This document shows, one piece after another, positions 1 through 59,292 of a stretch of DNA of 59,292 nucleotides. This DNA is from Bacilli bacterium (GTDB lineage Bacteria > Bacillota_I > Bacilli_A > RF39 > UBA660): contig JAVWBB010000001.1 of NCBI GenBank assembly GCA_036649735.1, positions 1 through 59,292 on the forward strand, given 5' to 3'. The notes under the pieces were generated by a model that did no database searches, was not told the DNA's origin, and saw only the letters and a list, made by a program, of their open reading frames with translations. The position numbers and the translations under genes were made by a program. The number at the start of each line of letters is the position of its first letter. The stretch's first letter is position 1.

Positions 1-109
1 TTACTACTAGTAATGTAGAAATCATGGCTATAAACACCATAATTACATCTTTATTGAAACTTTTTCTTTCTCCTATTTTTTTTATGTTTCTTTTTATAAA
101 TTTACTCAT
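1..109 (-). CDS. 5' end of a gene running off the left edge; N-terminus MSKFIKRNIKKIGERKSFNKDVIMVFIAMISTLLVV (basic stretch then hydrophobic helix, signal/anchor-like)
   Basis: ATG at 109 (minus) preceded by GGAGGT about 6 nt upstream (115-120). Open to the window edge. Not in the ORF track because it is truncated. Confidence 0.35.
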   Translation of the reverse strand, partial: MSKFIKRNIKKIGERKSFNKDVIMVFIAMISTLLVV

Positions 110-218
110 AATTTTACCTCCAACTATTATATTTAAATTATATCACAAAAACTTCTAACAGGCGACATATTTTTATACCTTTATTTGAGATAATTATATT
201 GTATGAAAGGAAGTAACT

Positions 219-464
219 TTGATGAGTAGATATATAAAAAATAATTTATCTTTAACAGTTCGTAAAAATATTAAAAAATACAGGCTAATGCGAAATTACA
301 CTATGCAAGAACTTGCAGATTTAACAGGTTTGACTCATGGATATGTTAGAGATTTGGAATGTTTCTCAATTAACAAAACCCCTTTACTAGAAACAATCGG
401 AAAATTTGCAGATGCACTTGAAATTGACATAAGACAGTTATTTGATGATATTAGTGAAAAATAA
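219..464 (+). CDS. XRE-family helix-turn-helix transcriptional regulator (81 aa)
   Basis: YTMQELADLTGLTHGYVRDLE is a typical HTH_3/XRE motif. The likely true start is ATG at 222, after AAGGAAG. Divergent from the partial gene at the left edge. Confidence 0.8.
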   Translation: MMSRYIKNNLSLTVRKNIKKYRLMRNYTMQELADLTGLTHGYVRDLECFSINKTPLLETIGKFADALEIDIRQLFDDISEK

Positions 465-654
465 ATTGTCAAACAAAAACACCTAATCAATTAAGTGCTT
501 TTAGTTCTATAATAAATAGTGTTAGTAAATAAAAACTACTACGCTATTTTCAAATGTAAAAATATATAGTTTAATGCAATAATATATCTACAGATAAAAC
601 ATTAAAATGTTTTACAAACTAAACGAGTTTCAAAACTATAATGAGGCTGATATT

Positions 655-1854
655 TTATTTGCGATTTAAGTATTTATTTAATTCCACAAATTCTGTTATT
701 TTATTTAAACCTAAATACTTTTCACAATCAAAATTAGTTGATATTTTCATCATAAATTCTAAAAGATAATTTAATTCATCTACTGTTTTAATTCTAGTTG
801 CTCGATTAAATTTAGATAAACTTGTAAATAAATATTGCTTATCAACTTTAATTTTATATTTTAATATTTTAAACACCGCATCAAAAAATTCTTCATCACT
901 AAAAATAATCGTAAATAATAAAATTTTTAAAAATATATAAATAGGCATATCATATAATTTGTTTTGAATTAATTTTGATAGTCCCGCTTCTTCAAACTCA
1001 TAATCATAAAGTTCTAAAAAGGGAACACTAGAAATAGTATTCGTTAATTCTTTAGAATCGTCTATTAATAATATCTTAGTTAATTTATAAACATAACTTA
1101 ATTTAAGTGCCCCTTCGTTATTCAATTTCATATTTTTATTATAATTATTTTTAACTTTTAATAATTTTAATACTTGATCTAAGAATTTGTTTTCTTCATT
1201 ATTATCATCATTTACAACGCTAATATCTATAAAGTCATCTATTAATGATGGAAAATCTAATTCTTCTATTTCTTCTTTTTTAACGCCTTCATTTTGTAAT
1301 TTCATAATTTCTTCCAGAGGTATTTTGATAGTTTTTTCTAAATCTAAATTATAATTCCTTTTTTTACTTCTTTCACTTTTAATAATAAATTTCTTAAATA
1401 TAACATCAAAATTAATTAATGATAGTATAATAAAAATTATTATTAATAAACCTAAAGCTCTTAGCATAAATACTGTAGATACTACAAAAACAACTTTACC
1501 TATTACTTGAGTTTTATTAATCGGTTCATCTAATGTGTTATTAGTGTCTCCTTTTGTTAATAGTTGATTATTATTTATTTTTATTAAACGGTGAGTAATA
1601 AAATCTTTATTATCTTTAAAGGTTATAATATCATTTTCGACAACTTTATTTGTTAGTTTGACAATTATTAAATCATCTTTTTCAATTTCACCTGTCATAC
1701 TTCCTGTTTTAACTTGAAAATAAGTGTATCCAAAAACATTAGCATAATCTTGTTTAAAAATGCCTGTTGTTACTAAGATATATACACATAACATAATCAT
1801 AATTCCTAAAATTGTGTATATTATGCCTTTTAAAATAGTTTTTATCCACTTCAT
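655..1854 (-). CDS. SipW-type signal peptidase I (S26, ER/archaeal type) fused to a C-terminal domain of about 235 aa with unknown function
   Basis: N-terminal TM, then the catalytic-Ser motif KTGSMTGE. ITHRL is the His motif and TKGDTNNTLDEP the conserved box. A second TM follows (LRALGLLIIIFIILSLI), then a long hydrophilic extension absent from ordinary SipW. RBS AGAGGT upstream. Confidence 0.7.
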   Translation of the reverse strand: MKWIKTILKGIIYTILGIMIMLCVYILVTTGIFKQDYANVFGYTYFQVKTGSMTGEIEKDDLIIVKLTNKVVENDIITFKDNKDFITHRLIKINNNQLLTKGDTNNTLDEPINKTQVIGKVVFVVSTVFMLRALGLLIIIFIILSLINFDVIFKKFIIKSERSKKRNYNLDLEKTIKIPLEEIMKLQNEGVKKEEIEELDFPSLIDDFIDISVVNDDNNEENKFLDQVLKLLKVKNNYNKNMKLNNEGALKLSYVYKLTKILLIDDSKELTNTISSVPFLELYDYEFEEAGLSKLIQNKLYDMPIYIFLKILLFTIIFSDEEFFDAVFKILKYKIKVDKQYLFTSLSKFNRATRIKTVDELNYLLEFMMKISTNFDCEKYLGLNKITEFVELNKYLNRK

Positions 1855-1914
1855 ATTTACCTCTATTTATTCTTTTATCTTAATAAGTATATCATAAAAT
1901 AATTGTTTATAAAC

Positions 1915-3534
1915 CTAATTTAATTTATTAACGGTACATATAAAATTTATATTATCAAAAGTAATATGGCCCTTAGACATATAATAAATTGTTGCAATCA
2001 TTTTAACATCTTGATGTAATTTACTTAAATTCTCTTTATTTAAATCTAAAATATCAAAATTAATATTAAATAAATAATATTTATCACAAATTAATTTAGT
2101 AATATTTTGGGTATTTAAAATGTTTACCTTCTTTGTAAATGTATTATTTGGATTAAAACAAAAATCGGTAAAATCATTAATAAACTTAGTTACTTGAGAT
2201 TGGTTACTTTTAGGATTTTCTAATTTAAATAAAGTCCTCAAATAAACATAAGAAGAATTGCATAATTTAATAACATCATCTAAAGTAGCTTTATCATCTA
2301 AATTTATTAATATTTTTTCATTTATTAAATTATCTTCTAATTCATCATAAAGTTTAGATAGTTTATCTATTTGTAAATTAATGCTTTCTTTTATTTCATT
2401 AGGTTGAACTTTTTTGCTAAAAATACTAGGCCTTTGGGCCTTTTCATAAGCATAAACTAGTTTTTCTCTAATCTTTTCTTCCTTATCTACTTCTTTTGTT
2501 TTATTTTGATATACACCTTTATATGAATCCTTTTTCATATATCTTTTAATAATATCTTGTATAATACTTTCAAAATAGTAATAATTTTCTAATTCTTCTA
2601 ATATTTTATCTAAACTAATTATATCACTATAAAATTTGTCTATTTCAACTTGATTAAGATTAGCAAAGTTTACATCTTTATCTAAAAAACGGTTAAAAAC
2701 ATTTTTACGATTAGAGCTGTCTTCTATATAATCAGCAATTGCTAATTCATTAGTTAAAAATTTATTTAAATTTAAATAATCATTAGTTTTAATTAAATAA
2801 TCCATATTAATCATAACATCATTATACGCAGTTAAGCAATTTTCTTCATTAAGATTAGTTTGTAATAATAATTTGTTTTTTAATTCTTCTTCATAAGATT
2901 TTAATTCTTTAGTATATAATGTCACTATATATTTCATATTTAATTTTAAATGAATTATTAATGATGGACATTCCCAATATATACTTTCAAAAGTATTCTT
3001 CATTTTTTCACAAAATGTTGAATCATTCATAAATTCAAAAAAATCTTTCATATATAAATAAGTAGCAACACTATAATTAAAGTCATAGTTTGTAAGAATT
3101 ATATTCATTTGTCTAAATTTATTAATAAACATTAATAACAAATTATTAACTGTATCTAAATCAATGTTTTCATTATCTTTCAATTCACATATTATTTCAT
3201 TTAAGCCTAATTTATCAGCTGTATTACTTTTATCTAAAGAAAGTATAGTTTTCTGTATTAAGATTCCTTGATTTTTTAAAGAAATCAAATCTTTTGTATC
3301 ATCCCTTGGTAACATTGTATTAGACTTCTCTTTTATAGTTTTAAATAACAACTCCTTATATTGAGTAAATAGTGTTATTTCTTCACTTACAAATTCATTT
3401 TTTTTAATAATGGCCTCTTCATGATATTTCTTAATCATTTTTTTAGTTCCTATATTATTTTCTAAAGGAAATTCAGCAATGAATTGACGATTAGATTCTA
3501 TTAATTTAGTAATACTTTGTATATTAGTTTTCAT
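1915..3534 (-). CDS. Hypothetical 539-aa protein, no signal peptide or TM, likely helical/cytoplasmic; part of the SipW/TasA-like locus
   Basis: Long uninterrupted ORF. Its start ATG lies inside the stop region of the upstream 46-codon ORF (GATGAAAACTAA overlap). I recognise no family motif. Confidence 0.6.
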   Translation of the reverse strand: MKTNIQSITKLIESNRQFIAEFPLENNIGTKKMIKKYHEEAIIKKNEFVSEEITLFTQYKELLFKTIKEKSNTMLPRDDTKDLISLKNQGILIQKTILSLDKSNTADKLGLNEIICELKDNENIDLDTVNNLLLMFINKFRQMNIILTNYDFNYSVATYLYMKDFFEFMNDSTFCEKMKNTFESIYWECPSLIIHLKLNMKYIVTLYTKELKSYEEELKNKLLLQTNLNEENCLTAYNDVMINMDYLIKTNDYLNLNKFLTNELAIADYIEDSSNRKNVFNRFLDKDVNFANLNQVEIDKFYSDIISLDKILEELENYYYFESIIQDIIKRYMKKDSYKGVYQNKTKEVDKEEKIREKLVYAYEKAQRPSIFSKKVQPNEIKESINLQIDKLSKLYDELEDNLINEKILINLDDKATLDDVIKLCNSSYVYLRTLFKLENPKSNQSQVTKFINDFTDFCFNPNNTFTKKVNILNTQNITKLICDKYYLFNINFDILDLNKENLSKLHQDVKMIATIYYMSKGHITFDNINFICTVNKLN

Positions 3535-3664
3535 CTGCTAATTCCTCTTCTTCTATAATAATACTTGTTTCTAAATATTTAAGATGTTCTAAAACTTCTT
3601 GATAAGTTGCTAATAAAAGCCATGAATCTTCATTAATCAAATCTATTATTTCATCATCCATCAT
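3524..3664 (-). CDS. Small acidic 46-aa ORF (MMDDEIIDLINEDSWLLLATYQEVLEHLKYLETSIIIEEEELADEN), translationally coupled to the 539-aa gene
   Basis: Found by hand; not in the track. GAAGGAGAAAC RBS directly upstream of ATG at 3664. Its stop TAA (3524-3526) overlaps the downstream ATG (3534) by 11 nt. Confidence 0.35.
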   Translation of the reverse strand: MMDDEIIDLINEDSWLLLATYQEVLEHLKYLETSIIIEEEELADEN

Positions 3665-3680
3665 AGTTTCTCCTTCATAA

Positions 3681-3712
3681 TTTAATAAAAGGAGTTCCTT
3701 TAAGAACCCCTT
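3681..3712 (-). terminator. Rho-independent terminator/attenuator after the 335-aa putative major subunit gene
   Basis: The minus-strand RNA is AAGGGGUUC-UUAAAG-GAACUCCUU followed by UUAUUAAA. That gives a 9-bp stem with one G-U pair and a U-rich tail. Confidence 0.45.
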
Positions 3713-3738
3713 CTAATGTTTAATATTATAATTTTAAA

Positions 3739-4746
3739 TTAAGCTTGTGTTTTAGTACTAAATTGTAAGTTGTATGTAACACTACCACCTGATGCATTAT
3801 TTTCACAGTCAACATCTTGACCTTCAACCCACATGTATACTCTAACCTTATTAACTCCAGCTTTTAAATTAAATGTTAATTTATAAGCCGTTGTAAGAAT
3901 TCCGGAAGCTGGTGTTGTTAAACTAGGTGATACTTGTGCAAAATATAAACCATCATTTGAATTTAGTGGAATATTTTTGTCTGCAAGAATAGGAGCTTTT
4001 ACACCATAATATGCAAGAGCAGTCCCTCCAGTTAACGTTGTAGTAAGTCCATAAGTTGATTTAGCATAAGCAACTCCTGCTGCTGTATGAACATCATAAT
4101 TAGGTTCCCAAATAAAGACATTGTTTGCTGCTGCTGTTGCCTTTAATCCTTGAATTACGGCAATATCTGAACCAGTGGCAACATTTCCTTCATTAATAAG
4201 GGCTACACGTCCTGCGTTTTCGATTCCAGTACTTGTATTTTTAGCGATAATACTTGAATTAGATGTAAGATATACATCTGTTGCCTCTCTTAGTTGGAAA
4301 AATAAATCAAATGCGATAAAAGCTCCCGCTGTCCCATGAACTTCTTTATTTTCTGTAGCACTTAATATAAAGTTCCCGGCCGTATTACTACTAATTTCAC
4401 CTTTAAACATCTTCATAAAACCGGTTGTCGTATCGATATCACCAACTGTTGAAATTGGCACTAAATTTTCAAGACCACCAGGTAATTGATTAACTGCTTT
4501 AGGATAAGTAGTTGCTGCTCCTGTAATATCTGCGTTTGATATTAATGTCTTCCAATTTAATCCATCAACCGACACTTGAAGTCCATTCGCACCTGCTACA
4601 TTAATATCAATGTTACTTAAGGTTACAGTCTTATTTGCAGTAAACCATGCATAAGTACTTGTTGTTAAAATAGCACCTGTAAATAATATCATTAGTAATG
4701 ATATAAATAGTTTTCTTCTTTTTCTTATTTTTTTACTAGTATTCAT
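3739..4746 (-). CDS. Secreted TasA/camelysin-like protein with a SipW-type signal peptide; candidate major fibre subunit (335 aa, Ala/Gly/Thr-rich)
   Basis: N-terminus KKIRKRRKLFISLLMILFTGAILTTSTYAWFTAN resembles the TasA signal junction (GGGTWAAFND). Composition is visibly richer in G+C, Ala, Gly and Thr than the neighbours. Strong RBS AAAGGAG, and a terminator follows. C-terminal motif MWVEGQDVDCENNASGGSVTYNLQF is shared with the upstream gene. Confidence 0.7.
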   Translation of the reverse strand: MNTSKKIRKRRKLFISLLMILFTGAILTTSTYAWFTANKTVTLSNIDINVAGANGLQVSVDGLNWKTLISNADITGAATTYPKAVNQLPGGLENLVPISTVGDIDTTTGFMKMFKGEISSNTAGNFILSATENKEVHGTAGAFIAFDLFFQLREATDVYLTSNSSIIAKNTSTGIENAGRVALINEGNVATGSDIAVIQGLKATAAANNVFIWEPNYDVHTAAGVAYAKSTYGLTTTLTGGTALAYYGVKAPILADKNIPLNSNDGLYFAQVSPSLTTPASGILTTAYKLTFNLKAGVNKVRVYMWVEGQDVDCENNASGGSVTYNLQFSTKTQA

Positions 4747-4760
4747 TTTTATTCTCCTTT

Positions 4761-5462
4761 TTATTTCACATGTTCTTCTGTAAAATACATATTCATTTTT
4801 ATTTCACCACCAAGTAAATCATTTATGCAATCTGGATCATCGCCTTCAATCCAAATAACTAAAGTATAACAATCTTTTTCTTTGGCTTTTAATTGTTCTC
4901 TTTTTTCCAAAAGAACTTTTTCATTAGAATAAAATTTCTTTGTCCCAAATTCTTCCTTTTTTGTTATTGCATTTTTTTTGGCATATATAGTTGGAACATG
5001 ATTTTGGTATATCATAATTCTAATTGCTGAATCAACATTTCTAATTGAATCATCAATATCAACATTGTACCAATAATTAATCGCATCCACTCCAGTATTT
5101 ATAACATAAAATGTATATGCAATATAATTAGGGCCATTATGACTCCCGCCTATTTTTGTATCAATATCTTTAGGAAGCCAATCAATGGAAATATTATCCA
5201 TATAATCAAGTGTTTTAACAGATAACTCTATTTTTTTATGCTCTTTTTTACCATCTTCAGATAAATATAAACTCTTTTGATTAGCCATATTTTTATCTAA
5301 GGAAATAGTAAAAGATGCTCCTCCATAAATAATATACAAAAATAAGTAAGTAATAGATAAGGCACCGATTAACAGAAGAAAAACAATCTTTGTCATTTTA
5401 GAAAATAATTTCCTTTTGTAAACCCGTTCTGCTGTCATATTAATTGAATAATTTTTTTTCAC
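4761..5462 (-). CDS. Membrane-anchored/secreted paralogue of the 335-aa protein (233 aa)
   Basis: Hydrophobic helix IVFLLLIGALSITYLFLYIIYGG. C-terminal motif IWIEGDDPDCINDLLGGEIKMNMYF matches the tail of the 3739-4746 product. The track start is GTG at 5462; an alternative ATG lies at 5438. Confidence 0.6.
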   Translation of the reverse strand: MKKNYSINMTAERVYKRKLFSKMTKIVFLLLIGALSITYLFLYIIYGGASFTISLDKNMANQKSLYLSEDGKKEHKKIELSVKTLDYMDNISIDWLPKDIDTKIGGSHNGPNYIAYTFYVINTGVDAINYWYNVDIDDSIRNVDSAIRIMIYQNHVPTIYAKKNAITKKEEFGTKKFYSNEKVLLEKREQLKAKEKDCYTLVIWIEGDDPDCINDLLGGEIKMNMYFTEEHVK

Positions 5463-5770
5463 GTCACTTCACCATCATTTCAGTAAATTATTGTGCTTTT
5501 AATATTAAATTGCACATAATTAATATTACCGCGAACATATAATAAGAATTATTCTGCTTAAATTAAATAATAATGAGTAACAAAATAAACAGACATATCT
5601 TACTTATTGTTCATATCTTTTACACAATACTAATATAACATACCTTTCTACAAAATACAATTTTTTTCGACATTTTTTTCAAACCTTATTTACATTGCTT
5701 TTCTTTGCTTATTTTACAAAACAATAGACTTTTAGCGATATATTTAGTACAATTAAATCAAGGTGAGTAT

Positions 5771-6364
5771 ATGAAAAAGAAGTTATGGATAGGGCTAGGT
5801 ATTTTAATTTTATTAATTATTACTATTTATTTTACACAAGAAACATTTGCTAAATATCGTAAAAAAATTGATGGTCAAGCCCAAATGAATATTGCAAACT
5901 GGAATATTAAAGTTAATAATGAAAGCATTGCTGGTAAAAACGACTTAACAACGACAATTGTTCCCACTTTTTTAGCTACTCCTAATACAAAAGAAAATGT
6001 AATTGCTCCAGGCAGTGTTGGCTATTACGATATAGTTATAAACGCTTTAGATGTTGATGTATCATTTTCTTATACTATTTTTTCTAGTACGGACCCAACA
6101 TCTAATATAAAAGATTTAGTGACTACCGCCTATGAAATAAATCCTAGTGCATCCTCAGTTAAAACAACTTATTCTAGTAATACTGGAATTACAGGTTCAA
6201 TTAATCATAATACCAATCAAATAACTATTCGTATTCACATTAAATGGAATGATAATCCTACCGAACAAACCATGACTAATGCGGATGATACAAATGCTGC
6301 CATCAATAACACTTCAAAAGCCATTATGAAAGTTAATTTACATTTTTCACAATTAAATATTTAA
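5771..6364 (+). CDS. Secreted TasA-like protein with a SipW-type signal (198 aa); the only plus-strand gene in the locus
   Basis: The track ORF is 5705-6364. The start at ATG 5771 follows AAGGTGAG. Signal LILLIITIYFTQETFAKY. A clear paralogue of the 13099-13710 product: ANWNIKVNN vs AMWNIKLDD, IAPGSVGYYDIVI vs IAPGTQGTLKVLI, and HFSQ vs NASQ tails. Confidence 0.65.
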   Translation: MKKKLWIGLGILILLIITIYFTQETFAKYRKKIDGQAQMNIANWNIKVNNESIAGKNDLTTTIVPTFLATPNTKENVIAPGSVGYYDIVINALDVDVSFSYTIFSSTDPTSNIKDLVTTAYEINPSASSVKTTYSSNTGITGSINHNTNQITIRIHIKWNDNPTEQTMTNADDTNAAINNTSKAIMKVNLHFSQLNI

Positions 6365-6378
6365 TAATTAAACAATTT

Positions 6379-7161
6379 CTATGGTGTCGTCGTACCTCTT
6401 TGTGAAACTTTTAAATCCAAATGATAACGTAAAGATGATAATGTAGGATTGTTTTCTTTATACTTTACTGCTTGTTCCCCCCAAAAACTATCTCCATCAT
6501 CGCTTTCAATATATAAACCATTGATTATTTTTTCATTTATATTCGCGCTTGTAATATCTAAAGCCAAATGATAAGTATCTGTTAAAGTATAATAAGAAAG
6601 TTTAGGATTATAAATAAAATCATTAGTTAATTTATAATACTGATTTGTTTGTTCAAAAGGCCAACTAACAGTAATTGTAAATTCAATTTGGTCGCCCTTA
6701 TGTTGCAATACTTTCTTATTTGCAGTGTGTGATATTTTAAAAGGATAATCTTTTTCTAAGGAATTTAAAACTTTATCATTTCCAACTGTTGTATCTTCAA
6801 TAACAATATTGCTTCCTAAAATAGATAATTGGTTTACTTTAAAAGTAAAATCAGAAACAGTTTCTCCAGAATTTTTAATTAATATTTTTTTAGTAAATGT
6901 ATTCATTCCTGGTCGTAAATCATTAACAACAATATCAAAGTCCATCAAAACAGCATTTTCATCATAAAACTTTATATCCCAACCAACTATATTAGCATTA
7001 ATAGATAAATTAGCATTAGCCACAAAGACAAACCAAGCATAAACATTTACAATTAAAAGAAAAGATGCAAAGAAAATAGCATTTCGTTTAAGTTTTTTCC
7101 TTTTAGATTGTAAAACTTCATACGCACTTTTAACTATTTGTGTTTTCATCTTCTTCTTCAT
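6379..7161 (-). CDS. Secreted/anchored protein with a SipW-type signal junction (260 aa)
   Basis: FFASFLLIVNVYAWFVFVANANLSIN shares the YAWF junction with the 335-aa protein. It overlaps the end of the upstream signal peptidase gene by 32 nt. ATG 7149 is better spaced from AAGGAG than ATG 7161. Confidence 0.6.
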   Translation of the reverse strand: MKKKMKTQIVKSAYEVLQSKRKKLKRNAIFFASFLLIVNVYAWFVFVANANLSINANIVGWDIKFYDENAVLMDFDIVVNDLRPGMNTFTKKILIKNSGETVSDFTFKVNQLSILGSNIVIEDTTVGNDKVLNSLEKDYPFKISHTANKKVLQHKGDQIEFTITVSWPFEQTNQYYKLTNDFIYNPKLSYYTLTDTYHLALDITSANINEKIINGLYIESDDGDSFWGEQAVKYKENNPTLSSLRYHLDLKVSQRGTTTP

Positions 7162-7720
7162 TCTCCTTTTTTTTATCCTTTAATTCAACAACAGTATCTG
7201 CTATTTCCAAAAAAACTACTAAAACTAAAGGGGCAAATACCAAAAAGAAAAATCCAAATTTATTTCTAACTATTTGATTAATAAAACTAATAATAGTTAA
7301 CTTACTAACTACTTTACCATATATCTGACTCTCTTCTACAGTTGGATCTTCTGTAGTATTAGCAACTCCTTTGGTATGAAAATAATATGTATTACCAGGT
7401 TTTTCTTCAATATTAATAATTCTATGGGTAATAATTTTATCTTTCATATCATCTTTAATTCCTAAATAAGTAATATCATCGCCAATCTTTAAATTCTTAC
7501 AATCAATTTCATTAATTAAAATAACATCATCAACTTTATAGATAGGGTCCATACTAGCTGTTGCAATATTAAAAATACGATAGCCCATAATTGAACCATT
7601 ATTACTAATCCTTTGAAAAATGACAAAGCATAAATATAAAACTACTGATAAAACAAATAAAGTTTTAATTATTTTATAAACGCCTTGAAATATTTTATTA
7701 TTTATAATCTTTTTAAACAT
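7130..7720 (-). CDS. sipW: Signal peptidase I, SipW type (196 aa), apparently catalytically intact
   Basis: TM, then ATASMDP (Ser motif), ITHRI (His motif) and TKGVANTTEDP. C-terminal TM FFFLVFAPLVLVVFL followed by an acidic tail. RBS GAGGT. Starts 9 nt after the preceding gene. Confidence 0.8.
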   Translation of the reverse strand: MFKKIINNKIFQGVYKIIKTLFVLSVVLYLCFVIFQRISNNGSIMGYRIFNIATASMDPIYKVDDVILINEIDCKNLKIGDDITYLGIKDDMKDKIITHRIINIEEKPGNTYYFHTKGVANTTEDPTVEESQIYGKVVSKLTIISFINQIVRNKFGFFFLVFAPLVLVVFLEIADTVVELKDKKKENEEEDENTNS

Positions 7721-7729
7721 ATACTACCT

Positions 7730-8824
7730 CTATTCTAAAATTAAATATGACTCCTTTAAATTATCGGAAATTATATTAAATTTATATTTAAATGCTTTAA
7801 ATATTATCTTTTCTCTATTTCTTGATTTTTCTTTAGCTATTTTTATTTGTTTGTGAAATAATTCTTTGATTTTCTTTTCTGTTAAGTTAGGGTCAAAATC
7901 AATGATATTTTCTAACAATTTATTTATAGTTAATGACAAAGCTTTATTTTCTGATAAATGATGTTTTTTTTCGGAAATTAATTCCGTGGCTAAATAAAAT
8001 AATAATACTCCTTGGTCGAATTGTTCTTTTAATTGGCCGCTATCTAAATAATCTTGATTGTCTTTTGTAATTTTATATTCCTCTTTTATATATGATTGAA
8101 TATAATTCCATAAACGCGATGCTTGTTGAAAATTAGGATTTTTTAAAATAACATTAGTTTTATGAATTGGTGATTGAACTGCTGATACGTGTAATTTATT
8201 TAAAGTAATCATTAATTCCGTATTTGTAAATGCATCTAATTGTGTTTTTATAGTTTTTAATCGACTATCAAAACTATTTTCTTTATCTAAATCATCTATG
8301 CTTTTATTTGTTGATTGATAATTAATTGATACTTTTATATCTTCTGTTTTTATTTTCATTGTCCCGTTATATTCCAAATCTAATTTATCATAAAATGATG
8401 ACTCTCCATTAAATTCCCTTAATCTAAGTTCAATAAAATAACGCATGTTATTTACTAAAGTAAATATAAAGCGATTTTCATATGTATCTATACTTTCATC
8501 TTTATTAATATTTAATATTTTAGAAGGGCGAACATCACCTTTTATGGGGTCATAATCTTGAATTAAACTAGTATGTTGAGTTAAATGTATAATACTTTCA
8601 ACAGTAACTTTTTTAGCTAATTCGACCTTAACTATTTCTTCTTCATTAACAATAAATCTTTTTGGATTTCTTAAAATGTTATCAATATAAGGAATTATTT
8701 CTTCGAAAATATTTAACCATTCATCATTTAATTTTTTATCTTCATAATTTCTTTTTACTGATAATAATGATTGTAATGAATTTAATATAACTTTTGATTC
8801 TTCTAATTTATTACGATCATCCAT
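7730..8824 (-). CDS. McrC-N/DUF2357-like partner of the McrB-type ATPase, with no recognisable PD-(D/E)xK nuclease core (364 aa)
   Basis: Positioned 10 nt downstream of the McrB-like gene. ILRNPKRFIVNEEEIV and IDTYENRFIFTLVNNM resemble motifs I recall from McrC-N/DUF2357 proteins. I could not find a D...(D/E)xK motif in the C-terminal half. No TM. Confidence 0.45.
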   Translation of the reverse strand: MDDRNKLEESKVILNSLQSLLSVKRNYEDKKLNDEWLNIFEEIIPYIDNILRNPKRFIVNEEEIVKVELAKKVTVESIIHLTQHTSLIQDYDPIKGDVRPSKILNINKDESIDTYENRFIFTLVNNMRYFIELRLREFNGESSFYDKLDLEYNGTMKIKTEDIKVSINYQSTNKSIDDLDKENSFDSRLKTIKTQLDAFTNTELMITLNKLHVSAVQSPIHKTNVILKNPNFQQASRLWNYIQSYIKEEYKITKDNQDYLDSGQLKEQFDQGVLLFYLATELISEKKHHLSENKALSLTINKLLENIIDFDPNLTEKKIKELFHKQIKIAKEKSRNREKIIFKAFKYKFNIISDNLKESYLILE

Positions 8825-8834
8825 TTTACACCTC

Positions 8835-20400: not shown

Positions 20401-22097
20401 TTACCTGTTTGTGTTATCTCAAGTGGATAAATCCCACTAGGTTTAAACTTTGTGAATGAATTGCTCCAACTATTATCTACGGACATATAACTTACTATAG
20501 CCTTCATCCAACTAGCTTTAAAATCAATAACTATTTCATCAGGAATATTATTTGTATAAGTAATTGGAATAATAGCAATATTTTGATGATAGTTTTTATC
20601 ATATATTATTTTTGCATTAGGATAATTAGTAATCCAATTATTAAATGCTAAGTCCGTAGGATGATTAGTAAAAGGATTGTCAATTAAAGGAAATTTAACA
20701 TAGTCCCCACTAGGTGATGAAATGATATTAAAAACTTTATAATACGTAAAAGTATCTTGTAATTCAGTTAAAGAAACACTCGCACTTAATATTTCATTAT
20801 TAAAAAGTGTTGTATTTCCATAATAATTAATTTGAAACTTTGCCAATGTTTTTTCATTATATAAATTTTGGTTAATACCCGTAGGCAATTTCCCATTGTT
20901 ACTAGATGTATAATTTAATCCTGTATACTTATTCCAATCACTTTCTAAATCATTAACATAAACAATATTTCCTGATATACCCGAATTATGTTGACTAATT
21001 GTATGCATTTTAATAGTAGATGATTCTTTTTGATAACTATTTTTTATAGCCAATTTATTAATCAACTCTATAGAAGTCCCCACCATTTTCCATTCATAAG
21101 GCTCTGATAATAAAGTGTTTTCTTCTAATAATAAACTAGCAATATCTATGTTGACATTATTTAAATTTGAAACGTTTTTATTATCTATTTTTTTATAAAT
21201 ATTATTTAATATAGAATTAGTATTTTTAAACCCATAAATGTAATTGGTACTTGTTGTCGATTTAATTACTTTGCTATTTATAATAATATTTTCAAGAGAT
21301 GTTATAGCGTTAGTATTTAGATATCCAACTGTTCCCCCATCATAGGAATAATTTGGTAAATCAATGATTACTTCAACCATACTGTGCATTATTTTGCTAT
21401 TATCTAATTGTTCTCCAATAATTCCACCTATCTTATGAATAGATGATGACCCTAATGTCGATGATTTTATATTAATGTTCTTAGTAGCGATATTTTTGAT
21501 TAAGGAAGAGTTACTTAGTTTCCCAGATAGTGTCCCACCCACAATTTCATTAACTGTGTTTTTCAAAGTAATATTTATATCTTCCAAATTTAAATTTTCA
21601 ATTGCTCCGTTTTCAATTATAGAAAAAATCCCATAATAATCAATATTATCTATAGTTACAGGTTCTATTTCTTTAAAATTTTTAATAGTATAACCATCAC
21701 CATTAAAATGCCCTTTAAAAAGGAACAAATCGGTGTTTATTTTTTTACCAATTGCCGTAATTGAAAACCCGCCTAAATTAATATTTGAACTCAACTTATA
21801 ATATTTAGTATTATAAATATTATTTTCTGATGATTCTATTTTGTTTTTAAAATATATAAATTCTGCCCCATTAGAAATTTGATAAGGATTTTCACGTGTT
21901 CCATTGCCTTTATTAAAAGAGGTTGCAATGGTATGCCCATCCCAGACAGCTTCATCTGGTAATAAACTACTAAGTGTTTTAGGGCCTATAAAAATATTAT
22001 AACCAATATAAATAGTAACGATAAGAAGTAAAAACAATGCACTATTTAAAAATAACGTTTTCTTAAGTTTTTTATTTTGCTTTTCTTTGTTCATCAT
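14496..22097 (-). CDS. Giant 2,533-aa surface protein: N-terminal anchor/signal, GLUG-like region, long parallel beta-helix of YGG(G/S)N repeats, beta-rich C-terminal domains
   Basis: A single 7.6-kb ORF with RBS GGAAAGGAG. N-terminal TM LFLNSALFLLLIVTIYIGYNIFI. Residues about 60-330 resemble GLUG-type modules (FKGHFNGDGYTIKNF, IGGIIGEQ). Residues about 860-1650 (DNA about 17150-19520) carry dozens of about 20-aa repeats such as NVYGGGN, SIYGGSN and NIYGGGN. No C-terminal LPXTG. Confidence 0.85.
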   Translation of the reverse strand: MMNKEKQNKKLKKTLFLNSALFLLLIVTIYIGYNIFIGPKTLSSLLPDEAVWDGHTIATSFNKGNGTRENPYQISNGAEFIYFKNKIESSENNIYNTKYYKLSSNINLGGFSITAIGKKINTDLFLFKGHFNGDGYTIKNFKEIEPVTIDNIDYYGIFSIIENGAIENLNLEDINITLKNTVNEIVGGTLSGKLSNSSLIKNIATKNINIKSSTLGSSSIHKIGGIIGEQLDNSKIMHSMVEVIIDLPNYSYDGGTVGYLNTNAITSLENIIINSKVIKSTTSTNYIYGFKNTNSILNNIYKKIDNKNVSNLNNVNIDIASLLLEENTLLSEPYEWKMVGTSIELINKLAIKNSYQKESSTIKMHTISQHNSGISGNIVYVNDLESDWNKYTGLNYTSSNNGKLPTGINQNLYNEKTLAKFQINYYGNTTLFNNEILSASVSLTELQDTFTYYKVFNIISSPSGDYVKFPLIDNPFTNHPTDLAFNNWITNYPNAKIIYDKNYHQNIAIIPITYTNNIPDEIVIDFKASWMKAIVSYMSVDNSWSNSFTKFKPSGIYPLEITQTGNSNIIDKKYENAIMAGYYREKRIPLNSSLNGFYDNLGNLQTSGICTNNTGCIYYELIQYYNEYGAKEVIDSSQTYFYLVTRDTNILVLDKSVEDTWTTAESKPFTLTSVYNKTDYRSNIVWTVRAIAVTCYADTTIENILINSNQQDYIASPSSNIAAQRYLYGNWFNLRLGRGIKHLNNYKNFTTVLGGKNNASGSNTSVAKYSLIIESGYYNSIGVSNGRVANDFNNYLAAKGVYGNDFDRIKNDNSLLDIYFCAASSWGGVIYGENALSEAFDITVKSGSFGSGKYDLTSGIYVGGRSGGTYHASKKINYLGGYTYNLIGGPLTDSTRELVNDTYMYVSGGFIDMITGGAGTTATYGNRLIQVTGGTVNYSIFGGSNGVNGSGSDGLLNGSAFVYVGGNATVGLADNVTNNRTLYGSEAGSVFGIGNGRQGFDLIGSADNSTIIIDGNATINRNVYGGGNFGAVGISSSKPTTSTKIRINGGNIKGSVYGGGNRNGSGSSRISSTVDILMTSGKVFGNIYGGSNELGTIFGNVSIKMYGGEVGTSIYGGGQGGFVNNDNKGTFVTGNIDVVVGKTDILTIPSVLDSVYGGSAYGVVNGDSQNVNVSPNSTTVIINKGTITNAVYGGARGNTTFTPSVNGNILVNINGGNIGNVYGGNDAAGIPNGTIEVNLNGGTIGNAFGGGNNTGTNTTKITLAGATTTLLFGGSNSNGNINKTEILLLSGVANNVYGGNNLGGFVTNSFITMNNSNITGSVYGGGKFANTTNAEVHLNGGNALAAYGGGESASVTNTKVYLNGSSITSIYGGSNVTGDVSSAFINSTSGTSKNVYGGNNAGGTTSNVEMVINGGNIDNIYGGGNKAITHNVVVTTNGGIIGNIYGGGNLAEITNNVILNINNTTITDSIYGGGNLGNINKNVQLRINNSTITNNVYGGGNKADVIGNTTTGVSGTTVINGNLFGGGDSGAIGVELNNNSVATLNIAGATINKNVYGGSNTSVVYGTTNVNIGRKALEDINLKAGNIEIIGTVFGGGEANASGSEIFDYSFICVTVAIHINIDGKPYLSNAQKFNLTGSIFGSGNASSSSGTSDIYIGYLGTKSSPSRNISIQRSNTVIMDNSFIELSGATDRTNEYSTIKYSFNRIDLLKVKNNTTLLLKQNANLLKRLDSLVDINNIEVKSTVTIDDLTKQVAKNVDNRLYLMANKNLNISTNEAATSYGIINGMMFFGMYNSYNNGLLGYGLYDTNFGYGSVADAGDVIMGGSYVLGLHNLNHDITKDGFYTNYIDNAYTKITTAYINPTPPSATYYMWLIGTQAINYSFGLNASKYSSLGTYELSMLDFAKGNTIFNVIGFNCEGLSGGVTLKDASDVPKIATNDTEANSVLGLSMKSETTEWTMYGTTKFLSSNKGAYTGMKNYKTDNVSTAPSLMFYLYHAKNISLDANLGTVIITLQALTPINQIEYEVSLVTVTIDIMAKSYTDGNYYDSSITYDKKYEMPSSTTVNITNKSQFTAYYSLYAKGESLDKIYGNNNTYYHALTSNFVLPVGTKITLLDYETKTNTPGYYYYVVDDANYLTKQQELTNYHEVTYRLSDFIKMGSTSLTNKYSDKAANNLYYNSTNKVAMEEFLVIFDFKATTSAIVSPNNTILFELRNSEDRPIISVLGIRQDIMKYSLYNVTNVSLKEDAKFENNYVYHETDAKIIFSSMVTYDQTLNREPIIDTNYESSKMGLNISFKDNSGNTLSSSLLMGSLIKVNNDVTYVDSGGVFRVKLADKVSNLNPNISFYAKNKLPPGIYKMIITLFASNDGLHNSGTLAVDTKELTFTLVGDNNLIIVSSTPENKIVDKTTGLNMSGSKLEKYTVKYDSELINPNIRITLYKRTIINENDVNYVEMDIRKLFTSTFTFPAAVSLVAQTPFEYALSVNKAVDNLFQFELDNILATGTYKLVFRLYDNNHFIDEDTDSLIIKNNIIMP

Positions 22098-22155
22098 TTT
22101 ACTCCTTTCCTACATTTATTATATACAAGAATATTGTACCACAACCTTATATTTT

Positions 22156-22344
22156 TCAAAAGAAAAAGAATACAGTCTTTATCTTATTTAATTTTAAAAG
22201 AAATACACATTTTAAATAAAAAATACACCTCCTTTTAGAAATGTATTTTATTATTTTACTTGTTAAAATAGTTTTAAACATAAAGTTTGTTGAAAAATTA
22301 ATAAACTTTAAATCATTGATTTTCTCTTCATATATTTCATTCAC
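22156..22344 (-). CDS. Possible upstream/leader ORF (62 codons from GTG, or a 10-codon out-of-frame ATG peptide MKYMKRKSMI)
   Basis: AGGAGG (22352-22357) lies 7 nt upstream of GTG 22344 and 11 nt upstream of ATG 22340. The distal half of the 62-aa product looks like translated AT-rich spacer, so a functional protein is doubtful. Confidence 0.25.
   Translation of the reverse strand: MNEIYEEKINDLKFINFSTNFMFKTILTSKIIKYISKRRCIFYLKCVFLLKLNKIKTVFFFF
22220..22249 (-). terminator. Weak terminator/attenuator-like hairpin in the leader of the giant gene
   Basis: The minus RNA is AAAAUACA-14 nt loop-UGUAUUUU followed by UUAUUU. An extra direct copy of AAATACAC at 22201-22208 could offer alternative pairing. 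Confidence 0.3.
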
Positions 22345-22374
22345 TTTTTTACCTCCTTTCTAGAGGGTATGAGC

Positions 22375-22403
22375 ACTATAACCTAATTTAAATTACTTTG
22401 CAA
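22375..22403 (-). promoter_or_regulatory. Sigma-A-like promoter upstream of the locus (TTGCAA - 17 nt - TATAGT)
   Basis: -35 TTGCAA at 22398-22403, -10 TATAGT at 22375-22380, exact 17-nt spacer, positioned just upstream of the strong SD at 22352-22357. Confidence 0.4.
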
Positions 22404-22415
22404 ATCGTCAATCTC

Positions 22416-22429
22416 ACGTATTAATACGT
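22416..22429. promoter_or_regulatory. Perfect 14-bp palindrome ACGTATTAATACGT just upstream of the -35; candidate regulator binding site
   Basis: Read directly from the sequence. Centred about 22 bp upstream of the -35 hexamer centre. Confidence 0.3.
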
Positions 22430-22483
22430 AAAAAAATCCTCGATTTTAAAAATTACTTTAAGACAATTCTCAAAATTAGGACA

Positions 22484-22516
22484 ATAAAAAAGGGCCGAAT
22501 TTTATAATTGGACCTT
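22484..22516 (-). terminator. Terminator after rpoE (hairpin flanked by A and T runs, potentially bidirectional)
   Basis: GGGCCGAATT-TTAT-AATTGGACC, an imperfect stem with bulges, flanked by AAAAAA and TTTTTT. Confidence 0.5.
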
Positions 22517-22529
22517 TTTTAATTATTTT

Positions 22530-22967
22530 TTATTGCTCTAGTTCTAGTTCTTCTTCATCAACTATAACTAAATCTTTTAAATCGTCATCTTCATCATCAA
22601 TTGCTTCTTCATCATCAATTACCTTATCAAATTCTTCATCTATTTCTTCTTCTTCTTCATCAATATTATCAATTATTTCGTCTTCTTCATCTTCATCCAT
22701 CGCAATAATAACTTTATCTGAAGTATGTCTTTCTCTTAAATCCCAAATACCATTTTCAAGTAAAATAAATCTCTTGTCTGTTGTTAAAGACGTATAGTAA
22801 TCACCTATTTTAGTCTTAAAAACCTTTTCAGGTAATTCTAACAATTCTGTTATTTCTTTAAATAAGTCATTCGTCTTCATTGAAGTTCCTTCTTGTAATA
22901 AATAATAAGTCATATCTTTATAAGATAATAATTCTAAATCTTCTTTTGGCATTGTTCTTAAATTCAT
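22530..22967 (-). CDS. rpoE: DNA-directed RNA polymerase delta subunit
   Basis: The N-terminal HARE-HTH-like region (DLFKEITELLELPEKVFKTKIGDYYTSLTTDKRFILLENGIWDLRERH) plus a long Asp/Glu tail matches the Bacillus RpoE layout. Confidence 0.85.
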   Translation of the reverse strand: MNLRTMPKEDLELLSYKDMTYYLLQEGTSMKTNDLFKEITELLELPEKVFKTKIGDYYTSLTTDKRFILLENGIWDLRERHTSDKVIIAMDEDEEDEIIDNIDEEEEEIDEEFDKVIDDEEAIDDEDDDLKDLVIVDEEELELEQ

Positions 22968-22978
22968 TAAAAATCCTC

Positions 22979-24586
22979 CTACATCTTTTCATATGCATCT
23001 ATCCCTAATAAATTTAGGGCATTTTTGATTGTTATTTTTACAGCCATTATTAATCTTAATCGCATAACTGTTTCTTCAATATTATCAGTAATTATTAATT
23101 CACTAGCGTAGTAACTATGAAAGGTACTTGCAAGTAAATATAAGTAATTTGTAATAATATGTGTTTCCTTCTTTAAGGCTGCATTTTCCACTGTTTCTTT
23201 AAATCTATAAATAACATCTAAAACATTATATGCATTTTTTGAATATGTTGCAACTATTTTTTTATCATTTAAATCTATATCTTTTTTGTCTCTTAAAATA
23301 GAGCAAATTCTAGCATGTGCATAGTTAATATAAAAGACTGGATTTTCATTAGATTTAGTTAATGCTAAATCCATATCGAAGTCCATTTGCGTATCCATTG
23401 CTTTTGCTGCAAAAAAATATCTTATAGGGTCTTTTCCTACTTCTTTAACAAATTCATTAATGGTTACAGCCTTTCCTGTTCTTTTACTCATCTTAACTTC
23501 TTCATTATCTTTAATTAATCTTACCATTTGAAGAATTAGTATACTAATTTTTTTAGGATCTTCCCCCATCATTTGAATTGATGCTTTTAAACGGTCAATA
23601 TATCCATGATGATCTGCACCTAAAATATCAATTAATTCATCATATCCTCTATTTATCTTATCCATATGATAAGCAATATCAGGTAATAAATAAGTATTAT
23701 TAGAATCATTTTTAATTAAGACACGATCCTTTTCATCGCCAAACAATGATGTTTTTAGCCATGTCGCACCATCTAATTCATATGTGTATCCTTTTTCTTT
23801 TAAACTATTAAAAGCATTTATGACTTTATTTGTATCATATAAGCTTTGTTCACTACTATATATATCAAATTCAACATTAATCAATTTTAAATCGCTCTTT
23901 ATTTCCTCTAATAATATTTCTAATCCTAGTTGTTTAAAATAAGATATTTCTTTATCTATTAAACTATTATTATGTTTTTCATATAAAGTCTTAGCAATTT
24001 CAATTATTTCTTTGCCGTGATATAGTCCTTCTTCTAATTCTTCATCAATTCCACATAAATTTAAATATCTTATTTTTATTGATTTGCCTAAATTATTCAT
24101 CTGATTACCCGCATCATTTATATAATATTCGCGAGTAATATCAAACCCAGCAAAAGACATTATACGAGATAAAGAATCGCCAATTGATGCTCCTCTCGCA
24201 TGTCCTAAATGTAAAATACCTGTAGGATTCGCGCTGACATATTCAATATTTATTTTGCGATGATTCCCAATATCACTATGTCCATAATTATCTCCCAACT
24301 TTAATGCTTCATTTAAATTATCAATTAAATAATCTTTTTTCACAAAAAAGTTAATAAATCCTGGACCTTTTATTTCCATTTTGGAAATATCCGTACTGCT
24401 AATATTAGCAACTATTTTATTAGCAATATTAAGAGGACTATCATGGAACATTTTACTTAATTTCATTGCTATGTTTGTTGAATAATCTCCATTTTCTTTT
24501 TCTTTAGGTATTTCTACTAAAATATCTTCTAATTTAATATCAGCGTCAATCGCATCAATTATAATCATTCTTAATTTATCTTTCAT
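22979..24586 (-). CDS. argS: Arginine--tRNA ligase
   Basis: Class I HIGH-type motif SANPTGILHLGHARGA and KMSKS-type MSKRTGK. 535 aa. Confidence 0.95.
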   Translation of the reverse strand: MKDKLRMIIIDAIDADIKLEDILVEIPKEKENGDYSTNIAMKLSKMFHDSPLNIANKIVANISSTDISKMEIKGPGFINFFVKKDYLIDNLNEALKLGDNYGHSDIGNHRKINIEYVSANPTGILHLGHARGASIGDSLSRIMSFAGFDITREYYINDAGNQMNNLGKSIKIRYLNLCGIDEELEEGLYHGKEIIEIAKTLYEKHNNSLIDKEISYFKQLGLEILLEEIKSDLKLINVEFDIYSSEQSLYDTNKVINAFNSLKEKGYTYELDGATWLKTSLFGDEKDRVLIKNDSNNTYLLPDIAYHMDKINRGYDELIDILGADHHGYIDRLKASIQMMGEDPKKISILILQMVRLIKDNEEVKMSKRTGKAVTINEFVKEVGKDPIRYFFAAKAMDTQMDFDMDLALTKSNENPVFYINYAHARICSILRDKKDIDLNDKKIVATYSKNAYNVLDVIYRFKETVENAALKKETHIITNYLYLLASTFHSYYASELIITDNIEETVMRLRLIMAVKITIKNALNLLGIDAYEKM

Positions 24587-24931
24587 TTAAACCTCCTTAA
24601 ATATTAATGATAGAGTTATTTCATCATTATCAATTAAATATTGGGTCTCAAAACTATCTTTAGATATATTTATTTTTAAAACATTTATCTTTAAAGAACT
24701 AGTTACTTTCTCTTTTAATAAGTCTGTATTTATTACATTTTCATTTAAGTCTATTTCGATTATAAACTCATTATTTCTTCTAATTATCTTTTTATCAGTC
24801 AAATTAATACTCATTGTTATATCATTATCGACAAATGTAATTATATTTCTAGCCTCATCAAACTCGCCAATACAACTATATTTATACATCACACTATTCG
24901 TTTTAAGAGTGCCTAAAACATTAATTTTCAT
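24587..24931 (-). CDS. DUF1934 (YwiB-like) beta-barrel protein
   Basis: Small gene immediately upstream of argS, as in many Bacillota. ATG 24931 follows GGAGG; the track ORF extends to 24976. Confidence 0.6.
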   Translation of the reverse strand: MKINVLGTLKTNSVMYKYSCIGEFDEARNIITFVDNDITMSINLTDKKIIRRNNEFIIEIDLNENVINTDLLKEKVTSSLKINVLKINISKDSFETQYLIDNDEITLSLIFKEV

Positions 24932-25038
24932 CCGTTTTGCCCTCCTAAATAATTTATACATTGAATTATAGCACATTAAGTAAATTTGTACACATATTTT
25001 TATATTTATTTTTCATACTAAACTTAGGTGGAGGTATT

Positions 25039-26994
25039 ATGAAACATATTAAAAAGATAGTAAAATTTAGTTTTTTTTTAATAATAATAGGTATTCTAAT
25101 TGTTTTAGGAAGTTATGGGTATGCCAAACTTACTCCAAAATTGCAAATTAAAAGTGCGAATAGTATTTCCTTATATGATAATAAAGGAGAATTATACTTT
25201 AGAGGAAATGGCTCAAGTGAGTGGATTGCCCTAAAAAACATTTCTAAAGACTTAATTAATTCCACTATTTATGCCGAAGATAAAAACTTTTATAAACATT
25301 TTGGATTTGATTTATTAAGAATAGCTAAAGCTTCTTTTATCAACATTACAAGTGGAGAAGTAAAACAAGGAGCATCAACCATATCTCAACAATATTCTAA
25401 AAATTTATTTTTAGACTTTGAACAAACTTGGAAGAGAAAATGGGATGAATTATGGCTGACAATTAAGTTAGAATCTAATTATGATAAAAACGCTATTTTA
25501 GAAGGATACTTAAATACTATTAATTATGGACATGGAATGTATGGAATAGAAAATGCTGCTAAATATTATTTTGACAAAAGTGCGGCAGATTTAAATTTAG
25601 CAGAAGCTAGTATGTTAACTGGAATTCCTAAATCTCCAGCTAATTTCTCACCATTAGTTAATTTAGAAAAAGCTAAATATCGCCAAAAGATAATTTTAAA
25701 TTTAATGGTCAATAATAAAGTAATTACTAAAGAAGAGGCTAAAACTGCTTATGATACAGAATTAAAATTTATAGGTAAAAAAGATTTAATTAATTTAACA
25801 ACCGTTATGTATTATCAAGATGCTGTTATTAAAGAATTAAAAACCCTTAAAAATATTCCTAATTCTTTTTTAGAAACAGGAGGATTAAAAATATATACAA
25901 ATCTTGATATTGCCTCACAAACATTAATGGAAAACACTATTAATACTAACTTTGGGGAGCAAAACACTTTACAAATATCTTCAATAATGATGGACCCTAA
26001 TACAGGAAAAGTTTTTGCTTTAACGGGAGGAAGAGACTTTTCTAAATCTCAATTCAATCGAGCAATTCAATCTAAAAGACAAGTAGGTTCAACAATGAAA
26101 CCCTTTTTATATTATACAGCTTTAGAAAATGGATTTACTGGAAGTACGGCTTTTACTAGTAGTGAAACAACATTTACTTTTTCTAATAATAAAACTTATT
26201 CTCCTAAAAACTCAGGTGAAAAGTATGGTAATAAACCTATATCTATGGCAACCGCTATCGCATACTCAGATAATATATATGCTATTAAAACACATATGTT
26301 TTTAGGGGAAGAAATGCTTGTAGATTTTGCTAAACGAGTAGGAATTAATGCCAAACTAGAAGCTGTTCCTTCTCTTCCCCTTGGTACAAGTGAAATAAAT
26401 ATAATGGAACTAACAGCAGGATATTCAGCTTTTGCCAATGAAGGGTATAAAGTAACTCCACATTTAATTAATAAAGTAGAAGATGTTTATGGGAATATTT
26501 TATATCAAAATAATGGACTTAAAGAAGGAGTATTAAATAAAAGCATTACTTATATTTTAAATAATTTGTTAACTTGTACATATGATTCAGCTTTTATTGA
26601 TTATAACTATCCTACAGCAATTACAATCGCCCCTAAAATGACAAAAACTTATGCCATTAAATCAGGAACTACTGATACAGATACATGGTATATAGGATAT
26701 AATAAAGATGTTATTACATCTGTATGGATAGGATATGATGATAACAAAGTAATAGAGGCTAATGAATATAAATACTCTAAAAACATATGGTTAGAATTAA
26801 TGGAAGGATACTTAAAAGATAAAAAAAATAATTGGTATACTATGCCTAACAACGTTGTTGGAGTAATTGTTGATCCTATTAGTGGAAAGCCTGCTATTGA
26901 ATCTACAAAGAAAAAGAAATTAATGTATTACATAAAAGGAACGGAACCAACTAATACCGATAAAGTATTTGATGAAATTGAAAAAAAAGAATAA
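25039..26994 (+). CDS. Class A penicillin-binding protein (glycosyltransferase GT51 + transpeptidase)
   Basis: GT51 motifs EDKNFYKHFGFD, GASTISQQ and RKWDE. Transpeptidase motifs STMK, YSDN and KSGTT. ATG 25039 follows GGTGGAGG; the track ORF starts at 24961. Confidence 0.9.
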   Translation: MKHIKKIVKFSFFLIIIGILIVLGSYGYAKLTPKLQIKSANSISLYDNKGELYFRGNGSSEWIALKNISKDLINSTIYAEDKNFYKHFGFDLLRIAKASFINITSGEVKQGASTISQQYSKNLFLDFEQTWKRKWDELWLTIKLESNYDKNAILEGYLNTINYGHGMYGIENAAKYYFDKSAADLNLAEASMLTGIPKSPANFSPLVNLEKAKYRQKIILNLMVNNKVITKEEAKTAYDTELKFIGKKDLINLTTVMYYQDAVIKELKTLKNIPNSFLETGGLKIYTNLDIASQTLMENTINTNFGEQNTLQISSIMMDPNTGKVFALTGGRDFSKSQFNRAIQSKRQVGSTMKPFLYYTALENGFTGSTAFTSSETTFTFSNNKTYSPKNSGEKYGNKPISMATAIAYSDNIYAIKTHMFLGEEMLVDFAKRVGINAKLEAVPSLPLGTSEINIMELTAGYSAFANEGYKVTPHLINKVEDVYGNILYQNNGLKEGVLNKSITYILNNLLTCTYDSAFIDYNYPTAITIAPKMTKTYAIKSGTTDTDTWYIGYNKDVITSVWIGYDDNKVIEANEYKYSKNIWLELMEGYLKDKKNNWYTMPNNVVGVIVDPISGKPAIESTKKKKLMYYIKGTEPTNTDKVFDEIEKKE

Positions 26995-27003
26995 AGTTTA
27001 AAT

Positions 27004-27567
27004 TTATTCTTTTATTATTTCTACTTCATCATTATTATTTATTAAATGACTATTCGCATCATCTGTATCTAAATGAAGTTCTAAATAAGCCTTATCACTT
27101 TCTTTTAAATAAACATTATTTAGTATTCCACCCTTTTCACCTAATACTTTAACACTGACAGTTTTAAGACCATTTAAATTGTATTTAAGCATATCTTCTT
27201 TACTAATATGAATATGACGATTAGGAATAATTAAACACGCTTTATTTAATTCATTTAAAGGGCTTATTATCGTTATTGATGATGCATTATATAAATCCCC
27301 AGATTCTTTTATAGGAGGATTAATTCCTAGTTTAAAAGCATCTGTTTTACTTATCTCAACTTGAGTATAATTTCTTAAAGGTCCAATAACTCTAACATTA
27401 TTAATAATATCTTTATTAGTTTTTATAGAAACATATAAATTACTAGCAAACTGATTAGGTTGATTTAAGTATTTTATACATTCTAATTTGGTATCTTTAA
27501 ATAATATCTTATAATCTTCTTCATTTAAATGAATATGTCTAGCTGATACTCCAACTTTTATTTTCAT
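27004..27567 (-). CDS. pduL: Phosphate propanoyl/acetyl-transferase PduL
   Basis: Duplicated PduL motifs VGVSARHIHL and IPNRHIHIS. 187 aa. Confidence 0.85.
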   Translation of the reverse strand: MKIKVGVSARHIHLNEEDYKILFKDTKLECIKYLNQPNQFASNLYVSIKTNKDIINNVRVIGPLRNYTQVEISKTDAFKLGINPPIKESGDLYNASSITIISPLNELNKACLIIPNRHIHISKEDMLKYNLNGLKTVSVKVLGEKGGILNNVYLKESDKAYLELHLDTDDANSHLINNNDEVEIIKE

Positions 27568-27657
27568 AATCTACTCCTCACAATTAAATTATAACATTTT
27601 TAAAATGTTATTTAAATAATTATAATTTTTAGCATACTATTATATAAAGGAGTGTAC

Positions 27658-27969
27658 ATGAATAATAATTATGATTATAATAATCAATTCTATAGAGTTC
27701 CACCAATAAGCGGGGATGTCAATGTCAATGGAATACCTACCCCTGTACCTTATGCAGAAAATGTTTTAAAAAAGAATATTGGTAAATATGCCACTATTTA
27801 TATGTCTTATTCTGACAGCGTTAATTGGAAAGATAAAATATTTTCAGGAATAATTGAAGATTCTGGAAGAGATTATGTTATTTTAAAAGACACTAATAGC
27901 GAAAAAAGAACAGTTTTATGGACTCTATATCTAGATTATGTAGAATTTAATGAAGCAATTAATTTTTAA
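27658..27969 (+). CDS. gerQ: Spore coat protein GerQ-like
   Basis: NVLKKNIGKYATIYMSYSDSVNWKDKIFSGIIEDSGRDYVILKD...LYLDYVEF closely parallels B. subtilis GerQ as I recall it. ATG 27658 follows AGGAG. Confidence 0.65.
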   Translation: MNNNYDYNNQFYRVPPISGDVNVNGIPTPVPYAENVLKKNIGKYATIYMSYSDSVNWKDKIFSGIIEDSGRDYVILKDTNSEKRTVLWTLYLDYVEFNEAINF

Positions 27970-27995
27970 AAGAATTGTAAGATTCTTTTTTTTTT
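27968..27995 (+). terminator. Rho-independent terminator after the gerQ-like gene
   Basis: AAAGAAT-TGTAAG-ATTCTTT followed by a T run. Confidence 0.6.
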
Positions 27996-28028
27996 GATAT
28001 ACTTAACTTATAAAATTGGAGGGATACT

Positions 28029-28568
28029 ATGATATGGACTTACATACTTTTTAGTGGTTGTTTTATATTATTAATTTTAATTATATTTATAAATATTTAT
28101 AATAAATATCAAAACATATTTATTAAAATTGATGAAGCAGAAAATAATATTGATATTATTTTACAAAAGAAATTAGATTATTTAATTAGGAGTATTCCAA
28201 TTATTAAAGATAATCTTAAAGATATGGATGATTTTTTAGTTAAGAGTTCTTCAATTAATATTAAGGAATTAAATAATTTTGAAATGAATGACCAAGTAAA
28301 AATTTTACAAAAAGAATTTAATGAAGTATTAGATTTAAATAAGAATCTAAATAAAATAGATAGTTTAAATTCGTTATTAAAAGAAATGTATGATAATGAA
28401 AATGATTTAGAAGGTGCGAAAGCTTATTATAACGATAATGTTACTATTTATAATAACTTAGTTAAAAAAATTCCATATTCTATGATTGCTAAGATGTATC
28501 ACTATAAGCATAAAGAGTTTTACATTGATGAAAAAGATGAAATATTTGAAATATTAAAAAATAAATAG
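28029..28568 (+). CDS. lemA: LemA family membrane protein
   Basis: N-terminal TM plus the LemA-like C-terminal region AKAYYNDNVTIYNNLVKKIPYSMIAKMYHYKHKEFY. Confidence 0.8.
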   Translation: MIWTYILFSGCFILLILIIFINIYNKYQNIFIKIDEAENNIDIILQKKLDYLIRSIPIIKDNLKDMDDFLVKSSSINIKELNNFEMNDQVKILQKEFNEVLDLNKNLNKIDSLNSLLKEMYDNENDLEGAKAYYNDNVTIYNNLVKKIPYSMIAKMYHYKHKEFYIDEKDEIFEILKNK

Positions 28569-28586
28569 ATGTTTTAACATCTATTT
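28563..28586. terminator. Hairpin between convergent lemA and ung (overlaps the ung stop)
   Basis: AAATAGATG-TTTTAA-CATCTATTT, a perfect 9-bp stem. Confidence 0.4.
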
Positions 28587-29246
28587 ATTTTGCCATGAAA
28601 TAGGCTCTAAATGATTTTTAATTAAAAAGTCATTTGTCTTTGAAAATACTTTACTACCTAAAAATGTTTTATATGCAGAAAAAGGCGAAGGATGTGATGA
28701 TTTTAATATTAAATGCTTTTTATTTGTAATTAAATATTCTTTACTAATTGCATTATTACCCCACAATATAAAGACAACTGGCGTAGTTTTATTATTAATT
28801 AGCGCAATTACTTTATCCGTAAATATTTCCCATCCAATATTTTGATGAGACAAAGGACTATCTTTTCTTACTGTTAAAATTGTATTTAAAAAGAATACTC
28901 CTTCTTTAGCTAAAGAAGTTAAATCACCATGATTCGGTGTTTCAATATTTAAATCACTTTTTATTTCTTTATATATATTTCTAAGTGAAGGTGGTATTTT
29001 AACACCTTTTGGTACAGAAAAAGATAAACCCATTGCTTCATTTTCTCCATGATATGGATCTTGTCCTAATATTACAACTTTAATATTATTGTAAGAAGTC
29101 AATTTAAAAGCATTAAATATTAATTCTCTTTTAGGAAATATAATATTTTTTTTATACTCATTATCGATACTATTTCTTAAATTTAAAAAATAATCTTTAC
29201 TAAACTCTTCATTTAATAATTCATCCCATTCATTATTTATAATCAT
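28581..29246 (-). CDS. ung: Uracil-DNA glycosylase
   Basis: ILGQDPYHG, FFLNTILTV and HPSPFSA motifs. Confidence 0.95.
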   Translation of the reverse strand: MIINNEWDELLNEEFSKDYFLNLRNSIDNEYKKNIIFPKRELIFNAFKLTSYNNIKVVILGQDPYHGENEAMGLSFSVPKGVKIPPSLRNIYKEIKSDLNIETPNHGDLTSLAKEGVFFLNTILTVRKDSPLSHQNIGWEIFTDKVIALINNKTTPVVFILWGNNAISKEYLITNKKHLILKSSHPSPFSAYKTFLGSKVFSKTNDFLIKNHLEPISWQNK

Positions 29247-29264
29247 GTATACCCCCTAAATTTT

Positions 29265-29298
29265 ATTCACCTTAATTTTATATAAAATTAAGGTGAAT
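29265..29298. repeat. Perfect 34-bp palindrome ATTCACCTTAATTTTATATAAAATTAAGGTGAAT between rlmH and ung
   Basis: Read directly. There is no clear U-tail on the minus strand, so it is either a non-canonical terminator or a protein-binding site. Confidence 0.6.
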
Positions 29299-29369
29299 CT
29301 ACTTGTTTCTTATTTTCAAGATAAATTATATGATATTTCAATCGATATTTTATGCCAAATGAAAAATAA

Positions 29370-29825
29370 TTATTTATGATATTCTTCATTATTAATTATT
29401 TTAAATGATCTATATATTTGTTCTAAAAGAATAACTCTAAATAATTGATGAGGAAAAGTTAAATTAGAAAAGGATATTGATAAATTAGCTATATCTTTAA
29501 TACTTTTATCTATACCATTTGAACTACCTATTATAAAGACTAAATTAGGTTTATTAATAAAACTTTTATCTATTATATTAGATAATTCTATAGAATTAGG
29601 TTTTATACCTAATTGATCTAAAACTATAATATAATCTTTATTAGTAATTAAATTTAATATCTTATCTGATTCTTTTGCTAATTCTTTATTTATATCGTAT
29701 TTAGTTTCATCTAATAATTCTATTATTTCAATATTATGAAACTTCTTTATTCTTTTTATATAATCATTAATACAATCTTTAATACATTGTTCTTTTATTT
29801 TACCAAAACATATTATTTTAATCAT
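29370..29825 (-). CDS. rlmH: 23S rRNA (pseudouridine1915-N3)-methyltransferase RlmH
   Basis: SPOUT RlmH size and a C-terminal motif (HQLFRVILLEQIYRSFKI). 4-nt overlap with the upstream MBL gene. Confidence 0.85.
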   Translation of the reverse strand: MIKIICFGKIKEQCIKDCINDYIKRIKKFHNIEIIELLDETKYDINKELAKESDKILNLITNKDYIIVLDQLGIKPNSIELSNIIDKSFINKPNLVFIIGSSNGIDKSIKDIANLSISFSNLTFPHQLFRVILLEQIYRSFKIINNEEYHK

Positions 29826-30550
29826 TCTACCCTCGTTATTTCATGTTGTTTTGCAATTATTATTTTATTTAAATCTAATTCTAATTCTTTCATAGTCTTT
29901 ATAACTAATTCTTCGCTATTATTTTCTTCACTTAAATGTGCTAATACTATTTTATTTGTATGTACTCCTATTGATTGTTTTAAATAATTAGCTGTCATTT
30001 TATTTGATAAATGACCACAATCTCCTAATATTCTTTGTTTTAGTGGGAAATAATATTTACCAGTTATAACTAATTCTTCATCATGGTTACTTTCTATAAT
30101 ATAAATATTTTTATCTTTTATCTTATTTAAGATATTATTATTTATATACCCTGTATCGGTAATATAAACTAATGTTTCTTTATTAGATTCTATTATATAT
30201 CCTACTGAAAAGATATCATGTGATGTTTTAAAGTATTCTATATTTACATCTAATATATTAAAATTATTTTCTATTATTTTAATATATTCTAAGGGAATAA
30301 TTTTTCTTATATCATTAAACATTTCTTTAGGTATATAAACAGAAGCTTTGGTTTTTTTAATAATTGTTCCTAAATATTTCATATGATCATTATGCATATG
30401 TGTAATTAATATATAATCTAATGCTTCTGTTTGTAATACTTCTTTTAATGTTAAATAGTTAATTCCAGCATCTATTAAGATATTAGTATTTGTTGTTTGT
30501 AGTAATGTTGAATTCCCTTTAGAACCACTTCCTAATACTGTTATTTTCAT
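29822..30550 (-). CDS. MBL-fold metallo-hydrolase (YycJ/WalJ-like)
   Basis: HMHNDH metal-binding motif. 242 aa. Position next to rlmH as in Bacillus. Confidence 0.8.
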   Translation of the reverse strand: MKITVLGSGSKGNSTLLQTTNTNILIDAGINYLTLKEVLQTEALDYILITHMHNDHMKYLGTIIKKTKASVYIPKEMFNDIRKIIPLEYIKIIENNFNILDVNIEYFKTSHDIFSVGYIIESNKETLVYITDTGYINNNILNKIKDKNIYIIESNHDEELVITGKYYFPLKQRILGDCGHLSNKMTANYLKQSIGVHTNKIVLAHLSEENNSEELVIKTMKELELDLNKIIIAKQHEITRVE

Positions 30551-32034
30551 CGATATAAGTCCAGTGGATTATATGCTATTCCTCCTCTAAAAGGAACTCC
30601 TTTAAATACTCCAAAGTGCAAATGTGTTCCTGTAGAATATCCTGTTGAACCCATTGCCCCAATTACATTTCCTAACATAACTACTTGATTTGGTTTAACG
30701 TAAAGAGCTGACATATGTCCATAGTATGTATACATTCCATTATTATGATTTATAATAATATAATTTCCATTAATGGGATGATTATATCCTACTGTCATAA
30801 TAGTTCCGTTATTAGCAGCATATATTGGTGATCCATATCCTGTTCCTGAAATATCTAAACCATCGTGAAATACACCCCAACGCCATGCAAAATAACTAGT
30901 TATTATATATGGTGTATTAGTTGGCCATCCCCAATATCCAACGTCTCCTAAAACACCACTTCTACCGCCTTTAACAATTACTCTAGAAATAGTAGGTTTT
31001 ATTTCTTCACTACCTGGAAGAATAAAAGCTGAAACTGATTCTCCATTAACATATTTAATTTTACTTGTTACTTTTTGTAACCCCGTTTCTCCATTTTGTT
31101 TAACATATTCTGTTCCAAGAAGTAAATTATTATCATATTCAATTTCTGTTTTATAAGGAATATCTTGAATCTTTATTTCTGATACTTCTTCAGTTGTTTT
31201 AAAACTTGGTTTTAATATCCCCAATGTTACTTTTTGTCCTGGGAATAATAAATTATTTTCACTTTTAAATTTAGGATTAGCTACTAAAAATTCTTGTGGT
31301 GATATTTTATTAGCAAAAGCAACATCATTTATAGTATCCCCTGTTTTAACTATATATTCTTTTTGATCATCTAACGTTCCAAATAATAAAAATCTTGTTA
31401 ATTCTTCTTCATTTGTATAAATCTTTTCATTAACTGGAATATTATCTTTTTTAATAGAAATATTATTTTCTATATATATATCTTCTGTTGTTCTACCTAT
31501 ATCTTTTTTTTCTTGTTTTTCTCCATTTAAAAACTTTTGATATACTATTGGATCAACAAACGCTGTTATAGTTTTTGATACTGCATTTGTAAACATTTCT
31601 TTATTTAGTGTATAAATAGTAATAGTTGGGGTCGTTGTTTCTTTACCATCTTCGGCTTTTTCTTTTACTCCAGAAATAACTATTTTATATCCATTTATAG
31701 TAAATGGTGAATCATTTTTAATTTTATTATAAATAGTATTAGTTGAACTAATATTATTTTCATATGTAACTTCTTTTATTACTTCTAAGTTTTTAGGTTG
31801 ATAAACTTTATCTACTTTATATACATCTTTTAATTGTTTTTGTTCACTATCTATATAGTTTTCTAATTCTATTTTAGAATTAATTAACCCAATTGATTTA
31901 CCTTCTAAGTATACTCTATATACTTCTTGTGGGTCTTTTGTTTTATTATTAAAATTAATAAACAATGTAAAAGTCGCAAGTAAAATTGCGATTATGGTAA
32001 TTATTGTATTCTTTTTATTCATGTTTTTCTCCAT
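30547..32034 (-). CDS. M23 family peptidoglycan DD-metalloendopeptidase with LysM and G5-like domains
   Basis: HDGLDISG and GSTGYSTGTHLHFG (M23). The LysM-like segment is YIVKTGDTINDVAFANKISPQEFLVANP. N-terminal TM. Confidence 0.85.
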   Translation of the reverse strand: MEKNMNKKNTIITIIAILLATFTLFINFNNKTKDPQEVYRVYLEGKSIGLINSKIELENYIDSEQKQLKDVYKVDKVYQPKNLEVIKEVTYENNISSTNTIYNKIKNDSPFTINGYKIVISGVKEKAEDGKETTTPTITIYTLNKEMFTNAVSKTITAFVDPIVYQKFLNGEKQEKKDIGRTTEDIYIENNISIKKDNIPVNEKIYTNEEELTRFLLFGTLDDQKEYIVKTGDTINDVAFANKISPQEFLVANPKFKSENNLLFPGQKVTLGILKPSFKTTEEVSEIKIQDIPYKTEIEYDNNLLLGTEYVKQNGETGLQKVTSKIKYVNGESVSAFILPGSEEIKPTISRVIVKGGRSGVLGDVGYWGWPTNTPYIITSYFAWRWGVFHDGLDISGTGYGSPIYAANNGTIMTVGYNHPINGNYIIINHNNGMYTYYGHMSALYVKPNQVVMLGNVIGAMGSTGYSTGTHLHFGVFKGVPFRGGIAYNPLDLYR

Positions 32035-33370
32035 TTGGTTCTTCTTTATAATTTAAGAATGTACTAGTATCTCTTTTAAATATTAGATTTACTGTTGCGG
32101 TTGGACCATTTCTATGTTTTCCTATTATAAGTTCACTTTTACTAGTATTATCATCTGTTTTAGTTTGTTTATTATAATAGTCTTCACGGTAAAGGAAAGC
32201 AACAATATCTGCATCTTGTTCTAGCGAACCTGATTCTCTTAAGTCACTCATTAATGGGCGTTTTTCTTCTCTTCCTTCAACATTTCTGGATAATTGCGCT
32301 AATGCTATTACTGGAACTTTTAATTCCATGGCCATTGTTTTTAAAGCTCTTGATATATCTGATACTTCCTGTTGTCTATTTGAGCCATACTTTCCTCCTC
32401 CAGATATTAGTTGTAAGTAGTCAATAATAACTATTCCTAAGCCATCATCAGTACTGGCAAGTCTCCGACATTTAGCGCGTATTTCACCTATTGTTATTCC
32501 TGGTGTATCATCAAGTAAAAGTTTAGCATCTGTTAATTGACTAATTGCTTCATTAACTCTCTTCCAATCAGCATTTTGCAAATATCCTGTTCTAAGTTTT
32601 GAACCATCTATTTGTCCAAGTGATGAAATCATTCTATTAGCTAATTGTTCTGCTCCCATTTCTAGGTTAAACAACGCTACTGTTTTATCTGTGTTAATAG
32701 CAATATGTGTAGCCATGTTTAAAGCAAATGCTGTTTTACCCATTGCTGGACGTGCGGCAATGATAATAAATTCGTTTTCATGAAATCCTGCTGTTAATTT
32801 ATCTAAATCAGAAAATCCTGATGGTAATCCTGTTATTTCTCCTTTAGATTTTGATAATATTTCTAAATCACTTTGTGTTTTAACTAAAACATCTTGAATT
32901 GTTCTAAACTCTGTTGATCTTCTATTTTTAACAACTCCTAATATCTTTTTTTCTGCTTCATCTAATGTCTCATTTATTTCTGATTCACTATTATATCCTA
33001 AGGTTGTAATTTCTGTTGAAGTTTCAATTAGTCTTCTAAGTAATGAACAATCTTCTACTAATTTGATGTAGTGTTCAATATTAGCAGCTGTTGGAACACT
33101 ATCCATAACTTCTGCTAAATATTCATATCCACCAATTTCATTAATAATATTTCTTTGTTTTAATTCTCCTGTTACTGTTGTTGAATCAACTGGAATATGT
33201 TTTTCTGCTAAATCTTTTAAAACTTTAAATATCTTAGCATTTTTGTCTAAATAAAATGATTCTGGTGCTAATGTCTCACAAGCTTTTTGTAAAGCATATT
33301 TTGATAAAAACATTGAACCGATAACTGCTTGTTCAGCTTCTATATTATTTGGCATATTTTTATTTTTCAT
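32015..33370 (-). CDS. dnaB: Replicative DNA helicase
   Basis: AARPAMGKTAFALN Walker A, IDYLQLI, and SRALKTMAMELKVPVIALAQLSR. Confidence 0.95.
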   Translation of the reverse strand: MKNKNMPNNIEAEQAVIGSMFLSKYALQKACETLAPESFYLDKNAKIFKVLKDLAEKHIPVDSTTVTGELKQRNIINEIGGYEYLAEVMDSVPTAANIEHYIKLVEDCSLLRRLIETSTEITTLGYNSESEINETLDEAEKKILGVVKNRRSTEFRTIQDVLVKTQSDLEILSKSKGEITGLPSGFSDLDKLTAGFHENEFIIIAARPAMGKTAFALNMATHIAINTDKTVALFNLEMGAEQLANRMISSLGQIDGSKLRTGYLQNADWKRVNEAISQLTDAKLLLDDTPGITIGEIRAKCRRLASTDDGLGIVIIDYLQLISGGGKYGSNRQQEVSDISRALKTMAMELKVPVIALAQLSRNVEGREEKRPLMSDLRESGSLEQDADIVAFLYREDYYNKQTKTDDNTSKSELIIGKHRNGPTATVNLIFKRDTSTFLNYKEEPNGEKHE

Positions 33371-33381
33371 TAATTCACCCC

Positions 33382-33822
33382 TTATTTTATTAATTGAACT
33401 TTTAATTTAGCCTTTATTTCTTTATATAAATTTATATCTATTTGATGAAACCCTAATCTATCTAAATGCTTAGCATTTTCTATTTGTTTTTTATCTATAT
33501 TTAAATTATGTTTATCTAGTTCTTCTTTTAATTGTTTAACACTAATACTTCCAAATACTTTATCTAAATCTCCTGTTTTGACTTTAAAAACTAATTCTGT
33601 TTTCTCTATTTTTTCTTTTAAATCTTTTGCTTCTAAATATTTTAATTTATCCTCTTCTAATTCTTTATTTTTTTCTTTTTCTAATTTATTTAAATTTGCT
33701 TCTGTTAATTTAATGGCATATTTATTTTTAATTAAAAAGTTTATAGCATAACCATCTGCCACTTCTTTAATTTCACCTTTTTTACCGTGATTTTTTAAAT
33801 CTTTTATAAATATAATTTTCAT
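33382..33822 (-). CDS. rplI: 50S ribosomal protein L9
   Basis: [30 protein letters not shown] is the canonical L9 N-terminus. Confidence 0.95.
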
Positions 33823-33831
33823 AAAACCTCC

Positions 33832-34800
33832 TTAGATATTTTTTATTATTTTAATTAAATCTTGTTTAACTTTGGAGATAGTACTTTCTTCAATTCTTGC
33901 CGCTGCATTATTAGTATCTCCTCCTCCATTAAATTTTTTTAATATTTTACCTACGTCAACTTTTCCCATTGATCTAGCGCTTATTCCAATTGCTTTTTTA
34001 TCTAATTTTCCTATTACAAATGAACCTTCTATTTCTTCAAATAATAAAAGTGTATCAGCTATTTTAGCTAAATCTTCTCTTCTATAAATTTCTTTATTTG
34101 AACCTGCTGTAAGTGCTATTTTTTTATTAATTATTTTTACTTCTGTAATTACTTTTTGTCTTTCAATATACTTTTTAATATCTTGTTTTAATAAGTATTG
34201 TACTTTTTTAGGGCTTGCTCCCATATTAGTTAAAAAAGCTGCACAGTAATATGTTAAAGCATTAGTCTTAATAACAAAGTTACTTGTATCTAGGACAATC
34301 CCCGATAATAATAATGTTGCTATATCACTGTTTAATAAAATATTATAATTTATGATTAATTCTGTAATCATTTCGCATGTACTAGAAGTACTATCATCTA
34401 CTATTAATAAGGCATTATTAATTGATTCTTTAGTTAAATCATGGTGATCAATTATAATAATATTTTTAAATTTGCCTAATATATTTTTACTAATTAATTT
34501 TTCTTTATTTGTATCAACAATTATTAATAATGATTTTTCATCTATTATATCGTTTATTTTATTCGAAGTTATAAAATTATATTTATCTTTTATTTGTAAA
34601 AGTACTTTATTAACACCTTTTTCATGTTTTTTATCATCTAATATAATTAAAGACTTTTTCTTTAATCTATTAACAATATAATTAACCCCTATAATACTAC
34701 CTAAAGCATCTAAATCTAAATCTAAATGGCCTGTTATAAACACATTTGATGAAGTTTTAATTGTTTTTTTTAATTCCCTTTTCTTATCTAATATTTTCAT
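33832..34800 (-). CDS. Stand-alone DHH/DHHA1 phosphoesterase in the gdpP (yybT) position
   Basis: DHH motifs HLDLDLDALGS, IIVDTN and IIIDHHD. DHHA1 motif GGGDTNNAAA. ATG 34800 follows GGGAG. No TM, PAS or GGDEF region. Confidence 0.75.
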   Translation of the reverse strand: MKILDKKRELKKTIKTSSNVFITGHLDLDLDALGSIIGVNYIVNRLKKKSLIILDDKKHEKGVNKVLLQIKDKYNFITSNKINDIIDEKSLLIIVDTNKEKLISKNILGKFKNIIIIDHHDLTKESINNALLIVDDSTSSTCEMITELIINYNILLNSDIATLLLSGIVLDTSNFVIKTNALTYYCAAFLTNMGASPKKVQYLLKQDIKKYIERQKVITEVKIINKKIALTAGSNKEIYRREDLAKIADTLLLFEEIEGSFVIGKLDKKAIGISARSMGKVDVGKILKKFNGGGDTNNAAARIEESTISKVKQDLIKIIKNI

Positions 34801-34936
34801 ATAATCTCCCATAAACTTAATTTATTATATCATAAGTAGGGATTAATGTCTAAATTTTATTATAAAGTAAAAATTATGGCAATTTAAATTTAAATATGAT
34901 TTTTTTAAAATACTATAAAAAAAAAGACATTTCTGT

Positions 34937-35155
34937 CTATTTTGTAAATGGTAATAATGCAATTGCTCTTGCTCGTTTAATTTGTTCTGCAATATGTCTT
35001 TGATGTTTAGAGCAAGCACCTGTAATTCTTCTTGGTAATATTTTACCTTTTTCACTAATATATTTTCTTAAAGATTCTACATCTTTATAATCAATTGTTT
35101 TACCAGTTGTACACATGTAGCATACTTTTTTACGCTTTTTGAAAAATTCTGCCAT
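34937..35155 (-). CDS. rpsR: 30S ribosomal protein S18
   Basis: [35 protein letters not shown] is canonical S18. Confidence 0.95.
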
Positions 35156-35170
35156 AATTTCCTCCTTATT

Positions 35171-35668
35171 TTAGAATGGTAAATCCGAATCGCTTATTTC
35201 AATGTTTTCACCAAAATCTGCAAATGGATCTGTCTTAACATTTACTGTGTTATTATTATTATTTTCTTTAAAATCATATGGTGTTGGTTCATTATTTGCT
35301 ACTGTTGGTGTACTTGGAGTGTATGGCGTTTGATAATTATTTTGATTGCTGTTTTTACTATCTAAAAATTGAACATTTTCAGCAATAACTTCAGTAATAT
35401 ATCTTTTCTTCCCATCTTCTCCATCATATGTTCTTGTTTGCATACGACCATCAACAGCCACTTGACTTCCTTGTTTAATATAATTCTTAATGTTTTCTGC
35501 TTGTTTTCTCCATACAACGATATTAATAAAATCTGCTTCTCTTTCACCTTGAGCATTTGAAAAATTTCTATTAACCGCTAATGAAAATGTCGCAACAGCA
35601 ACATTGCTTTGCGTATATCTTAATTCAGGGTCTTTAGTTAATCTTCCTATTAAAATTACTTTATTCAT
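35171..35668 (-). CDS. ssb: Single-stranded DNA-binding protein
   Basis: [21 protein letters not shown]-fold N-terminus and an acidic C-terminal tip DSDLPF. Confidence 0.95.
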
Positions 35669-35679
35669 TTTTACTCCTT

Positions 35680-35970
35680 TTATTCCTCTACTTTAATAAT
35701 TAAGTGACGAATAATATTTTCATTAATAAGCGCTAATCTATCAAATTCAATTGTCGCATCAGCATTATTAGATTCTATTTTTAATAAAAAGTAATAACCT
35801 GTATTAAATGTATTTATTGTATAAGCTAATTCTCTTTGTCCTAAAGCTTTTTCATCAATGATAGTCGCACCTTTAGAAATTAAAACTTGTTTCATATTTT
35901 CTGCTACTTCTTTGATATTTGCTTCTTCAATATTTGGTTTTACAATAAACATAATTTCATATTTTCTCAT
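35680..35970 (-). CDS. rpsF: 30S ribosomal protein S6
   Basis: [13 protein letters not shown] is the canonical S6 start. Confidence 0.95.
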
Positions 35971-36036
35971 TCTTACACCTCCTTTTGGTCTTGCGGTCTA
36001 TAAAATAGACAAGGAGTACCTCAATACTCGCAATCT

Positions 36037-36065
36037 AGTATAGCAAAATTGTTTTTTTTTTGCAA
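36037..36065 (-). promoter_or_regulatory. Candidate promoter of the rpsF-ssb-rpsR operon (TTGCAA - 17 nt - TATACT), followed by a leader of about 60 nt
   Basis: -35 at 36060-36065 and -10 at 36037-36042. rpsF leaders in Bacillota are known to bind the S6:S18 complex; I did not verify the fold. Confidence 0.45.
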
Positions 36066-36071
36066 GGATTA

Positions 36072-37172
36072 TTATACATTAAAACGAAAATGACAAATAT
36101 CTCCATCTTGCATTAAATAATCTTTTCCTTCAACTCTAAACTTACCAGCTTCTTTAACCTTTAATTCACTACCACAAGCTACTAAATCAGCATAACTAAT
36201 TACTTCTGCTCTAATAAATCCTTTTTCAAAATCTGTATGTATTATCCCTGCACATTCTTTAGCGTTCATTCCTCTTTTAAAAGTCCATGCTCTTACTTCA
36301 TCTTTTCCAACTGTAAAATAAGTAGCTAAACCTAATAATGAATATGTAGTTTTTATTAATAAATCTAAACCACTATCTTTTATTCCTAAAGCCTCTAACA
36401 TTTCTTTTTTATCATCGTCATTTAATTCACTTAGTTCTGATTCTATTTTAGCACAAAGTTTTACGGTTAAAGCATTCTCACCTTTAGCATAGTCTTTTAC
36501 TATTTTGACATATTCATTATCTTCATTACCTATTTCTTCTTCTTTTATATTAGCCAAATAAATAATTGGTTTAATAGTTAATAAACTAAAATTTTTCAAA
36601 ATAAGTTTCTCTTCTTTAGTAAATTCTATCATCCTAAGAGATACACCTTTTTCTAAAGACTCTTTGGCTTTTTCTAATACTGATACTTCTAAAAGTGCCT
36701 CTTTTTCTTTTGTTGTGTCTGCCTTTTTTTTGATTTTTTCTAAGCGATTAGTTACAATTTCTAAATCAGATATTGTCAGTTCTAAATTAACTATTTCTAT
36801 ATCGCGAAGAGGATTAACTTTACCCTCTACATGAATAATATTTTCATCATCAAAACATCTTACAACTTCACAAATAGCGTCTGTTTCTCTTATACATGAT
36901 AAAAACTTATTACCTAATCCTTCTCCAAGTGATGCCCCTTTAACAAGTCCGGCAATATCTGTAAATTCAAAACTTGTGGCAACTAAATTATCAGGCATAT
37001 ACATTTTTTTTAAAACATCTAATCTCATATCTGAAACAGTAACTGTTCCCACATTAGGGTCAATAGTTGCAAAAGGGTAATTTGCTGCTAAAATGTTTTT
37101 TTTCGTAATAGCGTTAAATAACGTTGATTTCCCTACATTAGGTAAACCGATAATTCCTGCTGTTAAACTCAT
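36072..37172 (-). CDS. ychF: Ribosome-binding ATPase YchF
   Basis: GIIGLPNVGKSTLFNAIT P-loop. C-terminal TGS-type FIRAEVISY...GKDYLMQDGDICHFRFNV. Confidence 0.95.
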   Translation of the reverse strand: MSLTAGIIGLPNVGKSTLFNAITKKNILAANYPFATIDPNVGTVTVSDMRLDVLKKMYMPDNLVATSFEFTDIAGLVKGASLGEGLGNKFLSCIRETDAICEVVRCFDDENIIHVEGKVNPLRDIEIVNLELTISDLEIVTNRLEKIKKKADTTKEKEALLEVSVLEKAKESLEKGVSLRMIEFTKEEKLILKNFSLLTIKPIIYLANIKEEEIGNEDNEYVKIVKDYAKGENALTVKLCAKIESELSELNDDDKKEMLEALGIKDSGLDLLIKTTYSLLGLATYFTVGKDEVRAWTFKRGMNAKECAGIIHTDFEKGFIRAEVISYADLVACGSELKVKEAGKFRVEGKDYLMQDGDICHFRFNV

Positions 37173-37181
37173 ATTTTCCTC

Positions 37182-38789
37182 CTATAATACGGGATATACT
37201 GATGGTCCAATTGGTAAACCAATTAAGTACCAACCAACTAATAACAAAATCCATGTTAAACTTATTATTAATAAGTATGGGCTTAAATAAGAAATGGCTT
37301 TTTTAATTCCTATTGGGTGTTCTTTATCAGTATTATATATATTTAAATATCCTAAATATATAACAAAGAAGCTTAGAAGCGGGGTTGCTCCTTTTACCAT
37401 TGAATCAGCTCCTCTTAAAATAAATTGTGCAAATTGTGGTGAAATGTTAGACTGCATTAATATTGGCACCACTACTGGGGAAAAGATTGCCCATTTTGAT
37501 ATAGGGTTAGGTAAAAAGAATGAAGTAAGTGCAATAACAATTATTACTAAAATAAGAAGCGGTAAACCACTAAAGGATAAATTGCTAATTAAATCTACTC
37601 CCCAAGCAGCAATAACCGTACCGATATTAGTTTGCTTAAAAACACTTATAAATTGCGAAGCAAAGAAAATTAAAATAACTAAACCGCCAATTTCTTTTGT
37701 ATGAATAGAAGCCTTTTCAACTAATTCACGATCATTTTTTATAGTCTTAGCCCCTAATCCATAAGCAATTCCTACTACTAATAATAATATAGCAATCATA
37801 TATGTAAATCCATCTTGGAAATAAGAGTTGATACCAAATAATTGATTTAAATACGTCTTTTCATTCATATCTAATAACATTCCAGAAAATGGTAAATTAG
37901 GTATAATCGTATAAATAAAGATTAAAATAAAGATGCCACCCCATATATAAGCATTTCTTAATCCGTCTGATTCTTTTTTACGAAGAGCTAGTTTTTCTTG
38001 TTCAACATCTTCTAATTGTTCTGTTTCTGTTTCTATTTCTATTTCTTTAGTATTTTCTAAATCTGATTTCGTTCTATATTTTCCTATTTTAGGAATAATT
38101 ATTTTTTCAATTATTAGCGTTCCAACTATTGATAAAATAATGGTAAAGGCAATCATAATAAATAAATTTGATGTTAAACTCACATGAAATCCTTCATCTA
38201 TTAATCTAGCTGCTACCGTAGTATATGGTATTAATCCAACTTCTGATGAACCAACAAAAATCGTTGCCCCATAACCAAAAGCAACTCCACAAAAAGCAGT
38301 TGTAATACCGGCTAAAGGATTTCTTCCATTTGCTAAAAATATAGCTGCCCCTAAAGGAATTAAAATTACATAACCTATATCATTTATTAAACTTGACATC
38401 GTTGCAAGTAAAATAAGGAAAAACGTTATTTTTTGATTATCTATTTTTAAAAAGTTCCTTTTAATAAGAGTTTCAATAAATCCTGTTGACTGTGCTACGG
38501 ATAAACCAATAATCGTTATTAATATTGTTGCAAGTGGTGCAAAGCTAATAAAGTTTCGACTAGCATTACTAATAACATATTTTAAGCCATCATAATTAAA
38601 TAACCCTTCAACTGCTACAAATACAGTTTCTAAAGCTCCGTTTTTAGGATTAATTGTACTATATGTTGCTTGAACTTGAAAAAAAGATAATACACTACTA
38701 ATAATCATTACGAATATTGTAAGTAATATAAAAGTTGTAATGGGATGTAAATTAAATTTTTTAAGTTTTAATTTTTTATGTTCCTTCAT
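37182..38789 (-). CDS. AbgT family transporter (p-aminobenzoyl-glutamate/antimetabolite transporter family)
   Basis: Polytopic, 535 aa. Extended collinear similarity by eye to E. coli AbgT (NFISFAPLATIL, IPLGAAIFLANGRNPLAGI). Confidence 0.8.
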   Translation of the reverse strand: MKEHKKLKLKKFNLHPITTFILLTIFVMIISSVLSFFQVQATYSTINPKNGALETVFVAVEGLFNYDGLKYVISNASRNFISFAPLATILITIIGLSVAQSTGFIETLIKRNFLKIDNQKITFFLILLATMSSLINDIGYVILIPLGAAIFLANGRNPLAGITTAFCGVAFGYGATIFVGSSEVGLIPYTTVAARLIDEGFHVSLTSNLFIMIAFTIILSIVGTLIIEKIIIPKIGKYRTKSDLENTKEIEIETETEQLEDVEQEKLALRKKESDGLRNAYIWGGIFILIFIYTIIPNLPFSGMLLDMNEKTYLNQLFGINSYFQDGFTYMIAILLLVVGIAYGLGAKTIKNDRELVEKASIHTKEIGGLVILIFFASQFISVFKQTNIGTVIAAWGVDLISNLSFSGLPLLILVIIVIALTSFFLPNPISKWAIFSPVVVPILMQSNISPQFAQFILRGADSMVKGATPLLSFFVIYLGYLNIYNTDKEHPIGIKKAISYLSPYLLIISLTWILLLVGWYLIGLPIGPSVYPVL

Positions 38790-38798
38790 ACATTCTCC

Positions 38799-38984
38799 TT
38801 AATCAATAATTTTTTTTATCTTTTTATTAAAATCCACTCTACTCATCATAACTACGTGGTTACAATTAATACATCTTATTTTAATATCGGCTCCTAACCT
38901 AATAATTACCCATTCATTATATCCACATGGATGACCTTTTTTCATCATTACTTTAGTACCTAAAGTATATTCTTTAGTTTCCAC
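38799..38984 (-). CDS. DUF951 family small protein
   Basis: 61 aa with a GHPCG....C.NC pattern. Conserved neighbour of ychF and parB in Bacillota. Confidence 0.7.
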   Translation of the reverse strand: METKEYTLGTKVMMKKGHPCGYNEWVIIRLGADIKIRCINCNHVVMMSRVDFNKKIKKIID

Positions 38985-39774
38985 TTTTAACCTCTAATGA
39001 ATTAGACATTTTAATATGGGCCTTTTCTAAGGCTTCTTTAATACTTCTTCGCATAATAATTTCAACATCATAGTTTTTAGTTGGCAATGTTTCAACCGTT
39101 AAACGATATACAATTGATGCTCCTGATATGTTGATAATTCCCACTAATTTAACTTTTCCTTTTATATTAGAAAGCTTTTCACTTAATTCTTCTACTAATT
39201 TATTCCATACTTTATCTAATTTATCTAAACTATTATCCGCACTTATTGTTACATCAACTATTGCTATAGAATTATTTAAACTATAGTTAATTAAATCTAT
39301 TATATTCCTATTAGCAATAATCTTAATAGCCCCATTAGCGTTTTTTAATTTAGTTGTCTTTAATCCTAAAAAGATTACTTCTCCCTTAAATCCACCAATT
39401 TCTACAATGTCTCCAAGCGTAAATTGATCTTCTGCAATAATTGTTATTCCCGATAAGAAATCTTTTATTAAATCTTGAAAAGCAAGTCCAACTACTAATC
39501 CTAAAATACCTAGCCCTGCTAATATAGCCTTAATATTAATACCAAAAACAGGCAAAATAGCTAATATAACTAGCCCTCCTATTACATATTTTAAAATATT
39601 TAAAAGAAGTAATCTAACCGTATTATTTTTTTTATCTAACTCTTTTTTCAACGTTAATTTAAGCCTAAAAAAATTATTAATAATATTCTTCAATATTGTA
39701 TATATTACTGTTCCTATGGCTATATAAATAGCCGGTATACTAATTAATTTTATAATTTTACAAAATATTTCCAT
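38974..39774 (-). CDS. Small-conductance mechanosensitive channel (MscS family)
   Basis: Three N-terminal TMs, then the beta-domain GDIVEIGGFKGEVIFLGLKTTKL. Confidence 0.8.
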   Translation of the reverse strand: MEIFCKIIKLISIPAIYIAIGTVIYTILKNIINNFFRLKLTLKKELDKKNNTVRLLLLNILKYVIGGLVILAILPVFGINIKAILAGLGILGLVVGLAFQDLIKDFLSGITIIAEDQFTLGDIVEIGGFKGEVIFLGLKTTKLKNANGAIKIIANRNIIDLINYSLNNSIAIVDVTISADNSLDKLDKVWNKLVEELSEKLSNIKGKVKLVGIINISGASIVYRLTVETLPTKNYDVEIIMRRSIKEALEKAHIKMSNSLEVKSGN

Positions 39775-39776
39775 AA

Positions 39777-40658
39777 TTATTTATCCATTCCTATAATTTC
39801 TAATATCCTGTTTAAATCGTGAACATTAGTAAATGAAATTTCTATTTTATTGTTTTTTATTTTAACTCTAGTTCCTAATTTTTCAATCATTGTCTCTTCA
39901 ACATATTTATATTCACTATTTTTTAATTCATGATGTTCGTTTTTTACCTTTTTTTCATAAATATCATCTTTTGCTAATTCTTCTAATCTTCGCACATTTA
40001 AGCCTTGTTCTACTATTTTTTTACCAAGTTCTAAAACTTGATGTTTATTTTCAATCTTGCTAAGTACTCTTGCATGTCCCATTGATATTTCATTATTTAT
40101 AATCATCTGTTTTATATCCTCAGGTAAATTTAAGATCCCAATCATATTTGTAATATGGCTACGACTTTTACCTAATTTAAGGGATAATTGTTCTTGAGTT
40201 AAAGATAATGATTCAATTAACTTCTTATAAGCCATCGCTTCTTCTAAAGCATTTAAATTTTCTCTTTGCAAGTTTTCTAAAAGTGCTATCTCCATCATTT
40301 CTTCATCTGTAAAATCTCTAATAATAGCGGGTATTGTATCAAGCCCTGCCAAAATAGAAGCTTTTACTCTTCTTTCTCCGGCAATTATTTCATATCCGCG
40401 AATACTTTTTTTAGCAATTATCGGTTGAAATACACCGTGTTCTTTAATTGAATCTGCTAATTCTTGTAAAGCTAATTCATTAAAGTTTTTTCTTGGCTGA
40501 TATGGATTACTCCTTAATTCTTTTAGTGAAATCTCCATTATTTCTTCAGCTTTAGCAGTTGTTATAATATGTTCTTCAATTTTGTTTACATCAAGAGTTG
40601 TCGTATTAAACAATTCCTCTAATCCTCGGCCTAATGCTCTTCTTCTAGATGTTTCCAT
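39777..40658 (-). CDS. parB: Chromosome partitioning protein ParB/Spo0J
   Basis: RRALGRGLEELF N-terminus, GERRVKAS (GERR box), and a Spo0J-type recognition region GKSRSHITNMIGILNLP...ISMGHARVL. Confidence 0.9.
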   Translation of the reverse strand: METSRRRALGRGLEELFNTTTLDVNKIEEHIITTAKAEEIMEISLKELRSNPYQPRKNFNELALQELADSIKEHGVFQPIIAKKSIRGYEIIAGERRVKASILAGLDTIPAIIRDFTDEEMMEIALLENLQRENLNALEEAMAYKKLIESLSLTQEQLSLKLGKSRSHITNMIGILNLPEDIKQMIINNEISMGHARVLSKIENKHQVLELGKKIVEQGLNVRRLEELAKDDIYEKKVKNEHHELKNSEYKYVEETMIEKLGTRVKIKNNKIEISFTNVHDLNRILEIIGMDK

Positions 40659-41433
40659 TTCTTTGAATCACTTCCTTCGCTAAATTTAAATAAGCTTCTG
40701 AGCCTCTACTTTTAGGGTCATACGCTATAATTGGCTTTCCATGTGATGGTGCTTCAGTTAATCTAATAAGTCTTGGTATAATTGTATTATATACTCTTTC
40801 TTTAAAATATTTTTTAATATCTTCGACAACTTCTAATCCTAAGTTAGTTCTAGAATCTAACATTGTAAGTAGGACTCCTTCGATATCTAAATTAGGGTTT
40901 AAATTTTTTTGGGCTAGAGCAATTGAATTAAGCAACTGCATAATTCCTTCCAAAGCAAAAAACTCGCATTGTACGGGTATAATTACCGAATTAGAAGCTG
41001 TTAAAGCATTGGTTGTTATTAATCCTAATGATGGTGGACAATCAATAATTATATAATCATAGTACTCTTTAATCGTATCTAAATGCATTTTTAATTGTTC
41101 ACTACGCGAAAATCCTTCAATACTATAACTTTTTTCCATTAATTCTAAATCAATACCTGCTAAATTAATTGTAGCTGGTAGTAAATGCAAATTTTTATAT
41201 TTAGTTTTAACAATTGCTTCATTAATAACACAGTTACCTGTTAAAACATCATAAATACATTTATCAATATCACCCTTATTAATACCAACACCCGTTGTAG
41301 TATTTCCTTGAGGGTCTAAATCAATTAATAAAGTCTTTTTACCTAATAATGCTAAAGATGCCGATAAGTTGATACTTGTTGTTGTTTTACCTACGCCACC
41401 TTTTTGATTAACCATAGATATAATCTTTCCCAT
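40645..41433 (-). CDS. parA: Chromosome partitioning ATPase ParA/Soj
   Basis: Deviant Walker A NQKGGVGKTTT. ATG 41433 follows GAGGAAG; the track ORF runs to 41454. Confidence 0.9.
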   Translation of the reverse strand: MGKIISMVNQKGGVGKTTTSINLSASLALLGKKTLLIDLDPQGNTTTGVGINKGDIDKCIYDVLTGNCVINEAIVKTKYKNLHLLPATINLAGIDLELMEKSYSIEGFSRSEQLKMHLDTIKEYYDYIIIDCPPSLGLITTNALTASNSVIIPVQCEFFALEGIMQLLNSIALAQKNLNPNLDIEGVLLTMLDSRTNLGLEVVEDIKKYFKERVYNTIIPRLIRLTEAPSHGKPIIAYDPKSRGSEAYLNLAKEVIQRNGNI

Positions 41434-41536
41434 TTTTCCACTTCCTCTATTCATTATTTATATTCTACCAAAATTATTAAACTTTGAATACCTTTTTCGT
41501 TTAAAAAAGTAGATTTTATTCTACTGTTTTGTTTTA

Positions 41537-42757
41537 CTAATTTTTATCGATAGTAATAATAATTTTATACTTGTCTTCAAAATCCATTTCCTCTGTATCA
41601 ACTATAAAACCAGATCTTTCTATTTTCTTAATTAAATCTCGAGTTGTATTAATCGCACTTTTTAAATCAAATACATCTAAAGCTTCAGCATTATTTTTAT
41701 AATTGTTATTAATTAGTACATTAGATATATTATTTAAACTTTCAAGTTTTTCATCTAAACTTTCTATGTCTTCAACTTCATTATTTATAATAGACTCAGG
41801 CTCTTCATTTACAACTGGAGTTGTTTTAATAGAATCAATAAACATCGTGTCAGTTTTAAATTCTTCCTTAGGCGTTACTTTTTCAAATGAATTGATAATT
41901 GCAGGTGTATCAACAACTACATTTTCACTAGTTAATTCTTTTATTTCATCATCAAAGGAAGGAATGAATTTATAATTCTGTTCTTTAAAAGGGACCTCGT
42001 CATTAGTTTTTAATAATGAATCTAAATTAGCCAATGGTTTTTCAGGTGGAAGAATATCCTCATAAGCACTTTTAATTTCATTTATATTACTTGGACTTTT
42101 ATATATATTATTTGATATATTAATTGAAGGAGTGTTAATTGTCTCAGAAATATTAGAAGACATCCCTTTTATTAGTAAATCTAATTCGCGAACGGTCATT
42201 TTATTAGTTATAATTTTATCTAGCATCGCAATTTGTTGCTCTTTTTCATTTAAATTAAGTAAAGTTCGCGCATGTTTTTCTGATATTTTTTCTTGTAAAA
42301 GGGCATCTTGAATTTCAATTGGCAATGACAACAATCTTAATTTATTAGCAATGGATGATTGAGATTTACCCATAGTAACCGCTAATTGCTCTTGCGTAAT
42401 TGGATCTAATTCTAATATTTTTTGAAATGTACGCGCTTCTTCAATAGGATTTAAATCTTTTCTTTGCAAATTTTCTAGCAATGCTACTTTAGAAGATTCT
42501 TTATCATCTAAATTTCGAACAATCGCGGGTATTTTTGTAAGACCGGCTAAAGTAGTAGCCTTATATCTTCTTTCTCCAGCAATGATCTCATATTTATCGC
42601 CAATGTTACGTACAATTATTGGTTGTATTACACCGTGTTCTTTTATTGATGCTGCTAATTCTTTTAAAGCCGCATCTTCAAATATTTCTCTTGGTTGAAA
42701 TCTATTAGGAATTATATCATCTAAGTACAATTCAACTATTTCTCTTTCATTATTCAT
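41537..42757 (-). CDS. noc: Nucleoid occlusion protein Noc (ParB paralogue) with an expanded internal linker (406 aa)
   Basis: PNRFQPREIF, GERRYKAT, and a Noc-type recognition region GKSQSSIANKLRLLSLP...ISEKHARTL (compare B. subtilis Noc GKSQSTIANKLRLL...ERHAR). Position between rsmG and parA as in Bacillus. Confidence 0.8.
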   Translation of the reverse strand: MNNEREIVELYLDDIIPNRFQPREIFEDAALKELAASIKEHGVIQPIIVRNIGDKYEIIAGERRYKATTLAGLTKIPAIVRNLDDKESSKVALLENLQRKDLNPIEEARTFQKILELDPITQEQLAVTMGKSQSSIANKLRLLSLPIEIQDALLQEKISEKHARTLLNLNEKEQQIAMLDKIITNKMTVRELDLLIKGMSSNISETINTPSINISNNIYKSPSNINEIKSAYEDILPPEKPLANLDSLLKTNDEVPFKEQNYKFIPSFDDEIKELTSENVVVDTPAIINSFEKVTPKEEFKTDTMFIDSIKTTPVVNEEPESIINNEVEDIESLDEKLESLNNISNVLINNNYKNNAEALDVFDLKSAINTTRDLIKKIERSGFIVDTEEMDFEDKYKIIITIDKN

Positions 42758-42977
42758 TCTATAACCTCACTTTTATTCTTTTAATATCTTAATTTTATTA
42801 TATAATAAAAATCCATATAATTCAAAGAAAATAAAATTATTTTAAAATTTAAAAAAAAATTCCTATTATTTTAAAAAATAATATGATATATTTAATAAGT
42901 AAAGTGCTGTAAATGAGGTGGTAATATAAACTAGACTTATTCCTAAAAACCAAAAAGAAAGAAAGAGAGAAACTAAT

Positions 42978-43607
42978 ATGAAAGATTATAAAAAGCCCCT
43001 TTTAATACTTGGTGTTTTAGCCTTAATTATAGGTGTTATTACTATTCCTATGTTACTAAAAAAAGAAAAAGGTACTAAAATTCAGTATAAAAAATATTTA
43101 ACTGAAAATAGAGCCCTTAATAATACTATCAATGGATATGATGAAAAATTAAAACTTAGCTTTGCTGAATATCAAAGTGGTAAAATGACTGCTGATCAAT
43201 ACTTTAATAAAGTTGAAGAAATTAGAAAAGATAAAGATAAAGTTAAAGCTGAACAATTAAATTTAAAGAAAGAATATAAACTAGACGGCGATTTAAAAGA
43301 TGTTGTATTTAGTGATAATAAAGAAACTGATGCTAAACTTAAAGATTTATTTTTAAAGAGTCAAGCTTTAGAAGAAGAAGATGAGAAGTTAGATAAAGAA
43401 GAGGAAGCTTTAGAAAAATCATTTGAAGATGGTGCTATTTCCGAAGCTGAATTTGAAACTAAAAAGGCCGCTATTGAAGCAAGAGAAGAAGCCTTAGAAT
43501 CGCAAGAAGAAGAATTAGATGCTCAAGAAGATTTATTAGACATTGATGATGAAGATGATAATGAAACTGAAGATGATGAACAAGATGATGATAAGGATAC
43601 TGATTAA
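42978..43607 (+). CDS. Hypothetical membrane-anchored coiled-coil protein with a highly acidic tail (209 aa)
   Basis: TM LLILGVLALIIGVITIPMLL, Lys/Glu-rich heptad-like middle, C-terminal DDEDDNETEDDEQDDDKDTD. Confidence 0.55.
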   Translation: MKDYKKPLLILGVLALIIGVITIPMLLKKEKGTKIQYKKYLTENRALNNTINGYDEKLKLSFAEYQSGKMTADQYFNKVEEIRKDKDKVKAEQLNLKKEYKLDGDLKDVVFSDNKETDAKLKDLFLKSQALEEEDEKLDKEEEALEKSFEDGAISEAEFETKKAAIEAREEALESQEEELDAQEDLLDIDDEDDNETEDDEQDDDKDTD

Positions 43608-43619
43608 GAATAAAATAAA

Positions 43620-43650
43620 AATGATAGGAATTTAAAACCTATCATTTTTA
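43620..43650. terminator. Bidirectional rho-independent terminator between the convergent genes
   Basis: AATGATAGG-9 nt-CCTATCATT perfect stem, flanked by an A run and a T run. Confidence 0.65.
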
Positions 43651-43688
43651 TTTTATATTTATATTATTAAATTTATAACAATAGAATA

Positions 43689-44318
43689 TTACTTAGTAAT
43701 CTTTAATAAAGAACGATTACTATTTTCTATTGGTAAAGTAAATTCTAATAGTTTATCTATTTTTAAATGTTTTTTATTAATAATTTTAGATGATTCTATT
43801 AACTCTTCTTGTATATTTCCCTTCATTATTAATAATTTAGTAGAATCATTCATCAAAGGATAACAAATATCGATTAATTTAGATAGTTTAGCGACTGCTC
43901 TTACCGTTATTATATCAAATGTAGTATTTATGTCTTCTACACGAGAATGAAGCGCAGTAATGTCTAATAAGCCTAATTCTTTAATTACTTCATTTAAATA
44001 AAGAACACGTTTATTTAAAGAATCAACTAGGGTGATTTTTAAATTAGGATAAACAATTTTTAACACAATTCCTGGAAATCCAGCACCACTACCAACATCA
44101 CATAAAGTCTCATTCGTAAACGAATATATTTTAGACAATGTAAGGCTGTCATAAAAATGTTTTAAATAAATCTCTTTTAAATCTACTATTCGCGTTAAAT
44201 TAATACGTTTATTCCAGCTAATTAGTAATTGATAAAATTTATTTAACTGTTCTAATTGAAGAGGTGTTAAAAAGATATTATCTAATTCTAAAGCTTTAAT
44301 AAATTCAAATTCACTCAT
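43689..44318 (-). CDS. rsmG: 16S rRNA (guanine527-N7)-methyltransferase RsmG
   Basis: SAM motif CDVGSGAGFPGIVLKI. Conserved position after mnmG. Confidence 0.9.
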   Translation of the reverse strand: MSEFEFIKALELDNIFLTPLQLEQLNKFYQLLISWNKRINLTRIVDLKEIYLKHFYDSLTLSKIYSFTNETLCDVGSGAGFPGIVLKIVYPNLKITLVDSLNKRVLYLNEVIKELGLLDITALHSRVEDINTTFDIITVRAVAKLSKLIDICYPLMNDSTKLLIMKGNIQEELIESSKIINKKHLKIDKLLEFTLPIENSNRSLLKITK

Positions 44319-46173
44319 TATTGTACTTCCTTTTTAAATAAATTGTAATAATCGATATATCAGAAGGATTAATTCCACTAATTCGACTAGCTTGACCAAC
44401 AGTTTTTGGTCTTACTAATTCTAACTTTTGTAATGCTTCACTAGCTAAATTATGAATATTTTGATAATTAATATCTAATGGTATTTTAATATTTTCTAAA
44501 TTACCTAACTTTTGAGCTTCTCTTATAGACTTTTTAATATATCCTTCATATTTAGCATATATTTCTACTTGCTCTAAAACTTCATTATCATAATCTAAAT
44601 TTATAAACTTTTTTAAATCATTAATTTTAATTTCTGTTCTTTTTAAAAAGTCAAATAAAGTCATTGAATCTAGTAATACTGGCGTTTTTAGTAATTCAAA
44701 ATATTCTTTAACTTCAGCTTTAGGAGTTATTTTAATTGTCTTTAATTGCTCGATTAAATTATTTATATTATTTTCTTTAAGTAAAAACTTATCATATCTA
44801 TCTTTACTTATTAAACCAACTTCATAACCATATTTAGTTAATCTTAAGTCTGCATTATCATGTCTTAAGAGTAAACGATATTCTGCTCGAGAAGTTAACA
44901 AACGATACGGTTCTTTAGTTCCTTTAGTTACTAAATCATCAATTAATACTCCAATATAAGCTTCATTTCTTTTTAATATTAATTGTTCTTTATTTTCTAG
45001 TGTTAAGGATGCATTAATACCCGCTAATAAACCTTGACAAGCGGCTTCTTCATAACCACTAGTGCCATTAATTTGTCCTGCTGTATATAAATTTTTAATT
45101 ATTTTAGTTTCTAAAGAAGGGTTAATGTTTAAAGGATCAATTGCGTCATATTCAATGGCATAAGCAAATTTATTAATTATGCAATTTTCTAAACCTGGTA
45201 AACTTCTAATCATTTTTTCTTGTATATCATAAGGCATACTAGTTGAAAAACCTTGTAAGTATATGTCATTATAATAAATACTTTCTGGCTCTAAAAATAA
45301 TTGATGTCTTTCTTTATCAGCAAATTTTACAACTTTATCCTCAATTGAAGGACAATATCTAGGACCAATTCCTGAAACATATCCTCCATACATACTTGAT
45401 TTTTTTAAGTTATCTTTAATTATTTGATGGGTAAGGGGAGTTGTATATATTAAATGACAGGGTATTTGTTTGTTAACATCGTAATTGGGGATATTATCAT
45501 AAGAAAAACTATATTTCTTTAAATCTCCTGTTTCTAATTTAGTTTTAGTAAAATCAATACTGTCTTTTTCAATTCGTGGAGGAGTTCCTGTTTTTAATCT
45601 TTGAATTGTAAAACCATATTTTTTTAAATTATCACTTAAATAAAGAGAAGGATTTTGGTTATTTGGACCGCTTCTTCTTTTAGTATCTCCAACTAATATA
45701 TCTGCTTTTAAATATGTTCCCGTTGTTAAAATAACGGCTTTAGCTAATATTTTTTGATTGTTACTTAAAACTATTCCTTTTACCAAGTTATTTTCTATAA
45801 TTAAATCTTCTACCATACCTTCAAGAATAGTTAAATTATTTGTCTGTTTTAATGTTTTTAACATTTCTTTTGGATAAGTTATTTTATCGGCTTGAGCTCG
45901 AAGTGCTTGAACAGCTGGGCCTTTTTTAGTGTTAAGCATTTTAATTTGTAAAAATGACTTATCGACATTTTTAGCCATTTCACCACCTAAAGCATCAATT
46001 TCACGAACAACAATTCCTTTTGCTGGTCCTCCAATTGATGGATTGCAAGGCATTGTCGCAATATTATTAATATCCCCTGTAACTAGAAGAGTTTTATGAT
46101 TTTTTCGACTAGCTGCTAAAGATGCTTCACATCCAGCATGTCCTCCTCCAACAACAATTATTTCATATTCCAT
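44311..46173 (-). CDS. mnmG: tRNA uridine 5-carboxymethylaminomethyl modification enzyme MnmG (GidA)
   Basis: FAD motif IVVGGGHAGCEA. 620 aa. Canonical GidA blocks (GPRYCPSIEDK). Confidence 0.95.
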   Translation of the reverse strand: MEYEIIVVGGGHAGCEASLAASRKNHKTLLVTGDINNIATMPCNPSIGGPAKGIVVREIDALGGEMAKNVDKSFLQIKMLNTKKGPAVQALRAQADKITYPKEMLKTLKQTNNLTILEGMVEDLIIENNLVKGIVLSNNQKILAKAVILTTGTYLKADILVGDTKRRSGPNNQNPSLYLSDNLKKYGFTIQRLKTGTPPRIEKDSIDFTKTKLETGDLKKYSFSYDNIPNYDVNKQIPCHLIYTTPLTHQIIKDNLKKSSMYGGYVSGIGPRYCPSIEDKVVKFADKERHQLFLEPESIYYNDIYLQGFSTSMPYDIQEKMIRSLPGLENCIINKFAYAIEYDAIDPLNINPSLETKIIKNLYTAGQINGTSGYEEAACQGLLAGINASLTLENKEQLILKRNEAYIGVLIDDLVTKGTKEPYRLLTSRAEYRLLLRHDNADLRLTKYGYEVGLISKDRYDKFLLKENNINNLIEQLKTIKITPKAEVKEYFELLKTPVLLDSMTLFDFLKRTEIKINDLKKFINLDYDNEVLEQVEIYAKYEGYIKKSIREAQKLGNLENIKIPLDINYQNIHNLASEALQKLELVRPKTVGQASRISGINPSDISIITIYLKRKYNNE

Positions 46174-46182
46174 TTATAACAT

Positions 46183-47538
46183 CTACTTTCCTAAACAAAA
46201 TTTACTAAATAGGGCATCTAACAATTCTTCATCATATGATATACCTATTATTTCTCCTAATAAATCCCATATTTTTTTAATATCTATTTCAATTATATCT
46301 AAAACTTGATTGTTTAAAATACTAACCTTAATATCATTTAAAAGCTCTAAGGCTTCGTTTGCTTTGGCTATTTGCCTTGTATTTGTTAAATAATTAAAAT
46401 CACCATTATTTATTAAATCTAAATTAAATAGTTCTTTTATTTTATCTTTCAATGTTTTTATCCCATCAAATGATAATGTATTACAATAGACTATATTTGT
46501 TAAATTCATACTGAAAATATCTATTTTTTGAACTAAATCAATCTTATTAATAACTGTAATAACGTTTTTATTTTTTAAACGTTCAATAATTTCTATATCA
46601 TCTTTTTCTAATGGCTCGTTATTATTAAGCACTAAAATAATTAAATCGACATTTTCAATCATAGAAAGTGACTTATTAACCCCTAACTTTTCAATTAAAT
46701 TACTCGTTTCTCTAATTCCTGCAGTATCAATAAAATTAACTATAAATCCATCAATAGTTATTGAACCTTCAACTATATCTCTAGTTGTTCCTGGGGTATT
46801 TGTAACAATTGCTTTTTCTTCATTAATTAACTTATTTAAAATACTACTTTTCCCAACATTTGGTCGTCCAATTATTGCCACATTTATTCCATCTTTAATT
46901 ATTTTACTATTACTTGATTCTTTTACTAAATTAATTAATTCTTTTTCAATTTCTTTTAAATTATCTTTTAACAATGATAAAGTCATTTCTTCTATATCTT
47001 CATATTCAGGATAATCTATATTTACTTCAATATTAGCAATTACATTTAATAGTTTTTCTCTTAATTTTACAATTAAATTAGTTATATTCCCATTAACAGC
47101 GTTTATTGCTAATTTCCGAGCAGATTCAGATTTGGTATTTATTAAATCCATAATATTTTCGGCCTCAATTAAATCAATTCTTCCATTTAAATATGCTCTT
47201 TTAGTAAATTCACCTGGTAAAGCCATTCTTATTCCTAAAGATAAAATTATTTCTAAAACTTTCTTAGTAGGCGCAATCCCACCATGACAATTTATTTCAA
47301 TAACATCTTCTTTTGTAAAGGTTTTTGGAGCTTTCATAATTGTTACTAAAACTTCATCAATTATTTCTTCTTTATAAACAATATGACCATAATGAATGGT
47401 ATGGCTAGCAACTTTTGTTAAATCTGTTCCTTTAAATACTTTATTAATCTTGGAAACTATTTCCTCACCACTGATTCGAATAATCGAAATGGCTCCAACT
47501 CCTAAAGCTGTTGAAATAGCTACGATAGGTTCATTCAT
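46183..47538 (-). CDS. mnmE: tRNA modification GTPase MnmE (TrmE)
   Basis: G1 GRPNVGKSS, DTAGIR, and the C-terminal FCLGK motif. Confidence 0.95.
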   Translation of the reverse strand: MNEPIVAISTALGVGAISIIRISGEEIVSKINKVFKGTDLTKVASHTIHYGHIVYKEEIIDEVLVTIMKAPKTFTKEDVIEINCHGGIAPTKKVLEIILSLGIRMALPGEFTKRAYLNGRIDLIEAENIMDLINTKSESARKLAINAVNGNITNLIVKLREKLLNVIANIEVNIDYPEYEDIEEMTLSLLKDNLKEIEKELINLVKESSNSKIIKDGINVAIIGRPNVGKSSILNKLINEEKAIVTNTPGTTRDIVEGSITIDGFIVNFIDTAGIRETSNLIEKLGVNKSLSMIENVDLIILVLNNNEPLEKDDIEIIERLKNKNVITVINKIDLVQKIDIFSMNLTNIVYCNTLSFDGIKTLKDKIKELFNLDLINNGDFNYLTNTRQIAKANEALELLNDIKVSILNNQVLDIIEIDIKKIWDLLGEIIGISYDEELLDALFSKFCLGK

Positions 47539-47569
47539 AAATTATCTCCTTTCTTTAGAAAAAAGGAGT

Positions 47570-48181
47570 TTATTCTCCTTTTGGCTTAACTACTACATAT
47601 CTATTAGGTTCTTCACCTTCACTTGATGTATTGACAAATTCATCATCATTTAATGCATTATGAATTATTCTTCGTTCATAAGAGTTCATGGCATGTAATT
47701 TAACTTCAATATTCGTACTTTTAACCTCTTTCGCAATGCGTTTGGCAAAACCTTCTAAATCTTTTTCTCTATTTTCTTTATATTCAGCGACATCAATTAC
47801 AAAATTATAATTACAACCAATTTCATTTCTAACCATTTGTTTAATTATAATTGATAAAGATTCAATTGTTTTACCGTTTTTACCGATTAAAATAGCGTTA
47901 TTATTAGAAAATAAACTAAATTTTACAATTTCATCTCTTTTTTTAACTTCAATTTTAGAATCTATACCCATTTTTTTAGTAATATCTAATATTGAGTATT
48001 TAATAAAATTAATAACTTCATCGATGCTTATAACTTCTATTTCTACTTTTTTACCACCAAATAATGTACTCTTAGTTTCATTTTCTTTAATTATTAAATC
48101 TTTTTCTAATAATTGTAATTGTGATATGGCTAAATCAATCGCTTCTTCTTTAGTTTTAGCTGTGTAAATATTTTTTTTCAT
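47570..48181 (-). CDS. jag: Jag/KhpB RNA-binding protein (KH + R3H)
   Basis: KH-like LIGKNGKTIESL and the R3H region NSYERRIIHNAL. Follows yidC. Confidence 0.9.
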   Translation of the reverse strand: MKKNIYTAKTKEEAIDLAISQLQLLEKDLIIKENETKSTLFGGKKVEIEVISIDEVINFIKYSILDITKKMGIDSKIEVKKRDEIVKFSLFSNNNAILIGKNGKTIESLSIIIKQMVRNEIGCNYNFVIDVAEYKENREKDLEGFAKRIAKEVKSTNIEVKLHAMNSYERRIIHNALNDDEFVNTSSEGEEPNRYVVVKPKGE

Positions 48182-49100
48182 TTAAACTTTTACTCCTTTT
48201 TACAATCATATTTTGAACAACCGTAAACATATTAGTTGTTATCCAATATATTACAAGAGCAGAAGGCATAAACAGGGACATTACAGTAAATACCCCAACC
48301 ATCATTCCTGGCATATTTTTCATTCCGTCTTGATTAGATACAGCCGTTTGATTTAATTTAAAAGAAAAATACGTTGATAAACCAGTAATAATAACTAATA
48401 TTATATAAATTGGACTTTTATCAAATAAACCAATCCATGGTGTTGTTCCTAATTGAAAACCTAAAAAAGTTTCTTCAAATATAGCCGGTACACGATTTAT
48501 AGCTTCCAAGAAAGCTATAAAAAGAGGTAATTGCAGTAGAGCATAAATACAACCTGATAAAGGATTAATATTATATTTCTTATATACTCCTGTCATTTCA
48601 GTACTCTTTTTCATCATCGATTCTTGATCTGTTTTGTCTTTATATTTTTCTTCTATTCTTTTTAAATCAGGATTCGCTTTTTGAAGTAATTCAGACTGCA
48701 TGGCTGTTTTATTAGTAATTGGATAGGCAATTAATCTAATTATTAAACTAATTATTATAATTGATAAACCGTAACTAGAAACAAAATTGCCAATAAATAA
48801 TATTACAAAAGCAAGAGGTTTAATAAATAAACTTGTCCATAACCCCTCATAACCACCTGATGTTACTTTAAAATCTTTACAACTAGGTAAGTCTTTTAAA
48901 ATGTTTTTATCCTGTTTATTATAAACTTCGATTACTTTTTTATTTGTAGGTCGACAAACAATGTTTTTAGTTAAACTTTGTCCTGTCTCAGGATTTACAA
49001 TTGCTTTATTATTTTTATCTTGAAGAATCTTTGTACATCCTGTTAATAAAATAACGGCAATTAAAACTAATGCGATCTTATATCTATTTTTTTTCTTCAT
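48156..49100 (-). CDS. yidC: Membrane protein insertase YidC (lipoprotein type)
   Basis: Lipobox LLTGC, then the YidC/Oxa1 core (LLQLPLFIAFLEAI). Confidence 0.9.
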   Translation of the reverse strand: MKKKNRYKIALVLIAVILLTGCTKILQDKNNKAIVNPETGQSLTKNIVCRPTNKKVIEVYNKQDKNILKDLPSCKDFKVTSGGYEGLWTSLFIKPLAFVILFIGNFVSSYGLSIIIISLIIRLIAYPITNKTAMQSELLQKANPDLKRIEEKYKDKTDQESMMKKSTEMTGVYKKYNINPLSGCIYALLQLPLFIAFLEAINRVPAIFEETFLGFQLGTTPWIGLFDKSPIYIILVIITGLSTYFSFKLNQTAVSNQDGMKNMPGMMVGVFTVMSLFMPSALVIYWITTNMFTVVQNMIVKRSKSLNEKKYLHS

Positions 49101-49425
49101 TCTTTCTCCAATCTAGTAATTGCCATAATGCTTCTTTCAAAATTTGAAAATCCGTATTTAAACAACTCTTCCTTACCATTATAATATAATCAATCCCTTT
49201 TTCATAGTCTTTTTTATATAGGTCAATAATATTTCTTACTTGTCTTTTCAACTTGTTTCTTATTACAGCATTTCCAACTTTTACCCCAACGGATATTCCA
49301 ATTCGATAAATTTCTTTATTGTTAAATGATTTATACACAACAAAATAAGTGTTTTTAATACTTTTTCTTTCATTTATTATACGATTAAAATCTTTATTTT
49401 CTTTAACAATATTTACTTTTTTCAT
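49084..49425 (-). CDS. rnpA: Ribonuclease P protein component
   Basis: The RNR-like motif AVIRNKLKRQVRNI. 113 aa. Follows rpmH. Confidence 0.9.
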   Translation of the reverse strand: MKKVNIVKENKDFNRIINERKSIKNTYFVVYKSFNNKEIYRIGISVGVKVGNAVIRNKLKRQVRNIIDLYKKDYEKGIDYIIMVRKSCLNTDFQILKEALWQLLDWRKNEEKK

Positions 49426-49467
49426 AAAATTCCTCTACTAATTATCAAAAAAACCACTATTCGTGGC

Positions 49468-49590
49468 TTATCTTGCGAGAATTTTACGTCCCTTAGCTCT
49501 TCTTCTATTAGTTATTCCTGCCTTTATTCTTGCAAAAAAACCATGCTTCTTAGCTTTCTTCCTATTATTTGGTTGAAATGTTCTTTTCAT
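49468..49590 (-). CDS. rpmH: 50S ribosomal protein L34 (40 aa)
   Basis: Hand-translated: [50 protein letters not shown]. Not in the ORF track because of its size. Confidence 0.9.
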
Positions 49591-49738
49591 TTTGTCCACC
49601 TCCATTAACTAAATCTACCCTATTATAATCAATTTATTACTTGTTTGTCAAATTGTTTTTATAAATCTTTCCTAAATTTCATAAAATAATTTATAATTAT
49701 TAAACAAAACCTTTATTTTTTAAACAGGATAATAAATG

Positions 49739-49914
49739 TTTTCCACAATATCCACAGATATGTTGATAACTTTATTAGTAATGTTGATAATTATTTTTCT
49801 AAATTGTGGATAAGTCCATTATTCTTTTATTTAAGTGCGAATTGCTTGTGGAAAAAGGTGTGGATAAGTTGTTGATAACTTTTTTCATAAAATTTTTACT
49901 TTATTTTTTCCACA
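49739..49914. other. oriC upstream DnaA-box cluster (rpmH-dnaA intergenic)
   Basis: Perfect TTATCCACA boxes (reverse) at 49805-49813 and 49859-49867. One-mismatch boxes at 49739-49747, 49748-49756, 49847-49855 and 49906-49914. Three TTATCAACA boxes at 49761-49769, 49782-49790 and 49870-49878. Confidence 0.85.
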
Positions 49915-49971
49915 ATTTGAGATACACTTAATCTAATTATTTATATCTTTAAATCAAGGGGGCGAGATTTT

Positions 49972-51330
49972 ATGAATATATCTGTTTTATGGACTAATTT
50001 TTTAAATACAATTAAACCGGAACTAACATCTCTTGCTTACCTTACTTGGTTTAGTGAAACTAAACTTTATTCAATAGATAATGGAGTAGCAAAGATAATT
50101 GTTCCTATGCCTATTCATAAAAAACACTTAAAAGATAATTATTTTGATTTAATTGTAACTAATTTTAATACTATTGCTGGGGCTAATTTCGAATATGAAT
50201 TTTTATTGGAAGAAGAAGTTAAAAAAAAAGAAGAAACTAAACATCCTGTTGATAATAACTTAAATCTTCCTATTAATAACTTTGTTAATTCTAATTTAAA
50301 AACAATTTATACTTTTGATAATTTTATTGTTGGTAATAGCAATAAATTTGCACATGCGGCGGCTTTATCAGTAGCTGAAAACCCCGGTAAAATGTATAAT
50401 CCTTTATTTATATATGGAAATAGTGGATTAGGTAAAACCCATTTAATGCATGCCATAGGAAATTCAATTGTCAATAACTTAAATAAAAAAGTATTATATG
50501 TGACCAGCGAACAATTTATTAGTGATTTTTTAGGTATTAACAAAAAAGATGAGAATGGAACGAACTTTAATTATGTTGAATACTTTAAAAATAAATATCG
50601 TAATGTTGATGTACTTATAATTGATGATATTCAGTTTTTAGGAGGTGCAGTTCAAACACAACAAGAATTTTTCCACACCTTTAATACATTATATAGTGAT
50701 AATAAACAAATAATTATTTCATCAGACCGATCCCCAGATGATTTAAAAGTCTTAGAAGATCGTTTACGAACAAGGTTTTGTTGGGGACTAACTGTTGATA
50801 TCTTTCCCCCAGATTTTGAACTTCGAGTAGCTATTTTAAGAAAAAAAATATCCGCCGGAGGAGTGGAAAAAAATATTCCAGATGACGTCATTGAATATAT
50901 TGCCTCTAACATGGGAAGTGATGTTAGACAACTTGAAGGTTCCGTAACAAGACTTCTTGCTTATTCAACGATGATGAGTGGAAGTGAAATTAATATTGAT
51001 TTAGCAATAGAAGCATTAAAAGACTATATAAATAAAGGCATTAGTGAAAAAAATAATATTCACAAAATTCAAAAAGTTGTCGCGACTTATTTTGCAATTA
51101 CAGTTGAAGATTTAAAATCAAAAAAAAGAAATTCTTCCATTGCCTTTCCAAGACAAATAGCCATGTACTTATGCCGAAAACTAACAGATGAATCATTTCC
51201 TAAATTAGGTATTGAATTCGGTGGTAAAGACCATTCTACAGTTATTCACTCTGTTGATAAAATAGAGGAAGAAATTAAAACTAATAAAGAGTTGTTTAAT
51301 ATCATTGAAAAATTGAAAAAAGATATCTAA
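49972..51330 (+). CDS. dnaA: Chromosomal replication initiator DnaA
   Basis: AAA+ motifs GNSGLGKTHLMHA and LIIDDIQFL. Domain IV is FGGKDHSTVIHSV. Confidence 0.97.
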   Translation: MNISVLWTNFLNTIKPELTSLAYLTWFSETKLYSIDNGVAKIIVPMPIHKKHLKDNYFDLIVTNFNTIAGANFEYEFLLEEEVKKKEETKHPVDNNLNLPINNFVNSNLKTIYTFDNFIVGNSNKFAHAAALSVAENPGKMYNPLFIYGNSGLGKTHLMHAIGNSIVNNLNKKVLYVTSEQFISDFLGINKKDENGTNFNYVEYFKNKYRNVDVLIIDDIQFLGGAVQTQQEFFHTFNTLYSDNKQIIISSDRSPDDLKVLEDRLRTRFCWGLTVDIFPPDFELRVAILRKKISAGGVEKNIPDDVIEYIASNMGSDVRQLEGSVTRLLAYSTMMSGSEINIDLAIEALKDYINKGISEKNNIHKIQKVVATYFAITVEDLKSKKRNSSIAFPRQIAMYLCRKLTDESFPKLGIEFGGKDHSTVIHSVDKIEEEIKTNKELFNIIEKLKKDI

Positions 51331-51331
51331 T

Positions 51332-51444
51332 TGTGGATTAAATTTTAATATTCAATATTTATCCACAGGCAATTTTTAAAAGTAAGCTTAATTTTAAACA
51401 AATTTAAGACTTATCCACAGTATACACAGTAATAATAATAATAA
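51332..51444. other. oriC downstream element (dnaA-dnaN intergenic): DnaA boxes plus a TAA trinucleotide array (DnaA-trio-like)
   Basis: Perfect TTATCCACA at 51359-51367 and 51411-51419. TAATCCACA (reverse) at 51332-51340. A degenerate box at 51420-51428. These are immediately followed by TAATAATAATAATAA at 51430-51444. Confidence 0.75.
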
Positions 51445-51467
51445 CTTATAAGAAAGAAGGAATATAA

Positions 51468-52589
51468 ATGAAATTAAAAATTAAAAGAGAACTATTATTA
51501 GAAGGTTTAAATAAAGTATCTAAAGCTATATCTACTAAAAACTTAATACCTGTATTATCAGGAATTAAATTTGAATTATCAAAAGAAGGATTAGTTTTAA
51601 CAGCCTCTGATAATGATATATTTATTCAATATAAAATAGAAGAATTAGAAGAAATGGAAGTTATAGAAGAAGGATCAATTATAATTCAAGGAAAATATAT
51701 AATTGATATTGTAAGAAAACTAAGTGAAGAATTTATTAATATAGAAGTATATGATGATTTAAAGATATTAATATATACACCTAACAGTGAATTTAATTTA
51801 AATGGAATAAAAAAAGAAGAATATCCTATTATTAATTTAGAAATGAGTAAAAATCCTATTTTAATAAATATTAAAGAATTTAAAAGCCTAGTTAATCAAA
51901 CATCTTTTGCAACCGCTACTGATGAAACACGTGTAGTTTTAACAGGAGTTAATATTAAAATAGTAGGTAATATTTTAGAATGTAACTCTACTGACTCTTA
52001 TCGTTTAGCTAGAAAAATAATTAAATTAACAAATACTGTGGAAGAAAATTACAATATTGTTATTCCAAGTAAAAATATAATTGAATTTTCTAGATTATTA
52101 AGTGATAGTAAAGAAAATATGGAAATTCATATTTTTAATAATAAAATATTATTTAAAGACAATAATCTATTATTTCAATCTAGATTAATTAATGGAACAT
52201 ATCCAAATACTTCTAATTTAATACCGGATGAAGCTTTAGTTAAGATTACAGTTAATATAAATGATTTTTATGATGTAATTGATCGCGCGAGTATTTTAAC
52301 TAGTGAAAGAGAAAAAAACATAGTTATGTTAGAAACAATTGATAATATGTTATATGTTAGGTCTTTTGCAGAAGAATTAGGGCGTGTTGAAGAAAAAATG
52401 TTAGTTAATAAAAATAATAATGAAAATATAAAAATATCATTTTCTGCTAAATATATGATTGAAGCTTTAAAATCTTTTGAAGGATTAAATGTAGAATTAG
52501 CTTTTTTAAGCGATGTTAAGCCTATAATTATTAAAGATACAGATGATGAAGGATTAATTCAATTAGTTTTACCAATTAGAACATATTAA
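51468..52589 (+). CDS. dnaN: DNA polymerase III beta sliding clamp
   Basis: 373 aa, position after dnaA, and the typical start MKLKIKRELLLEGLNKVSKAIS. Confidence 0.95.
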   Translation: MKLKIKRELLLEGLNKVSKAISTKNLIPVLSGIKFELSKEGLVLTASDNDIFIQYKIEELEEMEVIEEGSIIIQGKYIIDIVRKLSEEFINIEVYDDLKILIYTPNSEFNLNGIKKEEYPIINLEMSKNPILINIKEFKSLVNQTSFATATDETRVVLTGVNIKIVGNILECNSTDSYRLARKIIKLTNTVEENYNIVIPSKNIIEFSRLLSDSKENMEIHIFNNKILFKDNNLLFQSRLINGTYPNTSNLIPDEALVKITVNINDFYDVIDRASILTSEREKNIVMLETIDNMLYVRSFAEELGRVEEKMLVNKNNNENIKISFSAKYMIEALKSFEGLNVELAFLSDVKPIIIKDTDDEGLIQLVLPIRTY

Positions 52590-52610
52590 GACATTAACTT
52601 GTCTTTTTTT
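52588..52610 (+). terminator. Rho-independent terminator after dnaN
   Basis: AAGACA-TTAACT-TGTCTT followed by TTTTTT. Confidence 0.55.
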
Positions 52611-52719
52611 ATTAAACCATAATATGACAATATTCGACTTATACACGTGATAATATAATGGGCCATAGGAATTAAATTCTAGATATAACTCCTATAATAT
52701 TAGATAAGGGGGAAAGAAT

Positions 52720-53169
52720 TTGAAAGAAAACTATGAGATTAATAATGAAACATTAGCTATTTTACCATTAAATGCTAAGACTTCAAAAGTAATTGAAGTA
52801 AATAATGAGTATATTATTAATCGAAGTTCATATCAAATAATGGAAGCAAGTTGTAAATATTTTGGTAGCTCAATGAGTGGACGAATCGAAGGAGCAAATG
52901 AATTAATTGGCAGTAAATATAAAGCACCAATCTTAATAGACGATAGTCGAGAAATAATATTTATTCCAACAGAGGCTATTACAAATGTCAATTGCCATTG
53001 GATTTCATTAAAATATATTTCAGATTTTACTAGTTTAGATAAAAAGACTAATGTTGTCTTTAAAAATGGTAAAATGCTTGATGTTGATATTTCAAAAGGA
53101 TCATTTGAAAATCAAATATATCGAGCTTCTAAACTTGGTTATATTATTAAATCAAGACAAAAAGAATAA
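52720..53169 (+). CDS. comK: ComK-family competence transcription factor-like protein (149 aa, short)
   Basis: ASCKYFGSSMSGRIEGANELIGSKYKAPILIDDSREIIFIPT...CHWISL parallels B. subtilis ComK (CRFFGSSYAGRKAGTYEV...KPPIMVDPSNQIFLFPT...CGWIS). TTG start after GGGGGAAAG. Confidence 0.7.
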   Translation: MKENYEINNETLAILPLNAKTSKVIEVNNEYIINRSSYQIMEASCKYFGSSMSGRIEGANELIGSKYKAPILIDDSREIIFIPTEAITNVNCHWISLKYISDFTSLDKKTNVVFKNGKMLDVDISKGSFENQIYRASKLGYIIKSRQKE

Positions 53170-53312
53170 ATTTAAAAGAAGAAGATAAAATATGATTAAA
53201 AACATATATAAATCTTCTTTTTTGTGTAGTTTTATTTAAAAAAATGTGCTATAATATATTCATATGTATAGGAGTACAAAAAGGGGTGTTGGTTGTTATA
53301 TGAGCATTAAAA

Positions 53313-54464
53313 ATGATATTTTTGAAAATATATGAACTTAAATTAGTCAATTTTCGAAATTATAGTAAATTATCTATAAAATTTAATAATAATGTTAATA
53401 TAATAATAGGAAAAAATGCTCAGGGGAAGACAAATATCTTGGAAAGTATATATATGTTAGCAATTACAAAATCACATAGGCTAATAAAAGAAACAAATAT
53501 TATTAAAGAAGGTCAAAAAAAATTTATTATTGAAGGGCATATCAAAAAAGGACAAATAAATAAAACTTTAAAATTAACTTATCAAGAAAAATTAAAAGAA
53601 ATATTTATAAATAAAACAAAAATAAATAAGATATCTGATTATATAGGTAATTTTAATATCATAATGTTTACACCAGATGATTTAGAAATTGTAAAAGGTA
53701 GTCCCAATGTTCGAAGAAATTTATTAAATATAGAAATAAGTCAAATAAATAAAAACTATTTAAAAATATATAATGAGTATAATAAAATATTAAAAACAAG
53801 AAATGAATACTTAAAAATACTTTATACTAATAGTCTATCTGATAAAAGATATTTAGATATTTTAACCGATAAACTAATAGAAAGGGCTATTATAATATAT
53901 AAAAATAGATATGAGTTTATTGATAAAATAAATAGTAATATTACAACTATTTATAATGAAATAACAAATTTTACAGATTTAAAAATTAATTACATTACTA
54001 ATATTGAAATATTTAATAAAAAGGATTTTAATGATGAGACAATTAAAAGAAATCTATTAGATAAGTTTAAAAAAAATTATAAAAAAGAATTAACGTATGG
54101 AACAACATTATATGGACCTCATCGAGATGATTTTTTATTTAATTTCAAAGGAAATGATTTAAAAATATATGGTTCACAAGGACAACAAAGATTAGCTATT
54201 ATTGCTTTTAAGTTATCCGAAATACCTATTTTTTTAGAGGCAACGGGATATAAACCAATATTATTACTTGATGATATATTTAGTGAAATAGATAAGATTA
54301 AAAAAAATAAATTAATAAAGTTTATTAATAATGATATGCAAGTAATTATTACAACTACAGATTTAGTTAATATAAATAAAAAATTGTTAGTAGGGGCTAA
54401 TATTTATAAAATAGATGAAGGCAAAATAATAATAAAAGGAGAAATAAACAATGGAAAAAAATAA
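53313..54464 (+). CDS. recF: DNA replication and repair protein RecF
   Basis: LKLVNFRNY, Walker [16 protein letters not shown], signature SQGQQR, Walker [13 protein letters not shown]. Confidence 0.93.
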
Positions 54465-56373
54465 TGAGATATATGATTCATCCTCTATACAGGTTTTAGA
54501 AGGATTAGAAGCAGTAAGAAAAAGACCAGGAATGTATATAGGTACAACAAGTGAAAGAGGATTACATCATTTAGTATGGGAAATAGTAGATAATGCCATT
54601 GATGAAGCTTTAGCGGGATATGCAACGGATATTGAAGTAAGCATTGGAAAAGAAAATACAATTACGGTTAAAGATAATGGACGTGGTATACCAATAGGGA
54701 TTCTTGAAAAAACTGGGAAATCAGCGGTTGAAACAATATTTACAGTTCTTCATGCTGGAGGTAAATTTGGAGGAAGTGGATATAAAGTTTCTGGAGGACT
54801 TCATGGAGTTGGAGCATCGGTTGTTAATGCATTAAGTGAATGGTTAGATGTAATAATTTATAAAGATGGCAAAACTTATCATCAAAGATTTATAAATGGA
54901 GGAAAACCTGATGGAGTTTTAAAAGAAGTTGGAGAATGTGATATAAATAGAACTGGAACTACGGTAACATTTAAACCTGATCCGGATGTATTTACAGAAA
55001 CAACGGTCTTTGTGTATGAAATATTAAAAAACAGATTAAGAGAATTAGCATTTTTAAATAAGGGTTTAAAAATAATATTAGTTGATGAAAGAGAAGATAA
55101 TAAAAAGGATGAATTTTTATATGCTGGAGGAATTGTTGAATATGTTAAATTATTAAATGGTCCTAAAATTCCTATTCATGAGACTATTGTTGATGCAGAA
55201 GGTATAGAAAATGATATATCTTTAGAAGTGGCTTTTCAATATAATGAAGGCTATAATTCTAACGTTTATTCCTTTGTTAATAATATTACTACACCTGAGG
55301 GTGGAACGCATGAAGATGGGGTTAAAAGAGCACTTACAAGAGTGTTAAATAAATACGCTATTAGTAATAAGTACATAAAAGAAACAGATGAAGCTTTAAG
55401 TGGGGATGATGTTCGTGAAGGAATCACAATGATTATTTCGTTAAAACATCCTAATCCACAATTTGAAGGACAAACTAAAACTAAATTGGGAAATGGTGAG
55501 GTTAGAAGTATTACTGACAAGATATTTAGTGAAGCTTTGGAAAGATTTTTGTTAGAAACTCCAGATCAGGCTAAAATAATTATGGAAAAAGCAACAACGG
55601 CAGCAAGAGCCAGAGTAGCAGCTAAAAAGGCGCGTGAGTTAACAAGGAGAAAAACTCCTTTAGAATCAATTGGTTTTAATGGAAAACTTACAGATTGTTC
55701 AAGTAAGGATGCTACTATCTCTGAAGTGTTTATTGTCGAAGGGGATTCAGCAGGAGGTTCTGCTAAGGATGGAAGAGATTCAAGAACACAAGCTATTTTG
55801 CCACTTAGAGGAAAAATTTTAAATGTTGAAAAAGCAAGATTGGATAGAATTTTTGAAAATGCTGAAATTAGGTCAATGATAACGGCTTTTGGAACGGGAA
55901 TTGGCGATGAGTTTGATATTGAAAAATTAAGGTATCATAAAATTATTATTATGACCGATGCCGATGTTGATGGTGCTCACATAAGGACTCTGTTATTAAC
56001 GTTTTTTTACAGATATTTTAAACCATTAGTAGAAAATGGATATATTTATATAGCTCAACCTCCTTTATTTAAAGTTACACATGGAAAAAATATAAAATGG
56101 ATAATAACTGAAAAAGAATTGGATGAATATTTAAAAACGTTGCCTGAAAATACAAAATATGAACTTTCTAGAAATAAAGGTTTAGGAGAAATGGACCCTG
56201 AGGAATTATGTGATACAACAATGAATATTGAACATCGTGAATTACTAAGAGTTACAGTGGATGACGCTATTAGGGCGGATAATGCTTTTGATATATTAAT
56301 GGGTGAAAATGTTGAACCAAGACGTGAATTTATTGAAAAAAATGCTAAATATGTTAAGAATTTGGATATATAG
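54451..56373 (+). CDS. gyrB: DNA gyrase subunit B
   Basis: [14 protein letters not shown], Toprim [14 protein letters not shown], and [12 protein letters not shown]. Confidence 0.97.
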
Positions 56374-56385
56374 GGGGAAAACAAA

Positions 56386-58863
56386 ATGAATGATGATGTA
56401 ATTAGAAATGATCGTTTAGCAGATAGAGAAATAACTAAAGAAATTGAAGAATCTTTCTTAGATTATTCAATGTCAGTTATTGTTGCTCGTGCTTTACCCG
56501 ATGTACGTGATGGATTAAAACCAGTTCATCGTAGAATAATTTATGCGATGAATCAATTAGGAATTTATCCTAGTGTTAAATATTTAAAATCAGCAAAAAT
56601 AGTTGGTGAAGTAATGGGAGATTTCCATCCTCATGGTGATGCTAGTATATATGATACAATTGTTAGGATGGCACAAAAATTTACGTATAGGTATTTAATG
56701 GTTGATGGACATGGTAACTTTGGTTCAATAGATGGTGATGGTGCAGCAGCTTCTCGTTATACAGAAGCAAGAATGAGTAAATTATCAATGGAAATGGTTA
56801 GAGATATTAATAAAGATACGGTAAACTTTGTTGATAACTACGATGGGCGTGTTAAAGAACCAGAAATTTTACCTTCTCGTTTTCCTAATATTATAGTAAA
56901 TGGAACCTCAGGAATTGCTGTAGGAATGGCTACAAATATTCCCCCACATAATTTAGGAGAAGTAATTGATGGAACAGTGGCATTTATTGATAATCCTGAA
57001 TTAACCAATTTAGAAATGATGCAATATATTAAAGGGCCAGATTTTCCTACTGGTGCTACTATATTAGGAAATTCTTCTATTAAAAGAGCTTATGAAACTG
57101 GTAGGGGAATAATTACAATTAGGTCAAAATGTGAAATAAAAGAAAATAAAAATGGAAAACACGAAATAATTGTAAGTGAAATACCATATCAAGTAAATAA
57201 ATCAGTTTTAATACAAAAAATCGCTGATTTAGTTAAAGATAAGATAGTTGATGGAATTTCTGATTTAAGAGATGAATCAAACAAAGGTATTATAAGAATT
57301 GTTATTGAAGTTAAAAAAGAAGCAAATGCTAATGTAATTTTAAATAATTTGTTTAAACACACACAGTTACAAGCATCTTATGGTATAAATTTATTAGCGC
57401 TTGTAAATGGCGAACCTAAAACACTAAGTTTAACTGAAATTTTGGGGCATTACATTAATCATCAAAAGGAAGTTATTATTAGAAGAACTAAATTTGATTT
57501 AAATAAGGCGGAAAATAGAGCTCATATTTTAGAAGGATTAAAAATTGCTTTAGATAATATTGATGCCGTTATTAAATTATTACGAGCTTCTAAGACTGAT
57601 GCCGAAGCAAAAATTGGTTTGGCAAATAACTTTAATTTATCAGATATTCAAGCAGAAGCTATTTTGGAAATGAAACTAAGAAAATTAACAGGCTTAGAAA
57701 AAGAAAAAGTAGAAGCTGAATTAAGAGATATTTTAATATTTATTGATAGTATGAAGGAAATATTGGCAAGTGATGAAAAAGTATTAGAAATAATTAAAAA
57801 AGAATTATTAGAAATTAAAGATAAATATGGTGATGAAAGAAGAACAGAGATCGATATGACAAGTATAGAGTATATAGAAGATGAATCTTTGATACCTGTT
57901 GAAGATATTATAGTCACTTTAACTAATAAAGGATATATAAAGAGAATTTTAATTGATACTTATAGAAGTCAAAGAAGAGGCGGCGTTGGAGTTAAAGGAA
58001 TGACTACTAATGAGGAAGACTTTGCGGAGCATTTAATTTCTATGAGAACACATGATTATATTCTATTCTTCTCAAATAAAGGGAAAGTGTACCGATTAAA
58101 AGGTTATGAAATTCCTTTGTTTGCTAGACAATCTAAGGGTTTACCAATAATTAATTTGTTACCACTTGAAAAAGATGAGGCCATTAATTCTGTAATTAGA
58201 GTTAATACCGAATTGGAAGAAAATAAATATTTAGTATTCTTCACAAAAAAGGGACTAATTAAAAAGACTGAATTAAGTGAGTTTGATAGTATTAGAAATG
58301 GTGGTAAGATTGCAATTAAATTAAAAGATGATGATGAACTTATAACTGTTAAGAAATCAGATGGAAATCACGAGATATTAATTGGTTCATCAAATGGTCG
58401 AATGGTTCGATTTTTAGAAAAAGAAGCAAGGCCATTAAGCAGGAATGCTTCTGGATTAAAGGGTATTAATGTTGGCGAAGGCTATGTAGTTGGTGCTGAG
58501 GTAATAAATGAAGACCAACAAATATTAATAGTTACTGAGCTAGGATTTGGCAAACGAACGAATGTTCGTGAGTATAGGCTAACTCATAGAGGCAGTAAGG
58601 GTGTAGCAGCATTAAAGATAACAGAAAAGAATGGTAATCTTGTTGCTATTAAAGCTGTTGAAGGAATCGAGGAAGATTTAATGATAATTACCGATAGTGG
58701 AATAATTATTAGAATGCCAATGGAACAGGTTGCTAATATAGGAAGAAATACACAAGGATCAAGATTAATTAATCTAAAAGATAATCAAAAGGTAGCAACT
58801 GTTGCAAAAATTAAAAAACAAGAAGAAGAAGAAATTGTAGAAGATAGTGAAGAAGACATTTAA
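56386..58863 (+). CDS. gyrA: DNA gyrase subunit A
   Basis: QRDR-type GDFHPHGDASIYDT, active-site region AAASRYTEARM, and C-terminal beta-pinwheel repeats. Confidence 0.97.
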   Translation: MNDDVIRNDRLADREITKEIEESFLDYSMSVIVARALPDVRDGLKPVHRRIIYAMNQLGIYPSVKYLKSAKIVGEVMGDFHPHGDASIYDTIVRMAQKFTYRYLMVDGHGNFGSIDGDGAAASRYTEARMSKLSMEMVRDINKDTVNFVDNYDGRVKEPEILPSRFPNIIVNGTSGIAVGMATNIPPHNLGEVIDGTVAFIDNPELTNLEMMQYIKGPDFPTGATILGNSSIKRAYETGRGIITIRSKCEIKENKNGKHEIIVSEIPYQVNKSVLIQKIADLVKDKIVDGISDLRDESNKGIIRIVIEVKKEANANVILNNLFKHTQLQASYGINLLALVNGEPKTLSLTEILGHYINHQKEVIIRRTKFDLNKAENRAHILEGLKIALDNIDAVIKLLRASKTDAEAKIGLANNFNLSDIQAEAILEMKLRKLTGLEKEKVEAELRDILIFIDSMKEILASDEKVLEIIKKELLEIKDKYGDERRTEIDMTSIEYIEDESLIPVEDIIVTLTNKGYIKRILIDTYRSQRRGGVGVKGMTTNEEDFAEHLISMRTHDYILFFSNKGKVYRLKGYEIPLFARQSKGLPIINLLPLEKDEAINSVIRVNTELEENKYLVFFTKKGLIKKTELSEFDSIRNGGKIAIKLKDDDELITVKKSDGNHEILIGSSNGRMVRFLEKEARPLSRNASGLKGINVGEGYVVGAEVINEDQQILIVTELGFGKRTNVREYRLTHRGSKGVAALKITEKNGNLVAIKAVEGIEEDLMIITDSGIIIRMPMEQVANIGRNTQGSRLINLKDNQKVATVAKIKKQEEEEIVEDSEEDI

Positions 58864-58878
58864 AATGTCTTTTTTTTT
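58853..58878 (+). terminator. Rho-independent terminator after gyrA
   Basis: AAGACAT-TTAAA-ATGTCTT followed by TTTTTTT. Confidence 0.65.
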
Positions 58879-58908
58879 GCTAAAAATTTATATTAAAAAT
58901 CTGTTCAA

Positions 58909-58924
58909 TGTTTCACGTGAAACA
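58909..58924. promoter_or_regulatory. parS site (perfect palindrome TGTTTCACGTGAAACA), copy 1
   Basis: Matches the Bacillus-type parS consensus TGTTNCACGTGAAACA. Confidence 0.85.
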
Positions 58925-58944
58925 TAGTAAATGAGGTAACAAAT

Positions 58945-58960
58945 TATTTCCCGGGAAATA
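58945..58960. promoter_or_regulatory. Noc-binding site (NBS) TATTTCCCGGGAAATA, copy 1 (inside the 20-bp palindrome 58943-58962)
   Basis: Contains the B. subtilis NBS core ATTTCCCGGGAAAT exactly. Confidence 0.8.
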
Positions 58961-59028
58961 ATCAAGAGTATAAAACTACAATATAATCTTTAAAATCCCT
59001 ATATATTATAAAGGAAAACACCGTCCAA

Positions 59029-59044
59029 TGTTTCACGTGAAACA
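59029..59044. promoter_or_regulatory. parS site, copy 2
   Basis: Identical 16-mer. Confidence 0.85.
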
Positions 59045-59064
59045 TAGTAAATGATATAACAAAT

Positions 59065-59080
59065 TATTTTTTGGGAAATA
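59065..59080. promoter_or_regulatory. Degenerate NBS (TATTTTTTGGGAAATA), copy 2
   Basis: The left half-site is mutated (CCC to TTT), so palindromy is lost. Confidence 0.5.
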
Positions 59081-59148
59081 ATAGATGGTATAAAACTATA
59101 ATAGAATCTTTAAAATCCCTATATATTATAAAGAAAAACACTGTCCAA

Positions 59149-59164
59149 TGTTTCACGTGAAACA
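59149..59164. promoter_or_regulatory. parS site, copy 3
   Basis: Identical 16-mer. Confidence 0.85.
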
Positions 59165-59184
59165 TAGTAAATGCTGTAATAAAT

Positions 59185-59200
59185 TATTTCCCGGGAAATA
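59185..59200. promoter_or_regulatory. NBS TATTTCCCGGGAAATA, copy 3
   Basis: Identical to copy 1. Confidence 0.8.
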
Positions 59201-59268
59201 ATAGAGGGTATAAAACTATAATAGAATCTTTAAAATTCCTATATATTATAAAGAAAAACACTGTCCAA

Positions 59269-59284
59269 TGTTTCACGTGAAACA
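59269..59284. promoter_or_regulatory. parS site, copy 4 (the array continues beyond the window)
   Basis: Identical 16-mer, 8 nt from the window end. Confidence 0.85.
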
Positions 59285-59292
59285 TAGTAAAT

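Follow-up and report, generated by a model that had tools for sequence, protein, structure and literature searches.

The tapA-sipW-tasA operon is simpler than the locus described here. Its product TasA is a substrate of SipW rather than of LepB on account of an aromatic P2' residue (PMC10269814). Bell et al. (eLife 2024) introduced the name CoCoPALM for a class that they linked to pilus assembly and left unexplored (PMC11090510). The earlier note had presented our locus as an undescribed system; this stands only in part, as its GTPase, DUF2357 protein and signal peptidases match the CoCoPALM class, which is itself uncharacterised. The locus is indeed more elaborate than tapA-sipW-tasA, as was first claimed: it has several homologues of the peptidase, numerous proteins that resemble subunits, one giant surface protein and an NTPase.

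The locus covers about 21.5 kb of the window, a 59,292-nucleotide stretch of contig JAVWBB010000001.1 from a Bacilli bacterium (GCA_036649735.1). Its 17 genes encode three SipW-type peptidase homologues, seven small exported proteins and a 2,533-aa repeat protein, along with the proteins described below:

g01: 655 to 1854, minus strand, core module; SipW-type peptidase homologue
g02: 1915 to 3534, minus strand, core module; cytoplasmic protein of 539 aa
s46: 3524 to 3664, minus strand, core module; 46-aa ORF
g03: 3739 to 4746, minus strand, core module; exported, beta-rich protein of 335 aa
g04: 4761 to 5462, minus strand, core module; exported protein of 233 aa with a signal anchor
g05: 5771 to 6364 (ORF open from 5705), plus strand, extension module; exported group-B protein of about 197 aa
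g06: 6379 to 7161, minus strand, extension module; exported protein of 260 aa
g07: 7130 to 7720, minus strand, extension module; SipW-type peptidase homologue
g08: 7730 to 8824, minus strand, extension module; McrC-like protein
g09: 8835 to 10355, minus strand, extension module; predicted McrB-like GTPase, with these ends if it starts at the ATG whose ATGA overlaps the stop codon of g10
g10: 10352 to 11458, minus strand, extension module; probably cytoplasmic protein of 368 aa
g11: 11527 to 12462, minus strand, extension module; exported protein of 311 aa
g12: 12476 to 13084, minus strand, extension module; exported group-B protein of 202 aa
g13: 13099 to 13713, minus strand, extension module; exported group-B protein of 204 aa
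g14: 13859 to 14413 or 14458, minus strand, extension module; probable pseudo-peptidase
g15: 14496 to 22097, minus strand, core module; giant repeat protein

The ORFs lie where they were first placed, and the gaps of 9-14 nt, the ATGA and the 32-nt overlap (g06/g07) were all found. The strand bias, given earlier as 15 of 16 genes on the minus strand, becomes 16 of 17 with s46 added. Part of it is expected, because the locus lies on the leading strand, 28-49 kb from oriC: at about 49.5 kb rnpA-yidC-jag-mnmE-mnmG face dnaA-dnaN-gyrB-gyrA and the GC skew flips. The likely start of g05 at 5771 is consistent with a 197-aa call in GCA_036652995.1. Its divergent orientation is conserved in most loci; L003, L009, L015, L066, L067, L082, L087 and L088 all retain the minus orientation with respect to g04. 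Since this gene on the opposite strand splits the cluster, the gene geometry gives at least three transcription units and rules out a single operon.

No tRNA occurs in the window, no locus gene matches an integrase or transposase among the profile families, and no phage or viral similarity was found for the locus. It is thus no phage or plasmid island, in line with the initial view that it is not a simple mobile island. An LPXTG motif is likewise absent from every protein of the locus; together with the lack of phage or viral similarity, this excludes other pilus types.

Relatives of g03 were found in 442 species genomes (3,844 clusters at 50% identity; 2,598 matches in 90% clusters), and no Pfam or NCBIfam model exists for any of them. 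The locus consists of two modules with different distributions. The core module, g04-g03-s46-g02-g01-g15, is found in this order in about 50 of 82 loci. The extension module, from g14 to g05, is centred on a membrane-anchored McrB-like GTPase and a nuclease-less McrC-like protein; it is present in 16 of the 82 loci, a minority of related genomes.

That most genomes carry the core without the extension would suit a reading in which two or three unrelated operons came to lie side by side by chance in a low-GC genome and do not work as a unit, as would the three or more transcription units. We consider this very improbable. Dozens of other genomes carry the same gene set in the same order, which is more than chance, so that the possibility, raised in the earlier note, of a set not conserved together is clearly contradicted. 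L087-L089 retain the full series g14-g13-SipW-g12-g11-g10-g09-g08-g07-g06-g05-g04-g03 although identity there is down to 33-35% for g03 (about 60% for g09); this synteny largely refutes chance. Moreover, paralogous families span both modules (g06 has a g03-like junction and a g13-like N-terminal region), and g01-type, g07-type and g14-type peptidase homologues occur together in extended loci. The genes thus make up a single conserved system, devoted to exported proteins whose junctions are of the SipW type.

All three proposed S26 ER-type peptidase homologues are present, but the catalytic Ser and His are kept in only two of them, g01 and g07. The SipW-type domain of g01 (residues 1-125), between two transmembrane helices (10-28 and 129-147), matches Pfam Peptidase_S24 with 27.6 bits (cut-off 23.3) and the SipW family NF046067 at 1.4e-12. 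Its GSM, THR and GDxN motifs are all kept in 42 orthologues. It is fused to a C-terminal cytoplasmic domain of about 250 aa, and it is placed after g02 in about 50 loci. The g07 protein matches TIGR02228 at 5e-21 (75.2 bits, above the curated cut-off of 51.85) and follows g08 in all extended loci; in its GDxN motif the Asp is replaced by V, I or L (alignment A4). The g14 protein, with transmembrane helices at both ends, matches NF046067 weakly (3e-8, under cut-offs). Where the catalytic Ser would stand, its orthologues have S, D, K, A or Q, and no conserved His is aligned with the THR motif (alignment A8). Because of this loss, g14 is probably not a peptidase and represents a conserved SipW-fold pseudo-peptidase type.

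N-terminal signal peptides are found on g03, g05, g06, g11, g12, g13 and, apparently uncleaved, g04. Eight small or medium proteins had been credited with a TasA-like junction; the junctions are real and conserved. Seven proteins are exported, and six have the junction. It reads T/S, Y/F/L, A/G/S/T, predicted cut (↓), any residue, F/Y. Across all six families P3 is T or S, P1 is small and P2' aromatic, and the junctions are kept in orthologues. They resemble the GTWA↓AF of TasA. This junction type requires an ER-type SipW peptidase.

The junction of g03 is TSTYA↓WFTAN, and its C-terminus bears the motif WVEGQDVDCE. Its alignment has 62 invariant columns, and W-F after the predicted cut is invariant in 83 of 83 sequences. 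We regard g03 as a candidate major fibre subunit; its conservation is housekeeping-like and unusually high for a pilin. Directly upstream of g03 in 78 of 82 loci, g04 begins with a signal anchor and lacks a SipW-type junction, while its C-terminal tail, WIEGDDPDC, resembles that of g03 (hhalign probability 82% over the C-terminal 42 columns); it is a candidate membrane-anchored base or nucleator subunit. Among group-B proteins, g05 (ETFA↓KY) is homologous to g13 (TLT↓SY; alignment A2), and g12 (TYA↓SY; hhalign with A3 95% over 97 columns) is fused to a SipW-type peptidase in four genomes. The g06 protein combines a g03-type junction (VYA↓WF, A-W-F invariant in 8 orthologues; hhalign with A1 90%, junction only) with a group-B-like N-terminal beta region (with A3 92% over 76 columns). 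The kinship of g11 (SLA↓RY, G↓RY in orthologues, R-Y kept in 9 of them) to the other groups is restricted to the N-terminus (with A3 92% over 33 N-terminal columns). The proposed division into at least two paralogue groups is backed weakly by BLASTP and better by profile comparison, which relates g03 to g04 through the WxEGxDxDC tail and g13/g05 to g12, with g06 joining both groups.

The AF2 models of g03 (pLDDT 86, pTM 0.82) and g13 (pLDDT 84) are both beta-rich, the latter a beta-sandwich. In both, the first residues after the predicted cut have low confidence, as expected of a donor strand without its partner. Among PDB entries, Foldseek ranks the Sulfolobus thread subunit 7pnb first for the g03 model, with a non-significant E of 0.02, and TasA is not among its top 50. 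The g13 model retrieves the PapG pilin domain (2e-3), the TasA fibre 8aur (4e-3, prob 0.99) and the cannulae 9h8b (7.5e-3). Neither model has a match at E<=1e-3, and TM-scores are low (0.23-0.5). Pfam Peptidase_M73 matches no small protein, even at E<=10; profiles of the small proteins find nothing in the PDB and do not align significantly to TasA. Membership in the TasA family is therefore not detectable by sequence; support from the predicted folds is moderate for g13 and weak for g03. The earlier term "TasA-like" is retained for the logic only, which comprises the junction, a genetic linkage with SipW genes and a beta-rich fold.

The absence of a sequence-level link to TasA or camelysin, the Foldseek results and the conservation of g03 were all counted against a fibre. 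The exported proteins could instead stay monomeric at the surface, as lectin-like binders, or form a lattice such as an S-layer-like coat, sharing only SipW-type maturation, with g15 an independent adhesin. Apart from the thread subunit, g03 matches lectins, viral jelly rolls and carbohydrate-binding modules, the last of which g13 also matches; these matches together with the lack of significant matches and the un-pilin-like conservation of g03 would fit such surface proteins. We nonetheless judge it improbable: cleavage by itself would hardly account for the invariant W-F-T-A-N after the g03 cut, a feature typical of donor strands, the top fold matches are enriched in donor-strand filament subunits, and many paralogous subunits with an anchored paralogue, g04, are the usual make-up of a heteropolymeric pilus.

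In g09, an N-terminal hydrophobic segment, a transmembrane helix (65-83) and a heptad-rich linker precede an AAA+ domain with intact Walker A (GISGTGKTS), Walker B (LDEMN) and NNDD signature (NxD then D). It matches McrB NF008457 (4e-5), the PDB McrB 6hz4 (1.6e-4) and the PADLOC candidate defence model PDC-M26A (6e-40), and its IGTVNNDDST aligns to IGTANHDETT of CoCoNuT-type GTPases. The AAA+ protein announced at first as a motor is specifically a membrane-anchored McrB-like GTPase of the NxD clade. Directly after g09 in every case, g08 matches Pfam DUF2357 (6.3e-13); its C-terminal half is poorly conserved, with no PD-(D/E)xK motif in a 13-sequence alignment (A5). Preceding g09, g10 has orthologues in L003, L009, L015, L077 and L082 and is related to a 373-aa ORF of L079 (hhalign 72%, E=3e-5); no Pfam, NCBIfam or PADLOC family matches it. 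Taken together, these assignments make the extension module fit CoCoPALM.

The closest relatives of the GTPase domain lie in defence-type CoCoNuT operons, characterised neighbours of the NxD clade are predicted defence systems, and L087 has a type I restriction-modification system and DUF3800 about 5 kb away; the CoCoNuT kinship, the nearby restriction system and the PDC-M26A match were also counted against a fibre. The extension (g08-g10, its peptidase homologues and small exported proteins) might then be an McrBC-derived conflict or defence system with surface or membrane effectors or sensors, merely beside a g04-g03 surface operon, its presence in few loci being common among accessory defence genes. 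This appears unlikely to us. No module gene encodes a nuclease or other recognisable effector, no PADLOC model matches g08 or g10, and a membrane anchor takes the place of a nucleic-acid-binding domain in g09. Unlike fast-evolving defence genes, g09 shows the highest conservation in the extended system (median identity 60%). In at least three architectures g09-g08 invariably adjoin g04-g03 and are invariably intermixed with genes for SipW homologues and for proteins that bear the junction; even in the L079-type arrangement they lie between SipW genes and YAWF-junction proteins.

In the core module, g02 lacks a transmembrane segment and any Pfam, NCBIfam or PADLOC match; its 64 orthologues all lie between s46 and g01, and hhalign finds it unrelated to g10 and to the g01 C-domain. 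The acidic s46, annotated by gene callers in other assemblies, carries the motif LL.LY..I.EHI.YL..SII.EEE, which 52 of 65 loci have between g03 and g02. Its 11-nt overlap with the start of g02 makes translational coupling of the two probable. In at least 46 loci a homologue of g15 comes after g01 (core loci) or after g03 (L088). An N-terminal membrane anchor is followed by 19 Gly/Asn-rich [YF]GG[GSAN]x repeats (period about 25 aa, residues 941-1594) and a long C-terminal region, with no Pfam, NCBIfam or PDB sequence match. The giant protein noted at the outset is confirmed, and the 25-aa repeats suggest the beta-helix proposed for it; g15 is a candidate adhesin.

We favour, as fairly probable, a chromosomal machine for cell-surface protein fibres that follows SipW/TasA logic in a not yet characterised form. 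This is supported by the gene order conserved across deep divergence, the junctions, the peptidases, the g13 and g03 fold matches and a GTPase module fitting CoCoPALM. In such a machine, g03 would be exported by Sec, cleaved by g01 or g07, and would polymerise as each subunit donates the conserved N-terminus that cleavage creates (WFTAN.TVTV) to its neighbour. The g04 protein would remain in the membrane as base, g15 would be an anchored adhesin, and g05, g06, g11, g12 and g13 minor, tip or alternative subunits, while the dead peptidase g14 may hold signal peptides without cutting.

To our knowledge, TasA-type fibres need no NTPase, and a role for g09 and g08 is therefore without precedent. 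Most speculatively, g09, its nuclease-less activator g08 and g10 could form a motor or checkpoint at the cytoplasmic face, in which GTP hydrolysis drives the release, ordering or gating of subunits; where the core occurs without the GTPase, a related task might fall to s46, g02 and the g01 cytoplasmic domain. Most likely, the locus is a donor-strand fibre system that depends on SipW and may or may not include the GTPase module, and relatives of its g03 span hundreds of uncultured gut bacterial species.

Open reading frame listing and translation reproduced the gene map that the earlier note had drawn for the ~21.5-kb locus at 655-22097, together with its close spacing: gaps are small, g10 and g09 share an ATGA overlap, and g07 and g06 overlap by 32 nt. 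The genes are arranged as follows.

Genes of the locus, from high to low coordinates
g15, minus strand, 2,533 aa, first in the order that runs from 22097 down to 6379
g14, minus strand, SipW-like protein, between g15 and g13
g13, g12 and g11, minus strand, small exported proteins, in that order after g14
g10, minus strand, 368 aa, after g11
g09, 8835-10379, minus strand, AAA+ protein, after g10
g08, minus strand, 364 aa, after g09
g07, minus strand, SipW-like protein, after g08
g06, minus strand, exported protein, ends the block at 6379
g05, plus strand, between g06 and g04
g04, g03, s46 (46 aa), g02 (539 aa) and g01 (SipW-like, 399 aa), minus strand, after g05 in that order

Gene g05 is convergent with g06 and divergent from g04, so that one operon is impossible and at least three transcription units are required. 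The window has a G+C content of ~25%; promoter and terminator scans of this AT-rich DNA gave the same counts as shuffled sequence, and their predictions were therefore left out. The non-coding gap of 432 nt upstream of g15 (22098-22529) is presumably the site of its promoter.

The host belongs to the low-GC Bacillota and has peptidoglycan genes. The flanks of the locus encode the RNA polymerase delta subunit, argS and PBP1A, and argS is separated from the divergent PBP1A gene by a 129-aa open reading frame without family match (24587-24976, minus strand). The window spans oriC: the GC skew switches sign at 49100-49972, around 49.5 kb, within a neighbourhood (44311-58863) in which rnpA, yidC, jag, mnmE and mnmG on the minus strand face dnaA, dnaN, gyrB and gyrA on the plus strand. 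This position of oriC puts the locus on the leading strand, 28-49 kb away from the origin. An 81-aa XRE-family HTH protein (219-464, plus strand) is convergent on the g01 end. Its weak NCBIfam matches include SlrR, which regulates the tapA operon in B. subtilis; this match runs through the HTH domain only and scores 23.6 bits, where the cut-off is 250.

Searched against 1.84 billion representatives, the g03 profile retrieved 3,844 clusters (50% identity) at E<=1e-3 and 410 at E<=1e-30; counted in 90% clusters, the homologues of g03 number 2,598, all unnamed and without Pfam domains. Distant members keep the motifs STYAWFT[AS]N and WxEGQDxDC. Relatives of g03 are encoded by 442 species-representative genomes; the best 80 of these 442 carriers are without exception MAGs of uncultured bacteria from gut or rumen, which go by the labels Bacilli, Mycoplasmatota, Erysipelotrichaceae, 'Mycoplasma sp. 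CAG:877' or Ca. Faecenecus. A protein identical to g03 is encoded in the NCBI MAG GCA_036652995.1.

A tblastn comparison of all window proteins with related loci separated two modules. The core, g04-g03-s46-g02-g01-g15, recurs in ~50 loci, with s46 found in 52 of 65. The extension, g14 to g05, has the exact synteny of the window in three loci (L003, L009 and L015) and is rearranged elsewhere, while remaining interleaved: locus L079, for example, has a g10-like gene, g04, g03, a SipW gene, McrB-like and DUF2357 genes, three genes for YAWF/YGW-junction proteins and another SipW gene. Distant g03 relatives (33-35% identity) served as entry points to three further contigs (L087-L089), which carry the full order g14-g13-SipW-g12-g11-g10-g09-g08-g07-g06-g05-g04-g03; in one of them a g15 relative that exceeds 3,451 aa comes next. 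The most conserved gene is g09, ~60% identical throughout. Together, the recurrence of the full gene order at such a distance and the conservation of g09 rule out both a chance juxtaposition of genes and a recently inserted restriction cassette, and the conservation of the neighbourhood anticipated in the earlier note is borne out. The extension is shown to be an optional add-on to a wider, GTPase-free core system. In one 'Tenericutes bacterium' MAG (L002:5358-9099) three further genes stand ahead of the core, for a serpin-domain protein of 545 aa and for two unknown proteins of 160 and 509 aa, none with a counterpart in the window.

The same note had seen no mark of a mobile origin. Consistent with this, g03 has no match in phage records and a Foldseek search of viral structures returned nothing. 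Plasmid matches to g09 belong to CoCoNuT-type defence operons without peptidases and were set aside as a different system.

Three S26-type peptidase homologues had been claimed for the locus, of which g01 and g07 pass curated cut-offs. For g07, the archaeal/ER-type signal peptidase I model TIGR02228 (sigpep_I_arch) gives 75.2 bits over a cut-off of 51.85; the N-domain of g01 (first 125 residues) matches Pfam Peptidase_S24 (27.6 bits, cut-off 23.3) and SipW NF046067 (1.4e-12). The third, g14, stays sub-threshold with curated signal-peptidase models (33.5 and 22.8 bits) and lacks the Ser/His pair. Alignments, in which the SipW reference served for motif positions and not for numbering, show the catalytic Ser, the His and the Asp of the GDxN motif all kept in 42 orthologues of g01. 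Gene g07 keeps Ser and His, and its GDxN Asp is replaced by V, I or L. In g14-type orthologues the catalytic Ser position is S, D, K, A or Q and the THR motif has no His, while the two-TM topology is retained; with a variable Ser position and no His, g14 is, as judged from the alignment, a conserved pseudo-peptidase. A PADLOC match of Csx1 to the g01 linker (2.3e-5) was taken as a low-complexity artefact.

In four genomes a g01-type SipW peptidase and a g12-like exported protein form a single open reading frame of 365-377 aa.

Fused peptidase/g12-like reading frames
L067:8639-9769
L062:8752-9882
L082:8714-9811
L077:2840-3934

Along the fused chain lie the peptidase domain, a TM helix, a charged linker and a pilin-like part that has a signal anchor of its own and the junction PYTF|SRL; an enzyme is thus joined to a probable substrate.

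The junction of the exported proteins follows a consensus in six families, kept in orthologues: T or S at P3, Y, F or L at P2, A, G, S or T at P1, and F or Y at P2'. In g03, Y-A-W-F-T-A-N is near-invariant in 83 sequences. The TasA junction, GTWA|AF, has the same pattern. According to one report, the aromatic P2' is what makes TasA a substrate of SipW and not of a LepB-type peptidase (PMC10269814). The locus combines a SipW-cognate junction (T-x-A, cut, x-F) with three SipW homologues. Gene g04 has no SipW-type junction, and its product looks like an uncleaved signal-anchor protein. The signal peptides are built of n- and h-regions plus a cut site with small residues and are not of class III, G|F(M)xxxE. 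No sorting motif [LIS]PX[TAS]G occurs in the 15 proteins, and no locus gene matches a sortase, prepilin peptidase or PilB/TadA-type ATPase family. Sortase-dependent and type IV/Tad pili were rejected, as their defining motifs, signal peptides and gene families were not found in the locus.

Profile comparisons link g03 to g04 through the last strand and a WxEGxDxDC motif at the C-terminus, and g13 to g05 and g12; g06 combines a g03-type junction with a g13-type N-terminal region, and g11 is linked to other families through its N-terminus only. No relatedness was found among g02, g10 and the C-terminal domain of g01. The invariant residues of the g03 family include N38, five residues past the predicted cut, and K66; also invariant is the EGQDVDCE block at residues 308-315, with a single invariant Cys.

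Against Pfam and NCBIfam, Peptidase_M73 included, the exported proteins have no match even at E<=10; PF12389 (Peptidase_M73, IPR022121) is absent at that threshold in all small proteins and in 57 g03 homologues. Neither do g02, g10, s46 and g15 match these databases at strict or relaxed thresholds. Profile searches of PDB sequences with the families of g03, of g08 and of group B (the small exported proteins g05, g12 and g13) found nothing, nor did a phmmer search of PDB sequences with g15, and hhalign comparisons of the g03 and group-B profiles with TasA were not significant (E=0.2-0.24).

AlphaFold2 models built from real alignments are beta-rich for both g03 (pLDDT 86) and g13 (pLDDT 84); both models define the segment that follows the predicted cut poorly, with low pLDDT. 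Foldseek found no PDB match for either model at E<=1e-3. The best matches of g13 are a PapG pilin domain (2e-3), the TasA fibre 8aur (chain A, E=4e-3, probability 0.99, TM 0.35-0.39) and Pyrodictium cannulae (7.5e-3). For g03, 7pnb, a donor-strand thread subunit of Sulfolobus, ranks first (E=0.02), ahead of lectin, CBM and capsid jelly rolls; TasA is not among its top 50 PDB fold matches. The predicted folds moderately favour donor-strand filament subunits for group B, and weakly so for g03. The earlier description of the small proteins as 'TasA-like' holds for the type of junction, the neighbouring SipW genes and the beta-rich models, but PF12389 and hhalign find no link to TasA, and the fold evidence does not establish membership of the TasA family. 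As to donor-strand polymerisation, the only signs, both indirect, are the invariant N-terminus expected after cleavage and its low pLDDT in the models.

The B. subtilis tapA-sipW-tasA and B. cereus sipW-tasA-calY operons share with the locus a dedicated ER-type signal peptidase gene beside its substrates, junctions with T at P3, a small P1 and an aromatic P2', and beta-sandwich subunits; g04 may, by analogy, correspond to the accessory anchored protein TapA. They differ in that no Peptidase_M73 or other sequence homology is detectable, g03 is larger (~300 aa mature), and the locus encodes seven subunit-like proteins and three homologues of the peptidase, of which one is dead. The cytoplasmic proteins g02, s46 and g10, the GTPase pair and the 2,533-aa surface protein are absent from the Bacillus operons.

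In C. perfringens, donor-strand exchange has been proposed for sipW-bsaA-bsaB-bsaC to take place at the membrane before SipW cleavage; BsaA has an N35/K74 isopeptide pair, and export of its oligomers depends on type IV pilus proteins (PMC11580942). That system, too, has several paralogous SipW-dependent matrix or pilus subunits, remotely TasA-like, and a large accessory surface protein. However, BsaC is a vWA protein and not a beta-helix giant, no sequence homology was shown, and the locus has an McrB-like GTPase and no type IV pilus genes. 'McrB' appears in the BsaA paper as an E. coli strain genotype only.

The archaeal bundling pili AbpA, the cannulae CanA/AbpX and the Sulfolobus threads are donor-strand filaments (PMC9245690, PMC12518558, PMC9715654). 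Their likeness to the locus lies in beta-sandwich subunits that leave through Sec and are cut by a signal peptidase of archaeal/ER type, in acidic, possibly Ca-binding loops, and in chaperone-free donor-strand complementation, which the locus would share; cannulae 9h8b and 7uii and thread 7pnb are among the top fold matches for g13 and g03. The locus is bacterial, whereas these filaments are archaeal and have no NTPase, and the fold matches lie below usual significance. As ideas only, the N38/K66 pair of g03 recalls the BsaA pair and the intermolecular isopeptide locks of archaeal threads, and its acidic EGQDVDCE block the Ca-binding loops of cannulae. By analogy, the locus would work like tapA-sipW-tasA, sipW-bsaABC and the archaeal pili, cannulae and threads, although TasA itself was not recovered by sequence.

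Gene g09 matches McrB, and both its Walker motifs, A and B, are intact. Its segment IGTVNNDDST aligns gap-free to IGTANHDETT of plasmid CoCoNuT-type GTPases, an NxD variant followed by D, and its GTPase domain is 36-39% identical to these plasmid-borne enzymes; the matches place g09 in the NxD clade. The N-terminus comprises a hydrophobic segment, a strong TM helix (65-83) and a charged heptad-rich linker, with sub-threshold matches to Pfam FtsL_2, FtsL and DivIC (E=0.014-0.6). Directly downstream in every locus, g08 carries the McrC N-terminal DUF2357 domain (6.3e-13), and an alignment of 13 sequences shows neither a nuclease region nor a nuclease motif in it. The signal-peptidase-family genes g07 and g14 flank the extension in the window, and likewise in L079 and L087-L089.

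These features correspond to a class that Bell et al. named CoCoPALM in two sentences, deferring its analysis to a later paper and guessing at a link to pilus assembly (eLife 2024, PMC11090510). It is described there as an NxD GTPase, usually with D/E next, with an N-terminal FtsB-like TM and coiled coil, in an operon with an McrC homologue (DUF2357) and signal-peptidase-family genes (PMC11090510). The locus has the same NxD-clade McrB-like GTPase (NNDD in g09), N-terminal TM and heptad-rich segment, DUF2357 partner and signal-peptidase-family genes, and the guessed pilus link would apply to both. With an NxD GTPase bearing a TM, a DUF2357 partner and signal peptidases, the extension module is thus assigned, from its sequence, to this named, uncharacterised class. 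The paper describes no substrates, pseudo-peptidase, giant protein or g04-g03 pair, and homology of the g09 N-terminus to FtsB scores below threshold. No follow-up paper on CoCoPALM was found, and the supplements of the CoCoNuT paper hold no text on it. The system, put forward earlier as undescribed, is therefore already named in its GTPase part; the peptidase with a cytoplasmic domain, the pseudo-peptidase, the conserved cytoplasmic proteins, the giant repeat protein and the GTPase pair are without counterpart in tapA-sipW-tasA, sipW-bsaABC and the archaeal filaments.

With McrBC and CoCoNuT systems the locus shares the AAA+ GTPase domain of g09 and the DUF2357 activator domain of g08, but a nuclease and a domain for binding DNA or RNA are both absent, and g09 is membrane-anchored. 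Neighbours of McrBC/CoCoNuT are methyltransferases, helicases and HEPN nucleases, whereas those of g09 and g08 are exported proteins and peptidases. McrBC type IV restriction was rejected, as g08 has no PD-(D/E)xK nuclease and the N-terminus of g09 is a membrane anchor. The main rival reading is defence, as a function passed down by the McrBC lineage. It draws on the patchy distribution of the extension, on a match of g09 to the PADLOC candidate defence model PDC-M26A (6e-40, confined to the AAA+ core, profile positions 280-437 of 724), and on a restriction-modification system near locus L087, where DUF3800 and a complete type I system (HsdM, HsdS, HsdR) lie ~1.5-10 kb downstream of g03 (L087:12690-21134, one genome). 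Yet the extension has no nuclease or effector, g09/g08 are strictly interleaved with exported proteins, and g09 is highly conserved. Neither g08 nor g10 has a PADLOC match.

The best-supported reading of the sequences and models is a SipW-dependent fibre system. Precursors would be exported by Sec and cut at the conserved junction by g01 and g07, the new invariant N-terminus acting as donor strand. The fibre would be anchored by g04, g15 would be an anchored adhesin, and group-B proteins may be minor or alternative subunits. The cytoplasmic parts are s46, g02 and the g01 C-domain in the core, and g10, g09 and g08 in the extension. For g09/g08 we favour, and infer, a motor or checkpoint that depends on GTP and sits on the inside of the membrane, with g14 as a non-cutting binder of signal peptides. 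A fuller version, which we hold to be possible but rather unlikely, is that g09/g08 form a membrane-anchored GTP-driven motor that powers or gates SipW-processed donor-strand pili, perhaps with subunit switching or release, and that g14 is a signal-peptide-holding adaptor. If true, Gram-positives would have a new class of pilus machinery, coupled to an NTPase and unrelated to type IV, sortase or chaperone-usher pili, and protein assembly would have taken over the motor of a restriction enzyme.

The extension gives CoCoPALM testable content, namely defined substrates with a cleavage junction, a conserved pseudo-peptidase and a GTPase-free system for comparison, and through it the function of a nuclease-less, membrane-anchored McrBC becomes directly approachable. 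With 3,844 clusters and no Pfam or NCBIfam model, the g03 family deserves one. The surface structures of the small-genome, low-GC uncultured Bacilli of human and animal guts are essentially unknown, and a conserved fibre and giant-adhesin system in 442 species genomes would be a prime candidate for attachment to host or partner cells.

Follow-up and report, generated by a model that had tools for sequence, protein, structure and literature searches.

What is a regular array of parS and Noc-binding sites (NBS) next to a bacterial replication origin used for, and which proteins would be loaded there? This question is raised by the end of a 59,292-bp stretch of DNA, hereafter called the window, which represents a complete contig of a MAG filed at NCBI as 'Bacilli bacterium'. 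The source organism is an uncultured gut bacterium whose DNA has a G+C content of 26%. DNA-binding specificity that diverged after gene duplication has its textbook example in ParB and Noc, both of which are CTP-gated sliding clamps. Their target sites, parS and NBS, have been described as separate sets of sites.

A 120-bp repeat carrying parS and NBS beside oriC

Analysis of the 59-kb window with Tandem Repeats Finder yielded one repeat that was by far the strongest, located at 58901–59292 (period 120, 3.3 copies, 91% matches, score 665). Within this array, the 16-bp sequence TGTTTCACGTGAAACA occurs in four perfect copies at 58909–58924, 59029–59044, 59149–59164, and 59269–59284, which are the exact 120-bp intervals given in the original prediction. 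The first copy is part of an 18-bp palindrome (ATGTTTCACGTGAAACAT), and the last one is followed by 8 bp before the contig stops within the repeat, so that the array is indeed cut by the end of the window. The second motif, for which the palindrome ATTTCCCGGGAAAT was tested, is present as a perfect TATTTCCCGGGAAATA at 58945–58960 and 59185–59200; at 59065–59080 its centre is degenerate (TATTTTTTGGGAAATA) and its arms are intact. Re-examination gave the same arrangement as described before, i.e., an NBS starting 21 bp past the end of its parS and perfect in copies 1 and 3, and the two 16-mers match the consensus sites for parS and NBS to which they had been assigned. A 20-bp palindrome (ATTATTTCCCGGGAAATAAT) encloses the NBS, and the centres of parS and NBS are 36 bp apart within the 120-bp unit. 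No further match to TGTTTCACGTGAAACA was detected in the window even at 3 mismatches. The expectation from shuffled sequences was 0.26 ± 0.5 matches, and none of 100 shuffles reached four. Similarly, no match to TATTTCCCGGGAAATA beyond the three NBS was found in the window at ≤3 mismatches.

The replication origin was placed near 50 kb, because DnaA-box clusters are located upstream of dnaA (49739–49914) and between dnaA and dnaN (51332–51419) and the GC skew changes its sign in this region. The array starts 7.6 kb to the right of dnaA, in good agreement with the predicted 7.5 kb, and directly follows gyrA (56386–58863, plus strand), which forms the left boundary of the centromere spacer and is conserved there across the clade. 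The opposite side of oriC carries mnmE, mnmG, and rsmG, followed by a gene for a 406-aa ParB-family protein, soj, and the gene for a 293-aa ParB. The gene order rsmG-noc-soj-spo0J is thus present, with one extra ORF between rsmG and the noc-like gene in the window species. A gene for a class A penicillin-binding protein is located at 24961–26994, and the organism is therefore probably walled.

The whole array could be studied in a sister assembly (GCA_036652995.1, contig JAVVUS010000003.1), which was found through its exact GyrA protein. Since only 23 of ~11,500 aligned bases outside the array differ between this contig and the window (about 0.25% diverged), both belong to the same species. 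In the sister locus (L001), the array extends from 12521 to 13624 and comprises 9.2 units (~1.1 kb) with unique DNA on both flanks; the proposed extension of the contig thus provided the unit count. Ten parS cores follow each other at exact 120-bp steps. Nine of these are perfect, and the tenth has one mismatch, a C at the outermost base. All nine full units contain an NBS-like palindrome, which is perfect in three units and carries one to three mismatches in the centre in the remainder. The earlier description of the unit as a perfect parS plus a perfect NBS consequently held for nine of the ten parS, but for only a third of the NBS copies. The window's third unit has no exact counterpart in the sister assembly (best 113/120), which is due to variation between strains or to a chimeric end of the contig. 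Outside the array, neither parS nor NBS was found in the 59-kb window and about 9 kb of the sister contig (68 kb).

The full array occupies the spacer between gyrA and the SRP RNA gene. Whether an rRNA operon follows the array had been asked; what does follow is a gene for a small SRP RNA (53.5 bits to Rfam RF00169) and then tadA, dnaX, ybaB, and recR. Rfam gave no match in the window and only this SRP RNA, downstream of the array, at the sister locus. Because the single match lies outside the array, the repeat is not a known RNA. A tRNA search was likewise negative. The idea of a promoter array was rejected, as 17 promoter-like matches were not above the 12.9 ± 3.6 obtained in shuffles, and no terminators were present.

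Distribution of parS and NBS in related genomes

How ordinary clustered parS sites are was analyzed by scanning genomes, each species being represented by one, for pairs of perfect parS cores 105–135 bp apart. Such pairs were found in at least 120 species; the source genome was not among the matches listed. The matches listed covered Actinomycetota, Bacillota, Alphaproteobacteria, Chloroflexota, Patescibacteria, and others, and in about 29 of these loci a stretch of 8 kb includes five or more perfect parS cores. Ten parS that repeat with a 55-bp period are present in one related Bacilli MAG. Tandem or dense chromosomal parS clusters are common across phyla and by themselves ordinary, which is at variance with the earlier assumption that parS sites on chromosomes usually occur singly and dispersed.

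In all 15 low-GC Bacilli loci among the scan matches, the parS sites are grouped between gyrA and tadA or, on truncated contigs, directly upstream of tadA. Two of these alternate parS with perfect NBS. In L025, a long-read circular genome of 1.5 Mb, the period is about 126 bp and the NBS is perfect in 6/6 units, and in L023 the period is about 62 bp and the NBS is perfect in 7/7 units. The spacer DNA of both loci appears unrelated to the 120-bp unit of the window. The members of the clade are low-GC Bacilli that are uncultured and come from metagenomes of gut, rumen, and other sources; at NCBI they are labelled, among others, as Bacilli, Mollicutes, Tenericutes, and Candidatus Onthocola.

A sample chosen independently of the motifs comprised 80 metagenome loci picked by GyrA similarity alone (53–67% identity), in which motifs were counted at ≤1 mismatch. 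Upstream, from dnaN to gyrA, 546 kb contained no parS and no NBS. The gyrA-tadA spacer, amounting to 56.8 kb, contained 146 parS and 68 NBS, and the 217 kb from tadA onward contained 9 parS and 26 NBS. When the 80 loci were collapsed to 69 species-level clusters, 24 had both motifs, 24 only parS, 6 only NBS, and 15 neither, many of the latter being contigs that end at gyrA. About a quarter of the related metagenome contigs break just past gyrA, so that short-read assemblies systematically lose or collapse these centromere arrays. In the closest GyrA relative among the 80 loci (L122, 67%), seven perfect parS are interleaved with four perfect NBS, and Tandem Repeats Finder detected no tandem repeat at this array. 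As the alternation is found there without a repeat, the motifs are maintained individually rather than carried along by unit duplication. The comparison with relatives thus confirmed that parS and NBS cluster together in the same gyrA-tadA spacer, and this distribution indicates that they are co-selected there. A special role of the 120-bp phase, as initially proposed, found no support in this comparison, since relatives show periods near 62 or 126 bp, or alternate the motifs without any repeat.

Across the clade, both motifs form extended palindromes, with A-TGTTTCACGTGAAACA-T as consensus for parS (245 distinct contexts) and AAAT-TATTTCCCGGGAAATA-ATTT as consensus for NBS (120 distinct contexts). 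The distances between the centres of neighbouring parS and NBS peak at 26–27, 36–38, 56–58, and 67–68 bp, which suggests that an offset of roughly half a helical turn is preferred. The test for helical phasing was no more than suggestive: the Rayleigh p is about 1e-3, but periods of 10, 10.5, and 11 bp gave similar values and the data points are not independent.

Single NBS were found repeatedly in the 21-kb origin loci of relatives, namely between mnmE and mnmG, close to the junction of rsmG and the noc-like gene, and within dnaX; no parS was found in these loci outside the gyrA-dnaX zone. The Noc-like protein would therefore have several origin-proximal sites, with the centromere as their main concentration. 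A ParB-family gene is located beside rsmG in 12/12 origin-region loci, and Noc-type residues were readable in eight of them. As every lineage retrieved has such a gene, its presence does not discriminate between loci with and without centromeric NBS. These lineages include four relatives (DnaN 67–98% identical) of one that was chosen for showing parS only, and one of the four has an NBS in the spacer.

ParB, the Noc-like protein and constraint within the array

The partition genes of the window are located on the minus strand and encode ParB/Spo0J (293 aa, 39777–40658), the ATPase Soj/ParA (269 aa, 40645–41454), and, in the position of noc, a Noc-like ParB paralogue of 406 aa (41537–42757). 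ParB has an N-terminal RRALGRGLEELF (LGRGL) peptide and the CTP motifs GERRxKA and ENLQR. The Noc-like gene is intact, and its product also keeps the GERR and ENLQR motifs. It is closest to Noc structures (E = 1e-59) and scored 287 bits against the Noc family TIGR04285 of NCBIfam, which is below the cut-off of 315.

The DNA-binding specificity of the two protein types is set by positions 173, 179, 184, and 201 (Jalal et al., 2020, PMC7383237), which we read in Caulobacter numbering from alignments to solved structures. ParB proteins have R173 and G201, and Noc proteins have Q173, K179, K184, and R201, of which a single lysine, at 179 or 184, is enough in the permissive role; the A at position 1 of the site is read by Q173 and the C at position 6 by R201 (PMC7383237). 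The 293-aa protein carries R, M, N, and G at these positions, which is the parS type. The 406-aa protein carries Q, K, S, and K, i.e., Q173 and K179 as in Noc, a serine at position 184, and a lysine at position 201. These assignments agree with the prediction that parB and an atypical noc are encoded 16–19 kb from the array.

The Noc-like protein starts ~22 residues later than canonical Noc, with its residue 5 aligning to residue 26 of Noc. The start codon is preceded by a good ribosome-binding site and by in-frame stops just upstream. With this late start, the 10-residue membrane-targeting helix is absent. Deletion of the first 10 residues leaves B. subtilis Noc unable to bind liposomes, and nucleoid occlusion by such a variant is impaired (PMC8429893). 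Between residues 200 and 360, the Noc-like protein has an acidic linker (~160 aa) that is poorly conserved and varies in length; a conserved C-terminal domain follows. Family-wide figures were derived from the best 120 homologues, which have 297–496 aa; those for which a source was named are all labelled 'Bacilli bacterium' MAGs. The short N-terminus was present in 116 of the 120 sequences, and alignments indicate that the helix-less N-terminus and the long linker are traits of the whole Noc-like family. The combination Q, K, x, R was found in 118/120 homologues, with mostly S, T, or A at position 184. Among the same 120, K201 is restricted to the window species and its 98% orthologue, and the exchange of R for K may mean that binding by the Noc-like protein is weak or lost in this species. 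The product of orf209, a membrane-anchored acidic coiled-coil protein whose gene adjoins the noc-like gene, was considered as a conserved tether partner and was rejected, as it is absent from relatives.

The units of the array differ strongly in the variability of their parts. Pairwise diversity was 0.014 for the parS 16-mer and 0 for the 9 bp to its right. The ten outer positions of the NBS arms, among them the Noc-specific A1/T-1, were invariant in 9/9 units (diversity 0), whereas the diversity of the remaining spacer was 0.215, with 34 of 68 columns varying. The most variable part of the unit was the NBS centre CCCGGG (diversity 0.315), in which all changes are C>T or G>A. This pattern indicates that parS is under strong constraint in the window species and that the NBS arms are conserved while the centre is decaying, so that selection on the NBS part appears to be relaxed. 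From this one lineage we infer either a relaxed readout of the centre or a weakening interaction between the Noc-like protein and NBS, since R201 is reported to read the C:G pair at position 6 and K201 is found only in this species.

A probable composite centromere for ParB and a Noc-like protein

Taken together, the data make it likely that the array is a chromosomal centromere composed of combined parS and NBS units and loaded by ParB as well as by the Noc-like protein. The variation within the array is also the basis of a different explanation, in which the centromere would use parS only and the NBS-like palindromes would be decaying relics that the Noc-like protein no longer binds. The state of the NBS centre, with its C>T or G>A changes and three perfect copies among nine, fits this explanation, as do the QKSK signature, which is shared within the best 120 homologues only by the protein's own 98% orthologue, and the 24 of 69 related lineages with parS only, according to which NBS is not indispensable. 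Against it stand ten arm positions that are invariant beside a spacer varying at half of its columns; moreover, three perfect 16-mers persist, and the Noc-like gene has remained intact with its CTP motifs. We therefore regard the loss of NBS function as rather unlikely. The sites might also belong to another system altogether, the second palindrome being an operator of some other regulator, e.g., for SRP RNA, tadA, or dnaX, and resembling NBS by coincidence. The location of the sites upstream of ffs, tadA, and dnaX and the extra copies in or near dnaX of relatives could be explained in this way. Yet the 16-mer is identical to the experimentally defined NBS of B. subtilis and S. aureus, a Noc-type paralogue is encoded beside rsmG in every lineage with readable residues, and up to nine copies alternating with parS are not an operator-like layout, which leaves a very low probability for an operator.

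According to the original prediction, Noc bound at NBS could tether the centromere to the membrane and either compete or cooperate with ParB-SMC. Both NBS and a Noc-like gene are present, and Spo0J and Noc of B. subtilis jointly restrain Z-ring assembly (PMC6852036). The missing helix, however, is a family-wide feature, the late start codon comes with a good ribosome-binding site and upstream in-frame stops, the corresponding truncation abolishes liposome binding in B. subtilis, and the acidic linker is poorly conserved. Tethering by the mechanism of canonical Noc is therefore improbable, and the Noc-like protein itself probably does not attach DNA to the membrane. Least weight is given to the possibilities that the array arose by misassembly, is a generic REP-like repeat of intergenic regions, or is the centromere of an integrated plasmid or phage. 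The window contig ends in the repeat, and its imperfectly matched third unit might point to an artefact, but an independent assembly spans the array and the long-read circular genome has a syntenic one. The unit is confined to a single locus in the 59 kb of the window and about 9 kb of the sister contig. Two of the outcomes named beforehand as contradicting the prediction, a scattered unit and an array produced by misassembly, were thus not observed. An origin from a plasmid or phage is opposed by the core-gene flanks and the synteny in dozens of relatives. BLAST searches with three units returned only short AT-rich chance matches, without similarity to plasmids or phages, and the composite parS-NBS pattern was absent from 2.9 million viral contigs. 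All these origins together are next to negligible.

For a centromere loaded by both proteins, the following mechanism can be proposed. ParB-CTP sliding clamps would load at the ten parS sites and, as known for established ParABS systems, spread over the origin region, work with Soj, and recruit SMC. The interleaved NBS would likewise be loading sites for the Noc-like paralogue, which would act as a second CTP clamp. Two paralogous clamp populations would thus be seeded on the same ~1 kb and coat one origin domain, with the array multiplying the loading rate of both proteins. S. aureus Noc binds 41 loci across its chromosome's origin-proximal half, spreads 8–10 kb around each site, and controls replication initiation (PMC5540599). 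Because of this spreading distance, loading at the array and at the NBS in the mnmE-mnmG spacer of relatives, across oriC, would cover oriC itself. Rather than in direct tethering, for which the helix is missing, the Noc-like protein more likely has a role in organising the origin domain or in the timing of replication or division; this is made plausible by the precedents of replication control by S. aureus Noc and of joint Z-ring restraint by Spo0J and Noc in B. subtilis. A partner could take part by binding a short motif (PEKPxADLDSLLK) that is conserved in the linker of the Noc-like protein.

The system resembles several known ones without being identical to any of them. It shares with the ParABS system of B. 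subtilis the 16-bp parS, the origin-proximal position, the soj-spo0J operon beside rsmG and noc, and the ParB features R173/G201, CTP motifs, and N-terminal ParA-activating peptide. The parS sites of B. subtilis are spread around the origin region and are not packed in one spacer, whereas here ten parS lie in a single intergenic spacer at exact 120-bp spacing. In the centromere sopC of plasmid F, a 43-bp repeat containing an inverted repeat is present in 12 tandem copies. The array likewise has head-to-tail units with one ParB-type inverted repeat in each, but it is chromosomal, flanked by core genes and syntenic across the clade, and has two distinct binding motifs per unit. In Corynebacterium glutamicum, 35 kb hold ten parS (PMC7083940), and Myxococcus xanthus possesses 22 such sites (PMC3899335). 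As in these clusters, many consensus parS near oriC would form one hub for partition and SMC loading; the present array is about 30-fold denser, is a true tandem repeat, and is interleaved with sites of a second ParB-family protein. With the Noc-NBS systems of B. subtilis and S. aureus it has in common the NBS core, a paralogue in the noc position with Q173/K179 and CTP motifs, and, in relatives, single NBS at other origin-proximal places. It differs from them in that its protein is without the membrane-targeting helix and contains a long variable linker as well as S at position 184 and K at position 201, and in that the NBS are concentrated inside the centromere and not only scattered.

A more specific version of the composite-centromere reading, which we put forward tentatively and consider less probable than the general one, is that in this clade a Noc without membrane-targeting helix serves as a second centromere clamp beside ParB at composite parS-NBS dyads. 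The dyad spacings in this version are about 26, 36, 58, and 68 bp, corresponding to roughly half-integral helical turns. The result would be a two-paralogue centromere, and the protein would not be a membrane-tethering nucleoid-occlusion factor. Both parS clusters and NBS were known separately; literature searches within one collection of papers found no report of interleaved parS and NBS or of a Noc lacking the membrane-targeting helix. The new element would be the regular alternation of both motifs at the centromere, conserved across a clade with a helix-less Noc.

Loading sites only tens of bp apart, with up to 19 sites per kb, are thus offered by nature in a whole clade and lead to testable questions. 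Do two paralogous clamps on one DNA share it, block each other, or pass each other? What is the job of a Noc without its membrane helix, and did Noc originally act in the origin region? If the two-paralogue centromere exists, it may be the state from which the membrane-binding Noc evolved, or it may represent a derived re-targeting of Noc to the origin.

Spacing of parS and NBS and tandem parS arrays

When neighbouring parS and NBS sites were measured from centre to centre across the clade, their distances were found to group at 26-27, 36-38, 56-58, and 67-68 bp (loci L023, L025, L131, L138, L140, L142, L211, and others). These groups are separated by steps of about 10.5 bp, with an offset of roughly half a helical turn. 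A Rayleigh test of this spacing gave p ~1e-3 for data points that are not independent of each other.

A tandem array is also present in L084, a locus from a related Bacilli MAG, where ten parS sites follow each other with a strict 55-bp period (positions 5384-5879) and NBS is absent throughout the 8-kb locus. The array occupies the equivalent region downstream of gyrA, which in that lineage lies inside the tadA-dnaX stretch. Its presence shows that the clade has acquired tandem parS arrays more than once. In 22 of the 80 metagenome loci chosen by GyrA similarity (L122-L201), the contig ended at most 350 bp past gyrA. The window contig likewise terminates within its array. Short-read assemblies apparently break at centromere repeats, which would therefore be under-represented in MAGs.

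Noc-binding sites and the Noc-like protein

Perfect single NBS were repeatedly found at two further places in relatives, namely in the mnmE-mnmG spacer to the left of oriC (L210 4590, L211 4589, L212 4585, L202 7348, and L203 7346) and, about 1.5 kb past the tadA start, within the dnaX reading frame (e.g., L128 11055, L170 10690, L172 10808, and L210 19367). Both places are conserved among relatives; in the window species, neither the mnmE-mnmG spacer nor dnaX contains an NBS. This species departs from the NBS consensus only through C>T or G>A changes within the CCCGGG centre (window 59065-59080; positions 12560-13535 of L001, the array locus of the sister assembly). Residue 201 of its Noc-like protein is lysine, and arginine in the family. 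This could reflect co-variation of protein and site or, alternatively, methylation-driven decay of the CCCGGG site.

The short motif PEKPxADLDSLLK (residues ~238-249 of the Noc-like protein; window 42011-42046, minus strand) is kept in many members of the Noc-like family, within an acidic linker that is otherwise unconserved and variable in length. It is a candidate for a partner-binding peptide. Its pattern L-x-x-L-x-x-L-L loosely resembles LGRGLxALL, the ParA-activating peptide of ParBs.

Other genes of the window

A ComK-family gene (52720-53169, plus strand; Pfam E = 6e-43) is located in the dnaN-recF interval, within the core origin gene block, a position common to all relatives examined with coverage there. 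Between rsmG and the noc-like gene, an ORF (42978-43607, plus strand) encodes a 209-aa protein with a single N-terminal transmembrane helix followed by a long acidic coiled-coil tail. This protein had no match in Pfam or NCBIfam, and its gene was not found between rsmG and the noc-like gene in the relatives checked. The 2533-aa open reading frame at 14496-22097 (minus strand) contains no Pfam domains at E ≤ 1e-5. Some relatives are labeled Mollicutes or Tenericutes. Despite such labels, the window organism is probably walled, since it encodes a class A penicillin-binding protein with transglycosylase and transpeptidase (24961-26994, plus strand).
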